Of a stretch of 64,000 nt of DNA, positions 1 to 64,000 are shown one piece after another. Position 1 is the first letter of the stretch; every line of letters starts with the position of its first letter. Under the pieces are notes generated by a model that was given only the letters and a program-made list of their open reading frames with translations, did no database searches and was not told where the DNA came from. Origin of the DNA: Actinomycetes bacterium (GTDB taxonomy: Bacteria; Actinomycetota; Acidimicrobiia; Acidimicrobiales; Ilumatobacteraceae). The stretch covers positions 3,168 to 67,167 of the forward strand of contig JANMCE010000123.1 in NCBI GenBank assembly GCA_031360915.1, in the 5' to 3' direction. The position numbers were made by a program, and so were the translations under genes.

Positions 1-1
1 A

Positions 2-589
2 GTCGTTCCCTACCGACTCGCCGAACTGATCTTGGATCGTGACCGCACCTGCCGGAACCCCGCCTGCCACTCCACCCGCGGACTCGAAGTCCACCACCTC
101 GTCCACTGGACTGACGGCGGACCCACCAACCCCGCCAACCTCGGCTGCCTCTGCCGACACTGCCACCGCGACCACCACAAAGGAAAGTTCGGTATCACCG
201 GTAACGCCGAACAACCCAGCGGACTCACCTTCACCAAACCCAACGGCGACACCATCGAACCCTGCGGCACCCCCAACCCCCCAACCGCCGACCTCCCCAC
301 ATCGAACAAGCCCTACCAGCATCCCCTCGGCGAACCCTTCAACCACCACGACCTCACCTTCAACCCGCCACCCTCCAACACACCACGCGTCACACCCCAA
401 CCCATGCGTGAACCATTCTCAAAACCGTGGATAGCGCAGCCGATCGTGCCGCCAGCGGCCGACGTGTACGAACCCACCCCCGCCGACATCACCCGATGGG
501 CCCAAGAACGCCAAGCGTTCTTCGACGAACAGCGGCGGCTTGTGCGGGCAGAATTCCAAGACATAGAACGTCTCGAGCACGCCAACTAA
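2..589 (+). CDS. HNH endonuclease, 3' portion (5' end lies left of the window)
   Basis: The frame is open from nt 2. RDRTCRNPAC...LEVHHLVHWTDGGPTNPANLGCLCRHCHRDHHKG is the Cys/His HNH signature of actinobacterial DUF222/13E12-type proteins. Pro/Thr-rich tail; TAA at 587-589. Confidence 0.8.
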   Translation, partial: VVPYRLAELILDRDRTCRNPACHSTRGLEVHHLVHWTDGGPTNPANLGCLCRHCHRDHHKGKFGITGNAEQPSGLTFTKPNGDTIEPCGTPNPPTADLPTSNKPYQHPLGEPFNHHDLTFNPPPSNTPRVTPQPMREPFSKPWIAQPIVPPAADVYEPTPADITRWAQERQAFFDEQRRLVRAEFQDIERLEHAN

Positions 590-669
590 ATCAAGCGCGA
601 CGAACGCATCCCTGCCGCGCCTAGCGCCTGCGTTGATCCCAGCCACCACTTGTGCCCTTGTAGGCTTCG

Positions 670-1312
670 TTGACGGTGGGGCCAAAGGCGGAGGATCACG
701 TACAGCACGGCCCGTCGAACTACTTTGTGTTGGAAGAAACGAACGGGGTCGTGGCGTACGCCACGGGCGGGACCGACGCACGAGCGCAGCGGTCGTTGAT
801 CTCCGATCTGCTGCTCCAGACCGAGATCACCTATTCCTCAACCGTTGGCGGCGAGCTGCTGACGGACATCGGCTGGTTCCGAAGCGCCGTACCGTTCGCT
901 CCCGCTCGAGCGAGGTCTATTCTCGCAGGAACGCATCTCCTGGCCGATGCAAACGGCTACTTCCCGGCCGGATCCGGCTACGGCGCCCTCGTACCGGCGC
1001 GGCTGATGGATACCAGCGGACCGGGCACGGTGGACGGCCAATATTGGTCTCCAATCCTGGGACTCGTAGACGGAGCTCGTTGTAGCCCGGCGTGGGGGTG
1101 TGCCGCCTGATGCGGCAGCGGTCGTGCTCAACCTTACGGCTACGGGAACCCAGGGACCTGGGTACGTGTCGGTGTGGCCCTGCGGTGGGATATCCGGGGT
1201 CGAACTCGGTGCTCAATACCGGGCAGAAGATACGGTCGCCAACGCACAGGCTCCACCTCCACGGATAGTTGCAACCGGGACGACCCGACCACACCGGTGC
1301 CGGGATAGGTAG
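670..1312 (+). pseudogene. Frameshifted remnant of a beta-rich actinobacterial surface-type protein
   Basis: ORF 670-1110 ends ...ALVPARLMDTSGPGTVDGQ. The expected continuation AAAVVLNLTATGTQGPGYVSVWPCG is in another frame (ORF 1100-1312). The module pattern is recalled from memory, not searched. There is no intact frame. Confidence 0.3.
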
Positions 1313-1553
1313 TGGCAACTGCTTGGCCAGCATCGGTAGCCAGCGCTGCTCGCTCTCAACCAGTTCGACCGCTGCGAGGCGTCGGGGCATGCGGACGGTG
1401 AGCTCCTCCCCCAACCTGAAGACCACCTTGTCCCAGCCGTGGCCAACTCCACAAAGGGAGATCGGCAAGGTCATGTCGTTGCTGTTGCAACAATGCGCGC
1501 ACCAACGACGAGTCGACGTTCGCTTCGGCTTCGGGCATGCTCATCGACATCAT
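1265..1553 (-). pseudogene. N-terminal fragment of an aminoglycoside/phosphotransferase (APH)-family gene
   Basis: VDSSLVRALLQQQRHDLADLPL (ORF 1356-1553) and GHGWDKVVFRLGEELTVRMPRRLAAVELVESEQRWLPMLAKQLPLPIPAPV (ORF 917-1474) are consecutive APH N-lobe segments in different frames. The catalytic HGD region is absent. Confidence 0.4.
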
Positions 1554-1605
1554 CGTTCATGCTCCTGCATCTATACGCCTGGCGACCCCGGCACCCGGGC
1601 AGGAA

Positions 1606-3258
1606 TTACATCGCGTTGACGATGGTGCCAAGTCCGGGCGACCGGACCAGGCCGGGGTCGAGGATCAATCGGACTTCGGCCTTGGATGGGTCGACACTGG
1701 CTGTCATGACTTCCCACGCGAGGCTCGCAGCCACAATCGGGGCGGCGAACGAGGTTCCGCTCCAGGTGGCCCAGCCGTTGTACGGCACAACGTCGGTGAT
1801 TCGAGGGTCCCCAACTATCTCTGCCTCGGCCGCGCTGTCGAAGAAGCGGCTGTGAAGATCCGTTCCGGGGGCGCACGCCTGGACCCACGGTCCGAAGTTA
1901 GTGAACCAGGCGGGTCCGCTGCCGTCTAGGGCACCTACGGAAATCACCTCATCGAGTGAGGCGGGCCAGGTGGGTCGGGCGGCCGAGCTGTTTCCTGCTG
2001 ATGCCACGACACTTACATTGGTGCGCCGGTACCCCTTGTCGAACAGCAGGTTTCGGATGACTTCGGCGGTGGCGACGGGCCGATCGTCGTCGGAGCTGTA
2101 ACCGCTGATGGACAGGTTGAGAATGAGCGGTACGGCACCATAGGCAAGTGGATTACTCGTGAGAATCTTCGCCTTGAGATCGGCTACCAGATCATCGAGC
2201 ACCTTCTTGGTGACGATCTTGACGACATCGGGCGAGAAGGCAATGGCGGCCGGGTTCAATCTACCAATCCGGTAGAGAAGAAACTCGATCTCCAGAGCGA
2301 GTTCGGCATCATCGACATCGCCGAAAGAACGCACGGCCCTGTGCAGAACGACCTCGGCGCCGGGGGCGACATGATGGACGAGACCGGCGATGAAGGTGCC
2401 GTGACCAGCGTAAGGATCCAACACGCCATCGTGGTTGTTGTCGCAGTGTTCTTCGTCGTACACCCCCGTTGTCTGAACCGATGCGCGTAGGGCATTGGTT
2501 ATGCCGGTGTCGAGCACCGCGACGATGCACTTTGGGAGGCCGGCCGCGTCAGCAGCAACGGCGTGCCGCGCTGCTACCCGATCTGCGGCAACTTCGAGCG
2601 GTGCCGGACGCGACATCGTGCGACGTGGGGCAAGCAGCGTGGCCGGAACCCGGGTCGCGCTCGTCGGGTAGCCGGTCTGCGCAGCCGCGTAGCCAAGTTG
2701 GAACCACAGCGCCGCATCGCCCGACGGGATTGCGCCCGGCGAAGGGATTGCACCCGGCGAAGGAATCGCGCCCGGCGAAGGGATTGCACCCGGCGAAGGA
2801 ATCGCGCCCGGCGAAGGGGAGCCAACCGCCGAGAGTTGGGTCACGGGGTTGCGGTGCACATCGCCGTCGGCGAAGTAGACGTGGTTTACCTGAGCATTGA
2901 TGCCTCTGCGTTGAAGATCCTCGACCGCCACGAGGGGATCGCCAACCTCGATGAGGAGCGCGAATCCTCCCACCAAAGTCGCAACGAGGGGGGCCGTCTG
3001 CTGGCCGGCGGTGATGACAGCGATGGCTTCAACCAGTTGGGTCGATCGCACGAGCAGTTCGGCCGGACGGAACGCATAGCTGCTCCCGTTCTTATCCGTC
3101 GAGAACCGCACCCGGGTGTCCCACGGCTGCCCTGACCCGCCGTCACCGCTGGCTGGCACTTCGGGCCCATCTGGATTCTTTGGATCCGCAGGCAAGCCCG
3201 CAGTGCCGAAACGTTCCCGGAGAAGTTCGCGTCGTAGAGTCGGTCCTTCGAAGGCCAT
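1606..3258 (-). CDS. S8 (subtilisin-like) serine peptidase, no signal peptide, with a tandem SPGAIP linker
   Basis: Asp/His/Ser triad motifs VAVLDTGI, GHGTFIAGLV and SGTSFAAPIVAA. AGGAG lies 5 nt upstream of ATG 3258. The N-terminus is hydrophilic and about 150 aa of it is unassigned. Confidence 0.9.
   Translation of the reverse strand: MAFEGPTLRRELLRERFGTAGLPADPKNPDGPEVPASGDGGSGQPWDTRVRFSTDKNGSSYAFRPAELLVRSTQLVEAIAVITAGQQTAPLVATLVGGFALLIEVGDPLVAVEDLQRRGINAQVNHVYFADGDVHRNPVTQLSAVGSPSPGAIPSPGAIPSPGAIPSPGAIPSPGAIPSGDAALWFQLGYAAAQTGYPTSATRVPATLLAPRRTMSRPAPLEVAADRVAARHAVAADAAGLPKCIVAVLDTGITNALRASVQTTGVYDEEHCDNNHDGVLDPYAGHGTFIAGLVHHVAPGAEVVLHRAVRSFGDVDDAELALEIEFLLYRIGRLNPAAIAFSPDVVKIVTKKVLDDLVADLKAKILTSNPLAYGAVPLILNLSISGYSSDDDRPVATAEVIRNLLFDKGYRRTNVSVVASAGNSSAARPTWPASLDEVISVGALDGSGPAWFTNFGPWVQACAPGTDLHSRFFDSAAEAEIVGDPRITDVVPYNGWATWSGTSFAAPIVAASLAWEVMTASVDPSKAEVRLILDPGLVRSPGLGTIVNAM
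2714..2821 (-). repeat. In-frame 18-nt tandem repeat (two alternating variants, effectively 36-nt units), 5 full copies plus 1 degenerate copy
   Basis: gcgcccggcgaagggatt / gcacccggcgaaggaatc alternate on the plus strand. On the minus strand they encode (SPGAIP)x5 inside the S8 peptidase. Confidence 0.9.
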
Positions 3259-3293
3259 GATTTCTCCTAAAGTCGTCCAGAGTTCGGGGGCAC

Positions 3294-5999
3294 GTGAAAC
3301 AGAGAGTCAGCTCGAAGCTTCGCGATACACCATCGACCGCTTCTCTTGATAGTAATTCCAATACCGATGTGCAGGTTGCGTACCGGTCACAAGACTTGGT
3401 GCACAGAGATCTCGCTGCTGCTCTCGCTCAGGCGAATGACCTGCTTAACAGCCCTTCCGCCGAGGCGCGAGCGGTAGCGCGTTGGACCATCGGAAAAGTC
3501 CGTTACGAGCAGGGATTCCCCGCCCAGGCTAGAACTCTTATGCGTTCAGCGCTGCAGATTTCCAGTCGGTCGGGTCTGCACCGCGTAGAAGGGGCGGTTT
3601 GGCTGTCGCTCGCCGCCGTCCTGGTCGAAGTTGGGCAGGCTACCGAAGCGCTGAATGCTTTAGACCGAGCCGAGCCATTGGTTGAAGGAATCGAGATTGG
3701 CCGGTTAGTTCAACAGCGAGCTTTTGTCCTGTTCAATCTCGGTGACTGGTCCAAAGCCATCCTCGAAGCAAATCGGGCGCTGCCCTTGATACGTGGTCGC
3801 GCCGATAACGTCGGCGAAGCTCGACTGCTGTTGCTGCGAGGAGTGTGCCACCTGGGCGCTAGCGCACATCACGCAGCCGTAGCCGACTTCCGGGCTGCTG
3901 GACAGCTCGCCGATCGCATAGGTGAACGCCTGATATCTGCGCTGTGCCAACAGAACCTGGGCTGCACCTACGGCCGTCTGGGTGATATCCCCTCCGCTCT
4001 GTCGTGTTTCGAAGAAGCACGGCTTGCGTATCGACGTCACGGCGAGGCCACCCGCCTCCTCACAATTCTCGACACCGATCTTGCCGAAACACTCCTCCTG
4101 GCCGGCCTCACCGGTGAAGCAGTAGATGCCGCCCAACGCTCTGCTGAGTCGGCGGCACTGGCAGGAAACGTGGTCAACGAGGGCGATGCCCGGCTCATGA
4201 TGGCCCGCGCTCTGCTCGCCAACCGCCAGTTCGATGAGGCACAGTCAACCGCTCGAGACGCAGCCAGACTGTTTCGCCGGTCGCGGCGTCCGGGTTGGGC
4301 CCTGTTGGCCGAGTACGTGGCGCTCCAGGGAATCGTTGAGGGATCGCAAGACGACGTACGGCCGCCATTAGCGCTGTTGAAGAAGGCGGCTGGCCTCGCC
4401 GATCGCCTCGCCGCCAACGACTGGCAGAACGAATCTCGCCACGTCCGTACCTATGTCGCCCGCATAGCGATCGCCCGAGGAGATCGGGGCCTCGCTACGG
4501 CTCAACTGCGTGACGTCGTGATGGCAACGCGAGTAGGACACCTCTCGGCACGCGCCAACGCCTATCACGCTGTTGCGCTCACCCGGCTGGCTCACGGTGA
4601 TACCGCTGGTGCGTTGACTGCGGTTCGATCCGGCCTGAGCCTCATCGACCGATTCCGAGCGGTACTGGGTGCGACCGACCTTCGGTCTGCGGTGGCGGTA
4701 CACGGAGTCGAATTGGCTCGGCTCGGATTCCGCATCGCGCTCGCAACCCAGCGCCCAGCGTCGGTCTTTGAATGGAGCGAACGATGGCGCGGCGTATCGC
4801 TGCGGATCCAAGCGGTGAGGCCACCCGATGACGTTGAACTCGCTGCCCTGCTGTCACGACTCCGCAACCTCCACGTCACCCGTCTTCATGGTCGTGACCA
4901 TCAATCTGCGGATGCAAACGCGGACGCAGCTATTGCTCAGGTTGAGGGTGCCATCGCGCTTCGGGTACGGCAGACCGACGCTCAGCACGGACAGGCCGAC
5001 GTGGTTCCGTCGCTACGCACGCTCTCGTCGCAGCTTGAGAGCCGGGTCATGTTGATCTACACCGAGCTCGACGGCGACCTCTGGCTTCAACGAGTGCACC
5101 GAAAGACGTGGCAGCTCCATCCACTCGGAAAGCTCGACGACATAACGTCGGAGAGTTCCTATCTGGCCTCGGCGGTTCGGCGGATGCTCGCGTTCCGCGA
5201 TCTTCCCGAACTCGAGTCAGATGCGCACACTGCGGCACAAGTCGCCGCCAAACATTTAGATGACCTGCTCTTCGGCCGCGTTCAAGAAGCGTGCGGGGGC
5301 GCGCCGATGGTCATCGTCCCGTCCGCTGGTCTCGTCGGAATGCTCTGGCCTGCGCTGCCAACGCTTGAGAATCGCGAGGTCGTGATCGCTCCCAGTATTA
5401 CCGCTTGGTCCACACGGATACTTGCGGCGGAACCGGTGCCGGTGCCGGCGCGAGTGACGCTGGTGGCAGGACCCGACCTTCCCGCGGTACAGGCAGAACT
5501 CACGGCACTTCGACAGGTGCACCGATCGTCGGCGATGTTGCGGGGAAAGCGGGCGACCGTGAAGGCAGTTCTCGCCGCATTCGAAACAGCCGACCTCATA
5601 CACGTCGCGTCGCACGGCACCTTTCGACGCGACAATCCTCTCTTCTCCGCTTTCCGGCTCGCTGACGGCCCGTTGACCGTTTACGAGTTGGAGCGCCTAA
5701 GCCGCGTGCCGCGCTCGATCGTGCTGTCCAGCTGTTCTGCTGGTTCGACAAGCGTGAGACCGGGCGACGAGCTTATGGGCGCGGCGATCGCGTTTCTGCA
5801 TCTCGGCGCTCGGTCATTGATCGCCCCGACTGATGCCGTCGATGACGACCTCACCTCGCACCTCATGTTGCTCGTACACCGGCACATTGCGAGCGGTTCG
5901 TCCTTGGCCACCGCCCTGTCGTTCGCTCAGACAGAAACCAAGCTTTTGGGGCCTCGGGCCTGGGCGAACGCCTGCCTCTTTCTGGCGTTTGGAGCGTAA
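3294..5999 (+). CDS. TPR-repeat protein with a C-terminal CHAT (caspase-like Cys protease) domain
   Basis: The first ~600 aa are Ala/Leu-rich TPR-like helical repeats. The C-terminus has the CHAT His/Cys dyad context (DLIHVASHGTF...RSIVLSSCSAG). The GTG 3294 start is uncertain because it lies only 35 nt from the divergent S8 start. Confidence 0.85.
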   Translation: MKQRVSSKLRDTPSTASLDSNSNTDVQVAYRSQDLVHRDLAAALAQANDLLNSPSAEARAVARWTIGKVRYEQGFPAQARTLMRSALQISSRSGLHRVEGAVWLSLAAVLVEVGQATEALNALDRAEPLVEGIEIGRLVQQRAFVLFNLGDWSKAILEANRALPLIRGRADNVGEARLLLLRGVCHLGASAHHAAVADFRAAGQLADRIGERLISALCQQNLGCTYGRLGDIPSALSCFEEARLAYRRHGEATRLLTILDTDLAETLLLAGLTGEAVDAAQRSAESAALAGNVVNEGDARLMMARALLANRQFDEAQSTARDAARLFRRSRRPGWALLAEYVALQGIVEGSQDDVRPPLALLKKAAGLADRLAANDWQNESRHVRTYVARIAIARGDRGLATAQLRDVVMATRVGHLSARANAYHAVALTRLAHGDTAGALTAVRSGLSLIDRFRAVLGATDLRSAVAVHGVELARLGFRIALATQRPASVFEWSERWRGVSLRIQAVRPPDDVELAALLSRLRNLHVTRLHGRDHQSADANADAAIAQVEGAIALRVRQTDAQHGQADVVPSLRTLSSQLESRVMLIYTELDGDLWLQRVHRKTWQLHPLGKLDDITSESSYLASAVRRMLAFRDLPELESDAHTAAQVAAKHLDDLLFGRVQEACGGAPMVIVPSAGLVGMLWPALPTLENREVVIAPSITAWSTRILAAEPVPVPARVTLVAGPDLPAVQAELTALRQVHRSSAMLRGKRATVKAVLAAFETADLIHVASHGTFRRDNPLFSAFRLADGPLTVYELERLSRVPRSIVLSSCSAGSTSVRPGDELMGAAIAFLHLGARSLIAPTDAVDDDLTSHLMLLVHRHIASGSSLATALSFAQTETKLLGPRAWANACLFLAFGA

Positions 6000-6025
6000 C
6001 GGGCATCGATCGATCCTTGAGATCA

Positions 6026-6514
6026 CTACGGCGCAATGAGAGGGGTGAGGAGGTTCGTCCCATCACTGAGGGTTACGTGCACGCGGAAAGCACCCCGGGG
6101 GCTCTTGGTCTTGAACCGACCGTGTTCGTCGGTTTCGAACGACTCGGTCGGACCGGCGCCGTGTCGCAGCACCACGGCATGAGATCCCGCTGGCGTCACT
6201 TGGCCAATGAGATCGAGGCCGTGTTCGCTGGGTGCTACCTCGATCTGGACCGTCGAGTGTTCACCTCGGAAGATGACGAGTCGCCATTCGAGGTGCTCGG
6301 CCCTGGCAACCATCAGATCAGAAGCCGTGCTGGTGTCCGTCAGCAACACCAACAGCTCTGCGTCGAGATGTCGAAGCGCAAGGAGCGCCGCGGCGCGATC
6401 AACAGCTGCTTCGGTTGGTCCATCGATTTGGTCGATCGTGGCTGCCAAAACACCGAGCAAAAAGTCGGGCTGTCGTGCTTCATTGTTCGCTTCGACATCG
6501 TCACGCATGGCCAA
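6026..6514 (-). CDS. Hypothetical protein co-transcribed with the sigma factor (possible atypical anti-sigma or partner)
   Basis: It overlaps the sigma gene stop by 14 nt on the same strand. It has no TM segment and no zinc anti-sigma motif. The C-terminus (TDEHGRFKTKSPRGAFRVHVTLSDG) has a CarboxypepD_reg-like beta-sandwich pattern. Confidence 0.5.
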   Translation of the reverse strand: MAMRDDVEANNEARQPDFLLGVLAATIDQIDGPTEAAVDRAAALLALRHLDAELLVLLTDTSTASDLMVARAEHLEWRLVIFRGEHSTVQIEVAPSEHGLDLIGQVTPAGSHAVVLRHGAGPTESFETDEHGRFKTKSPRGAFRVHVTLSDGTNLLTPLIAP

Positions 6515-7214
6515 GACCTCCCTCGGCCTGCCGATCGAGGAACACTCTCAACTCTGGTCGGCTTCGCAGCTTTTCCAGACACCGACCCTTGGTTGGGCCA
6601 ATCGAACCGTGTGGAAGCCCGAGAAGTTCGACAATCTCGTCGTAGGACAGGGGAGGGTCCAGGGTTAGGAGACGAAGGATGCTCTGGCACGCTGCCGACA
6701 GGTGCTGGAAGGCCCGCCAGACCGCAACCGAAAGCTCGTTATCCAGCAGGGCTTCGTCCATCGCCTGATAATCGACCAAGGCAACGTCAGGCTCGGCCAC
6801 CGGTACGTACCGGGCACGCGCCTTCACAAACTGGAGCGCCTCGTTTCGGGCGGTCGTCATCAGCCAGCTGACGAGACTGGCCGGCTTCTCGATCTTGTCG
6901 ATGTGTTCGAGCAGTTTCAGCCACGTGTTCGAGAACACATCGTCTCTCGCCTCGACCGACAGCGTGAACGCTCCGATGCCACGATGCAACGCCGGAGACA
7001 GACACCGCACCAGTACGTCCCATGCACTGGCATCACCGCTTCTGATTCGAGCGACAAGCGTCTCAATCTCGGCACCGCTCAGCCGACGAGCAGCGCCAGG
7101 GCGACCCGAAAGCCAGCCGTCGCTACCGTGGTCGCCCTGACCGGGCACCGTTTGGGCGGGCATCGGCAGAGCATAGGTCAAGGGGGGAACCATGAATTTC
7201 GTTTCCAATCTCAC
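6501..7214 (-). CDS. Sigma-70 family, ECF-type RNA polymerase sigma factor
   Basis: Region 2 (DVFSNTWLKLLEHIDKIEKPASLVSWLMTTARNEALQFV) and region 4 HTH (LLTLDPPLSYDEIVELLGLPHGSIGPTKGRCLEKLR). The ~45-aa N-terminal extension means the true start may be internal. Confidence 0.8.
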   Translation of the reverse strand: MRLETKFMVPPLTYALPMPAQTVPGQGDHGSDGWLSGRPGAARRLSGAEIETLVARIRSGDASAWDVLVRCLSPALHRGIGAFTLSVEARDDVFSNTWLKLLEHIDKIEKPASLVSWLMTTARNEALQFVKARARYVPVAEPDVALVDYQAMDEALLDNELSVAVWRAFQHLSAACQSILRLLTLDPPLSYDEIVELLGLPHGSIGPTKGRCLEKLRSRPELRVFLDRQAEGGLGHA

Positions 7215-7320
7215 GTCTGATTTGGCACTGGCGATCTATGGAGTCCTCTCAAAGCCGGTCGATACAAGAGTTCTCGGACGATCACGCAAAACAAGGCCCA
7301 CGGGCCATAGCCTTTTGACC

Positions 7321-7506
7321 ATGGATCCTGTGAACGTCTCGATGGTCGTCGCTTCGCTCTCTACCTGGCCCGACGAATGGCTCCATCGTGCCTCTCGACT
7401 GGTGCGAGCGACGATTGATCGATCGACCGATCGACTAGATGTCGAGGACCTGCGCCAACAGCTCGACCAGTACGAAGGGGAGCGGGCTCGACGCAACGCC
7501 GCCTGA
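7321..7506 (+). CDS. Small hypothetical protein (61 aa from an internal ATG of ORF 7192-7506)
   Basis: It is only an open frame with acceptable codon usage, convergent with the operon end. No motif was recognised. Confidence 0.2.
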   Translation: MDPVNVSMVVASLSTWPDEWLHRASRLVRATIDRSTDRLDVEDLRQQLDQYEGERARRNAA

Positions 7507-7517
7507 GCCCTCGGACA

Positions 7518-7536
7518 GTGGGCTCCGCCAGCCCAC
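7518..7536. terminator. Hairpin between convergent genes (7-bp perfect stem, 5-nt loop)
   Basis: gtgggct-ccgcc-agcccac lies 20 nt downstream of the stop of the last operon gene and 12 nt downstream of ORF 7192-7506. There is no U-tract. Confidence 0.4.
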
Positions 7537-7555
7537 GGCCCTCAGCTTGCACCCG

Positions 7556-7984
7556 TTACGGGTTGCGGATCTCGAAAACCGGACCCTCACCAAAGCCGGC
7601 CATCTCGGTCTTCACACCGTTAACGGCGGTGTGGCTGACCAGGACGACAAGCTTGTAGACGGTGTCGGTGCTCGGGGGCGGCGGCACGCTGTGAGCGGCC
7701 ACGTTGATGATGGCCGAGTAGTTGTTGCCACCGTTGAGCAGCTGCGTCACGGTAGGGCCAATTTGACCCTCGAAGCCGGCACCGATCGACTCGACCAACG
7801 CCCGCACCGTCCAGGTGCCACCGAGGAAAATCACTCCGGGGCCGGACAGCTGCCAATCCACTCGTACCTGAAAGCCGGTGTCCGTGTCGATGACGCGGCT
7901 CGGCATACCTGCCGGATCAATGAGCGTGACCGCGGTAAGCGTGGCGTCAACGTTCATGACCGGTACATCAAAAGTAAGCGACAT
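7556..7984 (-). CDS. Giant-operon gene 7: small (142 aa) hypothetical protein, beta-rich
   Basis: AAGGAG lies 7 nt upstream of ATG 7984. Strong GC3 coding bias and no signal peptide. TAA stop followed by a hairpin. Confidence 0.75.
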   Translation of the reverse strand: MSLTFDVPVMNVDATLTAVTLIDPAGMPSRVIDTDTGFQVRVDWQLSGPGVIFLGGTWTVRALVESIGAGFEGQIGPTVTQLLNGGNNYSAIINVAAHSVPPPPSTDTVYKLVVLVSHTAVNGVKTEMAGFGEGPVFEIRNP

Positions 7985-8040
7985 GCTGTGATCTCCTTGG
8001 GTTGGGGCTGCCGTTTGTCAGCCACTCCACAGATCCTCAA

Positions 8041-8067
8041 GATCGAGAGGAAATACAGAAATCTTCC
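8041..8067 (-). promoter_or_regulatory. Candidate ECF-type promoter in the spacer before gene 7 (GGAAG-N17-CGATC)
   Basis: Minus strand ctGGAAGatttctgtatttcctctCGATC, about 60 nt upstream of ATG 7984. The pattern resembles the site at 29395-29419. Confidence 0.15.
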
Positions 8068-8185
8068 AGAATCTTTTTGACTCCGGATTCCGATCAGTCT
8101 TAAGGGCGACATCCTGTATTTGCGCCGGTCCCCGAGCGGAACACGCCACGGACATTGCCACAAACACTGGTCTCGCCGTGCTCTG

Positions 8186-11100
8186 TCAGGTGGCGCGGCG
8201 GACCGAACGGGCGGCGAGGTGGTGGTCGGTACGGACGAGGGTGGCGATGTCGGTGTCGACAGTGACCAGCGGGTCTGTGGTGCTGTGGGTCACCGCGAGT
8301 AGCAGCCAACCGGGGTCGGGCCAGGCAGGGCCGGCCAGATCAACTCCAAAGGACACCACCTGAGGTGAGAGCGGCTCGAGGCTGCGGCGGGAGCGGCGGG
8401 CTGGTTGGGTTGGGTCGAGATAACTCCAGTCCGCGTTTAGCCAGGCTCCCGTCGGGGCGCCCGAGGTGATATCGGCCACCAGACTGGCGGTCCAGCTAGC
8501 AGGCAGCGCGGCCAAACCGGCCAACTGGTGATCGCTGGAGAACGGTGTCTTCAGCACCGTGACCCACGAGTCGGCCGCTGCTACCGGTCGCCAATGACGG
8601 GAATGTGCGGCGACAAAAACCAACATCGGGCCATCCCCGGCGACGCACGATGCGGCCTTGCCGGCTCGGGTATCGGGCTCGTCCTGCAAGAAGGCGGTGA
8701 GGTCGGTGAAGTCGGGCGGGTCATGATCGAAGGGCAGCCGGTTGCCGGCCAGTAGCACTTTCCAGATGGCCTCGGGGGTGGGATTCGCTCCCAACAGAAT
8801 GGCGAGATCCTTCAATTCTGCGGCCAATGCGGCTGCCGTCCCCGGACCCCAGGTGCCATCAACTCCCACGGCGCGACCGGCAGCTCGCAGGGCCGATTGC
8901 ACCAGCCAGATGTGGAACTGTGACAACTTCGGCCCGATGGGGATGCCCGGAAACGGTGGCGGATCAGCGGTCGAGCTACGCCAGACCCGTACGTCCGGCG
9001 AACCATCCAACGGCAACGCGCCCCCGGTGAACGGATGGACGGCACCCGAGTCCGGGATGGCGCGACGGGCCGAATCGAACTTATGGGTGCGCAGATAGAG
9101 CGTTGGTCCTTGCGTGACGTCATCGAGCGCTAACTCCCACACACCGCGCGCCGAGGTTGCCGCTCGCAACAGCCGGTTCCCGGGGTCGGTCGCAGTGTTG
9201 CTGTAAATGGTGAGATCGGTAACGGCAGCTTCGGGCAGCCCGTCGGCGTAGTGGGTCCATACCCACGTGGGGGGCTGGCCGACACCGAAATCGCCAACGC
9301 CTTTCCACACCCCAGTGCTGCTGCCGGCGTACACAACGTTGCGATGGTCGGGGTCGACCACAAGGGTATAGATCGGTCCCGACATCTGCAGGCCTGTCGA
9401 AATCCAGTCGCTGACGCCGTTGTACCACCAGACGTTCACGGCCGTCGGCCCGACCCCTACCTTGCCGTTGGATGGGAGCGTGCCGACGTACATCGACCCG
9501 GTGGCGGGTTGATGCGGCGCGAACGAGATGGCCTGCAGGTCGGTCGGGATCTGGGGCGCCGGCGTGTCAGTGAAGTCGATAAAGAAGAAGACGTCAGGTT
9601 GCGACCATTTCCCCGCCGTTCGCTTCAAGTGGTAGAGGTTCGCGAGACCCAGCACGTACAGCGAATCCTTGTCGGCCCACTTCACCATTCGGATCACATC
9701 GTCGAGATGATCCTGTTTTCGATTGGTGCCACCCGCGTAGGGGTCGGTGCCTGTTGGCAGAGTCACCCAGCCCGAGCGCGACCCCTTCTTCGCTTGGAGC
9801 CCGTCGTCGGTGTACCAGATCCGATCGGTGCCCACGGCGAGCTGCGTGGTCGACGCGGCGGCGTCGCCGATGATGCCCATCGAGCTGTAGAAGCCAGCCG
9901 CCTCCCTTTCCTTGGTTCGTACCCCGAGCGCCCATGTGAAGTCGGCCAGCGACAGGGAGAACGAGGGATTGGAGAACAGATCGAAATAGGTGAAGGTCTG
10001 CCCGGCATTCAACGAACGCCACCAACTCCCGTTGGTGTACTGGTGATACATGCGGCTTGGGGTTCGCGGGTCGATGGCCACACCACCGCCATCTCCGCCG
10101 TCGGCTTGCCGCCACGCCTCAGCGCTGAGGCGAAGCACCGTGCCGTTGTCCTGGGTGCCGGAAAGCACCACACCGTCGTGGGTGGCATGGTGGGCCAGGT
10201 AGGTCATTTCGGTGACGGCCAGGCCGCTGTTGACCGACCGGAAGGTGTGGCGATCCCCATCGTGACTGGAACGGAACACACCCCCGTCGCATCCAACCCA
10301 CAGCACCGTTGGCAGGCCGGGCAGGAAACCAGGGACCCACGCCAGCACCTGCACGTCGGGATGCACACCGAGGCCGACCCACCCGGGTCGATTTGGTGGC
10401 CCCGCCTGCGTAGTGCCGATGAACCGGTACGTGGCGCCGTCCTTGCGCACCCGGCCGGTGTACAGCGCGGCGTTGTCGGCGCCGGTTGGATCCTCGAGGC
10501 CCTGACCACCAACCGCAACGGTGTCATCCGTATCGGGACCGAGCGTCGGGCTGGCCGCGATAGCCATGTCATAGGACGCCTGCTTGCCAAAGATGTCCTT
10601 GTCGACGCCACGAACGACGTCGGCGTGGGTGCCCTCGATCCGCCAGAGTCGGGGCCCTTCGGCCACCGCGTAGAGAACCGGGTTGGCGATGCCCTTGCGG
10701 GCCGCCGCCAGAGTCATGCGACCGATACCGATCTTGGGTTCGATGCCCTTGGCTGACTTAGGGAGTGTGATGTTCTGCCAGGAGCCGGCATCGCCCGTGA
10801 GGCTGAACCGTAGGATCCCGCTGCGCTCCGAGGCGTACAGGATCTGGGTACCGACTCCAGTTGAAACCACCAGCACGTCGGCGAGACCCACGTTGGTGGC
10901 CGGCTTCTTCGCCCCTGTTGGAAGGGTATCGACCCGATGCCAGGTGGGCGTCGGCGTGGGGTCGCGGCGGTACAGGTCCTCGCCGGTGGCCGCCCATACC
11001 CGCCCGTCAACCACGGTATCGACGGCCAATCGAGCGACGAAGGTGCCCTCAACCCCCGGTCCGGTCTCAAGCGTCCAGGGGTCGGCATCGGGGCCGCCGT

Positions 11101-11638
11101 TACGCACCTGGTCGACTGGACCGACGGCTCGCCGGATACCGATGCCGCTCATACTGACCTCACCGAAGCCACTGCGGCGCCCCGGCTGCTCACCGGTGGC
11201 CGCGTACACGATATCTTTGGATGCATCGCCGGACGGGTCAAACTGCACCGCGAGGGCACCAATGGCCAGCGCGTCAGCCTCGCGGAGGGTGCCACTGAGA
11301 TCGGGGGTGGAGGCATAGGTATCGAGGCACAGCCAGGTGGCGCCGCCGTCATCGGTGTACCAAACCCCGCCCAGCGCGGCGCCGATGTAGGCCCGCTGCC
11401 CGTCGTCGGAGGCTGCGATAGCCCGCACCCGACCCGAAACGGTGGGCTGCCCGAACCCGGTGCCGCGCACCACGCCGACCGGTCCGAGGGGCACCCATTG
11501 ATCGGCGGCGGCATCGTTGCCGTCTGGCTGATTGTTGCGCACGACCGTGCCCGACGCCTCGACCTTCACCCGGCGGGGCCGACCGGGGGGCGCCTCACTT
11601 TCGCTGGAGAAGCGACCGGAAATCCAGGCGTTCGTCAT
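8186..11638 (-). CDS. Giant-operon gene 6: BNR/Asp-box beta-propeller protein with a C-terminal peptidoglycan-binding-like module (1150 aa)
   Basis: ATG 11638 overlaps the TGA of gene 5 (ATGA); the track ORF start at 11788 adds an Arg-rich overlap. Asp-box-like YTDDGGATW, FRSSHDGDRHTF and WRSLNAGQTF, plus GTQDNG and GGDGGGVAIDP. FHIWLVQSALRAAGRAVGVDGTWGPGTAAALA resembles PG_binding_1. Confidence 0.8.
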   Translation of the reverse strand: MTNAWISGRFSSESEAPPGRPRRVKVEASGTVVRNNQPDGNDAAADQWVPLGPVGVVRGTGFGQPTVSGRVRAIAASDDGQRAYIGAALGGVWYTDDGGATWLCLDTYASTPDLSGTLREADALAIGALAVQFDPSGDASKDIVYAATGEQPGRRSGFGEVSMSGIGIRRAVGPVDQVRNGGPDADPWTLETGPGVEGTFVARLAVDTVVDGRVWAATGEDLYRRDPTPTPTWHRVDTLPTGAKKPATNVGLADVLVVSTGVGTQILYASERSGILRFSLTGDAGSWQNITLPKSAKGIEPKIGIGRMTLAAARKGIANPVLYAVAEGPRLWRIEGTHADVVRGVDKDIFGKQASYDMAIAASPTLGPDTDDTVAVGGQGLEDPTGADNAALYTGRVRKDGATYRFIGTTQAGPPNRPGWVGLGVHPDVQVLAWVPGFLPGLPTVLWVGCDGGVFRSSHDGDRHTFRSVNSGLAVTEMTYLAHHATHDGVVLSGTQDNGTVLRLSAEAWRQADGGDGGGVAIDPRTPSRMYHQYTNGSWWRSLNAGQTFTYFDLFSNPSFSLSLADFTWALGVRTKEREAAGFYSSMGIIGDAAASTTQLAVGTDRIWYTDDGLQAKKGSRSGWVTLPTGTDPYAGGTNRKQDHLDDVIRMVKWADKDSLYVLGLANLYHLKRTAGKWSQPDVFFFIDFTDTPAPQIPTDLQAISFAPHQPATGSMYVGTLPSNGKVGVGPTAVNVWWYNGVSDWISTGLQMSGPIYTLVVDPDHRNVVYAGSSTGVWKGVGDFGVGQPPTWVWTHYADGLPEAAVTDLTIYSNTATDPGNRLLRAATSARGVWELALDDVTQGPTLYLRTHKFDSARRAIPDSGAVHPFTGGALPLDGSPDVRVWRSSTADPPPFPGIPIGPKLSQFHIWLVQSALRAAGRAVGVDGTWGPGTAAALAAELKDLAILLGANPTPEAIWKVLLAGNRLPFDHDPPDFTDLTAFLQDEPDTRAGKAASCVAGDGPMLVFVAAHSRHWRPVAAADSWVTVLKTPFSSDHQLAGLAALPASWTASLVADITSGAPTGAWLNADWSYLDPTQPARRSRRSLEPLSPQVVSFGVDLAGPAWPDPGWLLLAVTHSTTDPLVTVDTDIATLVRTDHHLAARSVRRAT

Positions 11639-14600
11639 GCCCCACCGCCCGAACCGCCAGCGCCCGACCCGCCCGGGCCGCCGGTGTCGTCGACCGGCAG
11701 CACCCGAATCCAGCCCTCCTGCAGGTTGTGGGGTTGCTCGGGCAACAGCGCGGTCTGGCTCGAGGCCAAGATGGCGTCGTCTTTCCACGTGAGCGGTGTG
11801 TCGCGCCGGGTGAAGACCTGCTTGTCACCTAACCCGGTCACCCGTGGCATGCGGATGCCCGTCGGGTCGACCAGCACCGGACCCACCCGGAACGAGGGGG
11901 ACAGTTTGGTGAGCGTGTCGTGGAACCAGTCCCGGGCCAGGGCCAGCGACTTGCGAGGCAGCACCCCGCTGGTGGCGTGCACCTTGCCACCCGGTGCCAT
12001 CAGCAGAGTGAGGCGCACCGTCTGCTCGGGACGAACCGCCACCGAGGATTCGGCCGCGATGTATGGATGGGTAATGGCCCGGGCGTCCGGGGGCAGTTGC
12101 GAGCCGCGTCCGAACACCGAGAGTTGGCCCTGCATCCGCCCGCTGCGACGGGCCAGACTGCGAATCTCGGGAGCGACGGCCTGCACCCGGGAGTAGTCGT
12201 CGTCGACGGCGTAGGCCAATAAGCCGTCGTCGGTGCGGGTGAGTTCGCCCAGCCGGACCGCGATGGCCTTGGAACGTAGGTCCCGGTAGGCGGCGGCTCG
12301 GGCGTCGCGATCCGCCTGGGAGGGATAAGACAGCTCGTCAAGGTCGTCCAGCACATCGAGGCGCAGGGTGGCGCGCACCACCGCGATGGGTCGACCGACC
12401 AGACCGGCCACCGCACCCGAGCCGATCGAACCAAGGGGGTCGGTGGTCCACAGTGTCGTGTCGATGGCTCGCAACAACGCGCTCAGCGCACTGTCGGGCT
12501 GGGTGTCGGCGTCGGGGCCGTTGCGCACCGTGGCGTCCGTCGAGATGAGGCCGACCGCTAGGCGGGTGAGGTGGCGGGCCCCCGGATCGGGGCCGGGGTC
12601 GGGTGGCCCGCCGATGGGACCAGTACGGCCAGGTGCCCCCTCCCACATCACCGTGCCGGTGATGGGGTCATGCATGAGTTGGCCGAGCGAGAACCCCGAC
12701 GCATCGAAGAATTCGAGTGCCTCATCGACATGATCGGGCAGCAGCCAGCCGGCCACCGGGCTGATAGCCAGGTCCGGATGTTGCTGGTCGATACGGGCAT
12801 CGACTTCGACGGTGCCGTCGGCCGGGCGAGGGTCGACGAAGCGGAAGTTCAGGCGGGCCGGACGCTGCCACCGAGGGGCCAGCGTGAGGGTCGGCGCACC
12901 GTCGGGATGATCGATCGTGTCGGCCATCTCGGCCCGAGCCAATACCGCGTCGGGCACGTCGAGGAAGCGCCCGAACGCATCCACGATACGCAGCCGCTTC
13001 ACGGTGGCTTTCCCGCCGGCCAGCAGCAACGGCAGACCCAACGCCCGCGGTTTGGCGTCACCGTTGCCGTCGCTGTCCTGCAGGGTGCCATCGGTCTTGA
13101 TGCGCAGGCGGGTGGCATCGTGCGGATCTAGGCCCAACAGCACTTCGCGCACCCCGCGCAACGACGCGGCCACCACGTCGGTACCCGGGGCTGCGGCGAC
13201 GGCAGCGGCCAATTCGCCCTCGCGGCGGTCGCTGACCTGGCCCACCTTGGCCACGTCGCGTTGGCGTTCCTCCTCCAGCCACTTTGTGATTTCGGCGGCC
13301 AACGCCGGCGCAGCCGAGCCGGTCAAAAGCGACCGGCCGACCACAGCCACGGACCTGCTGCCGGTGGCCGTCAGGCCGTCTTTGGGCGCGGTGTCGATCT
13401 GGCCAAGATCCCAGCCATCGAGGCGGTCATCGACGGCCAGATCGAGTTCCCAGTCGCACCACAACGGAACCCAGGCCTGAGCCCACCTTGTCCAACCGAC
13501 CGGCGACATGTCCTCCCCCTGACCGACCGACGCGGGTCGAAGCGCGTCCCGCACGTGGTGGTCGAGCACGGGTTCGATCTCCCGGCCCGTCGGATGAAAG
13601 GCGTAGCGCAAGGTCATCTCGGCCCGCACCCGATTGCCGACGGCCTGCAACGGCAACCGCTGACCCTCGGCCGACCAGATCGAAATTTCCTGCCAGCGGT
13701 ACGGATCGAACAACACCGCCTCCTGCAGCAGCAGATCCATTTCCGGCGGGATTGACCCGGAGCCGAACGACCGCAGCCCAGGAGGCACATGCCGGCTAGC
13801 CACCACGCCTTCCAGACCTCGGGCGATGCCACTGGGCAACCGGCAGCCGAGGAGCTGCCCCGGGTCATGGTTGCGGTCGCCGCCGTGGCGCAACGAACGG
13901 TGCGCGTGTCGCACCAGCACCGTCAGGTCGGCCGGGACGAAGTAGCGCGGCTGGCTGGCCGGAACGTCACGAAACGATCGGGGAGGGCGCGGCGCCTTCA
14001 CCTGACCATAACGCTGGGAAAGATCGGCAGCCTGCACCGCTGCGTAGTCCCGGGACACCAATTCCACTCGATGCTTGAGACGAGCCGCGCCCAACTGCGA
14101 CCCCGTGGACGGCGCAATGGGTGAGGCTGTGGGGGCCGGTCGGTCGGTGTCGGTCGGCGTCATGATGTCGCCTTGGGCGATGCGGTCGGGCGTGGCTTTC
14201 ACCCCGGCCGAGGTGCCCACGAAGGTGGACCCGTGACGGTATTCGTCGATGGCGACCAAGCCGCCGGCCGCGTCGATGGTGGGTAGGAGACCACCAGCGA
14301 ACGCGGCCAGGACTTGCTCAGACGATCGGCGCTGTTCATTGGTGCCGTCGGCCAACATGGCGGCCAGCGCCGCCGACGGGGTGGGCCCGACGGCGATTTC
14401 GACATCATCGACGTTGGGTGCCAAGTCACGTTCCACCTTCAACCGCACCCCGAATACCGCGCCGTGTACCACCGTCTGGCGAGGGGCGTTCGGCTTGTCG
14501 TGGACGAACAGCGTCGCGTCATCCTGGAGGAATCGGGACGACGCCATCATCACCGACGCAGCGGGATCGGCGGTGACCGGGTCAGCCGTGAGCCGGTCGA

Positions 14601-15543
14601 CCGAAGCCGCACGGGCCGCATATCCCGCGCCCAACGGGGCGGCCGACTTCAGTCGCAGGGCACCCCGGCGGGCGGCACCACTACCCCGCTGGTCGGCATC
14701 ATCGGTGACGCCTTCGGGCACCGGAGCCAACCAACCCAGCCATTGGGTGCGGTCCTTGTACCGACCGAGCGAGGTGACGTCATGCAGCGGATCGATGGCC
14801 GGATCCGACCACCATCCCGCCACCAGGTACGACACCCGAAGCGAGTCGAGCGTTGTCGGGTCGAGATCGGCCAGGTCATCGTGGAACGCGAATCGGTCGA
14901 TGACTGCGTCGTAGGTGGCCGCCCAGGCCACGTCGCCGCCCGCCACCGCCGTCAAGGTTTCTCGGCTGATGTAGCGCCTGCCACTCGCTCCCGTTCGGGT
15001 GGTGCCGGGCGCCGGCGCCGGCAGCGGACCAGGCTCGCGCCAGCCGAGCAGGTCCTGGTGATCACCACGGTCGGCTTCCAACACCCACGAACGCACCACC
15101 TGGCTGCCGTGCACCAACCGGCCTACCACCCAGCGATCCGGCAGCGGGGGCAATCCGAGCGGGTTCCCGGCCGGGTGGGCCGTGTCGCGGGTCTTGCCGG
15201 CATCGCCCCGGGTGAGGCCATCGGGCATTGCCCAGTGCAGGTGGATGCCGGCGGCGCGACCGGTGGGGGCTCCGAAGGGTTCAGGCGGTATCGGCATCAC
15301 CTCGGCCCTCTCGGTACCGGGCACGGTGATCGGCACAACCGTTTCGGTCGGCACGATCGCCACGGTGTCGCCCGGCCCGACGACCAAGGCCTGTACGTCC
15401 ATGGGCACGACCAGGCGGGTGTCTCGGGGCAGGTGGCTGTCCCAGGTGCCGATCGCCGAGATCGAGAGATCGGTTCGTACCAGCGCGGCGTAGCGGGGTG
15501 AGGCCACCACTTTCTTGAGCAGTTCGGGGTCGACACCAGCCAT
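11635..15543 (-). CDS. Giant-operon gene 5: hypothetical 1302-aa protein
   Basis: The ATG lies 3 nt after the gene 4 stop, with AGGAGG (15551-15556) inside the last codons of gene 4. The frame is uninterrupted and ends in a Gly-rich tail (GGPGGSGAGGSGGGA). No recognised catalytic or NTPase motif. Confidence 0.8.
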   Translation of the reverse strand: MAGVDPELLKKVVASPRYAALVRTDLSISAIGTWDSHLPRDTRLVVPMDVQALVVGPGDTVAIVPTETVVPITVPGTERAEVMPIPPEPFGAPTGRAAGIHLHWAMPDGLTRGDAGKTRDTAHPAGNPLGLPPLPDRWVVGRLVHGSQVVRSWVLEADRGDHQDLLGWREPGPLPAPAPGTTRTGASGRRYISRETLTAVAGGDVAWAATYDAVIDRFAFHDDLADLDPTTLDSLRVSYLVAGWWSDPAIDPLHDVTSLGRYKDRTQWLGWLAPVPEGVTDDADQRGSGAARRGALRLKSAAPLGAGYAARAASVDRLTADPVTADPAASVMMASSRFLQDDATLFVHDKPNAPRQTVVHGAVFGVRLKVERDLAPNVDDVEIAVGPTPSAALAAMLADGTNEQRRSSEQVLAAFAGGLLPTIDAAGGLVAIDEYRHGSTFVGTSAGVKATPDRIAQGDIMTPTDTDRPAPTASPIAPSTGSQLGAARLKHRVELVSRDYAAVQAADLSQRYGQVKAPRPPRSFRDVPASQPRYFVPADLTVLVRHAHRSLRHGGDRNHDPGQLLGCRLPSGIARGLEGVVASRHVPPGLRSFGSGSIPPEMDLLLQEAVLFDPYRWQEISIWSAEGQRLPLQAVGNRVRAEMTLRYAFHPTGREIEPVLDHHVRDALRPASVGQGEDMSPVGWTRWAQAWVPLWCDWELDLAVDDRLDGWDLGQIDTAPKDGLTATGSRSVAVVGRSLLTGSAAPALAAEITKWLEEERQRDVAKVGQVSDRREGELAAAVAAAPGTDVVAASLRGVREVLLGLDPHDATRLRIKTDGTLQDSDGNGDAKPRALGLPLLLAGGKATVKRLRIVDAFGRFLDVPDAVLARAEMADTIDHPDGAPTLTLAPRWQRPARLNFRFVDPRPADGTVEVDARIDQQHPDLAISPVAGWLLPDHVDEALEFFDASGFSLGQLMHDPITGTVMWEGAPGRTGPIGGPPDPGPDPGARHLTRLAVGLISTDATVRNGPDADTQPDSALSALLRAIDTTLWTTDPLGSIGSGAVAGLVGRPIAVVRATLRLDVLDDLDELSYPSQADRDARAAAYRDLRSKAIAVRLGELTRTDDGLLAYAVDDDYSRVQAVAPEIRSLARRSGRMQGQLSVFGRGSQLPPDARAITHPYIAAESSVAVRPEQTVRLTLLMAPGGKVHATSGVLPRKSLALARDWFHDTLTKLSPSFRVGPVLVDPTGIRMPRVTGLGDKQVFTRRDTPLTWKDDAILASSQTALLPEQPHNLQEGWIRVLPVDDTGGPGGSGAGGSGGGA

Positions 15544-15546
15544 TGG

Positions 15547-16581
15547 TCAGCCTCCTTGGTTCCACTGCCGCAACACCGAGATTCCCACGGTGGGTTTGAA
15601 CATTTGGGCGAACGTCAACACCTGACCACCCGAAACGGTTCCCTTGTCGGGGTCGCCGAAGACCTGACGGAACGGGAATTGCAGCATCTCGAGGGCGAAT
15701 TCGGCGCTCTGCACTCCGGCGCCCTCAAAGTCGTTGACGTGGGTCGCGGTTTGCTGGGTGATGCGGCGAGCCAATTCGGTGATGTGAACCACACCGGGGG
15801 CCGAACGCCGGAACGGCACCTTCTTGGCCAGATCACCCGGCGGGCGCGGCTGTTGTTTGTCGAGGCGAACGGCTGTGAGCACGTTACGCAACGGGATGGT
15901 GGCGCCGGTGGTACCCGTGGCGTTCTCGGGCAGATCGACCCCGAATTGAATGCCCGATCGAGGTTCCTCGATATGCACCACTTCGGGGACACCATCGAAC
16001 AGACAGAGCAGCACGGCCGGCGCAAGTCGTTCCAGACGCAACAATCGGATGCGATGCGGGTCGTCCTCGTTCACCAAGGCGTCATCCGCACCGACTTCGG
16101 CCGAGTAGGCCCGCACATGCAGATTCGGCCATCCCGACACGGCGCGGGAGCGAAGAATGAACCCCGTGATGGCGTGGGCTTCAGCCACCTCGGGACCGTT
16201 CTCGCCACCCACCACGCGCACTTGGCGCTCGGCCGAATCGACCTCATTGCGGATGATGGTATGCAGGCTCTGCACCTGCTCGCGATCAAGGGTAGTGATG
16301 GTGCCGACCGACAACGCACCCTGCACCATGGCGTCGGTCCAGTCCCGATCGACGTAGAAGAACCGGATGGATTCAGGCGGCAAAAGTTCACTGTCGGGCA
16401 CCAGATGCGCGAACGGGACACCCTCGAGCAGGCGGACGCGGGCCAACCAGGTGCGCACCAAATCGGGCAGCGCACCCCCGACCGGTTCGGCCCCCACCAC
16501 GCCCACCCGATGATCAACGGCTTGGGCCGCGGCGGTGAAGACCAGCGGGTTGGTGACGAAGTGGGCGTACGTGCTGGCCAT
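15547..16581 (-). CDS. Giant-operon gene 4: hypothetical 344-aa protein
   Basis: ATG 16581 shares one nt with the gene 3 TGA (TGATG). Strong coding bias and no recognised motif. Confidence 0.8.
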   Translation of the reverse strand: MASTYAHFVTNPLVFTAAAQAVDHRVGVVGAEPVGGALPDLVRTWLARVRLLEGVPFAHLVPDSELLPPESIRFFYVDRDWTDAMVQGALSVGTITTLDREQVQSLHTIIRNEVDSAERQVRVVGGENGPEVAEAHAITGFILRSRAVSGWPNLHVRAYSAEVGADDALVNEDDPHRIRLLRLERLAPAVLLCLFDGVPEVVHIEEPRSGIQFGVDLPENATGTTGATIPLRNVLTAVRLDKQQPRPPGDLAKKVPFRRSAPGVVHITELARRITQQTATHVNDFEGAGVQSAEFALEMLQFPFRQVFGDPDKGTVSGGQVLTFAQMFKPTVGISVLRQWNQGG

Positions 16582-18659
16582 CAGTTCCCCTCCCGCAACA
16601 AGATGTCGAGCGCATCAGGCTCAACGGTTCCACCCGGGTCCTGCGGCAGCACCGAGCCGGGCGGGGCCGGGTCGGGCAGCACCGAGCCGGGCAGCAGGCC
16701 GGGGGGTCGGCCGATACCGCGACTGAAGGCCGCCCGGGCCACATCGGTGGCGGCCTCGAGCACCGCCTGGCGCAGGGGCCCCAGCAGATCCTGCGCCTTT
16801 TCCGCCAGATCACGGAACTGGTCGTCATTGCGTGCGACCGGCACCTCGACCGAGCCGAGTCGACGCTGCGCCTCGGGGAAGATCAGGTCCTTCACCATCT
16901 CGGGGCGCAGACCGAAGCCAGTCGCCAGCAGTTCGATCGGATCGTTGTCATCGATCCCTTCGATCGGCACGCCGGGTTCGATCAACGGCCGTGTCCGACC
17001 GAGCCGAGCGGCGCCATTAGACCCGAGGTTGGCGATGACGTCGTGGCTCACCCGGGCTGCGAAGCCACGGGTTACGTCGTCGAACCCGAGGTGATTGAGC
17101 CCGGCGTGGCCCGCGGCCATGGTGGCCCGGTGAGACTCGTCGAACCCGTCCTTGCGCCAGGTCAAGAGGGCGGCGACCACGCTCGGCTCGGCCAGCGCCA
17201 GCAGTCGACCGATCTCGAACCCGGTGGCAGCGCCGAGGTTTTCCCGACCGTCGGGGCCAACTCGGCGAAGCTGGTCACTGGTGTGGGCCAAGGGCAGCGG
17301 CTTGCCCGCCTCAGGTTCCTGACGCACTGTCGGGCGCGGTACCAATGGACCGCGATACCAGACGGTGGTCGGTTCTCCTTCCCGGGTGACGTGGTCAAGC
17401 GATATGTGGCCGGTGTCGAGCACCTCGGGCGGCTTTCGAGTGGCGGGGGGCGGTGCCTTCTCCCCCGGCTTGGTAGGGGCAATATCGGGCAGGGTCCCGA
17501 TCATGCCGACGTCGAGACCCTGCATCAGGGACTGGAAGTCGCCCGCTCCGACACAGGTGAACTCCCAGTGAGCCAGCACGGGAAAGGTGTACTTGGCGAT
17601 GAGCGGCGCAATGATCGACAGGTCGATGTTGTGCATCGCACCGACCAGATGGGCGGTGTAGGTCGCGGTGGCCGTGGTACCCGAACTTGGATTAACCGGT
17701 TGGGTATGCGGGTTCGACCAGGCATCTACCGAGGTGAACGCCCGGACCGCGGTGACCCCTCGCTCGACCACCGCGGCCTCGACCACTGAGGCCACGCCGG
17801 GCATAGCATCGCTAGCGCTGATGCCAAGCCAGGCGGGTACGTCCGACTGGTAGGCCACGTCGGGATAGTGACCGGCGTACGAGAGCTGGTCGATGTGGGC
17901 GATCACGTCCGGGTACACGTAGATCTTGTCGAACTGATCATCGAACAACGCCTCGTGCGTGCGCAGCTTGTCGTACTGGCCTTCCACCGAGATCAGGCAG
18001 GCCCGATACCGCACGCCCGGCTGCGGCAGACGGTTGCCGATGACCACCGCCATCCACCCGTCGTCGTCACCGAGGGCCAACTCGGTATCGGCCAGGTCGA
18101 CCTCGCGTACATGGGCGAGCAGCGGGAGTTCCGCCTGCGACGGGAAGACCTCATCCACCACGTCCTGGGTGACGATGATGCGATCGCCCCGATCGACGTC
18201 GTTACGGCCCTCAAGCACCACCCCCGGCGTCACACATTCGGCCACCGGTTTGCCCGACTCAAAGGTGCACTCGCCGTCGGCCAGCAGCACCAGTGCCATC
18301 CACGGCACTAAGCGCTGCGCGCTGTTCGGGTCCATCGACACCGCCTTGCCGTCGAGTTCTCGTTCCCACGGCAAGGTGCGCCGCTTCAAGACGATCTGGG
18401 GGAGGCGGGAACTGAACGCGCCCTGCGACGCGTTCGGCGGGAAGGTGGAAAGCACCTGGTCGGGGGGCAACAGAAACCGCGGGGCGGTCACTTCGATGTG
18501 ATAGTCGAGTGGGTCGATGTCGACGTCGAGCGCACCTCCCGGGTTCACGGTTTGGGTGTCGCTGTGGATGTGTTGGCGCACCTCGACCACGTACGGCCCG
18601 GCGGGCACATCGGGGATGGCGTTGCTGTGCAGTACGAACTTGCCCGGAGTGATGGTCAC
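16581..18659 (-). CDS. Giant-operon gene 3: hypothetical ~692-aa protein
   Basis: GTG 18659 overlaps the gene 2 TGA (GTGA); the track ORF start at 18713 would overlap gene 2 by 58 nt. The C-terminal PGSVLP duplication is encoded by an 18-nt direct repeat near 16636-16700. Confidence 0.8.
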   Translation of the reverse strand: MTITPGKFVLHSNAIPDVPAGPYVVEVRQHIHSDTQTVNPGGALDVDIDPLDYHIEVTAPRFLLPPDQVLSTFPPNASQGAFSSRLPQIVLKRRTLPWERELDGKAVSMDPNSAQRLVPWMALVLLADGECTFESGKPVAECVTPGVVLEGRNDVDRGDRIIVTQDVVDEVFPSQAELPLLAHVREVDLADTELALGDDDGWMAVVIGNRLPQPGVRYRACLISVEGQYDKLRTHEALFDDQFDKIYVYPDVIAHIDQLSYAGHYPDVAYQSDVPAWLGISASDAMPGVASVVEAAVVERGVTAVRAFTSVDAWSNPHTQPVNPSSGTTATATYTAHLVGAMHNIDLSIIAPLIAKYTFPVLAHWEFTCVGAGDFQSLMQGLDVGMIGTLPDIAPTKPGEKAPPPATRKPPEVLDTGHISLDHVTREGEPTTVWYRGPLVPRPTVRQEPEAGKPLPLAHTSDQLRRVGPDGRENLGAATGFEIGRLLALAEPSVVAALLTWRKDGFDESHRATMAAGHAGLNHLGFDDVTRGFAARVSHDVIANLGSNGAARLGRTRPLIEPGVPIEGIDDNDPIELLATGFGLRPEMVKDLIFPEAQRRLGSVEVPVARNDDQFRDLAEKAQDLLGPLRQAVLEAATDVARAAFSRGIGRPPGLLPGSVLPDPAPPGSVLPQDPGGTVEPDALDILLREGN

Positions 18660-21600
18660 GGCCGAACCTCCTGGAAGCGGTCTTGTTGTGGGCCGTTGTG
18701 GGGCGGGAGCCACCGGATGTGGGTAACGCCCTGACTATCGGCGACCAGGTTGGCGAGCAGACCGTCGAAGCCCCTGGCCGCCAACTGGCGGGCCAGTTCG
18801 TCGGCCGACACCGGCGCTCCCAGCACACCCGACAGGTGGGTGTGTTCCCCGCTCGCCACGCTCACCTGCACGGGCACGGAGCGGCCGGTCTCGTCGCGAT
18901 CCGGTTCCACCGAGTACACGCCGAAGGTACCCGATCCGGAGACCACGACGTGGGCGGGCACAGGTTCACCATCGGCCCCCAGGGTGCGGGTGGCGCCGAC
19001 CATGCCGAGTTCGAGTCCGTCGGCCCGACCGTCACCGGTGGGATCCGCTTCCTCCATCGCCACCGCGATGGCGGTCACCCCGGCCGGCAATGAAGTGGTC
19101 GTCACCGAGTATCCGGCCACGGCGACGCCGGCCGTCGTGAACGCCACCGTCACCTCCTGCCCACCCCTTCGGGTGCGCAACGCCGAACTCCACAGGGTCG
19201 AGCCGGGCGCGGCGACAGCGAAGGTGCCGATCTGCGCCACGCGAGTGGTGCTGTGCCAGCCTGCGATGCCGTCGAGCGTGCCGCCACCGCCCAGCACCAT
19301 CACCGTCCACGTCTTGGATGGCAGCACGACAAACCCCTGACGAACCCGCACGTCACGCACGACGGCACCGACGGTGTCGAGGGCGATGACCCGAGCCGGG
19401 AGTCCACCCGAGATTTCGAGACTGTGCCGCTGATCGGCGACGTCGTTGTCGGCGTTGGCGAAGGTGAAAATGGTCGCCTCGCCGGGCAGCAGATCGAATC
19501 CGTCCGAGGCCAGATTTCGGGTCAGGCCGTCGAGTCGTTCGGCGACGAAGGGCCGTTGGCCGGGTTGGCGTCGCAACTCGCCGCCGCTGCCAGCCCGTCC
19601 GGTAAACGCAGTTGTACCGCCAATCACCGTGGTGTCGGTCGACTGGCCGGGCGTGCCGGTGAGCACGAGGCGTGCTGCGACTCGCACATCACCGGCGGCC
19701 AGCACATCGGCGATGCGACGGGGCGTGACCCGAGGGACGTCGCCGGCCTGCGACACAGACGTTCGTTGCGGCGCGGCGACGGCCCGGCTCGGCGTGGATG
19801 CGAGCAGCCCATCGACCCGCGGTGGGACCGGTACCAGATCGGGCTCCACCGGACCCCCAGGGGGCGGACGTTGGGCGACGGCGGCGAACGGCAGTGGGTC
19901 GGTCGCCATGGCAAAGGTCAGCGGCAACAATTGCGGCGGCGCGGCCCGACCGTTGCGGAACGACAACGCCCCCAAGGGGGTGAACTGTGAGCCTTTGGCC
20001 CCAGCCACCAACCACTCATGCGCCTGGGCCAGCACATCGAGCGATGCATTCGGCGTCGCCGCCGCCAAGGCGGCGGCCGCCGTCACGTCGGCCGCCCGTT
20101 CGGCCCGCACGGCATGCTCGGCCAGGAACGGCAACTGGTGGCGCTTGCCGATCTCGACCTGGTGGTAATCGATCGGCACCGTGCCCGGCGCGATGGCCGG
20201 GGCCCCGATGAGGGAAACCGAGTTCCCGCTCAGGATGGTCTCGCCGGTGGGTACCGGCTTGTCACTGCGGTTCGGGCCCCATACCCCTTTCGGGAAGGCC
20301 CCGGTCACCACAAATGCATCGAGGTTGCCCACATGATTCGTCCCGTCGGCGCGGTTGATGATGCCGATACGCAGCGACGATTTCACCGACGCCCGATGCA
20401 TAGGGCCGATGGCTAGTGGCTGACCCCCCTGTACTGGCACCGAACCGCTGGTTACCACCTCGGAGGCCGCGGCCGTGGTGGTCACCATCAGCACGAACTC
20501 GGGCAGGATCAACACCGGGTCGCTTGCGCTGGCCCCAGTGGGGGGCTTGTTGGCCGTGGCCGGATTCGGCGGCAGCTGCCCCTTGCCGACAATGGCCGTG
20601 AGTACCCGGGCGCCATCCTGGCGCAGGTACTTGTCGTAGAACGCGCCCCACTCGAGCACCGGCGTGGAGTTGTCACCCTCATCGCCGAAGGAAATGGAGG
20701 CGCTGGTGACACCGAGGTCGATGGTGGCCCGACCATGGAAGTCGGGTCCGGCCAGATACACATCGGCATGCAGGTGGATGCTGATGGTGATGCGGATGTG
20801 ACCGAACCAGCCGAGGTCGATGTCGATGGTGATGCCCGCGCCCAGTTCGGCGTAGGCGGTGACTTCGAAGTGGAACGGGTCGAAATAGATAATCCCGTCG
20901 GCGCCGAGCCGCAGGTACGCCCACAACGGACCCAGGGTGAGCGCCGCCTCGAATCGGGTGCCGGCCATGATTGCCTCAGAGGTGAGCGCGAAATAGCTCT
21001 CGCCCTTGATCACCAGGACGCTGCCGATGCTCCAAACGAAGCCGAGTCGGGGCACCACCGGGTAGCCCTTGCGCTGGAACGACGGGTGATATCCGCCCAG
21101 GGTCAGCACGAACTCGCCGGCGCCGGGCCCGCCGTTGGGCTGGTTCTTGAACCACATCACGTAAGCGAATCCGCCGGTGAGTCGGCAGTCGGGCGTGAGC
21201 AGCCACGAGTTATCGGTGAGCTGCGCCTGTATCCACAGCACGCCGTCGCGGGTGGAGAAACGCACAAGGAGCGCCAGTTCGATCTGCACCAGCGGGAACG
21301 CGGTGGTGGGCAACGCCGCTCGGGCCAGACCGAGCAGGTTCACGTCGAGCCCGTCGGCAATCAGGATGCCGATCACCGCGATGCCATCCACCAGAGCGAA
21401 CGACGTGAACGAAATACCGGCCGCGAACCAGAACGCACCCCGTTGCGGTGGGAAATAGCTGCGAAGTTCGTCGAGCGCACCCATGGGGTCAGTGGTGGCT
21501 TTGGCGTTCGGGTCGAGGGCCTTCAGCAACGGGTACGACGGGAACTTGTTCATGTCGCTGGGCAGGAGCAGCAGACGGTTGACACCTACCCCGGCACCCA

Positions 21601-24600
21601 ACCCCGTGACGAAGAAGGCGGGCGGCCCGCCGATCGGGGCCACCAGCGCACCGAAAATGAACAGCGACGTGAAGTCGCCGTGGGTATCGGTAATGACGGC
21701 GTACCCGCCGTAGGCCGAGATGCCGTACACCCCGAATCGGATACTGATCATGCCGACGTAATCGGGTGCGCTGCCCGGCGCTCGCCGCAGGCCGCCGGTG
21801 ATCACGACGCCGCCGGTATCCGACGACACGGCGAGTCCGGCCAGCCCGACTTCCCAGGCCAGCGGGCTGTAGATGGGCGGATCGCTGGGCACTTGTGGCC
21901 ACCGCACACCGACGGCCAGATCGTCGACGGCGACGGTGAGGCCGAGCAGCGACACCTTGCCGTCTACCATCACCCGGGCCGCGATCACCTGGTTGCCGGA
22001 CTTGCTGACCCCGAAGCCGACCTGCTCGATATACACCGGACCGAAGCCGCGTTGGATGGTGACCCACCACGGCCCCTCGCCGGTCCCGGCCCGCAAGTCG
22101 ACCTTGACCGGACCACCCTTGTGATGCTGCACGGCCAGGGCAGGGCTGAACTTGGGGGCCGGTTTCTCTGCCCCACTCGAGCTGTCTCGCAGCACCCCGC
22201 TGGCCACCTTGTTGTTGCTGTCCGACGCCGAACCGACCGGTACGGCCAACCCGGTCAGTTCGAGCTGACCGCCGGCACCGGTGACGCCGCTCGTGGCATC
22301 GATGGCGAGGTGCCCGTGGACGGCCATGGAATCGACGGTGAACAGGGTATTCAGCAGCGGGCCGCTCTTGCTGCCGATCCGAATCCCGATACCGTCGATG
22401 GCGATCCCGAAGAAGACCTCGGGCGTGCCGCCTTTGACCCGTAAGACCTCGACCAGCAGCCCCTCGGCGGGGGTCCCCTCGATCCAGGTGCCATCCACCT
22501 CGATATCGACAGTGGTTTCGCCGTCGGCCAGGTTGAAGCGTCCGCCCGGCTCGAGGGAGATGGCGAGACCGTATACGTCACCATTGCCACCGTCGACGCG
22601 TTTGGCCAGGGCCACGGTAAGGGGATCGATGTTGACTTTGGGCGTGTGGGCGGCGATGTTGGCGGCCAACTGCAGGAGGCGTTTCCAGAGTTGCGCGGTG
22701 TCGAGCACACCTGTGTCGAACGTCGACCCGGTGAAGACGACCCCGGCAAGCAGCTGTTTAATGGTGGCCCCACCGAACACCACTCGGGCAAGCAGATCGT
22801 CGACCTCCTTCTGAGCTAGAGCCAAGTCGACCAGCACCGGTACCAGCAGATCGACGAGCACCTCGGGAAGCGACCCACCGGTGGTCTCGAGCGCGAACGT
22901 GGGCGACGAGGTGAGATGCAATACTCCGGCTACCTGCTTGACGCCATCGAGGGCCAGCCCGACCGCCAGGCGCGGACCACCTGCCGCGTTGCTGCCGATG
23001 GCGATCTCGGCAAGTGGCGCCAGCCGGAGGGAACCGAAGGCCACCGCCGAGGCCGGCGCAATGGCGAACCGGGTGCGACCCTCGACCAGACCGGTGTGAT
23101 CGACCGTCAGTCCGGCACCAATCAATGCGCCGGTAAACGGTGACAGACCATCGATTGTGGCCGCGATGCGAGCCCCGGCGGCCAGCGGGCCACTCACCGG
23201 AACGCTCACCCGCACTGACCCGGCGACGCCGCCATTGAGATAGGTGAGCACCAGTTCGTCACCGACACGGGTGAGGGTGACGCCGGTCGGCAGGGATCCC
23301 GCCACCACCGCGGCGAGGGCATCGAGCGCCGTCGGCAGCGCGGTACGCAGACGTTGGGCCAGTTGTCCGACCGGGTCGGCCACCAGTTGGGCCAGTTGGG
23401 CGCTGTCGAATTTGGACGTCACCCGTAGCCCGGTGGCGTCACCGAAGCCGGCGAGGGCCACGCCGACCTCATGGCCGAGGCTGCCGTTCGGGATGCCGAC
23501 CACGGCATCGAGTACGTACGGCAGGGCGTAGGTGACCGCCGCATGGGCCACGTCGCCGACCGCACCCAGACCGGGGCCGCGGGGCAATAACTGCAGGTCG
23601 ATGTGGCTGGCCGGCATGATCAGTCGGGCGGCCACACCGGTCGGGGCCATGTCAACCACCAGCCGCCCAGCGGTGGTGAGCGGTGAGCCGTCGGGGAGGG
23701 CCAACACCAACCGGGCGTCGGGCCGCGCCACCAATCCGGGGCCGCCCAGCGATACCCCCACGCTACCGGCCAGTCGCAGGCCGGTAGCGTCGATGGGCTG
23801 GTCGATACCGAGCGCCAGGTGCGCCCGTCCCGCGGTGGTGCCGGCGGTGAGGGCGAGGCCGAAGGGCAGCGCCCATGTTCCGGGGCCGCTGCTCACCCCG
23901 AGCAGACCACCGACCGCGTCGGTGAGCGACGCCAGGCGGGCTCCGTCGAACGCCTCGGCCACGGCCAGCAGTCCGGCGAACCAGCGCTGGGGGTCGATGA
24001 ATAGGCCGAGTGGGGGCCGCACTCGAATGGCGTCGCCGGAGCCGACCAGCACTCCGAGGGCTCGCAGGGTGGGATCGAGGCGGTCTCGGGCGGCGCTGGG
24101 GGCTCCGCGCAACTCTGCCACCAGACCACCGACCAATTCGGCCGGGACCAGGGCGACCAGCGTGCGGGCCAGGCGGGCCGTGTCCGGGGTGGGCAGAAGT
24201 TCGATCGAGCCGGGGCCGGCATCGGGCCAGATCAGTTGCACCGTCCACGGCGCGCCAGACACCTCCAGCACTGCGCCGGAGGATCCGAACGCCACCCCGA
24301 ACTGGCCGCCGATCGAACCATCAAGCTTGCGTTCCAGTCGTCCGGTGAGCGTGGCCCCGGCGGCAAAGGCCAAGCCCGAGCCGGTCGTCGCGACCGCCAG
24401 CGCGCCGGTGGCCAGATCGGCGGAAAGTCGCACGCCATCCATCTCGACGGCGAATGCCGAGGGGGTGGATGGATCGGGTGCCACGCCGCCAAGCAGGTCG
24501 GTGAGCGCGGCAGCCACCCTCGGGGCCCGCACCGCGGTGCGCAGGTCGGCCAGCAGCCCCGACGGGTCAACGAGCAATCGGCGGATACCTTCCACCGAAA

Positions 24601-27600
24601 AACCCACCGGCCCACCAACGACGGCCGGCATACTCGGGTCTAGCAGGCCAATCACATCGAGCAAGGCCACCAGCTGGCGGATCGGCCCACTGGCAGGAAG
24701 GGGCCCGAGAGACGATGCCAAACGCCCGATCAGTACCTGCGCCTCGGGCATCAGGGGCAAACCGTTCTGCAGGTCGGTGTGGCTGATCACCCATCGGCGT
24801 CGGCTGACGCCCAACGCCTCGGCCTCATGCAGCACGATGCGGGCCGAGACGGACAGTCCGGTGGTGAAGGGAGCGTCGAGCTGGATTTCGGCCCGTCGCA
24901 ACGACGGTTGCCGAGACGCCGAGCCGGGCCGAGCCGGGTCGGGGCCACCCGCCAGCCAGCCGCCGACCCGGTCCACCACGATGCGGGCCCGGAAACCTGC
25001 ACCCGACTGATCCGGTGACCCGAGACCCGCCAACGTCGCCGCCAATTCCACCCGTAGTCGCACCGCACCCGGCGCGGCATCGGGCGCAATCACCATGTTC
25101 AGCCCGCCATGCAGCACGTCGATGCCCACCTCAACATCAGGATCGGCACCAGGATCATCCGCCGGCGATGACGTCTCGAAGACGTCTTGTAGGCCGCGCA
25201 CGATCACGCCGGTGATGGCCTTGGAGATGCCGGTGGCGTCCATCACCCCACGGACGCAATGGACATCGACCGTGCCCGGAATCGTCGGCAACGAGAGCGG
25301 TGGCGATAGTTCGGCCAGTGGCGAGGGGCCGTGCTTCCACACCAGATCGAGGGCGCCGACCATGGCCCGACCGGCCATGACCGCGTCGTGTTCGGGTTGA
25401 TCGACGTCGACGGCGGGCAGCAACCGGGCCAGAAGTTGGTACGCACCGGCGGCTGGTTGGGTCTCAACGACATCGAGGCCGATGCCGCCATGGGGCGTGC
25501 CAACGGTGACCAGATGGGTCACACCGGCGACGGTGGCCGCGACCCATGCCGCAGCATGCCCGGCTGCACCGTGGGCCACCAGCATCACCGGGCCACCTCC
25601 GCCCACCCGCGTGACGACGGCGGCGACGGCACGGGCCAGTCGCGCCGTCTGACGGGCCGCGCCGTCATCGGCACCGTTGGTGGCCGCATCGGCCCGACTG
25701 GCCAGCAGCACCAACCACGGACCGTCCTGGGCATCGAGACGGGAGACATCGAGCGCGTCGGGCGACAACCCAGCGGCGCGCAGATCGAGCACGTGATCCG
25801 ACGCCACCCCCGGCCATTCGGTAGGTCCGAGCGGGCCAGCAACGAACACCGTTCCGGCACCGACCGCCGGCAGGCCCAGGGCCGAAAGGTCGAGCGCCTC
25901 CACCAACGCGCCGTGAGCGACACGGGTCAGATCATGGTTGATGGCCCCCGGGATGGTGGCCGACGCGGACGAAACCAGACCGTCGGAGCCCAGCCAGCGG
26001 GCCGCCAGTGCCGTGAACCCGTCGTTGAGATCATCTCGGGCGGCGAGCAGGTCGGCCAACACCGAGCTGTGCACTGACGCGTGGCGCAGCGCCGCGGCCA
26101 GGCGCTCCGCTGGTGGCTCGGCTACCAAGCCATCATCCGCGGTGATCCAACTCAGCAGGTCGCCGGGCCGGAACACGTCGACATTGAGATCCGGCTCGTG
26201 TGGAGACCACAGCAGCAGCTCGATGCGCCGGGCCGCGTCGGCCGCCAGCGCCGACAGCGGCAAGGTGAACGGATCGTGCGGCACCCCGCGACCGAGCAGG
26301 CGGCCGATGGCTGTGTCGGGATCGAGCGGGCCGAGCAAGGTCAGAGCCAGCCGCTCGGCCACCGCCGCCAGCCGGCCATCCTGGGCCAAACCGCCGACCA
26401 GATCGGCGACCGTACCGATGGGATCGGTGACCAGGTCTTCCAGGCTGAGGCGCACCTGGAGGCCGCGTTCGTCGCGCTCCTCCCAGCGGAACAGGCCGAT
26501 CAGTTCGTCCAACCACGGGCGCTTGAGCCGGCGCAGTAGGTTGGCCAGCAGTCGTTCGAGCACCAGCCATGGCACGTCGCCGGTGAAGGTGCCGTCGGGG
26601 TGAAGCGTCGGGAGCGCGAACGGCATCGCTTCACCGTCGATGCGAGCAGTGAGCTCATCCAGCACCGGTTCCAGCGTGAAGCCCGCCCCCGTGGCCCACC
26701 CGAAACGCAGGCCGGCGCGGGCCGTCTCGACCGCGGCCGCGTCAGATCCGAGCCGCAGGACACGGCCGTCGTTTCGCTCGAACACCAGCCCGGCGGCGAG
26801 GCTACCGACGGCCTGACCGCCGCTCCCGTCGAGATGGATGCGCACCAGTTCGGCCCGCAGATCCAGGCGGGCGCCGGGCCAACTGGCACCCAACCCGAGC
26901 GCAGCATGGTCGACGGCCAGGCCGAGGTGCAGGGTGGCTGGCGCGCCGTCGGCCCACACCACGACGGCCACATCTCCGGCCAGCGGCAAGCGCCACGGAT
27001 CGACGACGGTGCCCGTGCCCGACACAGCCGAGACTGTCGTGGACACCAAGCCCTGCAGCGCGTCGAGTACTGCGCCGTAGCCCGCGGCGTGGGTTCGGAT
27101 GACCCGATCGTGGTAGCCGACCATGGCACCAACGGGGTTGCCGAGGAAGTCGGGCAGCGTGGTGAGTGTGACCGGCCAGCCGACCTGCCCGGCCGGCGCC
27201 CCTAGTCCCAGCAGCACCTTGACCGCGTCCCCGGCGGCACCGAGGTGAGCGAGCACCAGATCAGCGACGTCGCCCACGACCGCCCCACCCACGTCGGCCA
27301 GCGTGTGGGTGTTGGTGAGATCGAGCACGTCGTAGTGATGGGTGCCGATATCGACATTGTGGGCGGCCAGCACCAAGCCCGGTTTGCGGTCAGCGCCCAG
27401 GGTGAGGCCCAGCTCGAGTGAACCGACCTTGACGCCAGGTGCCGGCGTGGCGCTGTCCAGTAGCCGTTCGCCCTGCTTGCCGACGTGGCCCGCGAGTTGG
27501 ACGGACGGTAGGCCGCGCACGGACGGTGTCGCGCCGACGGTCACTCGCACCAGGGTGGCCGACAGGGCCAGCCGCCCGGACGGGGTGGTACCCGATGCCG

Positions 27601-28618
27601 TGGTTTGCGGGGTGGTCACCTCGACGCCCAACTCGAACAGCGGATCGCCAGCCGCGGTGCGACCGGCTAGCACCAGCGCGTCGATGGCGACCCCGGTGGC
27701 CGTCGTCCACCGCACTCGATGGGGCAGTCCGGGGCCGCCCGCGGCCACGACGGTGCCGACATTTCCCGACAACTTGGCGGCGTGACTCAGCCAGGCATCG
27801 ACCGCCACACTGTCTTGCAACAGGGTATCCAGCCAAGTCCGCCAGGCCGAGGCACCGTGGGCGAAGATGTCCGCGATCGGCAGAACGGGCAGCCGCGAGT
27901 CGGCGCTCAGGCCAACCAGGGAGAGCAGTTCGCTCAGTTCACCCGACGCCGAGGCCAGCGATTGCTGCACGACACCAAGCACCAGACGCACGGCTTCGTC
28001 GGCCAGCCCGGGGCCGGCGGTACCCCCGATGGCGAAATCGTGCGGGGTCTGCTGGCCGGGCAGTTGCAGGCCGCGGAGCGATACCTGCAGGCTGGGCGCG
28101 CTGCCATCGGTGGCGACCTGCGCCCCTACGACGATGCCGTGGAGACCGGCCTGCCCGGGCGCCGGGGTGGTGTCCATGGTTACGTCAACGTCGAGCTCCA
28201 CCCGGCCGTCGGCATGCCCGAGCAGCACGGTGGCGGCGCCCGAGTTCGGTATCCGCATGAGCGGGACCAGCAAGGTCAGAAGCGCGGTGGGGCCGGTCGT
28301 CGACGCTCGAACGCCAAGCCCTAAATCGACCGCAGTCGATCCGACGGCCAAGACGACATGCAACGAAATCGGTGGATGGGCGAAGAGTTGCAGCCAGCGG
28401 CGGCCGGCGGAGTCGACCACGGCGTCGCCGCCCTCGTGCAGCATGGATTGCACCGCTCGACACAGGGCGTCTCGCTGCTCGGGGTTGCGCAGCATCTGTC
28501 CGACGGACTCGCCGGGTGACGCGAACCACGCGGTGTTCAGCTGATCGGCTTTGACCAAGCCGATGGCCTTGGCTAAGTCGAGGACCGGCCCCAGGTCGTT
28601 GGCAGTCGGGGCGGTCAT
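18656..28618 (-). CDS. Giant-operon gene 2: 3320-aa hypothetical protein
   Basis: A single 9963-nt frame whose ATG overlaps the gene 1 TGA (ATGA). It is Ala/Gly/Leu/Val-rich and non-repetitive, with no signal peptide. It contains a lipase/PGAP1-like signature lacking Ser (VMLVAHGAAGH...LVTVGTPHGG) and a hydrophobic core region (…FFVTGLGAGVGVNRLLLLP…). Confidence 0.85.
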   Translation of the reverse strand: MTAPTANDLGPVLDLAKAIGLVKADQLNTAWFASPGESVGQMLRNPEQRDALCRAVQSMLHEGGDAVVDSAGRRWLQLFAHPPISLHVVLAVGSTAVDLGLGVRASTTGPTALLTLLVPLMRIPNSGAATVLLGHADGRVELDVDVTMDTTPAPGQAGLHGIVVGAQVATDGSAPSLQVSLRGLQLPGQQTPHDFAIGGTAGPGLADEAVRLVLGVVQQSLASASGELSELLSLVGLSADSRLPVLPIADIFAHGASAWRTWLDTLLQDSVAVDAWLSHAAKLSGNVGTVVAAGGPGLPHRVRWTTATGVAIDALVLAGRTAAGDPLFELGVEVTTPQTTASGTTPSGRLALSATLVRVTVGATPSVRGLPSVQLAGHVGKQGERLLDSATPAPGVKVGSLELGLTLGADRKPGLVLAAHNVDIGTHHYDVLDLTNTHTLADVGGAVVGDVADLVLAHLGAAGDAVKVLLGLGAPAGQVGWPVTLTTLPDFLGNPVGAMVGYHDRVIRTHAAGYGAVLDALQGLVSTTVSAVSGTGTVVDPWRLPLAGDVAVVVWADGAPATLHLGLAVDHAALGLGASWPGARLDLRAELVRIHLDGSGGQAVGSLAAGLVFERNDGRVLRLGSDAAAVETARAGLRFGWATGAGFTLEPVLDELTARIDGEAMPFALPTLHPDGTFTGDVPWLVLERLLANLLRRLKRPWLDELIGLFRWEERDERGLQVRLSLEDLVTDPIGTVADLVGGLAQDGRLAAVAERLALTLLGPLDPDTAIGRLLGRGVPHDPFTLPLSALAADAARRIELLLWSPHEPDLNVDVFRPGDLLSWITADDGLVAEPPAERLAAALRHASVHSSVLADLLAARDDLNDGFTALAARWLGSDGLVSSASATIPGAINHDLTRVAHGALVEALDLSALGLPAVGAGTVFVAGPLGPTEWPGVASDHVLDLRAAGLSPDALDVSRLDAQDGPWLVLLASRADAATNGADDGAARQTARLARAVAAVVTRVGGGGPVMLVAHGAAGHAAAWVAATVAGVTHLVTVGTPHGGIGLDVVETQPAAGAYQLLARLLPAVDVDQPEHDAVMAGRAMVGALDLVWKHGPSPLAELSPPLSLPTIPGTVDVHCVRGVMDATGISKAITGVIVRGLQDVFETSSPADDPGADPDVEVGIDVLHGGLNMVIAPDAAPGAVRLRVELAATLAGLGSPDQSGAGFRARIVVDRVGGWLAGGPDPARPGSASRQPSLRRAEIQLDAPFTTGLSVSARIVLHEAEALGVSRRRWVISHTDLQNGLPLMPEAQVLIGRLASSLGPLPASGPIRQLVALLDVIGLLDPSMPAVVGGPVGFSVEGIRRLLVDPSGLLADLRTAVRAPRVAAALTDLLGGVAPDPSTPSAFAVEMDGVRLSADLATGALAVATTGSGLAFAAGATLTGRLERKLDGSIGGQFGVAFGSSGAVLEVSGAPWTVQLIWPDAGPGSIELLPTPDTARLARTLVALVPAELVGGLVAELRGAPSAARDRLDPTLRALGVLVGSGDAIRVRPPLGLFIDPQRWFAGLLAVAEAFDGARLASLTDAVGGLLGVSSGPGTWALPFGLALTAGTTAGRAHLALGIDQPIDATGLRLAGSVGVSLGGPGLVARPDARLVLALPDGSPLTTAGRLVVDMAPTGVAARLIMPASHIDLQLLPRGPGLGAVGDVAHAAVTYALPYVLDAVVGIPNGSLGHEVGVALAGFGDATGLRVTSKFDSAQLAQLVADPVGQLAQRLRTALPTALDALAAVVAGSLPTGVTLTRVGDELVLTYLNGGVAGSVRVSVPVSGPLAAGARIAATIDGLSPFTGALIGAGLTVDHTGLVEGRTRFAIAPASAVAFGSLRLAPLAEIAIGSNAAGGPRLAVGLALDGVKQVAGVLHLTSSPTFALETTGGSLPEVLVDLLVPVLVDLALAQKEVDDLLARVVFGGATIKQLLAGVVFTGSTFDTGVLDTAQLWKRLLQLAANIAAHTPKVNIDPLTVALAKRVDGGNGDVYGLAISLEPGGRFNLADGETTVDIEVDGTWIEGTPAEGLLVEVLRVKGGTPEVFFGIAIDGIGIRIGSKSGPLLNTLFTVDSMAVHGHLAIDATSGVTGAGGQLELTGLAVPVGSASDSNNKVASGVLRDSSSGAEKPAPKFSPALAVQHHKGGPVKVDLRAGTGEGPWWVTIQRGFGPVYIEQVGFGVSKSGNQVIAARVMVDGKVSLLGLTVAVDDLAVGVRWPQVPSDPPIYSPLAWEVGLAGLAVSSDTGGVVITGGLRRAPGSAPDYVGMISIRFGVYGISAYGGYAVITDTHGDFTSLFIFGALVAPIGGPPAFFVTGLGAGVGVNRLLLLPSDMNKFPSYPLLKALDPNAKATTDPMGALDELRSYFPPQRGAFWFAAGISFTSFALVDGIAVIGILIADGLDVNLLGLARAALPTTAFPLVQIELALLVRFSTRDGVLWIQAQLTDNSWLLTPDCRLTGGFAYVMWFKNQPNGGPGAGEFVLTLGGYHPSFQRKGYPVVPRLGFVWSIGSVLVIKGESYFALTSEAIMAGTRFEAALTLGPLWAYLRLGADGIIYFDPFHFEVTAYAELGAGITIDIDLGWFGHIRITISIHLHADVYLAGPDFHGRATIDLGVTSASISFGDEGDNSTPVLEWGAFYDKYLRQDGARVLTAIVGKGQLPPNPATANKPPTGASASDPVLILPEFVLMVTTTAAASEVVTSGSVPVQGGQPLAIGPMHRASVKSSLRIGIINRADGTNHVGNLDAFVVTGAFPKGVWGPNRSDKPVPTGETILSGNSVSLIGAPAIAPGTVPIDYHQVEIGKRHQLPFLAEHAVRAERAADVTAAAALAAATPNASLDVLAQAHEWLVAGAKGSQFTPLGALSFRNGRAAPPQLLPLTFAMATDPLPFAAVAQRPPPGGPVEPDLVPVPPRVDGLLASTPSRAVAAPQRTSVSQAGDVPRVTPRRIADVLAAGDVRVAARLVLTGTPGQSTDTTVIGGTTAFTGRAGSGGELRRQPGQRPFVAERLDGLTRNLASDGFDLLPGEATIFTFANADNDVADQRHSLEISGGLPARVIALDTVGAVVRDVRVRQGFVVLPSKTWTVMVLGGGGTLDGIAGWHSTTRVAQIGTFAVAAPGSTLWSSALRTRRGGQEVTVAFTTAGVAVAGYSVTTTSLPAGVTAIAVAMEEADPTGDGRADGLELGMVGATRTLGADGEPVPAHVVVSGSGTFGVYSVEPDRDETGRSVPVQVSVASGEHTHLSGVLGAPVSADELARQLAARGFDGLLANLVADSQGVTHIRWLPPHNGPQQDRFQEVRP

Positions 28619-37110: not shown

Positions 37111-37126
37111 AGGGTGGCCCACGCTG
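37111..37126. promoter_or_regulatory. 16-bp perfect palindrome acgctgctagcagcgt upstream of the USP gene
   Basis: It lies 18-33 nt upstream of ATG 37093 in a low-GC stretch. It is either an operator or a 5'-UTR hairpin. Confidence 0.4.
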
Positions 37127-37489
37127 CTAGCAGCGTTGAATGAGAACACATGATCCAATATTCATCTAGTATCCAGCGCCCGACAGGGCCGAAGGTCACG
37201 ACCCTCAATTCGGCAGAGCACATTCGACACGTTTCAGTTGCCTCCGGCGAGATCCAGACGATCGGCTGTATCGCATCGGTCGTGTTCGGATGAAGCTGCT
37301 CTCGAGGATCCGTTTGGGCTGCTGCCTCAACGAGGCGCAGGGTCACGCTTCGTCGCGCCGCTGGATCGACGGTTAGGAGCCGGCGACGATCAGACTCGAC
37401 GCAGACCTCCGACACTCAGGCCGTGCGTCGCGAGCAGCCAAGGCGATCGCTGGTGTCCGTCGACATTGACGGCGATCGCTTGGAAGCAG

Positions 37490-40222
<2,733 letters not shown>

Positions 40223-40301
40223 CTACGTAGTCTCGCCCTATCCAGGTCAACAACAATTTAGTCATTGCTGAACACGACTACCGGTGTTCACACCGTTCTG
40301 G

Positions 40302-40320
40302 TAGAGGCGGAGGTCCCAAT
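40302..40320 (+). promoter_or_regulatory. Recurring intergenic motif, copy 1 (TAGAGGCGGAGGTCCCAAT)
   Basis: Lies between the divergent ATPase and khtT-like genes. It matches copy 2 at 18 of 19 positions. The reverse complement contains TTGGGACC. Confidence 0.3.
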
Positions 40321-40485
40321 GCCCAGTCACCCCGCTATCGCGAGAGGACTTTCGACACTGGCGACAGTTGCATCACCGTCGAATATTGCTGCATGAATCC
40401 AGTGTCGCTGTTCAACTTATGGCTGCGGACATCCGAACCGGTAGCGGCCGGTTCGCTGTGTTCATGCGACTGTGCCCGGTGACCA

Positions 40486-40972
40486 GTGGTGGAGGTACAT
40501 GAGACCCAGCTACCCGGTGTCGGTATCCGTTACGAGTTCGTCACCGCCGCGGGCGACCGGTTGGGGGAATTGATCCACCGGCTCGGGCAACGTCACCTCC
40601 TCGTCTACAGCCAGCAGGACCCAGACGCCTGCATCGTCACGGCACGCCTCGAACTCGACGAGGCACGCACGTTGGCCGAGCTGTTCGGTGCTGCGACCGT
40701 AAGCGAGCAGGTTACCGCGATGCAACAACAGATCGCGGGCCTGACCATCGACTGGCTGCCCATCGACTCCTCATCGCCACTTGTTGGGGCGAGCCTCGCA
40801 ACGCGGCGATCCATACCCGCACTGGGGTGTCGGTGGTCGGGGTGATTCGAGGCGACCAGGCGTTCCCGGCGCCGACCGCCGAGTTTTGTTTCGAGGCGGC
40901 GACATCGCCGTATCAGTCGGCACCGTCGATGGCATCGCTCAGCTGACGGCGTTGGTTCGCCCCACCCGCTGA
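40486..40972 (+). pseudogene. KhtT-like (TrkA-C) antiporter regulatory subunit, two frameshifts
   Basis: The N-terminal part is intact (VEVHETQLPGVGIRYEF...). Homology then continues in a second frame (AAIHTRTGVSVVGVIRGDQAFPAPTAEFCFEA) and a third (GDIAVSVGTVDGIAQLTALV). The shifts lie near 40800 and 40895. Confidence 0.6.
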
Positions 40973-40983
40973 GGTCCCTCCAA

Positions 40984-41808
40984 ATGATCGCGACGATGTC
41001 TCAGGCTGGCGCGCTCGTCGAACTCGGCGCCGTGATTCTCGGCCTGGCAGTAGTCGCACGGTTCGCTCATCGTTTCGCGTTCAGTCCGATACCCGCCTAT
41101 CTCCTCGCCGGGCTTGCCGTACGGTCGAGGAAGGTCCCGTCCGTCTCGATCTCAGCGAGGACTTTGTTGCGTTCGGCGCGGAGATCGGGGTCGTCCTGCT
41201 GCTGCTGGCGTTGGGCCTACAGTACACCGCCGCCGATCTGCGCGTCGGGTTACGCAACAACCTCGCCACCGGCGTGCTCGACGCCGTGGCGAACTTCCTG
41301 CCCGGCTTCGCCGCCGGGCTGGTGTTGGGCTGGGGCGTGCGCACAGCGTTGGTACTCGGCGGCGTCACATACATCTCGTCGTCAGCGATCATCGCGAAAT
41401 CACTCGACGACCTCGAGCGGCTCGGCAACCGCGAGTCGGCGACAGTGCTGTCGATCCTTGTGCTGGAAGACCTCGCGATGGCCGGCTACCTGCCGATCAT
41501 GGCCGCACTCCTCGCCGGCGCATCAGTGCTCGCCACCGGGTTGTCGCTCACTTTGGCCGCAGTGACCGTACCGCGGCAACCAAGATCGCGACGGGCTGGT
41601 GGGCCGCCCAACGCGCAGGGGTCAGTAGCCGTGGACGCGTCCGGGTAGGGCTGGCGCTGGTCGCCCGCGGCGAGTTCTCGGTAATCGCCGACCTCGGAAT
41701 CGCTGCCGGGATCGAGCCACGCCTGGGCTGGCCGCAGGCTACGTGTTGATCCTCGCGATAGCGGGGCCGTTGCTCATGCGCTGGTCGCCGACACCGGAGC
41801 GCCAATGA
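40984..41808 (+). pseudogene. CPA2-type cation:proton antiporter, multiply frameshifted and shortened
   Basis: Homologous segments lie in three frames: MIATMSQAGALVELGAVILGLAVV...AYLLAGLA; GAEIGVVLLLLALGLQYTAADL...SILVLEDLAMAGYLPIM; RVGLALVARGEFSVIADLGIAAG. The total length is far below a normal ~390-aa antiporter. Confidence 0.55.
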
Positions 41809-41947
41809 TCCTTCGATGACCGACAACACAGCTGTGGGCACCAAACCCGAAATGCTGGGACGTTCGGCCCTACACCTGAAGTGACCTTCAAGTGACTATT
41901 GGAAAGGGCCTGCCACTGCGGACCCGGACTGCACGTAGAGGAAAGTC

Positions 41948-43198
41948 ATGGACGAGAGCATCAGGCTTGGCCGAATCGCCGGCGTCACTATTGGTTTGAA
42001 CTGGAGTGTGCTGCTGATCGCATGGTTGTTGAGCTGGAGTCTGGCCAGTCACCGATTGCCGACGTCGCACCCAGGGCACACCACCGGGGTGTACTGGACC
42101 GCTGGCGTCGTCACCGCGCTCGTGTTCTTCATGTCTCTGCTCGCCCATGAGATGGGCCACGCCCTCGTGGCTCGCCGACACGGAGTTCGCGTTGAGGGCA
42201 TCACATTGTGGTTGTTCGGCGGTGTCGCCAAACTCGGCGGTGAAGCCGCCACCCCTGCCGCCGAATTCCGAATTGCGGCCGTCGGACCTGCGGTCAGCCT
42301 GGCGTTGGCTGGCCTGTTCGGGGGCAGCGCCGTGCTGTTCGATGCGGTCTCGGCCCCATCGCTGATGGTGGGCGCCGCCACATGGCTCGCGACGATCAAC
42401 CTGATGCTCGCCGTGTTCAACCTGATTCCGGCGGCCCCGCTCGACGGCGGCCGGGTTCTGCGGGCGTTGCTGTGGCGGCGTTCGGGTAACCGAATGAAAG
42501 CAACCGTGACCGCTGCGAACGCCGGCCGGTTCTTCGGTTACCTGCTCATCGTCCTTGGTGTCGTGGAGTTCGCCGCAGGCGCCAGCATCGGTGGCCTTTG
42601 GTTTGTGTTCCTCGGCTGGTTCCTGTTGAACGCGGCTAACGCCGAACGAGTTCATGCCGTCATGACCGACGCCCTCACCGGCGTCCGTGTCCGCGACGTG
42701 ATGACCGCCGATCCGAGTGTCGTGTCCGAGTCCCTGACTGTTGACGAGTTCCTCAACGACCACGTCATGAACCATCGCTGGTCGACGTTCCCGACTACTA
42801 ACTCTGGCGGTGCGATCACCGGGCTCGTCACCCTGGGCCAAGTCAAGGCTGTACCCGCGTTGCTGCGAGTCACGACACACGTGCGAGACATTGCCTGCCC
42901 GATCGGGCAGACCGCCGTGGCAAGCCCGGGCGATGCCGTGACCGACCTGATCGAACGGCTCTCCACGTGTTCGGACCGTCGCTCCCTCGTGTTCGACGGG
43001 ACCGGCTCGTCGGCATCGTGTCACCCACCGACATCAACCGAGCAGTCGAACTTTCCGTGCTCCACACCACCAGGTGACCCGTCATGCCGAACTCCACTGA
43101 TCACACCTTCGCGTTCGCCGATGTCGGCTCTCCAGCCTGTGACGTCGCATGGCTGTGGATCTGCTACCACCGGTGGGCCCGGTGGCATCTCGACGTGA
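41948..43198 (+). CDS. M50 (site-2 protease) family metalloprotease with a CBS pair; C-terminal frameshift
   Basis: LLAHEMGHALVARRHG (HExxH) and NLIPAAPLDGGRVL, followed by CBS-type segments. After ...SLVFDG the homologous tail DRLVGIVSPTDINRAVELSVLHTTR-TGA is in another frame and ends at 43077, 6 nt before the next ATG. Confidence 0.8.
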   Translation: MDESIRLGRIAGVTIGLNWSVLLIAWLLSWSLASHRLPTSHPGHTTGVYWTAGVVTALVFFMSLLAHEMGHALVARRHGVRVEGITLWLFGGVAKLGGEAATPAAEFRIAAVGPAVSLALAGLFGGSAVLFDAVSAPSLMVGAATWLATINLMLAVFNLIPAAPLDGGRVLRALLWRRSGNRMKATVTAANAGRFFGYLLIVLGVVEFAAGASIGGLWFVFLGWFLLNAANAERVHAVMTDALTGVRVRDVMTADPSVVSESLTVDEFLNDHVMNHRWSTFPTTNSGGAITGLVTLGQVKAVPALLRVTTHVRDIACPIGQTAVASPGDAVTDLIERLSTCSDRRSLVFDGTGSSASCHPPTSTEQSNFPCSTPPGDPSCRTPLITPSRSPMSALQPVTSHGCGSATTGGPGGIST

Positions 43199-43874
43199 TG
43201 ACTGCGCTTACGCCCGAGTTCCCTATCGTCTCGATCCAGAGCGCGACCGGCTCGAAGCGTGAAACCCACCGCACCAACGGGTCGCGTTGTCCGAGGCCGA
43301 ACTCGGCAAGGTACGCCAACTGTCGGCTCGCACCGACCCAAGAGATACGGTCGATCGCCGTCGCGAAGCCGAGCTAGTGGTCGTGGCGCCGCATGGCGTC
43401 AGCCAGCTGCATCAACTACTGATGGGTAGCACCACCGACTGGCTGTTGCGCTACTCGCCGATTCCGCTGGTCGTGGTTCGCTCGGCCACACCCACCAGAC
43501 GGGTTCTCGTCTGCGATGACGGCAGCGACCACGCCCGCCATGCCGTCGATCGGCTCGGGCAGCTGCCGTGGATTCCCGACACCGACATCAGAGTGCTCAC
43601 CGTCGACGAGGTCATGTCAGGGCACGAACCGAACGTCACTGCCGAACAGCTCCGCGCCCGAGGAGCCCATGTGACCGTCGAGTACCGGCAGGGCAAGCCC
43701 ACCGACACGATCCTCGAAGAAATCGAACGACTCGAACCGCAGCTCGTGCTTCTCGGTACACGCGGACTGACCGGCTGGAAACGCGTTCGGCTCGGCTAGA
43801 CGGCAGGGACGATCACACGGGTGGCACCGTGCTCGGTGTTCGTCGCCGGCCTACCCGACGACGACCCCAGATAG
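43084..43874 (+). pseudogene. Tandem USP paralogue of 36290-37093 with one frameshift and an in-frame TAG
   Basis: The N-terminus (ACDVAWLWICYHRWARWHLDVMTALTPEF) parallels the intact paralogue. The frame changes near 43250. RVRLG-TAG(43797-43799)-TAGTITRVAPCSVFVA sits where the paralogue has RLGSTAS. Confidence 0.6.
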
Positions 43875-43901
43875 CCCCCGCGACGACCCGTCCGGCTCGG
43901 C

Positions 43902-45368
43902 TCAGGCGAGGCGGACACGTTCGAGATGCCGGGGGACGACCGCTTCCCAGTCGAGACGGTCCTCGATCGCGTCATGAAGCGCACTCGACGCGGCCGGCTC
44001 ACCGTGAACGAGATAGGTGATGTCAGGTGGCCGGGTGGCCGAGCCGAGCCAGCTGACCAGCTCGTCGTGATCGGCATGGACGGAGAAGCTGGGAATGTCG
44101 ATGACCTCGGCATGCACTCGCACGTAGCTGCCGAACATCTTGATTTCCGGCTGCCCGTCGGCCAACAGGCGGCCTCTCGTACCAGCCGCCTGGAACCCGA
44201 CCAGGATCACCGTGTTGCGACGATCGGGCAACAGTCGGGCAAGGTGATGAAGCACCCGGCCACCTGTCGCCATGCCCGAAGCCGACACGATGATCGCCGG
44301 GAACCGAACATTCGCAATCGCTTTAGAGTCCTGTACGTTGCGTACTTCGATCAGCTGGCCGGTGTCGAACGGGTCGTCGTGATCGTGCCACTCGGGCTGC
44401 ACATCGGCGGCACCACCGCGGATTGCATCGCGGTAAACGCCGAGCGCTTGCAACGCCATCGGGCTGTCCACGTACACCGGAAGCTGCGGGATCTCACCTG
44501 TCTGCATCAGCTCGCGTAGGTGGAACAGCACCACCTCGGTTCGGTCCACCGCGAACGCGGGGATGAGCACGCTGCCACCCCGGGCAGCCGTTCGGGTGAT
44601 CGCGTCGCGGAGTCGGTCCAACGCGCCCGTGTCGTCGTGCAGGCGACTACCGTAGGTCGATTCCATCACGACCACATCCGCACCGTCGGGCGGCGCCGGT
44701 GGCACCAGCAACGGATGGTTCGCCCGGCCGAGATCACCGCTGAACAGCACCGTCCGGCCGCTCTCGATGAGCCGGACGGCTGCCGTCGCCGAACCCAAGA
44801 TGTGACCTGACGGTCGCAGCTGGACCTCGATGCCCGAGGCGAGCGCGACCCATTCGTTGTACGGGTGGGCGTCGATCTGGTCGAGGGCGCGGACGGCGTC
44901 GGCTTCGGTGTATAGCGGCAGTGCCGGGTGGTGCTTGGAGAACCCCATCCGGTTCGCATATTCGGCCTCCTCCTCCTGCAGGTGCCCACTGTCGGGGAGC
45001 ACGATCGCCGCCAGGCGGGCGGTGCTGTCCGTGCACACCACCCGCCCACGGAAACCTTCCTGGCACAGCCGTGGCAGGTAGCCGATGTGGTCGATGTGGG
45101 CGTGGGTGACCACCACCGCGTCGATCGACGCCGGGTCAAGCGGAAACGGTGCCCAGTTCCGCAGCCGCAACTCCTTCAAGCCCTGAAACAGACCACAATC
45201 GACCAGGACCCGGGCGTCGGGCGTGTCGATCAGGAAGCGGCTGCCCGTCACCGTGCCCGCCGCACCGAGGAAACTGAGCATCGGCACCACCGGACGAGGC
45301 CACTTAGGATACGACACCTCCTCCACGATCTCCTCGTAGCTTGTTCTGGCTGACTTCGCTCGGCTCAT
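43902..45368 (-). CDS. MBL-fold beta-CASP family hydrolase (RNase J/CPSF-like)
   Basis: VVVTHAHIDHIGYLPRL (HxHxDH), with downstream beta-CASP and RNA-specificity-type regions, ending ...YLVHGEP. Confidence 0.85.
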   Translation of the reverse strand: MSRAKSARTSYEEIVEEVSYPKWPRPVVPMLSFLGAAGTVTGSRFLIDTPDARVLVDCGLFQGLKELRLRNWAPFPLDPASIDAVVVTHAHIDHIGYLPRLCQEGFRGRVVCTDSTARLAAIVLPDSGHLQEEEAEYANRMGFSKHHPALPLYTEADAVRALDQIDAHPYNEWVALASGIEVQLRPSGHILGSATAAVRLIESGRTVLFSGDLGRANHPLLVPPAPPDGADVVVMESTYGSRLHDDTGALDRLRDAITRTAARGGSVLIPAFAVDRTEVVLFHLRELMQTGEIPQLPVYVDSPMALQALGVYRDAIRGGAADVQPEWHDHDDPFDTGQLIEVRNVQDSKAIANVRFPAIIVSASGMATGGRVLHHLARLLPDRRNTVILVGFQAAGTRGRLLADGQPEIKMFGSYVRVHAEVIDIPSFSVHADHDELVSWLGSATRPPDITYLVHGEPAASSALHDAIEDRLDWEAVVPRHLERVRLA

Positions 45369-45823
45369 CGTTCCTCCTCAGGTGACGCATCGACTCGATG
45401 TCGATCGGGTAGCGGGACGATCACAACGGGGCAGTCGCTGTATTGACCCAGATAGCTGGCGGCGCTACCCATGAGTAAGACCTCAAGAGGCCCGGCCCCC
45501 GGGCGCCCAGCACGATCATGCACCCATTGCTCTGACGAGCCACTTGCTTGAGCAACACACGCAGATCGAGTGCGGTGACCACCGTTCGACACGCGGATCC
45601 CAGCCGTTGCAAGACATGTGAACATCCCACCAAGCGAAGCGTTCTTGCCGCCGACAGTCGCTACGTCGGCTGCGGTCAACTCACCGAACCACTTGATCAT
45701 CGGTGCCGAGGAGAAGGACTGCGAGCGTTCTGTCATGACCCATGCTCGATGCTGGCGTGATGCTGCAATAGAGCCGGAGGTCCCAATAGTAGAAGCCATC
45801 ATCCGGTAAACCGATGCTTGCAA
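45365..45823 (-). pseudogene. Chimeric remnant: PEP synthase N-terminus joined to a USP C-terminus
   Basis: IKWFGELTAADVATVGGKNASLGGMF..LATAGIRV is a PpsA N-terminal signature. LLMGSAASYLGQYSDCPVVIVP is a USP C-terminus, and the preceding USP segment (CMIVLGARGPG) is in another frame. Confidence 0.45.
45769..45787 (+). promoter_or_regulatory. Recurring intergenic motif, copy 2 (TAGAGCCGGAGGTCCCAAT)
   Basis: Lies upstream of the USP gene at 46038. It matches copy 1 at 18 of 19 positions. Confidence 0.3.
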
Positions 45824-45872
45824 AGCTCCCGCGTGTACATCATGCAGAAGATGAGCCTAACGGCCAGAATGC

Positions 45873-45890
45873 TAGAAGCTGAGGTCCAAA
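45873..45890 (+). promoter_or_regulatory. Recurring intergenic motif, copy 3, degenerate (TAGAAGCTGAGGTCCAAA)
   Basis: About 150 nt upstream of ATG 46038, in the same orientation as copies 1 and 2. Confidence 0.2.
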
Positions 45891-46037
45891 GACCCTTCAA
45901 CAATTGGTGGCGACTGCACACACTTTGAATCGTGAACCAGGTAACGAAACGACGCATCTCACCAGCCTTCGCGGTGGTTTATGTCCGCTCGTTGCACGCC
46001 GAGTCATCGGTCCGGGCATCAAGCGTGCGAGGTCGCG

Positions 46038-46868
46038 ATGGGTTCTGATCTGGGCAGCTGGCGTGGGGTGTTGGTGCCACTCGACGGCTCCGAGACCGCC
46101 GCACGAGCGCTTCATCCGGGGAACGCCCTCGCTTCCTCGATGGGGGTGCCGCTCTACACGATCGGCGTGGTCGACCAAACGGCTGGTGTTGAGTCGGCCG
46201 AACGTCGCATGAGAAAACAACTCGACGACCTCTCCATCCAGACAGCGGGCGGTCACGTCGTCGCTGATGCTTCCGCCATCCATGCCATCGGGGTCGACGC
46301 GACCTCACGAGGTCTGCTGGTGTGCATGGCATCGCACGGACACGGCCGCATCGCTGGTGTGGTGTTGGGGAGCGTGGCGACCGGAGTGGTCAGCCAACTG
46401 GACGAACCGGTCGTGGTGATTGGCCCGAAGGCCACGCAGGGGGAAGATCAGGTCCGGTTGGTCTACGTCTGCGTCGACGGCAGCCCGGCAACCGAAGCAA
46501 TTCTGCCCGCCGCAGTCGCTCTCGCCGAACGCACCGATGCCACCATCCGCCTGGTGAGTGTGGTTCGGCCGACGACGACCGTGTTCGACCTCTTCGAGGA
46601 CTCCGCCGAACCCGTGCCAGCTGATCGCTACTCGTACCTCGCTCAGCTTGCGGCATCATCGCAGACCGAGCAAACGGTCAACCACCAGGTCATAAAGGCC
46701 CGGTCGGTCGCCTCGACGATCATCGACTTGGTTCGTTCGGAGCCGGGGGCAGTCGTCGCCTTGACCAGCCATGCCCGGCACGGCCTGGGCCAGCTCATGC
46801 TTGGGAGCGTCGCTGGTCGGATCGTCAGCGACAGCCCTTTCCCGGTCATGCTCCTGCACAGTCGATAG
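46038..46868 (+). CDS. Tandem-domain universal stress protein
   Basis: MGSDLGSWRGVLVPLDGSE...; second domain LVYVCVDGSPATEAILP...ALTSHARHGLGQLMLGSVAGRIVSDSPFPVMLL. TAG stop. Confidence 0.9.
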   Translation: MGSDLGSWRGVLVPLDGSETAARALHPGNALASSMGVPLYTIGVVDQTAGVESAERRMRKQLDDLSIQTAGGHVVADASAIHAIGVDATSRGLLVCMASHGHGRIAGVVLGSVATGVVSQLDEPVVVIGPKATQGEDQVRLVYVCVDGSPATEAILPAAVALAERTDATIRLVSVVRPTTTVFDLFEDSAEPVPADRYSYLAQLAASSQTEQTVNHQVIKARSVASTIIDLVRSEPGAVVALTSHARHGLGQLMLGSVAGRIVSDSPFPVMLLHSR

Positions 46869-47016
46869 CAAACCGCAAATTCGCAGCGTTCGTTGCGAAC
46901 GTCGCCGTCGAACAAGACCCCAAGGTCGTCAGACAAGAAGGCCCGGAGGTAACCGCCGGAACGCAGCTTCTCACCAGCGGCAACACCGGCCGCAGCGGTA
47001 CCCCACCTCCACCTAG

Positions 47017-47270
47017 TCAGAGCCAGTCACGTTTGCGGAACAGCATGTAGAGCGCGGACGACACGACCACGATGAGGACGCCGGACAGGGGCGACACCCC
47101 ATTGTTCCCCGGAGCCGGGGTAGGGGACGTTCATGCCGTAGTAGCCGGTGATCAAGGTGGGCACGGCAATGATCGCCGCCCAACTTGTGACCTTCTTCAT
47201 TACCTGGTTCTGCCGATAGTCGCGCAAACTCAAGTTGGTCTCCACGATCGTGCTGACGCCGTTACAGCTT
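47017..47270 (-). pseudogene. corA: C-terminal fragment of a CorA Mg2+/Co2+ transporter, frameshifted
   Basis: NQVMKKVTSWAAIIAVPTLITGYYGMNVPYPG carries the GMN motif. The last TM helix (LSGVLIVVVSSALYMLFRKRDWL-TGA) is in another frame. The N-terminal cytoplasmic domain is absent. Confidence 0.6.
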
Positions 47271-47309
47271 CGCGGCTGAACTCAGGAGCGACGTGCATCG
47301 GAGTCATCG

Positions 47310-48062
47310 TCAAAAGGTCCGCGGCGCTATACCCGGTCTGCTTGACTCCTCCGCTGTTGACCTAGAGGAATCGGAACGACTCGGCCGAGAGAACCTACAC
47401 ACCCTCATGGGTCGCGATGATCGCAGCCTGGATCCGCGTCCCGTGTGCGTCGGCGGCCACTCGGTCACTAACGTTTCGACGCACGCGACGACGGCCGAGC
47501 CGTCGCGATCGCTGATCAGGCTTAGACTGATCTCAACCGGAAACTCGGTCCCGTCCCGCCGATTGGCTCGCAGATTCAGCCCTATGCCCATGGATCGGAT
47601 CTCGTGCCCCGCCTGGTAGCGCAAACGATGAGCGCTGTGCACCTTGCGGAACCGCTCGGGCAAGAGCAGCTCCACACCCCGACCTAGCAGCTCGGCGCGG
47701 TCGTATCCGAACATCGTCTCGATCTGATGATTCACCATCATGATGCGCCCACTGTCGTCGATCATCAGAAGTCCGTCGGGCGCCGACTCGACGGCACGAC
47801 GCAACCGATCTTCCGAGATGTCAACCATCGGGCCAATGTCACCAGCATGAAGTGTTGAGCGCCCAGCGATTGAGTCACCGGCGTCATTGACGTACGGAAG
47901 CACCTTCCGGGTATCCACGTCGCCAAGCCTCTCACACGCCATAGACAGGTCTGCGCGAGGTCGGTTGCTCCTTTCCGCCTGCCCGTCGCATTTCTCCACG
48001 ACCAGTGAAGACCAAGGCTCACTGGGTGACTCAGCCACGGGATCCATGCAACCGTTGTTCAC
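47310..48062 (-). CDS. PAS-domain sensor protein, apparently truncated or frameshifted after the PAS domain
   Basis: PAS core RLRRAVESAPDGLLMIDDSGRIMMVNHQIETMFGYDRAELLGRGVELLLPERF...RRDGTEFPVEISLS. The expected RDVSDRVAA continuation is in another frame near 47480, and there is no output domain. Confidence 0.6.
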   Translation of the reverse strand: MNNGCMDPVAESPSEPWSSLVVEKCDGQAERSNRPRADLSMACERLGDVDTRKVLPYVNDAGDSIAGRSTLHAGDIGPMVDISEDRLRRAVESAPDGLLMIDDSGRIMMVNHQIETMFGYDRAELLGRGVELLLPERFRKVHSAHRLRYQAGHEIRSMGIGLNLRANRRDGTEFPVEISLSLISDRDGSAVVACVETLVTEWPPTHTGRGSRLRSSRPMRVCRFSRPSRSDSSRSTAEESSRPGIAPRTF

Positions 48063-48090
48063 TTCACTTCACTTCACTTCACTTCACTTC
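48058..48090. repeat. Pentanucleotide microsatellite (TTCAC)6.6 / (GAAGT)n
   Basis: ttcac ttcac ttcac ttcac ttcac ttcac ttc is perfect. It contains the TerC stop codon and the putative GTG start of the PAS ORF. Confidence 0.95.
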
Positions 48091-49101
48091 GCCGGGTGGG
48101 CGCGTTTTCGCGACATCGCGCTCGGTGAGCTGGGTTGCTGTTGCCGCGATTTCACTCCGGTTGTGGCGGATGCTCAGCGTTGTCGCAGCGATGAGCATGA
48201 CGGTGATCACAGCCAACGAAAGATAGGTGTCGATGTGAATCCAGTGCGAGACACTCATCTTCAACCCGACGAACACGAGGATGCCGCCAAGCGCGTGACT
48301 AAGGTAGTGGAACTTCTCGCGTGCGCCAGCGAGCAGGAAGTACATCGCTCGGAGCCCGAGGATCGCGAAGGCGTTGGATGCAAAGACCAGGAATGGTTCG
48401 TGCGAGACGGCCAAAATAGCCGGGACGGAGTCGACAGCGAAGATAACGTCGGTCAGTTCAACGACCACGAGGGCGGCGAAGAGTGGTGAGGCGGCGCGTT
48501 TCCCGTTGATGCGTGTGAAGAAGCGGTGACCGTCGAAGGTGTCGCTCACCGGCATTACTCGCCGTAGAAGGCCCAACCCGCGAGTCACCTCCTCGGTTCC
48601 CTCGTCGGCGCGGTGGCGTAGCACTTTGATTCCGGTGTAGACGAGGAAGACACCGAACACGATCAGCAGCCACCAGAAACTCGCGATGAGTGCCGTGCCC
48701 GCGAAAATGAACACGGCTCGCAGGGTGAGCGCACCAAATATTCCCCAGAATAGGACGCGATGCTGATATTTGATTGGGATCGCTAAGCTCGTGAAGAGCA
48801 TCGCCCAGACAAATACGTTGTCGACGCTGAGTGACTTCTCGATGAAGTAGCCACTGATGTACTCACCGAACGCCGGACCGCCTAACGCCACGGCGACGAC
48901 GGCACCGAACGACAAGCCGCACACCACCCAAATCGATGACTCGCGTAGAGCGTCACGCATCGTCGGTTCGTGGTCGTCGTCATGGCGCAACAAATCGACG
49001 GCGAGCATCACACCGATGACAGCGGCCAGGGCGACCCACGCCCATCCCGGCACATTGAGATCGACGAAGTCCGTGCGGCCTTGCGCCACGGCGAGAGTCA
49101 T
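48079..49101 (-). CDS. TerC/Alx family integral membrane protein
   Basis: FIEKSLSVDNVFVWAMLF and DVIFAVDSVPAILAVSHEPFLVFASNAFAILGLRAMYFLL are TerC hallmark repeats. Confidence 0.9.
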   Translation of the reverse strand: MTLAVAQGRTDFVDLNVPGWAWVALAAVIGVMLAVDLLRHDDDHEPTMRDALRESSIWVVCGLSFGAVVAVALGGPAFGEYISGYFIEKSLSVDNVFVWAMLFTSLAIPIKYQHRVLFWGIFGALTLRAVFIFAGTALIASFWWLLIVFGVFLVYTGIKVLRHRADEGTEEVTRGLGLLRRVMPVSDTFDGHRFFTRINGKRAASPLFAALVVVELTDVIFAVDSVPAILAVSHEPFLVFASNAFAILGLRAMYFLLAGAREKFHYLSHALGGILVFVGLKMSVSHWIHIDTYLSLAVITVMLIAATTLSIRHNRSEIAATATQLTERDVAKTRPPGEVK

Positions 49102-49234
49102 CGCTTCGAACCTGAGCCGCGAAGCATCAATTGCTTGTCAGCCCAAGACACACGAGCTTGAAGTTGTTCAAACAATCTGTTTTCTTGCCACGTGGGTCGG
49201 GAGGTGAAGGTCTTGACTCGTCCGACGCCGGTCA

Positions 49235-50089
49235 TTAGTGGACGCTCTGTCGGGCCGAAGGTAGACGAGCGATGCGCTGCTCCGTAGGAGGGTGGGTGAG
49301 GAACAGGCGAGCGAAGCTGACGTCGCGGCCGGTCAATGGGTTCACTATCCACGCGCTGGCCTGCGATGGCCTTACCTCCATCGGCGTGCGGTGCGCGAGG
49401 GCGTCGAGTTTGGCGAGGGCTCGGGCAAGCGGTGCGGGGTCGCCGAGCAGCTCAGCGCCGCGACGGTCGGCCTCAAACTCGCGCGAACGTGACAGCGCCA
49501 TTTGCAACACGCCAGCCGCGATTGGGGCGACCATTGCGAGCACAAGAACGGCGATGGGGTTTGGGCGGTCCTCGTCGTCGTCACTTGCGAACATGGCGCT
49601 GAACATCGCGAAGTTGGCGACCGCCGAGATGCCGGTAGCGACCGCGGCAGCGACTGAGCCGATCAGGATGTCGCGATTGTCGATGTGGGAGAGTTCGTGG
49701 GCGAGTACGCCGCGGATCTCATCGCGACTCAACGATTCGACGAGCCCGATCGTGACGCACACGGCAGCGTGGTTCTTGTTTCGTCCAGTCGCGAACGCGT
49801 TGGGTTGAGTGCTCAGGGAAAGGTATAGGCGGGGAGCGGGGAGACGAGCCCGGACCGCCAACTCGGCGATATCGACCTCCAACCAGGGCAACTGCCCATC
49901 GTCGAGCGGGCGGCCCCCCGCAGCTCGAATGGCCAGCTTGTCGGAGAACCAGTAACTCCCAGCGACGACGATAAGACCGAGCAACAGGCCGATGAACGTG
50001 CCGACCTGTCCAAAGAAACTGCCGATCAGGACGAGCAGCCCGCCGAGACTGGCCAGCAGCACGGTTGTTTTGACGGCGTTACGGAACAT
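49235..50089 (-). CDS. htpX: HtpX-like M48 zinc metalloprotease
   Basis: MFRNAVKTTVLLASLGG... TM start, HExxH in VLAHELSHIDNRD, and a downstream glutamate in EFEADRRGA. The track ORF start at 50167 is probably too far upstream. Confidence 0.9.
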   Translation of the reverse strand: MFRNAVKTTVLLASLGGLLVLIGSFFGQVGTFIGLLLGLIVVAGSYWFSDKLAIRAAGGRPLDDGQLPWLEVDIAELAVRARLPAPRLYLSLSTQPNAFATGRNKNHAAVCVTIGLVESLSRDEIRGVLAHELSHIDNRDILIGSVAAAVATGISAVANFAMFSAMFASDDDEDRPNPIAVLVLAMVAPIAAGVLQMALSRSREFEADRRGAELLGDPAPLARALAKLDALAHRTPMEVRPSQASAWIVNPLTGRDVSFARLFLTHPPTEQRIARLPSARQSVH

Positions 50090-50171
50090 CGCAAACCTCG
50101 ATTCGTGAATGTCCGCGATCAGCGCGAGCCAGGTTTTCGACGCATGTCGACTCTCGGATATGCGCAAGGTG

Positions 50172-50696
50172 TCATGAGCCCGGTAACTCCGGGCGACTCG
50201 GGCCAGCTTCCGATATCGACGTAGTTAACGCGTTCGCATCGGGGCGGACTGTTGACGCGCTGCGGTCGAGAAGCCTTCGGGCCGCAGGGAACAGCACAAT
50301 GAGCGCACAAAGCCCGGTAAGGAACATCGCGCCGCCCAACACTCGATGGTCGCCTGAGCTGGCCATAACCGCGATTCCGCCGAGGATCAGCACCGACGCG
50401 GACAGCTTGAACGCAGCGCTACCAACGCGACTGGACGTCAGCTTCGTCGTCGCGGTCGCAGCGGTCGACTTCGAACGGTCAAGCGCGCGCTCAGCCCAGG
50501 CAAATTCGGTCGCAAGAACGGCGAGGCCGATGATGGACACCAGAATGCCAGGCCCGGGCAGTAGCAGCATCGCGAGGCCGGCTCCGAGAAGTAAGGTGCC
50601 GACCACAAGAACGAGAAGTCGCCTCGCGTTCGCCGTGATCCACCGAAGCCATTGGGTTGGGTGATGGAGATCTACGGCCAACGTGTGTCCTTTCAT
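50172..50696 (-). CDS. PGPGW-family small membrane protein
   Basis: LLGAGLAMLLLPGPGILVSIIGLAVLATEFAWAERAL matches the PGPGW motif family. There are two further TM segments. Start chosen by alignment with the paralogue at 55492-55878. Confidence 0.7.
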   Translation of the reverse strand: MKGHTLAVDLHHPTQWLRWITANARRLLVLVVGTLLLGAGLAMLLLPGPGILVSIIGLAVLATEFAWAERALDRSKSTAATATTKLTSSRVGSAAFKLSASVLILGGIAVMASSGDHRVLGGAMFLTGLCALIVLFPAARRLLDRSASTVRPDANALTTSISEAGPSRPELPGS

Positions 50697-50735
50697 TCGA
50701 TGCGGGCTCATCAGGTGTGAAGTCCCGTCCGGTTT

Positions 50736-50820
50736 CACTATCCACATTCGAATCGCACGAGTGCAATGCCCGAATCCGCACATTCAGATCGTCACCCCTT
50801 TCCGACATCCGGAGACAGGA
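50736..50820 (-). promoter_or_regulatory. Conserved promoter leader, copy 1 (paralogous to 55935-56020)
   Basis: Shared blocks cactatccacattcg, gcaatgcc, gaatcc, gatcgtca and atccggagac. On the minus strand this reads TTGCAC-N18-GATAGT, about 40 nt upstream of the ATG. Confidence 0.4.
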
Positions 50821-50995
50821 GCGTGAATGTTGGCCACAAGTACCCGCGGCCGATAGACATCGTACGGGTTGGTTCGGCGCCGATCATCCGGAGGTCGACG
50901 GCAACTCGTGGCGACTCTGTTGGCTGATTCGTCGTGGATCTCGCAATTTCGTTCTCGTCATCTCCTTCCAACTCGGAACCAGCAACCATGGACAC

Positions 50996-51015
50996 CCGGG
51001 ACCTCCGGGTTCCGG
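50996..51015 (-). promoter_or_regulatory. Recurring intergenic motif, copy 4 (reverse orientation; core CCGGAGGTCCC)
   Basis: The plus strand reads cccgggacctccgggttccgg, about 125 nt upstream of the USP paralogue start at 51137. Confidence 0.25.
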
Positions 51016-51136
51016 AAACGAGCACGTAGGGACGCGTTCTTCAATCTGGGATTGTCGACCTGAGCGCCGCCGCGGATAATGAGCCCATGGCAACAAACGC
51101 ACGAGCGCGGCGTTGACGGACCTGACCGCACGACCG

Positions 51137-51901
51137 ATGTACCACCCGTTGGAGGCCCGATTGGGCAGCTGGCGCGGTGTCCTGGTGCCGCTCGACGGCT
51201 CGGAGAACGCCATCAGAGCACTTCATCCGGGCAGCACCCTCGCGTATTCGATGGGGATGCCGCTCTACGCCATCGCCACCGAAGCGACCTCACGAAGCCT
51301 GCTGGTGTGCATGGCATCCGGCGGACATCGCCGCGTCGCTGATGTGGTGCGGAGGCGTGTGGTGGCCGGGGTGGTGCGTCGGTTGGACGAACCGGTTGTG
51401 GTGGTTGGCCCGAAGGTGACCCGCGAGGATGGCCAAGTCGGCACGATCTACGCCTGCCTCGACGGCACCCCTGCTGCCGAAGCGATTCTGCCCGCCGTAG
51501 CGGCCCTCGCCCGACACACCGGTGCCACGATCCACCTGATCAGCGTGGTTCGACCGACTTTGACGGTTTTTGACCTCATGGAATACTCCGCCTCAACTGG
51601 GCCAGCCGATCGCCAATCGTACCTGTCCCAGCTCGCTGCATCATCTCAGGCCGAGCAGATAGTCAGCCACCAGGTCATTGAGGCCCGGTTGGTCGCCTCG
51701 TCGATCATTGACCTGGTTCGCGCAGACCTAGGGGCGGTCGTCGCCCTGACGAGCCATACGCGGCGCGGATTGGGCCAGCTTGTGTTCGGCAGCGTCGCCG
51801 CGCGAATCGTTTCCGCTTGCCCGCGCCAGGTCGTCCTCCTCCGCGGCCACGAGCCGAGGGCGCACTGGCCGCTCCGTCGCGTCCCTCGCTCTGGTTTCTA
51901 G
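51137..51901 (+). CDS. USP paralogue of 46038-46868 with a ~45-aa internal deletion in domain 1
   Basis: LGSWRGVLVPLDGSENAIRALHPGSTLAYSMGMPLYAI then jumps to ATSRSLLVCMASGGH. The rest is collinear with the 46-kb copy at roughly 70-80% amino-acid identity by eye. TAG stop. Confidence 0.8.
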   Translation: MYHPLEARLGSWRGVLVPLDGSENAIRALHPGSTLAYSMGMPLYAIATEATSRSLLVCMASGGHRRVADVVRRRVVAGVVRRLDEPVVVVGPKVTREDGQVGTIYACLDGTPAAEAILPAVAALARHTGATIHLISVVRPTLTVFDLMEYSASTGPADRQSYLSQLAASSQAEQIVSHQVIEARLVASSIIDLVRADLGAVVALTSHTRRGLGQLVFGSVAARIVSACPRQVVLLRGHEPRAHWPLRRVPRSGF

Positions 51902-52051
51902 CTCGACATTCTGTCGGAACCCCACCCCTTCAAATGGACCTGCGTGTCGCCCGACGCTGGTCAAAGATCGCCCTGAGTGACAACGGCGTGAGTCTCGATG
52001 TGGTTCCATTGGCATGCCGGGAAGCCTGGTCGGCGATCAAGGAGGTTTCCG

Positions 52052-53344
52052 ATGGATCGACCCCCTCGTAACCAACGCGCACCGCTCGTTCGCATGCTGT
52101 CGCCGTTGCGTGACTTTCTGTCCACGGAATCGGCCGGCGCTGCGCTTATCGCTGCCGGAGCTGTGGCCGCGTTGGTGTGGGCAAACTCGCCATGGTCCGA
52201 CTCGTATGAGCGGGTCTGGGCCAGTCGTGTGTCGATCAAGGTAGTTGGGCAGACCCTCGACCTCGACCTGCGTCATTGGGTCAACGACGGGCTGATGACC
52301 ATTTTCTTTCTCGTGGTCGGTCTCGAGATCAAGCGCGAGGTCGTCGAAGGCCATCTGTCGAATCGGCGCGCTGCGCTGTTGCCGATGATCGCGGCGTTGG
52401 GCGGAATGATCGCGCCAGCGCTGCTGTATCTCGCAATCGCCGGTGGAACGGCGCCGCGTGGGTGGGCGATCCCGATGGCCACCGACATCGCGTTGGCGGT
52501 CGGTGTCCTCGCAGTTGCCGGATCCCGACTGCCGTCGTCATTGCGAGCCTTCCTGCTCGGTCTGGCGATCGTCGATGACATCGGAGCGATTCTGATCATT
52601 GCCGCGGTCTATTCGACCGGGCTCGCATGGGGATGGCTCACCGCCGCGGCCTTGGTGCTCGCCGCGATTGTTGGAGTTCGCCGTCTTGGGATCCACGCAC
52701 TCGGAACCTACGTCCTGCTTGGAGCTTTTGTTTGGTACGCCCTTCACGAGGCAGGTGTTCATCCGACACTCGCCGGTGTCGCTCTTGGCCTCCTCGCTCC
52801 CTCGGTTCCCCGACTCCAAGCCGAGTACATTGACGTAGACGAACTTGCCGACGTGTCAAGTGCTGAGGCTGTGCGCGCCACGACCGACATTGCGAAAGGT
52901 TCCGTGTCAGTCGTGGAATGGCTCCAGCACGTGCTGCACCCGTGGACCAGCTACCTGATCGTGCCCATCTTCGCGTTGGCGAACGCTGGCATCGAGATCT
53001 CAAGGCCGGGCGTTCGCTCCGCACTCGTTTCACCCGTAGCGTGGGGGGTGTTCGCGGGCCTGCTCATCGGTAAACCACTCGGAGTCGTCACTGCTGTCAC
53101 CCTGGCGAGGCTCACCGGGGTCGCAGATGCCGAGGAGGGCACAACTCGCGTCCAAATGCTCGGCATCGGCACAGCAGCCGGCATCGGCTTCACCGTCGCG
53201 ATCTTCATCAGCGAATTGGCTTTCACCAATCCGGCGCAGCAGGCGGATGCCAAGCTCGCCATTCTTCTCGCATCGGTTCTGGCCGCTGCAATCTCGGCGG
53301 GTTTGCTTCGAACATTTCAACGCCCGAGGCTAAACTCTCTCTAG
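52052..53344 (+). CDS. nhaA: Na+/H+ antiporter NhaA
   Basis: HWVNDGLMTIFFLVVGLEIKRE and GWAIPMATDIA are NhaA hallmarks. AAGGAGG precedes ATG 52052. Confidence 0.9.
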   Translation: MDRPPRNQRAPLVRMLSPLRDFLSTESAGAALIAAGAVAALVWANSPWSDSYERVWASRVSIKVVGQTLDLDLRHWVNDGLMTIFFLVVGLEIKREVVEGHLSNRRAALLPMIAALGGMIAPALLYLAIAGGTAPRGWAIPMATDIALAVGVLAVAGSRLPSSLRAFLLGLAIVDDIGAILIIAAVYSTGLAWGWLTAAALVLAAIVGVRRLGIHALGTYVLLGAFVWYALHEAGVHPTLAGVALGLLAPSVPRLQAEYIDVDELADVSSAEAVRATTDIAKGSVSVVEWLQHVLHPWTSYLIVPIFALANAGIEISRPGVRSALVSPVAWGVFAGLLIGKPLGVVTAVTLARLTGVADAEEGTTRVQMLGIGTAAGIGFTVAIFISELAFTNPAQQADAKLAILLASVLAAAISAGLLRTFQRPRLNSL

Positions 53345-53494
53345 ATCGTGAACGGTTCAGAGTGCACCTCAGGGTGTTCGCCAACCAGCGACACCGGTGC
53401 CCGTCGGATAGGCGCAAGCTTCGTTACAGAAAACTGCAAGGAATCCGACCCGTCAGCTCAGCGAGGCTCGGGCGGCAGGCAAGTTCGAGCCGCC

Positions 53495-54379
53495 TCAGTT
53501 TCGGCCGTGTCGGTGAACACGACCCGTTTTGCCGGCGCCGGAATCCACGGCCAGACGCAGCCACAGCCGTGCCTGAAGGCGTAGCGTGACGGCGCCTACG
53601 ACAACAAGGATGCCTAGATTGAGTATCAGTTGACCGAGCGCGCCTGCCGCTTCGCCAACGCGTGACATGGCGAGGGCGACGCCTACGTTCGAGGCCGCTG
53701 GAATGGTGGTGACGGAGATAAGAACGCCAACCAATGCGCCGCTGCGGGCCTCGGTCAGCGACACCGTTCCCGCCACCCCAGCCAATACGGCAACGATTAT
53801 GGCGAACAGGTCGGGGTTACTGATGAAGTTCGTGAGCGGACGCTCGCCCAGCCGGTAGGCCACCGGGATGCGGTCGGCCCAACGCAGCACTACTGTCAGG
53901 CTGGCGGCTGCGACGATGGCGACCGGGAACCCGACCGCCAAGGCGACGAGGCCGCGTCGCACTCGGCGCAGCCGACAGCCATAGAGACCCATCGCGACAG
54001 ATGCGAGCGGGCCGTACTCAGGCCCCACGACCATGGCCCCGACTATCAGAATCGGTGAGTCGACCAGCACACCCACCGCGCCGATGAGCACAGCGATCAC
54101 GAGCAGCGCCACAAAGCTCGGCGATAGTCCGCTGTCGCCGCGCACGCGCGCTTCCACTTCCTCCCAGATCACCGCTTCCGACGGTTCGCCCGGCGCGTGG
54201 GCCTCGGCGGCGGCGGCGACGTCAGACAGCGCTGTGTCGATGCGATCTACAGCGATCGAGCCGACACGGTGTAAGTCCAGCTGGCGGAGCCGCTCGAGCA
54301 CGCCGTTGGCCGCCTCACGGGCCACGTCGAATTGGACGAGATCACCTGCGGGTCGTCGGGCCGCTCCAGGCATGACCAC
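53495..54379 (-). CDS. DUF389 (TIGR00341-type) membrane protein
   Basis: N-terminal soluble part followed by LLVIAVLIGAVGVLVDSPILIVGAMVVGPEYGPLASVAMGL and further TM segments. Confidence 0.8.
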   Translation of the reverse strand: MVMPGAARRPAGDLVQFDVAREAANGVLERLRQLDLHRVGSIAVDRIDTALSDVAAAAEAHAPGEPSEAVIWEEVEARVRGDSGLSPSFVALLVIAVLIGAVGVLVDSPILIVGAMVVGPEYGPLASVAMGLYGCRLRRVRRGLVALAVGFPVAIVAAASLTVVLRWADRIPVAYRLGERPLTNFISNPDLFAIIVAVLAGVAGTVSLTEARSGALVGVLISVTTIPAASNVGVALAMSRVGEAAGALGQLILNLGILVVVGAVTLRLQARLWLRLAVDSGAGKTGRVHRHGRN

Positions 54380-54459
54380 GATATTGCAGTTGCCAAGCAG
54401 ACGGAGCCCGAGTGTGGCCCCCTTGCTGCCCTCGTCCGCTCGGTGCCGTCCGTCCGCAG

Positions 54460-55479
54460 TCAGAATCGGAGGACTGCGGCGATGCGGTCATGGTCTCGAA
54501 GGTCGTTGTCGGCGACGATGACAACGTTTCCGCCGCGGCGCATGACGGCCTCGATGGTGTCGTCGATGACGTCATCGATTACGTCCGGGGCCTCTCGGTC
54601 GTCGGCTCGTTGCAGTTGGAGGTTGTGGTCTATTCGGGCAGCGAGAGCGTAGGTGTCTTCTACGACCAGGAGTTCCACCCGTCCGTCGTTAGCGAGAGGC
54701 CAGATCTCGTCGATGCCGCCCGCGAAACGGCAGGTCGATCTGGCGTGCTCCAGCGCTTTGGCTGCTCGGCTGTGATCCGTGCGGAGCCAGTCAGTCACGA
54801 GGGGCCACGCCGCGCTGTGGAGCTCCATCCAGCTCGTGCGATCGTGGTTCCCGGGGATGAGCCCGATGGTGTCGAGGCGGTTGGCGAAGATGGTGCGTCG
54901 GACGGTCCGTTCGACACCGGCGATGATCGTCGGCAACGGGTGTTGGACGTGTTCAGACCGCACGCATTCCTCCACTTCGCGCGTCCACGATGCGGCGGTC
55001 TGGTCGTCCTGCCGAATGACCGGCCAGACGCCGCTGCGTGATTCGATGAGTCCTTGCCGATCGCCGATGAACAGACGGCTCCTACGGTCGCTGATGGTAA
55101 AAACGCGATAGCTGGCGGTGCGGTTCAGGTCGGCAACGAGGTCGCGGGTGGCGAACGTGTCGTCAATCACGACGCGTTCATTGACTGTCCGACCGAGATG
55201 AACACCTGCCGAATAGTCCGGCGAAACGCACAGGGCGAGGGCACGTGCGGATCCCTCCTTGGTCTGATCGTCGACAAGGCTGGTAATAGTCGAGATCAGT
55301 GCGGCACGAGCGTCGTCGGGGATGTCGCCCGTGAGCCGCTCATCAGCGTGCTTGACCAGGCGCAGGGCCGTGGCGAGTTCGGTCGGGCTGAGAACGGTGC
55401 CGGGTGTCGTGTTCATGAGAATCGTGATGCTCGGGTACACCGTCTGGCCTTGGAGCTGGGCGAGCAGAAATCGGTTCAT
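54460..55479 (-). CDS. Hypothetical protein, possibly bacterial eRF1-like (baeRF) family
   Basis: The ORF itself is solid. The N-terminus LLAQLQGQTVYPSITILMNTTPG and C-terminus GGNVVIVADNDLRDHDRIAAVLRF resemble the pattern I recall for bacterial archaeo-eukaryotic release-factor-like proteins. This is memory-based, not searched. Confidence 0.45.
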   Translation of the reverse strand: MNRFLLAQLQGQTVYPSITILMNTTPGTVLSPTELATALRLVKHADERLTGDIPDDARAALISTITSLVDDQTKEGSARALALCVSPDYSAGVHLGRTVNERVVIDDTFATRDLVADLNRTASYRVFTISDRRSRLFIGDRQGLIESRSGVWPVIRQDDQTAASWTREVEECVRSEHVQHPLPTIIAGVERTVRRTIFANRLDTIGLIPGNHDRTSWMELHSAAWPLVTDWLRTDHSRAAKALEHARSTCRFAGGIDEIWPLANDGRVELLVVEDTYALAARIDHNLQLQRADDREAPDVIDDVIDDTIEAVMRRGGNVVIVADNDLRDHDRIAAVLRF

Positions 55480-55491
55480 GTGTCGTAGTCC

Positions 55492-55878
55492 TTAGGGTCG
55501 GCTTCGGTTGGTAGTTTGGTGGCGCGGGGCGGACGCCACGGGCGACGGGTTGCAGCGCGGGTTGTGGGCTCCTACAAATCCTCGAGCCAGGTCGCTAATG
55601 GGTCGGTCCGTTGGCGTCTTGCCGTCGACAAGATGCCGGGACGCAGGGAACAGCACCACAAGCGCACCCAACCCGGCGAGGACCATCACACCGCCGAACA
55701 CTCGATGGCCATCTACGACGGTCATGACCGTGACCCCAACGAGGATCACAACCACAACCGACAACTTGAGCAGCCTGGCGATGCCCGTTCCGAAGAGCAT
55801 TGCGCCCATCTGGCGAACGACGAGTCGCTTCGCGTTCGCCAGAATCAACTGGAATCGGTGATGCAGACCTAAGGCCAT
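55492..55878 (-). CDS. Truncated paralogue of the PGPGW-family membrane protein (PGPG loop deleted)
   Basis: MALGLHHRFQLILANAKRLVV... and ...GHRVFGGVMVLAGLGALVVLFPASRHLVD align with 50172-50696, but the LLPGPGILV segment is missing. AAAGGA precedes ATG 55878. Confidence 0.6.
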   Translation of the reverse strand: MALGLHHRFQLILANAKRLVVRQMGAMLFGTGIARLLKLSVVVVILVGVTVMTVVDGHRVFGGVMVLAGLGALVVLFPASRHLVDGKTPTDRPISDLARGFVGAHNPRCNPSPVASAPRHQTTNRSRP

Positions 55879-55934
55879 CGTTAACATCCTTTCGTCCAGT
55901 GCGAGTTCGATCGCGATAAGACCCGATCCACATT

Positions 55935-56020
55935 CACTATCCACATTCGGAGAGGACGGTCGCAATGCCAGAATCCAAACAATCGGATCGTCAACTGCCT
56001 GCCGAAATCCGGAGACCGGA
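55935..56020 (-). promoter_or_regulatory. Conserved promoter leader, copy 2
   Basis: It has the same conserved blocks as 50736-50820. The minus strand reads TTGCGA-N18-GATAGT, about 57 nt upstream of ATG 55878. Confidence 0.4.
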
Positions 56021-56298
56021 AGTGCCGGCAACCGTCCTTCCGCGCATCGCACACGATCGAGCTATCTATGCTCTGGGCTATTTCTAACGCACCCGGTCGA
56101 CTCAGCGAAAGGCTCCTCCTCTGCTCATGGGCGGCGCGAACGCGATTCGTTGTGAACGCCGAAGCGCTGCGTGTAGCGGCGGCTTCTGGACAGCCGAAGA
56201 CCGGGCTTCGACAGGACCCGGTCCACGTGGTGCTCAGCGGTTTTTGCACCGTTGAACAGTTACCGGAGGTCAGGCCGTCTGCGGGCGGTGTCGGTGCG

Positions 56299-57519
56299 TC
56301 AGTCCTCGGTTTGCGTGCTGCGCGATTCGGGCGAAGTGGCTGCTAACCGGCGAGAGCGTATGGCGAGTTCGAGAGCGAAACGGTCACTCGCATCGGACGG
56401 CGAGTACCTGGTGAGGTCGGCGACTCGATTAAGCCGATAGTCGACCGCGCGTGGACTCAGTCCGAGCAGACGAGCGGTCGCTGTCGTGTTGCCAGATGAG
56501 GCGAAGTGCGCCTCCAGGGTTGCGATGAGGGGTTCGGCGCCACCGCGAGCGCGTTCGAGCGGCCCCAGCACGGTCGCGACAAGTTCGGCCGCTAGCCTCG
56601 GGTCGGCCGTGAGCATCCGATGGGGAAGAAGCCGGTTGAAGAATGCGATCTCGCCCGGCTGAGCATCCCGGTCGGCAAGCTCGAGAGCCTGCAACGCTTC
56701 ACCATAGGAACGCGCCACGCCCGTCACTCCACCGTGTGCCTGCCCGACGCCGATCCGCCACGGCCCGTGCTCGACCTCTACCAACGCTGCCAGCAGGTCG
56801 CGCGTTGAATCCGTCGCGCTGATCGGAAACACGCAGACCAGCAGGTTCTGCTTCGTCGCGATCACAACGTCACGCCCGCCGAGCTTGGCCAGCACATGTC
56901 CCTCGACCCGGGCGAGCACCTGGCCGGCATCCGCCACTCGGCGGCTGTTTTGCGCGGTCAACACCAGGTGCGTGCCAGCGAGGTTGAACCCGACGTGAGC
57001 CGCACGTTCACGAAGTAGCTCGGCATCACCAGCGCCGCCGAGGAGGCCTTCGATGAACTCGCGGCGCAGAGACTCCTCGAAGCGCATGGTGCGGCGCTGA
57101 GCAACTTCGAACCCGGCGGCGAGGGCCTCCGCGGCGTCGTCCGCCGCACGGAACAACGTCGCCGCAACGGTGGCAACCGTGATCGAGTTCGCTTTCGGGG
57201 CGCGCTGCTCGATCTCACCCCAGAGTCGCCACGTTGCGCTGAGGTACAGATCGAGCACCGCCGCGAGTGCAACTCCCCGCTCCGCGGCCTCCTCACCGCG
57301 CTGACGGCAGGCGCTCACCGCACCGTGGGGCAGCCGGCAACCCTGTCGGGCAGCATCAAGCACGACATCAAGGAAGTTGCCGATGAGCCCGACGTCAACC
57401 TTCGCGTCCTGGGCCCCTTTCCTCGCAACGGTCTCTACCTTCGACGCCGGGAGGTCGACAAGCGCTCCGATCTCCGACCGAGAAGCCCCTGTCCCTGCTC
57501 GAGTAACCGATGACCCCAT
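56299..57519 (-). CDS. PucR/CdaR-family transcriptional regulator
   Basis: C-terminal PucR-type HTH TLEAHFASSGNTTATARLLGLSPRAVDYRLNRVADLT. The central region is GGDEF-like. Confidence 0.85.
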   Translation of the reverse strand: MGSSVTRAGTGASRSEIGALVDLPASKVETVARKGAQDAKVDVGLIGNFLDVVLDAARQGCRLPHGAVSACRQRGEEAAERGVALAAVLDLYLSATWRLWGEIEQRAPKANSITVATVAATLFRAADDAAEALAAGFEVAQRRTMRFEESLRREFIEGLLGGAGDAELLRERAAHVGFNLAGTHLVLTAQNSRRVADAGQVLARVEGHVLAKLGGRDVVIATKQNLLVCVFPISATDSTRDLLAALVEVEHGPWRIGVGQAHGGVTGVARSYGEALQALELADRDAQPGEIAFFNRLLPHRMLTADPRLAAELVATVLGPLERARGGAEPLIATLEAHFASSGNTTATARLLGLSPRAVDYRLNRVADLTRYSPSDASDRFALELAIRSRRLAATSPESRSTQTED

Positions 57520-57635
57520 ATCTAGAGTATGCAGTTACCCTGCAGGTTCCGTCGTTCAAGGAGCTCAATTCGAGCACTCGACTTCCGGAATGCGGCGGAT
57601 TCTCGTTCGGGCTGGGCGCCGCTCCGTCAACGTTT

Positions 57636-58545
57636 TCATCGTGGGGAGTCGTCGGCGGTTTCGATGGCGGTGTCGATTCCGGCGGCACCCATGGCGATGC
57701 CGAGGTGGGCTGCGAGCGCTGGGGCGTCGTTCACCCGTCGCCGATCATGCCGACGGGGCCTTTGGCGGCGAGTTCGCTGACGATGCGGTATTTGTCGTCT
57801 GGTAGCAGGTCGCCGCGGGCGTCGCTAATCCCGACCTGGCGAGCAACCGCTGTGGCGGTCAGCGTTTGTCACCAGTGAGCATCACGGCTTCGACTCCGAG
57901 CGCGTGAAGCTGCGCAACTGCGTCTGCGGATTCGGGCCGGATGGTGTCCGCAACCGCGAGAACAGCGATGGCCCGTTCGGCGGTCATCAAGACAACAACC
58001 GTTTTGGCGTCGCTTTCCCATCCTTGGAGGACGGCTTCGATGGCCCGGTCGCATACGCCGGTTGTTTCGGCGAGGCGGTAATTGCCGAGCAGATACGTCA
58101 CAACGTTGATCGTGCCGGTGACGCCGTGGCCGGGGACTGCTTCGAACCCGTCGACTTGGTCGATGGCTCCTTGGTAGGCGGTGACGATCGCATGGGCGAC
58201 GGGATGTTCCGACAGAGTGTCGAGTGACGCTGCGATACGCAGCACCCTGTCGCGATCGAAGGTTGCGTCGATCACTTGGATATCGGTGAGCACCGGTTTG
58301 CCATGTGTGAGGGTGCCGGTCTTGTCGAGCGCGATGGTGACGAGCTTGCGAGCATTCTCGAGATGTAGGCCACCTTTGATGAGAATCCCGCGCCGGGCCG
58401 CCCCACCGAGCGCAGAAACCACCGTGACGGGTGTCGAGATCACCAAGGCGCATGGGCACGCCAACACCAACAGGACCAACGCCCGGTACAGCCATTCACG
58501 AAACGAACCGTGACCAGTGACCTTGACACAACCGGGCTCGGGTTG
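57636..58545 (-). pseudogene. 5'-truncated, twice-frameshifted heavy-metal (P1B) P-type ATPase
   Basis: It begins directly after the stop of the upstream gene with ...WLYRALVLLVLACPCALVISTP (CPC motif). It contains DKTGTLTHG and LTGDKR-stop, then [36 protein letters not shown] in another frame, then [17 protein letters not shown] in a third. The C-terminal TM helices are absent. Confidence 0.75.
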
Positions 58546-58551
58546 GTTCGC

Positions 58552-64000: not shown

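What the first reader, a model, noticed from the sequence alone, without database searches (positions are those of the whole stretch)
1606..5999. Divergent pair: cytoplasmic S8 subtilase and stand-alone TPR-CHAT protease
The two protease genes start 35 nt apart on opposite strands, so they share a control region. Neither product has a signal peptide.
TPR+CHAT is the architecture of the caspase-like proteases used in prokaryotic conflict and abortive-infection systems, for example the Csx29 partner of type III-E CRISPR. Here there is no Cas gene or array.
An S8 protease next to a CHAT protease suggests a proteolytic activation cascade or sensor-effector pair. Its position beside the giant operon and an ECF sigma may be functional or coincidental.
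Basis: partly seen in the sequence, partly recalled or inferred. Interest (0 to 1): 0.65.

Follow-up and report, generated by a model that had tools for sequence, protein, structure and literature searches.

The report
Sigma-factor cassette with two cytoplasmic proteases
The two divergent protease genes belong to a recurrent, apparently undescribed four-gene actinobacterial cassette (ECF sigma factor, small partner protein, stand-alone TPR-CHAT caspase-like protease, cytoplasmic subtilase), and the subtilase carries a strange array of identical 5-6-residue peptides that selection keeps identical.

Summary
A 550-aa S8 subtilase (1606-3258, minus) and a 901-aa TPR-CHAT protease (3294-5999, plus) start 35 nt apart. 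Both keep their catalytic residues and neither has a signal peptide or TM segment. No CRISPR array is present.

The pairing is not chance. Among 81 species-level loci found with the S8 family, every locus with enough flank has one of two partners:
- a divergent TPR-CHAT, almost always with an ECF sigma gene and a translationally coupled ~160-aa gene ("c2");
- a cyclase-STAND-TPR gene.

So the neighbouring ECF sigma (6501-7214) and c2 (6026-6508) belong to the unit. The giant operon does not.

A promoter motif, GTATC-N17-CTCT, precedes the sigma gene in most loci and S8 in about a third, but never CHAT. In the window its two best matches lie upstream of S8 and of sigma.

S8 has an I9-like prodomain followed by tandem identical 5-6-aa units (PSPGAI x5 here). 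Units differ between species but are conserved within a protein (484 synonymous vs 35 non-synonymous codon differences).

Best reading: a CRISPR-independent relative of the Craspase/DdvA "TPR-CHAT controls an ECF sigma" logic, with S8 as sigma-dependent output. Cleavage steps are inferred.

The parts
1606..3258 (-). S8 subtilase gene (550 aa), probably made as a cytoplasmic zymogen
   Evidence: ORF. Pfam Peptidase_S8 1.5e-17. Catalytic D250/H286/N423/S503 invariant. Subtilisin fold confirmed by Foldseek. GGAG 5 nt upstream of the ATG.
2869..3111 (-). I9-like prodomain of S8 (residues ~50-130, beta-alpha-beta-beta-alpha-beta), ending in the family-conserved NHVYFA strand
   Evidence: AF2 model has pLDDT 86-96 here. 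Foldseek aligns prodomain plus catalytic domain to PCSK9 over ~500 columns. The motif is conserved in homologues.
2722..2818 (-). 18-nt tandem array encoding PSPGAI x5.3 (S8 residues 148-179), in a disordered linker between prodomain and catalytic domain
   Evidence: TRF period 18, 5.4 copies. Peptide repeat detected. The 6 codon differences between units are all synonymous. pLDDT <35.
1717..2529 (-). S8 catalytic domain (residues 244-514), with a lineage-specific ~45-aa helical insertion (residues ~330-375)
   Evidence: Pfam stretch 244-514. The insertion is seen only in the window row of alignment A2. Helices 336-366 in the model.
3297..3331 (-). ECF-type promoter-like site upstream of S8: -35 GTATC (3328-3324), 17-nt spacer, -10 CTCT (3306-3303). 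It overlaps codons 2-12 of the CHAT ORF on the other strand.
   Evidence: Best PWM hit in the whole 64-kb window, score 17.6. The same motif lies upstream of S8 in 14/39 CHAT-type loci, against 1/39 on the opposite strand and 0/39 in random stretches. QRV and DT, which correspond to the -10 and -35 elements, are the only N-terminal residues conserved in the 54-77% identical CHAT homologues.
3294..5999 (+). TPR-CHAT protease gene (901 aa): TPR solenoid residues ~40-640, CHAT domain 651-882, dyad His774 (5613-5615) and Cys814 (5733-5735)
   Evidence: Pfam. Invariant residues. Profile matches to DdvA 6e-14 and Craspase TPR-CHAT/Csx29 1e-7 to 1e-5.
6026..6508 (-). c2: 160-aa partner protein (two N-terminal helices plus a CarboxypepD_reg-like beta-sandwich); putative sigma inhibitor or anti-sigma
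   Evidence: Aligns with the c2 cluster present in all CHAT-type loci. Pfam CarboxypepD_reg in 13/26 homologues. Always directly downstream of sigma, with a 4-nt stop/start overlap in 25/39 loci and 8 nt here. 389 stand-alone representatives and one sigma-c2 fusion.
6501..7214 (-). ECF sigma factor gene (230-237 aa, depending on the start codon)
   Evidence: Pfam Sigma70_r2. NCBIfam TIGR02937 sigma70-ECF at 58.6 bits, above the cut-off. Nearest PDB matches are ECF sigmas. Belongs to cluster c1, present in 41 loci.
7234..7268 (-). ECF-type promoter-like site upstream of the sigma gene (GTATC-N17-CTCC), presumably autoregulatory
   Evidence: Second-best PWM hit in the window, score 17.3. The motif is present upstream of sigma in 31/41 genome loci.

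Best explanation
The pair is half of a conserved four-gene cytoplasmic signalling cassette of Actinomycetota. The genes are an ECF sigma factor, a translationally coupled small protein (c2), a stand-alone TPR-CHAT caspase-like protease, and an S8 subtilase zymogen.

Proposed mechanism:
1. In the resting state, sigma is held inactive by c2.
2. TPR-CHAT is transcribed independently of sigma and acts as sensor-protease. An unknown cue sensed through its ~600-residue TPR solenoid activates the His774/Cys814 dyad.
3. The active protease cleaves c2 (or another inhibitor) and frees sigma.
4. Sigma transcribes its own sigma-c2 operon and the S8 gene from GTATC-N17-CTCT promoters.
5. S8 is the output protease. 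It is made with an I9-like inhibitory prodomain, followed by a tandem array of identical 5-6-residue units at the pro/mature junction.
6. The units are individually under selection. They most likely act as repeated docking or cleavage sites that couple S8 maturation to its TPR-bearing partner.

Shown here: the gene linkage, the intact active sites, the promoter motif and its strand specificity, the prodomain fold, and selection on the repeats.

Inferred by analogy with Craspase (Csx29-Csx30-CASP-sigma) and DdvA-DdvS: c2 is a sigma inhibitor, CHAT cleaves it, and the repeats interact with TPR.

Unknown: the trigger and the S8 substrates.
For: Linkage, S8-centred scan. Of 81 species-level loci (82 counting the window), 36 have CHAT+sigma+c2, 6 have CHAT alone, and 5 have sigma+c2 with the CHAT side cut off by the contig end. 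29 have the cyclase-STAND-TPR partner (one of these also has a distant sigma gene). 6 have neither, and all 6 are truncated at the contig end.

Linkage, CHAT-centred metagenome scan. Of 17 loci with at least 3.5 kb on both sides, c2 is present in 17, sigma in 13 and S8 in 12. S8 is adjacent and divergent in 37 of 48 cases.

Sigma-c2 coupling. The order is always sigma then c2, and the stop and start codons overlap by 4 nt in 25/39 loci. One representative protein is a Sigma70_r2-c2 fusion.

Promoter. GTATC-N17-CTCT lies upstream of sigma in 31/41 loci. It lies upstream of S8 on the S8 strand in 14/39 loci, against 1/39 on the opposite strand and 0/39 in random stretches. It is upstream of CHAT in 0/64 loci. 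In the window the two top hits of 64 kb are upstream of S8 and of sigma.

Active sites are invariant.

The CHAT domain's closest solved relatives are DdvA (an anti-sigma factor) and Craspase TPR-CHAT. In both systems TPR-CHAT is tied to ECF sigma release (PMC11506125, PMC10028731).

S8 has an I9-like prodomain.

Repeats. They occur in 67 of 84 S8s. Codon differences from the unit consensus are 484 synonymous and 35 non-synonymous. Neutral simulations with the same detection scheme never exceed about 1:1 and lose the arrays altogether. The array starts a median of 8 residues after the conserved prodomain end.
Against: There is no biochemical evidence for any cleavage step.

c2 matches no recognised anti-sigma domain. 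It has no Pfam anti-sigma family and no PDB anti-sigma or Csx30 match. Its AF2 model is poor, with pLDDT 54.

The promoter motif is detectable upstream of S8 in only about 35-45% of CHAT-type genome loci. It is rarer in the more divergent soil metagenome set: 7/34 upstream of sigma and 2/19 upstream of S8.

Four well-flanked CHAT+S8 loci lack sigma/c2 within about 6-10 kb. About 30% of well-flanked CHAT/c2 loci lack S8. The parts are therefore separable.

Basal S8 members paired with CHAT have no repeats, so repeats are not required for the partnership.

The association between repeat period and partner type (period 6 with CHAT, period 5 with cyclase-STAND) maps to essentially one evolutionary transition. 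It is not independent evidence of co-adaptation.
Confidence: 0.5

Rival explanations
1. Direct two-protease cascade. Activated TPR-CHAT cuts the S8 linker or repeats and frees the catalytic domain from its I9-like prodomain; or S8 activates CHAT. The sigma/c2 pair only sets expression levels. This overlaps with the best explanation and is not exclusive of it.
For: The two genes are tightly linked and adjacent-divergent. S8 is a zymogen with an exposed, disordered repeat linker exactly at the pro/mature junction. There is a precedent: SAVED-CHAT cleaves and activates a second protease, PCaspase, in a locus that also holds a sigma factor (bioRxiv 10.1101/2023.06.23.546230).
Against: 29 of 81 S8 loci have a partner with no protease domain (cyclase-STAND-TPR) yet keep the same repeats. 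Basal CHAT-paired S8s lack repeats. Subtilases normally auto-process their prodomain (established knowledge of the family). CHAT specificity is unknown.
Confidence: 0.25
2. Polyprotein peptide signal. S8 auto-trims its own array and releases 5-14 identical penta- or hexapeptides. These are ligands for the partner's TPR domain, as in RNPP-type peptide sensing but wholly intracellular. The result is a positive feedback loop on sigma release (type A) or on cyclase activation (type B).
For: Every copy of the unit is held identical by selection while synonymous sites drift. This is the signature of multi-copy peptide precursors. Units differ between species, and sister species show a concerted V-to-F change in all internal units. 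All 67 units contain a large hydrophobic, aromatic or His residue, the kind that suits a subtilisin P1 site, and 56 contain an aromatic. The unit N-P-x-x-hydrophobic-small resembles the conserved prodomain end N-H-V-x-F-A just upstream. Both alternative partners carry TPR arrays.
Against: There is no evidence of release. No export or import genes are conserved in the loci. Identity of all copies is equally expected for a multivalent tethered ligand. The period/partner correlation is phylogenetically confounded.
Confidence: 0.15
3. The cassette is an anti-phage or abortive-infection system. TPR-CHAT senses a phage cue, and the sigma-induced cytoplasmic S8 degrades host or phage proteins. This is a statement about biological role and is compatible with the mechanisms above.
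For: All three characterised TPR-CHAT/ECF-sigma systems are defence-linked: Craspase, the III-B SAVED-CHAT system, and DdvA/DdvS. The repeat units diversify rapidly between species. GC3 of the four genes (0.65-0.70) is lower than that of the neighbouring giant operon (0.77-0.81). An HNH endonuclease fragment lies next door.
Against: PADLOC gives only sub-threshold partial hits (IetS 1.5e-5, BovA 3.5e-4, each covering only short stretches of the model). No known defence genes recur among the conserved neighbours. The family is essentially absent from phage and plasmid records. An ECF sigma with a protease output could equally serve a stress or developmental response.
Confidence: 0.3
4. Chance adjacency of two unrelated housekeeping proteases.
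For: None beyond the fact that both families are large.
Against: The linkage recurs across classes of Actinomycetota in two independent scans. A promoter motif is shared with the linked sigma gene.
Confidence: 0.01

Closest known systems
Type III-E CRISPR accessory set: Csx29 (TPR-CHAT), Csx30, Csx31, CASP-sigma/RpoE (Craspase; Strecker et al. 2022, PMC10028731)
   Same: A TPR-CHAT protease with a His-Cys dyad is encoded next to an ECF sigma and small proteins of unknown fold. In Craspase the protease cleaves a sigma inhibitor and unleashes a transcriptional response. The CHAT-domain profile matches Craspase TPR-CHAT/Csx29 chains at 1e-7 to 1e-5.
   Different: There is no Cas7-11/gRAMP, CRISPR array or Cas gene, so the activating signal cannot be target RNA. 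c2 (160 aa) shows no detectable similarity to Csx30. There is an extra, sigma-dependent S8 subtilase with peptide repeats. The host phylum is Actinomycetota.
DdvA/DdvS of Myxococcus xanthus (anti-sigma factor with periplasmic TPR-CHAT; PMC11506125, PDB 8ROT/8RW5)
   Same: It is the closest solved CHAT relative (6e-14). TPR-CHAT is coupled to release of an ECF sigma.
   Different: DdvA is one transmembrane polypeptide: a zinc anti-sigma domain, a TM helix and a periplasmic TPR-CHAT. Its release step depends on RseP. Here TPR-CHAT is a separate soluble protein with no TM segment, and the candidate sigma partner c2 has no Zn motif. According to that paper, DdvA-like proteins are confined to Myxococcota and one Comamonas species.
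Type III-B/CBASS SAVED-CHAT to PCaspase cascade of Haliangium ochraceum (Steens et al., bioRxiv 10.1101/2023.06.23.546230)
   Same: Two proteases are encoded in one locus with a sigma factor. A CHAT protease activates a second protease.
   Different: The sensor there is a SAVED domain that binds cA3, not TPR. The second protease there is a caspase, not a subtilase. That system is CRISPR/CBASS-linked.
Classical subtilase zymogens with I9 propeptide (subtilisin BPN', Tk-subtilisin, PCSK9)
   Same: Asp/His/Ser triad and oxyanion Asn. An N-terminal beta-alpha-beta-beta-alpha-beta prodomain is packed as in PCSK9.
   Different: No signal peptide. A disordered ~80-residue linker with tandem identical 5-6-aa units lies between prodomain and catalytic domain. 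The gene is obligatorily paired with a TPR-bearing partner.
RNPP peptide-receptor systems (Rap/Phr, NprR, PlcR) and multi-copy peptide precursors such as yeast alpha-factor (own knowledge)
   Same: Short peptides of 5-7 residues are recognised by cytoplasmic TPR proteins. The peptides diversify between lineages. Tandem identical copies are kept by selection in polyprotein precursors.
   Different: No secretion signal, exporter or Opp importer is linked. The peptides are fused to the protease itself. Release is unproven. The TPR partner carries a CHAT or cyclase-STAND module, not an HTH or phosphatase.

Membership tests
Peptidase S8 (subtilase) | Asp-His-Ser catalytic triad in D-T-G / H-G-T / G-T-S motifs, plus the oxyanion Asn | tested here: met
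   D250, H286, N423 and S503 are invariant in 32 sequences. Pfam PF00082 1.5e-17. Subtilisin fold with TMt ~0.72.
Peptidase S8 (subtilase) | I9-type N-terminal propeptide (inhibitor/chaperone) | tested here: met
   The AF2 model shows beta-alpha-beta-beta-alpha-beta at residues 50-130 with pLDDT 86-96. It co-aligns with the PCSK9 prodomain plus catalytic domain. There is no Pfam I9 sequence hit, so this holds at fold level only.
CHAT / clan CD caspase-like protease (TPR-CHAT architecture) | CHAT domain with a His-Cys dyad, preceded by a TPR solenoid | tested here: met
   PF12770 6.4e-28 and TPR_12. H774-G775 and C814 are invariant and align to the DdvA dyad.
Type III-E Craspase module | Association with Cas7-11/gRAMP and a CRISPR array | tested here: not met
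   No array in 64 kb. No Cas family among the scanned ORFs. None recurs in 160 related loci.
Type III-E Craspase module | ECF sigma encoded in the locus | tested here: met
   TIGR02937 above the cut-off. Conserved with CHAT in 36/42 loci.
Type III-E Craspase module | Csx30-like sigma inhibitor that is the CHAT substrate | tested here: inconclusive
   c2 is the positional candidate but has no sequence match to Csx30 or any anti-sigma factor in PDB or Pfam. Cleavage cannot be tested with these tools.
DdvA-type anti-sigma factor | One polypeptide with an N-terminal zinc anti-sigma domain, a TM helix and a TPR-CHAT | tested here: not met
   The CHAT protein has no TM segment (maximum KD19 of 1.62, inside the CHAT domain) and no anti-sigma domain hit.
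ECF sigma / anti-sigma pair | Sigma2 plus sigma4 regions; co-transcribed cognate inhibitor; autoregulated promoter | tested here: inconclusive
   Sigma: met. Co-transcription and translational coupling with c2: met. A conserved promoter-like motif lies upstream of sigma. That c2 is an anti-sigma factor is unproven.
Known anti-phage systems in PADLOC-DB v2 | Significant full-length match to a system's protein models | tested here: not met
   Only short partial hits: IetS 1.5e-5 over ~55 model positions, BovA 3.5e-4.
RNPP-type peptide signalling | Exported pro-peptide, processed and re-imported; TPR receptor with an HTH or phosphatase output | not testable with these tools
   There is no signal peptide and no conserved transporter. 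Peptide release and binding need experiments.

The most novel reading that the evidence does not exclude
The S8 zymogen carries, at its pro/mature junction, a tandem array of cleavage-site-like units (consensus N/S-P-x(1-2)-hydrophobic-small). Each unit is individually kept identical by selection. The units are either released as multiple copies of one intracellular penta- or hexapeptide, or threaded as a multivalent ligand into the partner's TPR solenoid. Either way, a protease-encoded peptide code gates an ECF sigma switch (with the CHAT partner) or a cyclase-STAND switch (with the c4 partner). This would be a bacterial, fully cytoplasmic polyprotein-type peptide signal with its own receptor, diversifying between species like pherotypes.
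Probability: 0.12. Interest if true: 0.85.

Novelty: new variant of a known kind. Interest (0 to 1): 0.68.

Why it matters
TPR-CHAT proteases that control ECF sigma factors are so far known only as CRISPR accessories (Craspase, the III-B SAVED-CHAT system) or as the myxobacterial membrane anti-sigma factor DdvA.

This cassette shows the same logic free of CRISPR and of the membrane. It is widespread across Acidimicrobiia, Thermoleophilia, Nitriliruptoria and Actinomycetes, including cultured Nonomuraea and Actinomadura. That raises two points:
- Craspase may have recruited a pre-existing sigma-protease switch.
- The cassette offers a tractable system for asking what a stand-alone TPR-CHAT senses.

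The S8 partner adds something with no described counterpart in the library searched. It is a protease whose linker is an array of identical short peptides. Each copy is under strong purifying selection within a protein, yet the unit is replaced wholesale between species. If these units are ligands or substrates for the TPR partner, they give a directly testable peptide-recognition code. They may also give programmable protease-reporter parts, as Craspase did.

Tried and rejected
- A GC3-based gene caller failed. It missed CHAT and c2 because their GC3 is low. I replaced it with six-frame ORFs plus HMMs and clustering.
- The apparent 336-aa 'short S8' (P0001) in a sister contig is a scaffold gap of Ns inside the repeat array. 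It is not a frameshift or phase variation.
- Cluster c10 (13 loci) is an antisense shadow ORF of the sigma gene, not a gene.
- The link between repeat period and partner type (Fisher p 1.5e-10) is rejected as independent evidence. The NJ tree shows period 5 is a single clade.
- The c2 structure prediction was too poor (pLDDT 54) for a fold search.
- Single-sequence PDB search with the CHAT domain found nothing. A profile was needed.
- The ECF reclassification paper (PMC7826278) has no mention of CHAT, subtilisin or peptidase in its main text, and its supplements are not held. The Kaur et al. 2020 conflict-systems paper does not describe this module.
- No paper listed in the library search (min 2 of 3 terms) combined TPR-CHAT, sigma factor and subtilisin, and no paper contains the repeat strings.
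- The sigma-70 promoter and terminator scan of 1400-8300 was at chance level.
- Plasmid and phage searches found no mobile-element association.
- The first metagenome scan with the 32-sequence alignment failed for lack of a conserved stretch. It worked with 12 sequences.

Full report
**1. Observation**

The window holds a 550-aa ORF at 1606-3258 (minus strand) and a 901-aa ORF at 3294-5999 (plus strand), 35 nt apart. Pfam assigns Peptidase_S8 (1.5e-17) to the first. It assigns CHAT (6.4e-28) and TPR_12 (1.5e-16) to the second.

- S8: D250, H286, N423 and S503.
- CHAT: H774 and C814. These align with the H862/C907 dyad of DdvA.

Neither protein has an N-terminal hydrophobic segment or a convincing TM helix. 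The only closely spaced direct repeat in the 64 kb is an 18-nt array inside S8, so there is no CRISPR array. No Cas family appeared among the ORFs I scanned. The window comes from an ENA metagenome (BUSI22-1 scaffolds). Its relatives are Acidimicrobiia, mainly Ilumatobacteraceae.

**2. The pair recurs, and the unit is larger**

I aligned 32 S8 homologues and scanned one genome per GTDB species. This returned 80 loci with up to 10 kb of flank. I analysed them by six-frame ORFs, family HMMs and all-against-all clustering. The counts below cover these 80 loci, one further locus (L005) and the window, 82 in all:

| Locus content | Loci |
|---|---|
| TPR-CHAT + ECF sigma ('c1') + ~160-aa protein ('c2'), including the window | 36 |
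| CHAT only (two are truncated contigs) | 6 |
| sigma + c2, with S8 at the contig edge | 5 |
| 'c4' partner directly upstream on the S8 strand (one also has a distant sigma gene) | 29 |
| none of these, all truncated at the S8 edge | 6 |

The TPR-CHAT in the first group belongs to the window's family (400-880 bits). The c4 partner is an ~875-aa protein. So every S8 of this family with readable flanks has one of two TPR-bearing partners.

c4 is a class III nucleotide cyclase fused to a STAND ATPase and a TPR region. Apart from one distant sigma gene, sigma and c2 are absent from c4 loci.

The reverse test used a CHAT-centred scan of metagenome contigs. Among 17 loci with at least 3.5 kb on both sides, it found c2 in 17, sigma in 13 and S8 in 12. 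S8 was adjacent and divergent in 37 of 48 cases.

The window's 6026-6508 ORF aligns with the c2 family, and the 6501-7214 ORF is the sigma. Nothing from the giant operon clusters with any other locus, so that adjacency is lineage-specific.

**3. Sigma and c2**

The gene order is always sigma then c2. The c2 start overlaps the sigma stop by 4 nt in 25 of 39 loci, and by 8 nt in the window. This is the usual layout of sigma/anti-sigma pairs.

- c2 has two predicted N-terminal helices and an all-beta C-terminal part (low confidence).
- The C-terminal part scores as CarboxypepD_reg-like in 13 of 26 homologues.
- c2 has no TM segment and no zinc motif, and it matches no anti-sigma factor or Csx30 in PDB.
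- An exhaustive search found 389 representatives. Nearly all are stand-alone proteins of 145-185 aa. One 311-aa protein has Sigma70_r2 in front of the c2 region. That single fusion could be a gene-calling artefact at the overlap.

c2 is therefore the positional candidate for the sigma inhibitor, but this is an inference.

**4. A promoter motif links sigma and S8, but not CHAT**

Dyad enumeration upstream of the sigma genes gave GTATC-N17-CTCT(G), present in 31 of 41 loci. It usually lies 45-90 nt upstream of the first conserved residue. I built a PWM from these sites and scanned other regions:

| Region scanned | Hits / loci |
|---|---|
| Upstream of S8, S8 strand (genome loci) | 14 / 39 |
| Same region, opposite strand | 1 / 39 |
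| Random stretches | 0 / 39 |
| Upstream of CHAT, CHAT strand (metagenome loci) | 0 / 64 |
| Upstream of CHAT, opposite strand | 10 / 64 |

In the window, the two best hits in all 64 kb on both strands are:
- 3297-3331 (minus), score 17.6. Its -10 element ends 45 nt upstream of the S8 ATG, ahead of the GGAG.
- 7234-7268 (minus), score 17.3, upstream of sigma.

A weaker site (score 12.2) lies upstream of the 142-aa gene at 7556-7984.

The S8 site overlaps CHAT codons 2-12. In CHAT homologues 54-77% identical to the window protein, the only conserved N-terminal residues are QRV and DT. Those are the complements of CTCT and GTATC. This fits a promoter constraint and leaves the CHAT start (GTG 3294 or a downstream GTG) uncertain.

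S8 is therefore most likely a member of the sigma regulon, and CHAT is expressed independently. The motif is less frequent in the more divergent soil set, where the sigma specificity may differ.

**5. Anatomy of S8**

AlphaFold2 with the family alignment gives three parts:
- a confident beta-alpha-beta-beta-alpha-beta domain at residues 50-130;
- a disordered segment at 132-212;
- the catalytic domain.

Foldseek finds subtilisins, and it aligns prodomain plus catalytic domain to PCSK9 over about 500 columns. The N-terminal domain is thus an I9-like propeptide at fold level. It ends in a family-conserved strand, P-N-H-V-x-F-A.

A tandem array of identical peptides starts 0-25 residues after that strand (median 8). 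It ends 28-89 residues before the catalytic Asp. Properties of the arrays:
- Arrays are present in 67 of 84 S8s, with 3-14 copies of period 5 or 6.
- Example units are PVYAN, ANPWR, GNPVTF, HANPAM and HPSTWP. The window has PSPGAI x5.3, encoded at 2722-2818.
- 42 units contain N-P, 14 more contain S-P, and 56 of 67 contain an aromatic residue.
- The period-6 consensus, N/S-P-x-x-hydrophobic-small, resembles the junction strand just upstream.

**6. The repeats are under selection**

Within arrays, codon differences from the unit consensus are 484 synonymous and 35 non-synonymous, over 2388 codons. The arrays were delimited at peptide level, which could bias this ratio. I therefore simulated neutral mutation with the same detection rule:
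- The synonymous to non-synonymous ratio never exceeded about 1:1.
- Total synonymous differences never exceeded about 51.
- At the divergence needed to explain the observed synonymous differences, the arrays became undetectable.

So each copy is kept identical by purifying selection, while units differ between species. Sister S8s L023 and L028 differ by V to F in all six internal units but share the terminal unit, which is concerted change.

Period 6 goes with CHAT partners (27 loci, against 6 with period 5). Period 5 goes with c4 partners (24 loci, against 0 with period 6). However, an NJ tree of catalytic domains shows period 5 as one clade. That clade contains all c4-type S8s plus a CHAT-type subclade. 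The correlation therefore reflects roughly one event and is not independent evidence of co-adaptation. Basal CHAT-paired S8s have no repeats.

The 336-aa 'short S8' in a sister contig is caused by a scaffold gap of Ns inside the array.

**7. Comparison with known systems**

A CHAT-domain profile matches DdvA best (6e-14), then Craspase TPR-CHAT/Csx29 (1e-7 to 1e-5), then separase weakly.
- In Craspase, Csx29 cleaves Csx30, an inhibitor of the ECF sigma CASP-sigma (PMC10028731).
- In Myxococcus, DdvA is a transmembrane anti-sigma factor whose periplasmic part is a TPR-CHAT. It is proposed to self-cleave before RseP acts (PMC11506125).
- In a type III-B/CBASS hybrid, SAVED-CHAT activates a second protease in a locus with a sigma factor.

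The cassette shares the pairing of TPR-CHAT with an ECF sigma. It fails the defining features of each system:
- There is no Cas7-11 or CRISPR array.
- There is no fused anti-sigma domain or TM helix.
- There is no SAVED domain.

It adds a subtilase. PADLOC gives only sub-threshold partial hits. I found no description of the module or of the repeats in the library.

**8. Mechanism and confidence**

I commit to a sigma switch (confidence about 0.5 for the overall logic). TPR-CHAT acts as sensor-protease and relieves c2 inhibition of the ECF sigma. The sigma then transcribes its own operon and the S8 zymogen gene, and S8 is the proteolytic output.

Three further readings are compatible with the data and are ranked as rivals:
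- A direct CHAT-to-S8 cascade.
- Release of the repeats as peptides, or their binding as TPR ligands.
- A defence role for the whole cassette.

Shown here:
- the gene linkage;
- the intact active sites;
- the strand-specific shared promoter motif;
- the prodomain fold;
- selection on the repeats.

Inferred: every protein-protein and cleavage step, the trigger, and the S8 substrates.

**9. Verdict**

The finding is real and more interesting than first described. It is a widespread, apparently undescribed variant of the protease-controlled ECF sigma theme, and one of its components is peculiar. Cultured carriers exist for experiments: Nonomuraea gerenzanensis, where S8, sigma and c2 form one operon divergent from CHAT, and Actinomadura darangshiensis DSM 45941 (locus L081).

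Noticed in passing
window 8186-29322 (-): A giant co-directional operon encodes proteins of about 1150, 1302, 344, 710, 3320 and 235 aa. The only Pfam hit is DUF6603, in the 3320-aa protein. Its GC3 (0.77-0.81) is clearly higher than that of the sigma/protease cassette (0.65-0.70). It is not found next to the cassette in other species.
   Followed up: partly
window 7556-7984 (-) and 8025-8059 (-): A 142-aa ORF with no family match sits just upstream of the sigma gene. It is preceded by a weaker copy of the sigma-type promoter motif (GTATT-N17-ATCT, PWM score 12.2), so it may be a third regulon member in this lineage.
   Followed up: partly
window ~2130-2270 (-), S8 residues ~330-375: The window's S8 has a ~45-residue helical insertion inside the catalytic domain. 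It is absent from all 31 aligned homologues.
   Followed up: no
S8 homologues of the period-5 clade (e.g. P0012, P0018, P0020; alignment A2 columns ~270-285): A Cys-rich motif (CxCCxPHP) lies between the prodomain end and the repeat array in many period-5 S8s. The window protein lacks it. It could be a metal or redox site.
   Followed up: no
L023 6346-7833 vs L028 9440-11260: These sister S8 genes carry GNPSFV x6 and GNPSFF x6 respectively, and share the terminal unit GNPSYV. One amino-acid change has been propagated through all internal units, although the units differ at synonymous sites.
   Followed up: partly
L002 ~9380-9480: A run of Ns (scaffold gap) falls exactly in the S8 repeat array of a sister contig. 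It produces a truncated 336-aa gene call (P0001). The array evidently breaks short-read assemblies.
   Followed up: yes
P0256 (311 aa, from the representative search): A single protein has Sigma70_r2 at residues 25-81 and a c2-like region at 157-284. It is either a genuine sigma-c2 fusion or a frameshift at the overlapping stop/start codons.
   Followed up: partly
window 2-589 (+), 917-1474 (-): The left flank holds the C-terminal part of an HNH endonuclease and a fragment of an APH-type phosphotransferase. The window differs here from sister contig L001, which has an intact 345-aa ORF.
   Followed up: partly
window 58065-58099 (-), 57216-57250 (-): Two further PWM matches to the sigma-type motif (scores 14.3 and 12.9) lie near a PucR-like regulator gene (56299-57519). 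The total number of window hits at this threshold is at chance level, so they may mean nothing.
   Followed up: no
window 41948-43198 (+): An M50 (site-2 protease family) peptidase gene lies 36 kb from the cassette. It is probably a housekeeping Rip/RseP homologue. I note it because S2P proteases finish anti-sigma degradation in other ECF systems.
   Followed up: no
L005-L083 type-B loci (e.g. L027 7222-11377): A second conserved two-gene operon consists of a class III cyclase-STAND ATPase-TPR protein followed by the repeat-bearing S8, often with overlapping stop and start codons. It occurs in 29 species-level loci and appears to be undescribed.
   Followed up: partly

Follow-up and report, generated by a model that had tools for sequence, protein, structure and literature searches.

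Gene 6, which closes a conserved six-gene DUF6603 cassette, encodes a protein with a predicted tandem of β-propellers, a C-terminal module homologous to PG_binding_1 and no recognisable export signal. We tentatively favour the reading, at a little under an even chance, that this protein engages the wall as a subunit of a leaderless cassette complex, and that it would reach peptidoglycan via lysis or through an activity of the cassette itself. Hundreds of species carry the cassette, which specifies ∼0.7 MDa of protein per copy yet is uncharacterised. Among its members, only gene 6 has folds that can be recognised, and they point towards the cell wall. Coordinates below refer to the window, the whole 64,000-nucleotide stretch of DNA that was analysed.

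Reading frame and predicted layout of gene 6

The gene 6 open reading frame is real. It runs on the minus strand from an ATG at 11638 to a stop at 8186–8188 (1150 aa; ORF list), and its start codon overlaps, as ATGA, the stop codon of gene 5 upstream. Homologues number 274, and whole-gene dN/dS is ∼0.10 among four orthologues. A GTG start upstream, at 11788, was considered and dropped; a gene beginning there would run 150 nt into gene 5 and gain no hydrophobic segment, and the site is also disfavoured by orthologues, which begin at the MTNxW codon. The AF2 model of the protein (pLDDT 84, pTM 0.89) predicts four parts: a disordered N-terminus, two seven-bladed propellers, a three-helix PG_binding_1-homologous module and an Ig-like β-sandwich. 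These are laid out as follows.

8186..11638, minus strand: gene 6 coding sequence, 1150 aa, final conserved gene of the DUF6603 cassette (ORF list, homologues)
11504..11638, minus strand: residues 1–45, N-terminus, predicted disordered and not hydrophobic, bearing a conserved Trp motif, MTNAW... (pLDDT 32–35, KD12 0.92)
10319..11503, minus strand: residues 46–440, predicted first seven-bladed β-propeller, with the sole strict Asp-box, TDDGGATW, at residues 95–102 (AF2 strands, Foldseek GH74, profile matches)
9059..10318, minus strand: residues 441–860, predicted second seven-bladed propeller, with family-invariant GCDGG (D451), GTQDNG (D497) and GDGGG (D516) (AF2, Foldseek, alignment)
8930..9058, minus strand: residues 861–903, linker, lowest conservation of gene 6 (AF2 model, dN/dS comparison)
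8744..8929, minus strand: residues 904–965, diverged PG_binding_1-like three-helix module retaining the DGxxGxxT loop (profile, hhalign and phmmer searches, models, dN/dS)
8189..8743, minus strand: residues 966–1150, short helix and Ig-like β-sandwich, a core domain family-wide (model pLDDT 89)

The Trp motif is present in 100 of 120 gene 6 homologues, and dN/dS for residues 1–45 is 0.07–0.18. At the other end of the protein, an HMM of the Ig-like domain matches cassette-linked and stand-alone relatives alike. The C-terminal model gave only weak Foldseek matches among PDB and viral structures, to Ig-like or arrestin-like sandwiches (best E 4e-3).

Propeller blades of the Sortilin/Ycf48/GH74 type had been read from short motifs in the initial annotation, and the structural comparisons bear this out. 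The motifs lie at residues 94–102 (YTDDGGATW), 455–466 (FRSSHDGDRHTF), 494–499 (GTQDNG) and 540–549 (WRSLNAGQTF). AF2 places 56 strands within residues 49–848, and the top 13 Foldseek matches are all GH74 enzymes (E 4e-20 to 3e-17). The best PDB structure among them is the GH74 xyloglucanase 2cn2, itself built of tandem seven-bladed propellers (E 4e-20, TM 0.65). A single-sequence PDB search with gene 6 gave no meaningful match, and the propeller region matched nothing in Pfam at E ≤ 0.1, with the BNR and Sortilin models below threshold. The gene 6 family profile matched the BNR protein 3b7f (E 2.3e-13) and 2cn2 (E 1.4e-6) in the PDB. As modelled, then, the ∼800 residues from 49 to 848 form a GH74-like tandem seven-bladed propeller, whose internal boundary was placed at about residue 440 from the repeat of the blade-1 motif. 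BNR/Asp-box repeat proteins have S-x-D-x-G-x-T-W once per blade in several blades. The Asp-box count in gene 6 was dropped as evidence for propellers; the one strict copy and one loose copy (residues 542–549) are no excess over shuffled sequence (P 0.06–0.12; strict copy alone, P 0.12).

The paired propellers of GH74 enzymes form a cleft, with a catalytic Asp at the start of each propeller, which we take to be D70 and D480 in Xgh74A. In an HMM alignment to the D70A mutant 2cn3 ('IYARAAIGG' versus family 'vYagtAnGG'), the mutated position falls on the invariant Ala88 of the gene 6 family, in a weak local match of –3 bits. Among 76 family sequences, the residue after Ala88 is N in 58, D in 7 and L in 6, and gene 6 itself has Leu. 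The parallel motif in propeller 2, GCDGG, has an invariant Asp (D451), but one position off.

The C-terminal motif, WLVQSALRAAG...AALA, had been called typical of PG_binding_1 domains. It lies at residues 911–939, in a module whose helices span 907–919, 932–949 and 955–962 in two models (pLDDT ∼90). PF01471 gave no match to gene 6, whether Pfam was run on the protein or the whole genome was searched with PF01471; in Pfam the gene 6 sequence reaches PG_binding_3 alone (E 0.004–0.15, 12.7–17.7 bits against a cut-off of 24.6). Thirteen of the 35 aligned homologous modules do match PF01471, and the gene 6 module aligns column for column with the above-threshold PF01471 domains that relatives carry at the equivalent position. 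Searched against the PDB, the module profile found PG_binding_1 proteins as all of its top matches (1lbu, E 3e-7; 5tv7; 5nm7; phiKZ gp144). Its matches also include the phage endolysin 7rum and the chain 4nso_A, deposited as 'Effector protein'. With hhalign, the module matched 22 independent PF01471 domains at 86% probability (E 5e-6, 48 of 57 columns), and phmmer with the tail of gene 6 itself retrieved multi-PG_binding_1 proteins (E 3.4e-9 to 3e-4). Foldseek with the C-terminal model against PDB and viral structures did not confirm the three-helix fold, the larger sandwich domain dominating the matches. From these searches the module is homologous to PG_binding_1 at profile level only, and the original claim holds in that form even though the Pfam threshold was failed.

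Low dN/dS in the module (0.05–0.10 at dS 0.8–1.5) indicates that it is functional rather than a relic. Its presence varies, with the module found in 35 of 55 cassette-linked proteins, in monoderm and diderm lineages alike, and in none of 20 stand-alone ones; all 7 alphaproteobacterial cassettes and 13 others lack it. Judged from this distribution, the module is dispensable within the family.

The DUF6603 cassette and a possible route to the wall

The remaining cassette genes lie upstream of gene 6.

11635..15543, minus strand: gene 5, 1302 aa, translationally coupled to gene 6 (ORF list, ATGA overlap)
15547..16581, minus strand: gene 4, 344 aa, conserved cassette member (ORF list, locus comparison)
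16581..18713, minus strand: gene 3, 710 aa, conserved cassette member (ORF list, locus comparison)
18656..28618, minus strand: gene 2, 3320 aa, giant DUF6603 protein heading the cassette (PF20248, E 4.9e-118)
28615..29274, minus strand: gene 1, ∼219 aa, overlapping the start of gene 2

DUF6603 (PF20248) is present in single copy in the source genome. The gene 6 slot follows genes of ∼650, ∼330 and ∼1300 residues behind a PF20248 protein of ∼3300 residues, all on the same strand and tightly coupled. Among 82 loci, 55 preserve this order from gene 2 to gene 6, with Actinomycetota, Beta-, Gamma- and Alphaproteobacteria, Gemmatimonadota and Acidobacteriota represented, and at least seven phyla retain the gene order. 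Relatives of gene 6 number at least 382 among 185,579 species genomes. Cultured carriers include Marinobacter flavimaris LMG 23834, Piscinibacter koreensis ID0723, Variovorax sp. RT4R15 and Aliiroseovarius zhejiangensis KCTC 42443. Gene 6 is not a phage protein; it gave no match among 50,697 phage records and only three weak matches to megaplasmids. One apparent fusion of gene 5 to gene 6 (P0120) most plausibly reflects a frameshift in a metagenome assembly, and was not taken as evidence of interaction. Searches of all cassette proteins with Pfam, NCBIfam, PHROGs and PADLOC found nothing beyond DUF6603 in gene 2, and family profiles of genes 3, 4 and 5 had no match in the PDB. With genes 3, 4 and 5 drawing a blank in PDB, Pfam, PHROGs and PADLOC alike, the cassette 'machine' is itself an inference. 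Our literature search found no paper mentioning DUF6603 or PF20248.

The lack of Sec, Tat or lipoprotein signals in the operon products, as claimed in the initial annotation, was upheld by an N-terminal hydrophobicity heuristic (KD12) combined with motif scans for Tat, lipobox and TM segments. For genes 1 to 7, KD12 at the N-terminus is 0.62–1.97, and the scans found no Tat motif, lipobox or TM segment. By the same heuristic, all of 120 gene 6 homologues are without an N-terminus resembling a Sec, Tat or lipoprotein signal. As a positive control, six of eight canonical PG_binding_1 proteins from the source genome scored 2.07–2.80, several with lipobox-like cysteines. The scan suggested for T7SS motifs (WXG, YxxxD/E) gave no export motif; WxG triplets are confined to propeller strands (residues 420, 447 and 778), and there is no YxxxD/E in the last 40 residues. 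We set T7SS aside as a general route because of this missing C-terminal motif and because the leaderless family spans many diderm phyla, which to our knowledge lack T7SS. Export by a route encoded in the operon, which had also been raised, is weakened by leaderless stand-alone paralogues of gene 6 in five genomes in which no DUF6603 was found. We found no conserved exporter, holin, membrane-spanning segment or immunity-like gene within the cassette or next to it.

Relatives of gene 6 carry wall enzymes. In the closest outgroup clade, an Rv2525c-like glycoside-hydrolase domain, a candidate hydrolase, follows the same tail in proteins that occupy the gene 6 slot of the cassette. One further relative is fused to a VanY peptidase whose SxHxxGxAxD and ExWH motifs are intact. 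Gene 6 itself has no recognisable hydrolase domain, and a search downstream of it for a decayed Rv2525c-like domain found none. The combination of propeller and PG-binding-like module had been said to imply an extracytoplasmic, wall-associated location. Family evidence favours part of this, in that real contact of gene 6 with peptidoglycan is suggested by the Rv2525c-like domain in the same slot, the VanY relative and purifying selection on the module. The implication from domain pair to location is itself unsafe, since the mycobacterial CwlM, with two PG-binding domains and no Sec or Tat signal, is cytoplasmic by experiment (PMC4946905), and since the source genome encodes, on another contig, one leaderless protein with two canonical PG_binding_1 domains.

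A proposed wall-engaging role and its alternatives

As we picture it, gene 6 would be the terminal subunit of the DUF6603-cassette protein complex and would engage the cell wall. The propeller pair may be a non-catalytic scaffold or glycan-binding platform, the GH74 catalytic Asp appearing to align to an invariant Ala in propeller 1. The PG-like module would tether the complex to peptidoglycan, and the Trp motif in the disordered N-terminus may dock the protein to its partners. The protein would meet peptidoglycan together with the complex and independently of Sec, either released when the producer lyses or passing through a breach that the giant protein of the cassette opens; phages and type VI secretion offer a possible analogy, in that their leaderless PG-binding proteins meet their substrate via their own machinery. 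Counting for this reading are the GH74-type propellers, the Ig-like end domain and the PG_binding_1 homology, the coupling of genes 5 and 6, the kept cassette order, the wall-enzyme relatives, the purifying selection on the module and the absence of leaders throughout the family. Counting against it are the optional module, the failed Pfam thresholds, the lack of a conserved exporter or holin, the CwlM precedent and the lack of a hydrolase; the leaderless stand-alone paralogues and the absence of database matches for genes 3, 4 and 5 were also counted here. A bolder version, which we find possible but doubtful, makes the DUF6603 cassette a new Sec-independent machine that crosses or attacks envelopes. 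Gene 6 would then be a modular peptidoglycan-docking arm with swappable PG-binding, muramidase-like or peptidase modules, and its N-terminal Trp motif an assembly or export signal.

The main rival, which we consider unlikely, holds that gene 6 and the whole cassette are cytoplasmic, and that the module binds soluble muropeptides, wall precursors or another protein, in the manner of CwlM, within an intracellular sensor or conflict system. The absence of signals and TM segments from the cassette proteins and the 120 homologues fits this, as do the cytoplasmic CwlM with its two PG-binding domains and no Sec/Tat signal (PMC4946905), the leaderless double-PG_binding_1 protein of the source genome, the optional module and the lack of a conserved exporter nearby. 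Yet the substrate known for the VanY (motifs intact) and putative Rv2525c-like hydrolase-type domains of relatives is assembled wall, a single terminal subunit with swappable add-ons is what one would sooner expect of a targeting or effector arm, and the nearest folds are extracytoplasmic glycan binders (GH74 and the periplasmic HTCS sensor BT4663). If the cassette is cytoplasmic, it would be a second and far larger case, after CwlM, of PG-binding domains re-used inside the cell; if it is wall-directed, it would represent a novel route by which large proteins without leaders gain access to peptidoglycan.

Two further readings were weighed. Gene 6 could serve the exit of its own producer, binding that cell's wall from inside like an endolysin and opening or anchoring a passage for the complex, with other cells no target. 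The position of gene 6 at the operon end, the hydrolase add-ons of sister proteins and the phage endolysins among leaderless PG-binding PDB matches agree with such a step. We nonetheless think it improbable, given that no holin-like gene is conserved, that gene 6 lacks a hydrolase domain and (by weak alignment) the GH74 catalytic Asp, that the 50,697 phage records hold no relatives, and that 1150 residues with a double propeller are remote from endolysin architecture. Alternatively, gene 6 could be only a structural propeller scaffold, with the PG-like module an inherited spacer or a protein–protein contact and no role at the wall. The PG_binding_1 fold is used in protein contacts elsewhere, for instance in metalloproteinase pro-domains, and the module falls below Pfam thresholds and is missing from 20 of 55 cassette-linked relatives and all stand-alone ones. 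Strong purifying selection on the module, its retained hallmark DGxxGxxT loop and its co-occurrence with wall enzymes in the family speak the other way, and we give this reading very little credence.

Comparison with known systems

The closest structural likeness of gene 6 is to GH74 xyloglucanases (Clostridium thermocellum Xgh74A, 2cn2; also 6p2k, 7kn8 and 1sqj), with which it shares tandem seven-bladed propellers and a BNR-type motif in the first blade. The top Foldseek matches reach E 4e-20 with TM 0.62–0.65, and the sequence profile E 1.4e-6, but identity is just 13–17%. The position of the GH74 catalytic Asp appears to fall on an invariant Ala in the gene 6 family, in a weak local alignment to 2cn3. 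GH74 enzymes are secreted with a signal peptide, whereas gene 6 and 120 homologues have no hydrophobic N-terminus. Gene 6 also differs in its additional PG-like module and Ig-like domain, and its genomic setting is a cassette, not one of polysaccharide use. The top sequence-profile match in the PDB, 3b7f, is a structural-genomics entry ('Glycosyl hydrolase, BNR repeat') with the blade motif GGvW.s.D.G.sW in common with gene 6. It has one propeller in 394 residues as against two, and adds no mechanism because its deposited name gives no function.

The periplasmic HTCS sensors of Bacteroides (BT4663, 4a2l; BT4673, 3va6) share with gene 6 the order of two propellers and then an Ig-like domain. 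Foldseek E-values are 1e-15 to 6e-17 over 1120–1160 columns, yet TM is low, at 0.2–0.3. HTCS periplasmic sensor domains bind glycans. They lie within a signalling protein, flanked by its membrane helices, whereas gene 6 contains neither a membrane segment nor any signalling domain.

Phage endolysins (phiKZ gp144, 3bkh/9xps; Burkholderia phage AP3, 5nm7) and 4nso_A, which we take to be the type VI effector VgrG3, resemble gene 6 in having a PG_binding_1-type three-helix module and no Sec or Tat signal. They are small or part of known injection machines and have a clear lytic domain, which gene 6 lacks, and nothing in its cassette resembles a family of phage or secretion-system proteins. The export of leaderless proteins through holins has been reviewed (PMC9527704). 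Like gene 6, CwlM (Rv3915) of mycobacteria is actinobacterial and pairs PG-binding domains with the lack of a secretion signal (PMC4946905), and the leaderless protein on another contig of the source genome has an N-terminal architecture similar to it. CwlM is an amidase homologue of ∼400 residues that regulates MurA, and has neither the propellers nor the giant-protein cassette of gene 6. On our reading of PMC4946905 it is a conserved housekeeping gene, whereas the DUF6603 cassette is horizontally scattered.

Gene 6 and its double propeller

Gene 6 is the last in a chain of six minus-strand genes in the window, of which gene 2 alone was assigned a Pfam family. Its start codon shares bases with the stop of gene 5 (ATGA overlap).

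Genes of the cassette and, below, segments of the gene 6 product in the AlphaFold2 model
28615–29274, minus strand: gene 1, about 219 aa
18656–28618, minus strand: gene 2, 3320 aa, DUF6603 (PF20248, E 4.9e-118)
minus strand: gene 3, 710 aa
minus strand: gene 4, 344 aa
minus strand: gene 5, 1302 aa
8186–11638, minus strand: gene 6, 1150 residues, ATG at 11638, stop at 8186–8188 (ORF list)
residues 1–43: disordered
residues 49–848: 56 beta-strands, fitting 14 four-stranded blades
residues 907–962: three helices
up to the C-terminus: mixed, largely beta domain

We rejected gene 7 (7556–7984, minus strand; a 142-residue ORF past a 201-nt spacer) as a cassette member, because no homologue lies beside any of the 82 related loci, including the 94% and 88% orthologues. 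In the 88% orthologue, opposite-strand DUF2201/AAA_5 neighbours take its place. P0120, a metagenomic protein in which a gene 6 homologue is read together with 430 C-terminal residues from a homologue of gene 5, was considered as a natural fusion and dismissed; it looks like an assembly frameshift, with a normal gene 6 start motif within the junction.

The motifs listed in the initial annotation were all found in gene 6 where it had placed them. Asp-boxes by themselves do not carry a propeller claim: one strict (residues 95–102) and one loose copy are not above shuffled sequence (P 0.06–0.12). On the propeller side Pfam returned only Sortilin-Vps10, at E 0.12. The AlphaFold2 model, which is confident (pLDDT 84.1, pTM 0.89), used an alignment with 76 homologues and a cluster representative departing from the window's protein at 3 of its 1150 residues. 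Its top Foldseek matches in the PDB were GH74 xyloglucanases (2cn2, E 4e-20, TM 0.65; next 6p2k, 7kn8, 6mgl and 1sqj), which are tandem seven-bladed propellers, and by sequence the family profile matched BNR protein 3b7f (E 2.3e-13) and 2cn2 (E 1.4e-6). The GH74/Sortilin-like call of the initial annotation was therefore correct, and gene 6 is a double propeller.

Its product is unlikely to be an enzyme of the GH74 type. A weak alignment to 2cn3, the D70A mutant, places Ala88, invariant in the family, at the mutated catalytic residue; 58 of the 76 relatives have Asn next to it, and the window's protein has Leu. In the second propeller the corresponding motif is GCDGG, whose invariant Asp is off by one position. 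The start of that propeller (9992–10318, minus strand; residues 441–549) holds a cluster of family-invariant residues, C450-D451-G-G, Q496-D497-N498-G499 and D516-G-G, which suggests a conserved putative ligand or metal site at D451, Q496-D497-N498 and D516. The end domain (residues 966–1150) is confidently predicted as a beta-sandwich (pLDDT 89) and is common to nearly all relatives, cassette-linked or stand-alone. Its Foldseek matches were weak, the best reaching E 3.8e-3 for folds of Ig-like and arrestin-like type and, among viral structures, E 4e-3 for domains of phage minor tail proteins.

The peptidoglycan-binding-like module

Pfam did not recognize the module ahead of the end domain. 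PF01471 gave no match to gene 6 and every Pfam threshold was missed, with PG_binding_3 under threshold at E 0.15 for the whole protein and 0.004 for the excised module; a whole-genome PF01471 search hit nine places, none within gene 6. Three independent sensitive tests nevertheless agree on homology to PG_binding_1, bearing out the C-terminal motif proposed from sequence. In the family alignment, residues 904–962 match modules of relatives above the PF01471 threshold (P0051, E 1.2e-10; P0058, P0040 and P0044). When 35 modules were excised singly, 13 matched PF01471, and the nine best PDB matches of their joint profile were PG_binding_1 proteins (including 1lbu, 3e-7; 5tv7; 5nm7; phiKZ gp144/3bkh; endolysin 7rum). 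With hhalign, 23 non-canonical modules like the window's were compared with 22 bona fide PF01471 domains that related genomes carry in unrelated genes, and aligned to them with 86% probability (E 5e-6, 48 of 57 columns). Finally, a phmmer search of 1.84 billion representatives with the last 251 residues retrieved proteins with two to four canonical PG_binding_1 repeats (P0141, E 3.4e-9; P0155, P0157 and P0176), all via residues 901–964.

The hallmark loop DGxxGxxT is retained as VDGTWGPGT, and predicted models give the three helices expected of PG_binding_1; Foldseek did not confirm the small helix bundle directly. Judged by dN/dS, which is 0.05–0.10 at dS 0.8–1.5 in four orthologues (94–86% identity) and equal to or below that of the propellers, the module is not a relic.

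Distribution and wall-related additions

In genomes sampled at one per species, the number of confirmed relatives is at least 382. Genes 2-3-4-5 precede the homologue in unchanged order at 55 of 82 fetched loci, spread over Actinomycetota, Beta-, Gamma- and Alphaproteobacteria, Gemmatimonadota and Acidobacteriota. Another 20 loci are stand-alone, and a DUF6603 search of five genomes with such loci found no match (positive control, the window's genome, E 4.8e-120). Of the 55 cassette-linked proteins, 35 have the module, and of the 20 stand-alone ones, none; the module always takes one and the same position, ahead of the end domain. By group, it is present in 18/26 actinobacterial, 9/11 Burkholderiales-type, 5/6 gammaproteobacterial and 0/7 alphaproteobacterial cassettes.

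The other domains added to this scaffold are related to the wall. The closest outgroup clade (40–43% identity; P0004, P0006, P0008, P0012 and P0013) carries an Rv2525c-like glycoside-hydrolase domain past the same tail, and P0004 occupies the same cassette slot as gene 6. In a Chitinophagales MAG relative (L041:8621–12949, plus strand), a single frame without a signal peptide holds a VanY peptidase at the N-terminus, whose zinc motifs SxHxxGxAxD and ExWH are intact, several TLDTP(I/V)S repeats in a row, and a double propeller of the stand-alone type. One relative has gained Kelch repeats. No relatives were found in 50,697 phage records. On a soil metagenome contig (L083:10001–17541, plus strand), two stand-alone propeller genes resembling gene 6 (1236 and 1123 aa) form a tandem pair near a TIR/YukD-domain gene, with no DUF6603 gene within 10 kb.

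Export signals and the proposed route to the wall

That gene 6 and the other operon products lack export signals, as initially annotated, held up. A Kyte–Doolittle scan of the N-terminal 70 residues of genes 1–7 gave 12-residue peaks of 0.62–1.97 and longest apolar runs of 4–7 residues; twin-arginine motif, lipobox and 19-residue membrane-like segment were all absent, bar an interrupted stretch in the gene 2 DUF6603 domain. As a same-genome control, 6 of 8 canonical PG_binding_1 proteins have a hydrophobic stretch (2.07–2.80) upstream of the domain, several with a lipobox-like Cys after it. No signal-like N-terminus was seen in 120 homologues or 20 stand-alone paralogues. The disordered N-terminus (residues 1–45; 11504–11638, minus strand) carries instead a short Trp motif, present in 100 of 120 homologues as MxxxW (the window's clade), MSRY(D/E)WP or, elsewhere, RxxWF...R. 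This segment is constrained (dN/dS 0.07–0.18) and may serve as a signal for docking or for export.

Contact with peptidoglycan appears the most economical reading, because wall modules recur on one conserved scaffold and the module is under selection. Since signals are uniformly missing in monoderm and diderm lineages, Sec or Tat is excluded for such contact. Gene 6 would then be a wall-engaging terminal subunit, carried along with the complex made by the cassette and reaching the wall by lysis or by action of the giant gene 2 protein. We favour this tentatively, at somewhat under even odds, given the recurrent wall modules, the selection, the lack of Sec/Tat signals and the precedent of leaderless endolysins. 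A purely structural module is improbable, and an endolysin-like role in exit only slightly less so; both rank below wall engagement and below a cytoplasmic role. The latter is unlikely but serious: no exporter was found, and leaderless proteins with PG-binding domains can be cytoplasmic.

Known systems offer parallels for both wall engagement and cytoplasmic action. Phage endolysins, leaderless PG-binding proteins, are prominent among PDB matches of the module profile; 4nso_A is presumably the type VI effector VgrG3. A review (PMC9527704) covers the export of leaderless proteins that depends on holins. CwlM, with two PG-binding domains and neither a Sec nor a Tat signal, was shown by experiment to be cytoplasmic (PMC4946905). 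A leaderless protein of the window's genome (C406:18053–19153, plus strand) combines two canonical PG_binding_1 domains (Pfam E 2.3e-32) with an N-terminal layout like that of CwlM; PG-binding domains without signals thus exist in this very genome.

Follow-up and report, generated by a model that had tools for sequence, protein, structure and literature searches.

Why does a reading frame of 9.96 kb stay open in DNA where some neighbouring genes are broken, and what does its product do? The frame lies in a window of 64,000 nucleotides (the whole stretch of DNA analysed here) and is the second gene, B, of a 21.1-kb minus-strand operon, A-B-C-D-E-F (8186-29274). The preliminary description read the locus as selection resisting surrounding decay; it overlooked that the gene is part of an uncharacterised cassette that is widespread and strongly conserved. 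We are nearly certain that gene B is a real, selected member of this conserved and uncharacterised cassette. Our best guess about its role, made by inference only, is that the six products are a large machine acting on the cell envelope in conflict between organisms. Taken as a whole, the reading that B is a selected cassette member and that the cassette encodes an envelope-acting complex is our best explanation, with a probability of about 0.4.

The 3320-codon frame is indeed unbroken, as had been described, and at the base composition of the region a stop-free stretch of this length has a chance probability of about 10^-28. Each of the other five frames over the gene contains 27-94 stops. 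GC at codon positions 1/2/3 is 0.74/0.52/0.81, i.e. codon-periodic. The composition reported earlier is also found: B is rich in Ala, Leu, Gly and Val (13.7, 12.7, 12.4 and 10.4 %) and poor in Cys (0.1 %, 3 residues) and Lys (1.3 %). At the sequence level the lack of tandem domains, unlike giant adhesins, stands by self-BLASTP and Pfam, the best off-diagonal BLASTP match scoring 22.7 bits as compared to 22-28 bits in shuffled copies. A giant repeat adhesin (RTX, Ig-like or cadherin-like) was rejected: B has no sequence repeats and no Pfam repeat family, and a hydropathy scan gives neither a hydrophobic leader nor a surface anchor.

Coordinates of the operon and of the flanking lesions are collected in the table. 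The genes of the operon are translationally coupled, their junctions being ATGA/GTGA overlaps or gaps of 1-3 nt. Gene A has a Shine-Dalgarno sequence, AAGGAGG, 4 nt before its ATG at 29274, and its stop overlaps the start of B as ATGA. Genes A, C and F are predicted with the same lengths in population contigs (219, 692 and 1150 aa). The hairpin behind F, judged by its sequence pattern, probably marks the operon end.

Table. Positions of the features discussed, with dN/dS of the operon genes against the 92%-identical relative L003
Feature	Position	Strand	dN/dS	Remarks
Gene A, 219 aa	28615..29274	(-)	0.153	first gene; conserved C-terminal core of about 135 aa
Gene B, giant subunit, 3320 aa	18656..28618	(-)	0.118	the flagged ORF; uninterrupted; 0 indels in population contigs
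B residues 1-2187, N-terminal region	22058..28618	(-)		without recognisable domain
B residues 2188-2669, DUF6603 domain (PF20248)	20612..22057	(-)		Pfam E = 4.9e-118
B residues 2670-3320, C-terminal region	18656..20611	(-)		less conserved; no Pfam or PDB match
Gene C, 692 aa	16581..18659	(-)	0.091	GTG start overlapping the B stop; GGAGG, then GTGA
Gene D, 344 aa	15547..16581	(-)	0.020	most conserved subunit
Gene E, 1302 aa	11635..15543	(-)	0.076	AAGGAGG ahead of ATG
Gene F, 1150 aa	8186..11638	(-)	0.139	ATG overlaps the E stop (ATGA); N-terminal Asp-box (BNR) beta-propeller
Terminator-like hairpin	8065..8087	(-)		about 100 nt after the F stop; pattern match in a consensus scan
APH-like gene	917-1474			frameshifted
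DsrE-like trace, faint	29.4-30.1 kb			in low-coding DNA
KhtT-like gene				shortened by a 1-nt indel at 40797
Na+/H+-exchanger fragment	40947-41648			profile positions 41-180 of 375
M50/Usp boundary	43000			ambiguous lesion
Usp-like ORF	45365-45823			ambiguous lesion
Heavy-metal P-type ATPase, internal fragment	57859-58479			profile positions 203-414 of 560

The cassette was mapped with tblastn and HMMs in loci L002-L006, L011, L012, L014 and L015 and in 22 metagenome loci, and its gene order is kept in all of the latter and in L002, L003, L004, L006, L011, L012, L014 and L015. The cassette is common in soil bacteria. Its order is seen in many metagenome contigs from soil as well as in Actinomycetota, Acidobacteriota and Gemmatimonadota; the proteins occur in Streptomyces, Acidobacteriota, Gemmatimonadota, cyanobacteria, Proteobacteria and Paenibacillus. 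Full-length B orthologues are 95 % (L003), 48 % (L004, Acidobacteriota) and 35 % (L006) identical to the B of the window, and those in Streptomyces, Longimicrobium and others are 3239-3326 aa long. Of 16 short-read metagenome loci, 15 have an unbroken B frame over the part that is covered, and it is normal for this cassette to keep some 3300 codons intact. Its core is the DUF6603 protein with C, D and E, while A (found directly upstream of B in L002, L003, L004 and L006), the N-terminal part of B of about 2200 residues and F belong to a long form. Reduced cassettes reside on Streptomyces and Paenibacillus plasmids, where they adjoin transposases, CHAT/CATRA conflict genes, helicases and a PLD-like gene. 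A megablast search of plasmids with B gave no match, nor did exact-sequence look-up of B, of the 910-aa ATPase and of NhaA.

The surroundings of the cassette vary among genomes. Homology with L003 ends just upstream of A, none of the downstream neighbours is conserved elsewhere, and in L014 an IS element follows F. A TPR-CHAT gene and an S8 protease gene are located 2 kb from F in the window. Scans of viral contigs with the D and DUF6603 profiles, and of phage records, gave nothing, and a phage origin of the cassette is therefore not supported.

Regarding selection, the claim that the operon is under purifying selection is upheld by dN/dS and by population indels, and not by the lesion-rate argument on which it had been based. 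The dN/dS comparison of B proposed earlier was carried out against the 92%-identical L003, as were those of the other five genes (see the table); dS across the operon is 0.19-0.31. We also compared 11 independently assembled contigs of the same population, at 98.9-99.9 % identity. Over 86.6 kb of aligned operon they show 455 substitutions and not one indel. In 111 kb of flanks, indels occur 17 times, at 7 sites, and two deletions of about 0.54 and 0.65 kb are seen as well. The flank indels lie outside long homopolymers and the recurrent ones are each common to several independent assemblies, so they are real polymorphisms and not assembly noise. Selection this strong over 21 kb implies an important function.

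The only recognisable domain of B is DUF6603, scoring 395 bits against a Pfam cut-off of 27 here and found likewise in the L004 orthologue. It makes up 15 % of the length of B and is its most conserved part, with 60-75 % identity to distant orthologues as compared to 33-54 % in most other parts. Pfam is blank on residues 1-2187, both here and in orthologues. The C-terminal region is 37-53 % identical to distant orthologues and is found in all long-form loci with the HMM 'BC'. In a PDB search with a profile built from 7 orthologues, neither the N-terminal nor the C-terminal region found a relative. Searches of PDB sequences with B alone and with profiles of A, C, D, E, DUF6603 and whole B were blank as well. 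B shares its profile with the Pfam DUF6603 proteins, and all 307 homologues are labelled DUF6603 or hypothetical. The literature searched contains no mention of DUF6603, PF20248 or IPR046538, and a search on giant genes likewise returned nothing relevant.

AlphaFold2 models cover D and residues 2100-2749 of B alone; the folds of C, of E and of the N-terminal region of B may point in another direction. The latter model has pLDDT 84.7, pTM 0.70 and about 33 strands, so the DUF6603 domain is predicted to be a large antiparallel beta-sheet of about 33 amphipathic strands, with a mean hydropathy of +2.17 on one face and -0.42 on the other. Foldseek gives weak matches (TM <= 0.28) to large outer-membrane barrels and to ApoB100, and nothing meaningful among viral models. 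The best neighbours, SlpA, MtrB, PapC, LptD and the ApoB100 belt, are alike in having long antiparallel amphipathic strands, about 33 in DUF6603, but TM is 0.13-0.28 and rmsd exceeds 20 A. These matches mainly reflect a generic antiparallel sheet. Unlike outer-membrane barrels, DUF6603 has no signal peptide, resides within a 3320-aa protein and occurs also in bacteria without an outer membrane.

Among the other subunits, D serves as the marker of the family. It is 50-77 % identical to at least 120 homologues from many phyla among the matches listed, and at E <= 1e-3 its family comprises 3405 representative clusters among 1.84 billion proteins. D has no Pfam or PDB sequence match, and its AlphaFold2 model (pLDDT 71) matches no PDB fold, the best TM being 0.16. 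C orthologues are 39-58 % identical across phyla with many invariant motifs in common; among E orthologues, at 40-57 % identity, hundreds of positions are invariant and conservation peaks in the C-terminal third. Neither C nor E has a Pfam or PDB match, and profile-profile comparison finds no module common to the two. Gene A has no match in Pfam, NCBIfam, PADLOC, PHROG or PDB, and C, D and E give none in NCBIfam, PADLOC or PHROG either. C and D are fused in 12 of the best 150 D-family representatives and also in plasmid loci L017-L019, and D and E are fused in one D-family representative. Because these fusions occur in other organisms, the sequences suggest that C, D and E form a sub-complex. 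Pfam finds no added domains in ten fused or long D-family proteins.

F is the one subunit besides B with recognisable domains. A profile of 5 orthologues matches the BNR glycosyl hydrolase 3b7f (E = 2.1e-7) over three Asp-box segments and a GH74 xyloglucanase (E = 4e-3), and SxDxGxTW-like motifs are seen in the translation, which places F among the Asp-box propellers. The resemblance to BNR glycosidases (3b7f, and 2cn2/2cn3 of GH74) is a similarity of the F profile and concerns F alone, not the flagged ORF. Long F orthologues (1770-1890 aa) carry an Rv2525c_GlyHyd-like domain (PF08924) above the Pfam cut-off. This domain is missing from the window's F, in which only sub-threshold matches to PG_binding_3 (E = 0.15) and Sortilin-Vps10 (E = 0.12) are seen; its one NCBIfam match is far below the cut-off, and PADLOC and PHROGs give none. 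It is on the sub-threshold matches that peptidoglycan binding by the window's own F rests, and the C-terminal part of F may bind peptidoglycan.

No NTPase, nuclease or protease was recognised in A-F, and Walker A and HExxH motifs are absent from the cassette proteins. A hydropathy scan and inspection of the N-termini by eye, used in place of a dedicated predictor, found no N-terminal hydrophobic leader in any of the six. There are no predicted membrane helices, and B has no helix-like segment outside the DUF6603 beta-strands. Pfam on distant orthologues at E <= 0.5 gave nothing useful. Neither the cassette nor the DNA beside it has a recognisable gene for a toxin, immunity, lysis or secretion. 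A variable 'warhead' region was not found either, B, C, D and E being conserved along their whole length.

How could such proteins act? We propose that the six products would assemble into one large complex without a detectable energy-using enzyme, in which C, D and E would make up a sub-complex and B would be the scaffold. The amphipathic DUF6603 sheet of about 33 strands would contact or insert into lipid, and F would bind glycan or peptidoglycan via its Asp-box propeller and its peptidoglycan-related C-terminal modules. As leaders and predicted membrane helices are missing from all six proteins, assembly would take place in the cytoplasm, and the complex would act once released or else from within the cell that makes it. 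The likeliest role would be in inter-organism conflict, as a toxin-like attack or as a lysis or defence device. The link to the envelope comes from the propeller of F and the Rv2525c-like domain of long F on one side, and from the amphipathic DUF6603 sheet, with outer-membrane barrels and lipid-binding sheets as its weak neighbours, on the other. We hold this envelope-acting conflict mechanism only tentatively. An equally tentative form of it is a machine free of NTP-consuming enzymes, in which F would bind a surface and the DUF6603 sheet would breach or remodel a membrane, as a class of weapon or self-lysis device. It is important to note that a single envelope target does not easily explain carriers with one membrane and carriers with two.

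A somewhat doubtful alternative is that the cassette works inside the cell against phages by abortive infection, the giant proteins sensing infection and the DUF6603 sheet and/or F damaging the cell's own membrane or wall. Its patchy distribution across phyla together with very high conservation, its presence on plasmids and the lack of export signals in all six proteins are what such a system would show. Neighbours typical of defence islands point in the same direction: CATRA/CHAT genes and transposases are neighbours in L018, and in L017 the cassette is accompanied by two DNA helicases as well as a DEAD-box helicase, a PLD-like gene and an IS630 element; a YEATS/pYEATS gene is found in L014, and the TPR-CHAT and S8 protease genes lie near F in the window. 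These conflict-type neighbours differ from locus to locus, however, and the cassette has no NTPase, nuclease or other usual defence enzyme. No PADLOC model matches A-F in PADLOC-DB of 2023, which does not cover later systems.

The envelope-acting cassette has also to be weighed against the literal earlier reading, in which the surroundings decay at one lesion per 2-3 kb and only selection keeps the frame open. Some flank genes are truly broken, and indels segregate in the flanks only. Instead of the at least 15 flank disruptions claimed, about 5-7 broken or remnant genes could be verified. The check relied on Pfam and NCBIfam matches and is non-exhaustive, so that a few more remnants may exist; frameshifts were sought with a codon-usage score, the GC3 frame plot being too noisy. 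In the right flank, at least 24 of some 31 genes match domains over their full length and are apparently intact. The intact flank genes include the 910-aa ATPase and two ORFs with 859 and 784 aa. The verified lesions, about 5-7 over 42.9 kb, amount to one every 6-8 kb. At about 6 lesions per 42.9 kb, the probability of a chance escape would be 0.25 for the 9.96-kb frame and 0.05 for the operon. Thus the lesion-rate argument for selection is weak, also because remnant genes are not random hits. Moreover, frames of about 3300 codons are intact as a rule in this family, in any genomic context. We regard the decay reading as unlikely.

Less likely again is a housekeeping role in envelope building or lipid transport, with DUF6603 as a lipid-carrying sheet of the AsmA/TamB or LptD kind. 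The large amphipathic predicted sheet would suit it, as would LptD and ApoB100 among the weak Foldseek neighbours, but TM does not exceed 0.28 and is 0.20 for LptD. B does not fall into the AsmA, TamB or Lpt families: there is no profile match in Pfam or NCBIfam, no membrane anchor or signal peptide, and the fold resemblance is weak. Sporadic distribution, plasmid location and variable flanks do not fit housekeeping, and the carriers Streptomyces and Paenibacillus have no outer membrane. Finally, a spurious ORF in a region of 66-70 % GC, where the opposite strand has runs of as many as 675 codons without a stop, or an NRPS/PKS megasynthase can practically be dismissed, given the chance probability, codon-periodic composition, dN/dS and orthologues across phyla reported above, and given that B has no condensation, adenylation, ketosynthase or carrier domain and that Pfam gives DUF6603 alone.

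If the products of the cassette form an envelope-acting machine, do they belong to a known one? Tc (ABC-type) toxins resemble the cassette in consisting of very large soluble proteins without signal peptides or NTPase and with a beta-propeller. They too are distributed patchily over islands and plasmids, and their mode of action, surface binding followed by membrane insertion, would be shared by the cassette. A Tc toxin was rejected: Pfam and NCBIfam find no TcA, TcB, SpvB or RHS/YD match in A-F or their orthologues. In contrast to Tc toxins, the cassette has no hypervariable toxic tip that we could find; it has no PDB sequence match to them, and no Tc structure is among the Foldseek matches of the D and DUF6603 models.

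C and D adjoin and are sometimes fused, similarly to baseplate pairs such as TssF-TssG of type VI secretion and gp6/gp7-like proteins. In size, too, such pairs are close to C and D, which have about 650 and 340 aa. Baseplate structures of contractile systems have been solved, whereas the D model has no PDB fold match and thus none to baseplates. Contractile injection systems and tailocins were rejected. Pfam does not find TssF, TssG or Baseplate_J, and neither Pfam nor PHROG points to any other component of such systems; genes for a sheath, tube, spike or ATPase are missing, and the scans of viral contigs and phage records returned no relatives.

No match to any characterised system was found for the cassette. 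Comparing the folds of all subunits with predicted cellular structures could yet tie it to a known system. The cassette totals more than 7000 residues and its marker D alone counts 3405 clusters, and it has no assigned function or solved relative. An envelope-targeting or defence machine of this kind would add a class to the bacterial conflict systems. Should the proposed mechanism be true, the cassette would represent a new kind of weapon or self-lysis device of bacteria, with no relation to Tc toxins, contractile injection systems and known defence systems. The cassette can be tested directly, as it is carried by cultured Streptomyces strains, in full by Streptomyces sp. NPDC002088 and in reduced form on pSCL4 of S. 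clavuligerus.

Two minor observations remain. Residues ~1035-1065 of B (VMLVAHGAAGHAA...VTVGTPHGG) have what we take to be a resemblance to the nucleophile elbow of alpha/beta-hydrolases, with Gly replacing Ser. An alpha/beta-hydrolase at residues ~1000-1080 is not supported by the sequence: the would-be nucleophile is Gly or Gln and never Ser in 5 of 5 aligned orthologues, and the stretch has no Pfam or PDB match. A homologue search with residues 850-1400 returned one unannotated protein, which leaves the hydrolase-like lead unsupported. Variant L092 has a B without this stretch. The second observation concerns base composition. GC content gives no sign of recent horizontal transfer, the GC3 of the operon (0.81) being equal to that of the flank genes; the higher GC of the operon comes from codon positions 1 and 2 and reflects its Ala/Gly-rich proteins.

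Gene B, the second gene of the cassette A–F, is a real open reading frame under selection. Its 3320 codons contain no stop. At a random-codon stop expectation of about 1.95 % for the region's base composition, such a run has a chance probability of about 10^-28, and the other five frames across the stretch hold 27–94 stops apiece. GC content at codon positions 1, 2 and 3 (0.74/0.52/0.81) is distributed as in genuine high-GC coding sequences. The preliminary description had called the frame uninterrupted and its product rich in Ala, Gly, Leu and Val, poor in Cys and Lys and free of internal repeats. All of this is borne out: these four residues make up 49 % of the protein, which has 3 Cys and 42 Lys. 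The best internal match of its 250-residue pieces (22.7 bits) is no better than those of shuffled copies (22–28 bits), so the protein has no sequence repeats.

Comparison with other contigs directly shows purifying selection on the operon. L003, a MAG contig from an 'Actinomycetes bacterium', aligns collinearly with positions 8646–29303 of the window at 92 % nucleotide identity, and its cassette genes have no internal stops. Nei-Gojobori estimates of dN/dS between the two are 0.020–0.153 for the operon genes (see the table), with 0.118 for B, at dS values of 0.19–0.31. In 11 contigs from other samples of the same population, 98.9–99.9 % identical to the window, the operon shows 455 substitutions and 0 indels over 86.6 kb aligned. 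In the flanks, 111 kb of alignment hold 392 substitutions and 7 indel sites, with 17 indel occurrences in total; one of the contigs, L021, also lacks two flank stretches of about 0.65 and 0.54 kb. The flank indels are real polymorphisms, since none lies in a long homopolymer and every recurrent indel is found in several independent assemblies. Substitutions, synonymous and non-synonymous pooled, are denser in the operon (0.53 %) than in the flanks (0.35 %).

Purifying selection had already been proposed, and dN/dS and the population indels support it on better grounds than those first offered, namely an intact giant frame beside at least 15 frameshifts, nonsense codons or truncations. That number was not reproduced. 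Lesions do exist in the flanks, about 5–7 being verified in 42.9 kb, but at this rate chance alone would leave the ORF undamaged with P = 0.25 and the operon with P = 0.05, so that the contrast was overstated and by itself proves little. The majority of flank ORFs span their Pfam families end to end, and gene calls on the population contigs agree with this. Full-length matches were obtained for ArsR-rhodanese, MBL-rhodanese, MFS, MerR, APH, several Usp, a 910-aa P-type ATPase, M50, beta-CASP, PAS, TerC, M48, PGPGW, NhaA, DUF389, a baeRF-family-3 protein, PucR, glycosyltransferase, S8, TPR-CHAT and an ECF sigma factor. Gene decay within 40400–43200 (KhtT-like, Na+/H+ exchanger, M50) is polymorphic in the population; the M50 peptidase has 416, 376 or 192 aa, its length being set by a 1-nt indel at 43000 and by the L021 deletions, which measure 651 and 540 bp. 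The heavy-metal ATPase fragment, an internal piece of its gene, is flanked by a PucR-type regulator on one side and a glycosyltransferase on the other.

Cassette genes, flank lesions and neighbouring modules of the window
Feature	Position	Strand	Length or content	dN/dS vs L003
Gene A	28615–29274	-	219 aa	0.153
Gene B	18656–28618	-	3320 aa	0.118
Gene C	16581–18659	-	692 aa	0.091
Gene D	15547–16581	-	344 aa	0.020
Gene E	11635–15543	-	1302 aa	0.076
Gene F	8186–11638	-	1150 aa	0.139
APH-like gene, lesion	917–1474		N-terminal part divided over two frames	
KhtT-like gene, lesion	40797		119 aa; 153 aa including TrkA_C in contigs with one extra base	
Na+/H+-exchanger remnant	40947–41648		profile positions 41–180 of 375	
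Heavy-metal P-type ATPase fragment	57859–58479		206 aa; TIGR01525 positions 203–414 of 560 only	
Low-coding DNA	immediately upstream of A		about 0.8 kb, faint DsrE trace	
Ambiguous lesion	43000			
Ambiguous lesion	45365–45823		ORF	
S8 protease	1606–3258	-		
TPR-CHAT	3294–5999	+		
160-aa ORF and ECF sigma factor	6026–7214	-		
Sulfur-related module	30097–33853		ArsR-rhodanese regulator, MBL-rhodanese, MFS transporter, 132-aa rhodanese	
Stress-type gene island	36290–55479		five Usp, P-type ATPase, M50, beta-CASP, PAS, TerC, HtpX-like M48, PGPGW, NhaA, DUF389, baeRF-family-3 protein	

Genes A–F are translationally coupled, the junctions from A/B to E/F being ATGA, GTGA, TGATG, a 3-nt gap and ATGA. 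Their starts follow Shine-Dalgarno sequences, and a pattern match gives a terminator-like hairpin downstream of F. Between the F stop and this hairpin, at about 8096, population contigs L007–L010 carry a 146-bp segment (L007 18487–18633) that is absent from the window, which has no other copy of it.

The cassette is widespread and its gene order is strongly conserved. An Acidobacteriota MAG has all six orthologues in the same order (identity 48 % for B, 64 % for D, 56 % for E), as do an Ilumatobacteraceae MAG, a 5.2-Mb contig, Streptomyces sp. NPDC002088, a Longimicrobium contig and others. Purpose-built profile HMMs recovered the order in 22/22 soil and rhizosphere metagenome loci mapped (at least 9 kb each). 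Gene B is a single frame of 3239–3326 codons in short-read assemblies and is unbroken in 15 of 16 metagenome loci over the 7.7–8.1 kb covered. Splits of B come mostly from long-read or Microflora-Danica-type assemblies (loci L001, L002, L006 and L012), where sequencing errors and real decay cannot be told apart. Gene D is the best cassette marker, with 2279 matches among the candidates of a word-indexed search (50–77 % identity across phyla among the matches listed) and 3405 representative clusters at E ≤ 1e-3 among 1.84 billion proteins. The best 150 D representatives include 12 C-D fusions and one D-E fusion.

Reduced cassettes on a Streptomyces plasmid and on S. clavuligerus pSCL4 consist of a DUF6603 protein (850–1430 aa), a C-D fusion and E; a Paenibacillus plasmid has the C-D fusion and E, with no DUF6603 within 15 kb. 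On account of these plasmid versions, the core of the cassette is DUF6603 + C + D + E, to which the long form adds A, F and the first 2200 residues of B. A further variant (L092, 451–14078) has a B of 2610 aa that lacks N-terminal profile positions 762–1236, including a hydrolase-like stretch, and no F in the 6.7 kb downstream of E. The longest protein among the listed matches of the word-indexed search has 1131 aa; a 3320-aa protein is on record in a contig whose DNA is about 99.6 % identical to that of the window, and is absent from those matches. Very long proteins seem to be missed by this search, and the many DUF6603 matches of about 1000 aa may therefore be fragments.

The only family match of B is Pfam DUF6603 (residues 2188–2669, E = 4.9e-118), a family without known function and without mention in the literature searched. 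Searches of Pfam, NCBIfam, PADLOC and PHROGs gave nothing for A, C, D and E and, for F, one NCBIfam match far under the cut-off; neither B on its own nor any of the profiles built for A–E and DUF6603 had a PDB sequence match. The AlphaFold2 model of the DUF6603 region (residues 2100–2749) is confident (pLDDT 84.7, pTM 0.70) and predicts nearly all beta structure, with about 33 strands (mean 10.5 residues) that are hydrophobic on one face and not on the other. Foldseek gave only weak neighbours (TM ≤ 0.28), namely the very large outer-membrane barrels SlpA, MtrB, PapC and LptD and the ApoB100 belt, and nothing meaningful among viral models. For D, modelling gave a structure of moderate quality (pLDDT 71), with no neighbour among PDB folds. 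The F profile matches the Asp-box propellers 3b7f (E = 2.1e-7) and GH74 (E = 4e-3). F proteins of 1770–1890 aa carry an Rv2525c-like glycoside-hydrolase-like domain over the Pfam threshold, and the shorter F of the window has only sub-threshold matches, to PG_binding_3 and Sortilin-Vps10. Apart from the DUF6603 strands, a hydropathy scan of A–F revealed no membrane-helix-type segment, and a motif scan no Walker A, HExxH, HxHxDH, CxxC or DEAD. Residues ~1035–1065 of B resemble the nucleophile elbow and next strand of a lipase-type hydrolase, a lead for which the databases gave no support; at the would-be nucleophile position no aligned orthologue has Ser, Gly being in its place.

Tight coupling, gene fusions and the lack of a recognised enzyme suggest that the products form a structural assembly. 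The only hints of function point to the cell envelope: F combines a glycan-type propeller with peptidoglycan-related modules, and B contains a very large amphipathic beta-sheet. A housekeeping role in lipid or envelope biology is unlikely: the cassette is patchily distributed, plasmid-borne, variably flanked and in some loci next to conflict genes (CHAT/CATRA, helicases, PLD, YEATS, transposases), which fits an accessory 'conflict' role better. We tentatively favour (probability roughly 0.3) a large complex that would be assembled in the cytoplasm and act on the envelope in conflict between organisms. An intracellular defence or abortive-infection device is only slightly less likely. The cassette is closest in logic to Tc toxin complexes, both having giant soluble subunits and a propeller but no export signal and no NTPase. 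B belongs to the sequence family DUF6603; every membership test run for Tc toxins, contractile systems, repeat-built adhesins, megasynthases, AsmA/TamB-like proteins and catalogued defence systems was negative. We call the cassette new because it matches no characterised system, not from a demonstrated new mechanism, with models of two parts and fold comparison against the PDB and viral models as the basis. Its main significance is that of a widespread, strongly conserved six-gene cassette without a characterised relative.

The flanks of the cassette are not conserved. Homology with L003 stops just upstream of A, no gene downstream of the cassette in the window is seen beside it in other loci, and in one of these (L014) an IS element follows F. 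Downstream of the cassette in the window lie the S8 protease, the TPR-CHAT gene, and the 160-aa ORF with the ECF sigma factor. On the Streptomyces plasmid L018 the reduced DUF6603 cassette has genes for a CHAT and a 'CATRA conflict system' protein at a distance of about 5 kb; the pairing with CHAT is unseen in other loci and may be a coincidence. In the stress-type island, the baeRF-family-3 protein is similar to ribosome hibernation factors of the AOC03_06830 family, with a score under the family cut-off. The sulfur-related module resembles BigR/Blh-type sulfide-response operons. Contig L020 of the population follows the window as far as 33856 and then has different genes (methyltransferase, TauE, MBL-rhodanese, MMPL and others); it is a structural variant within the species.
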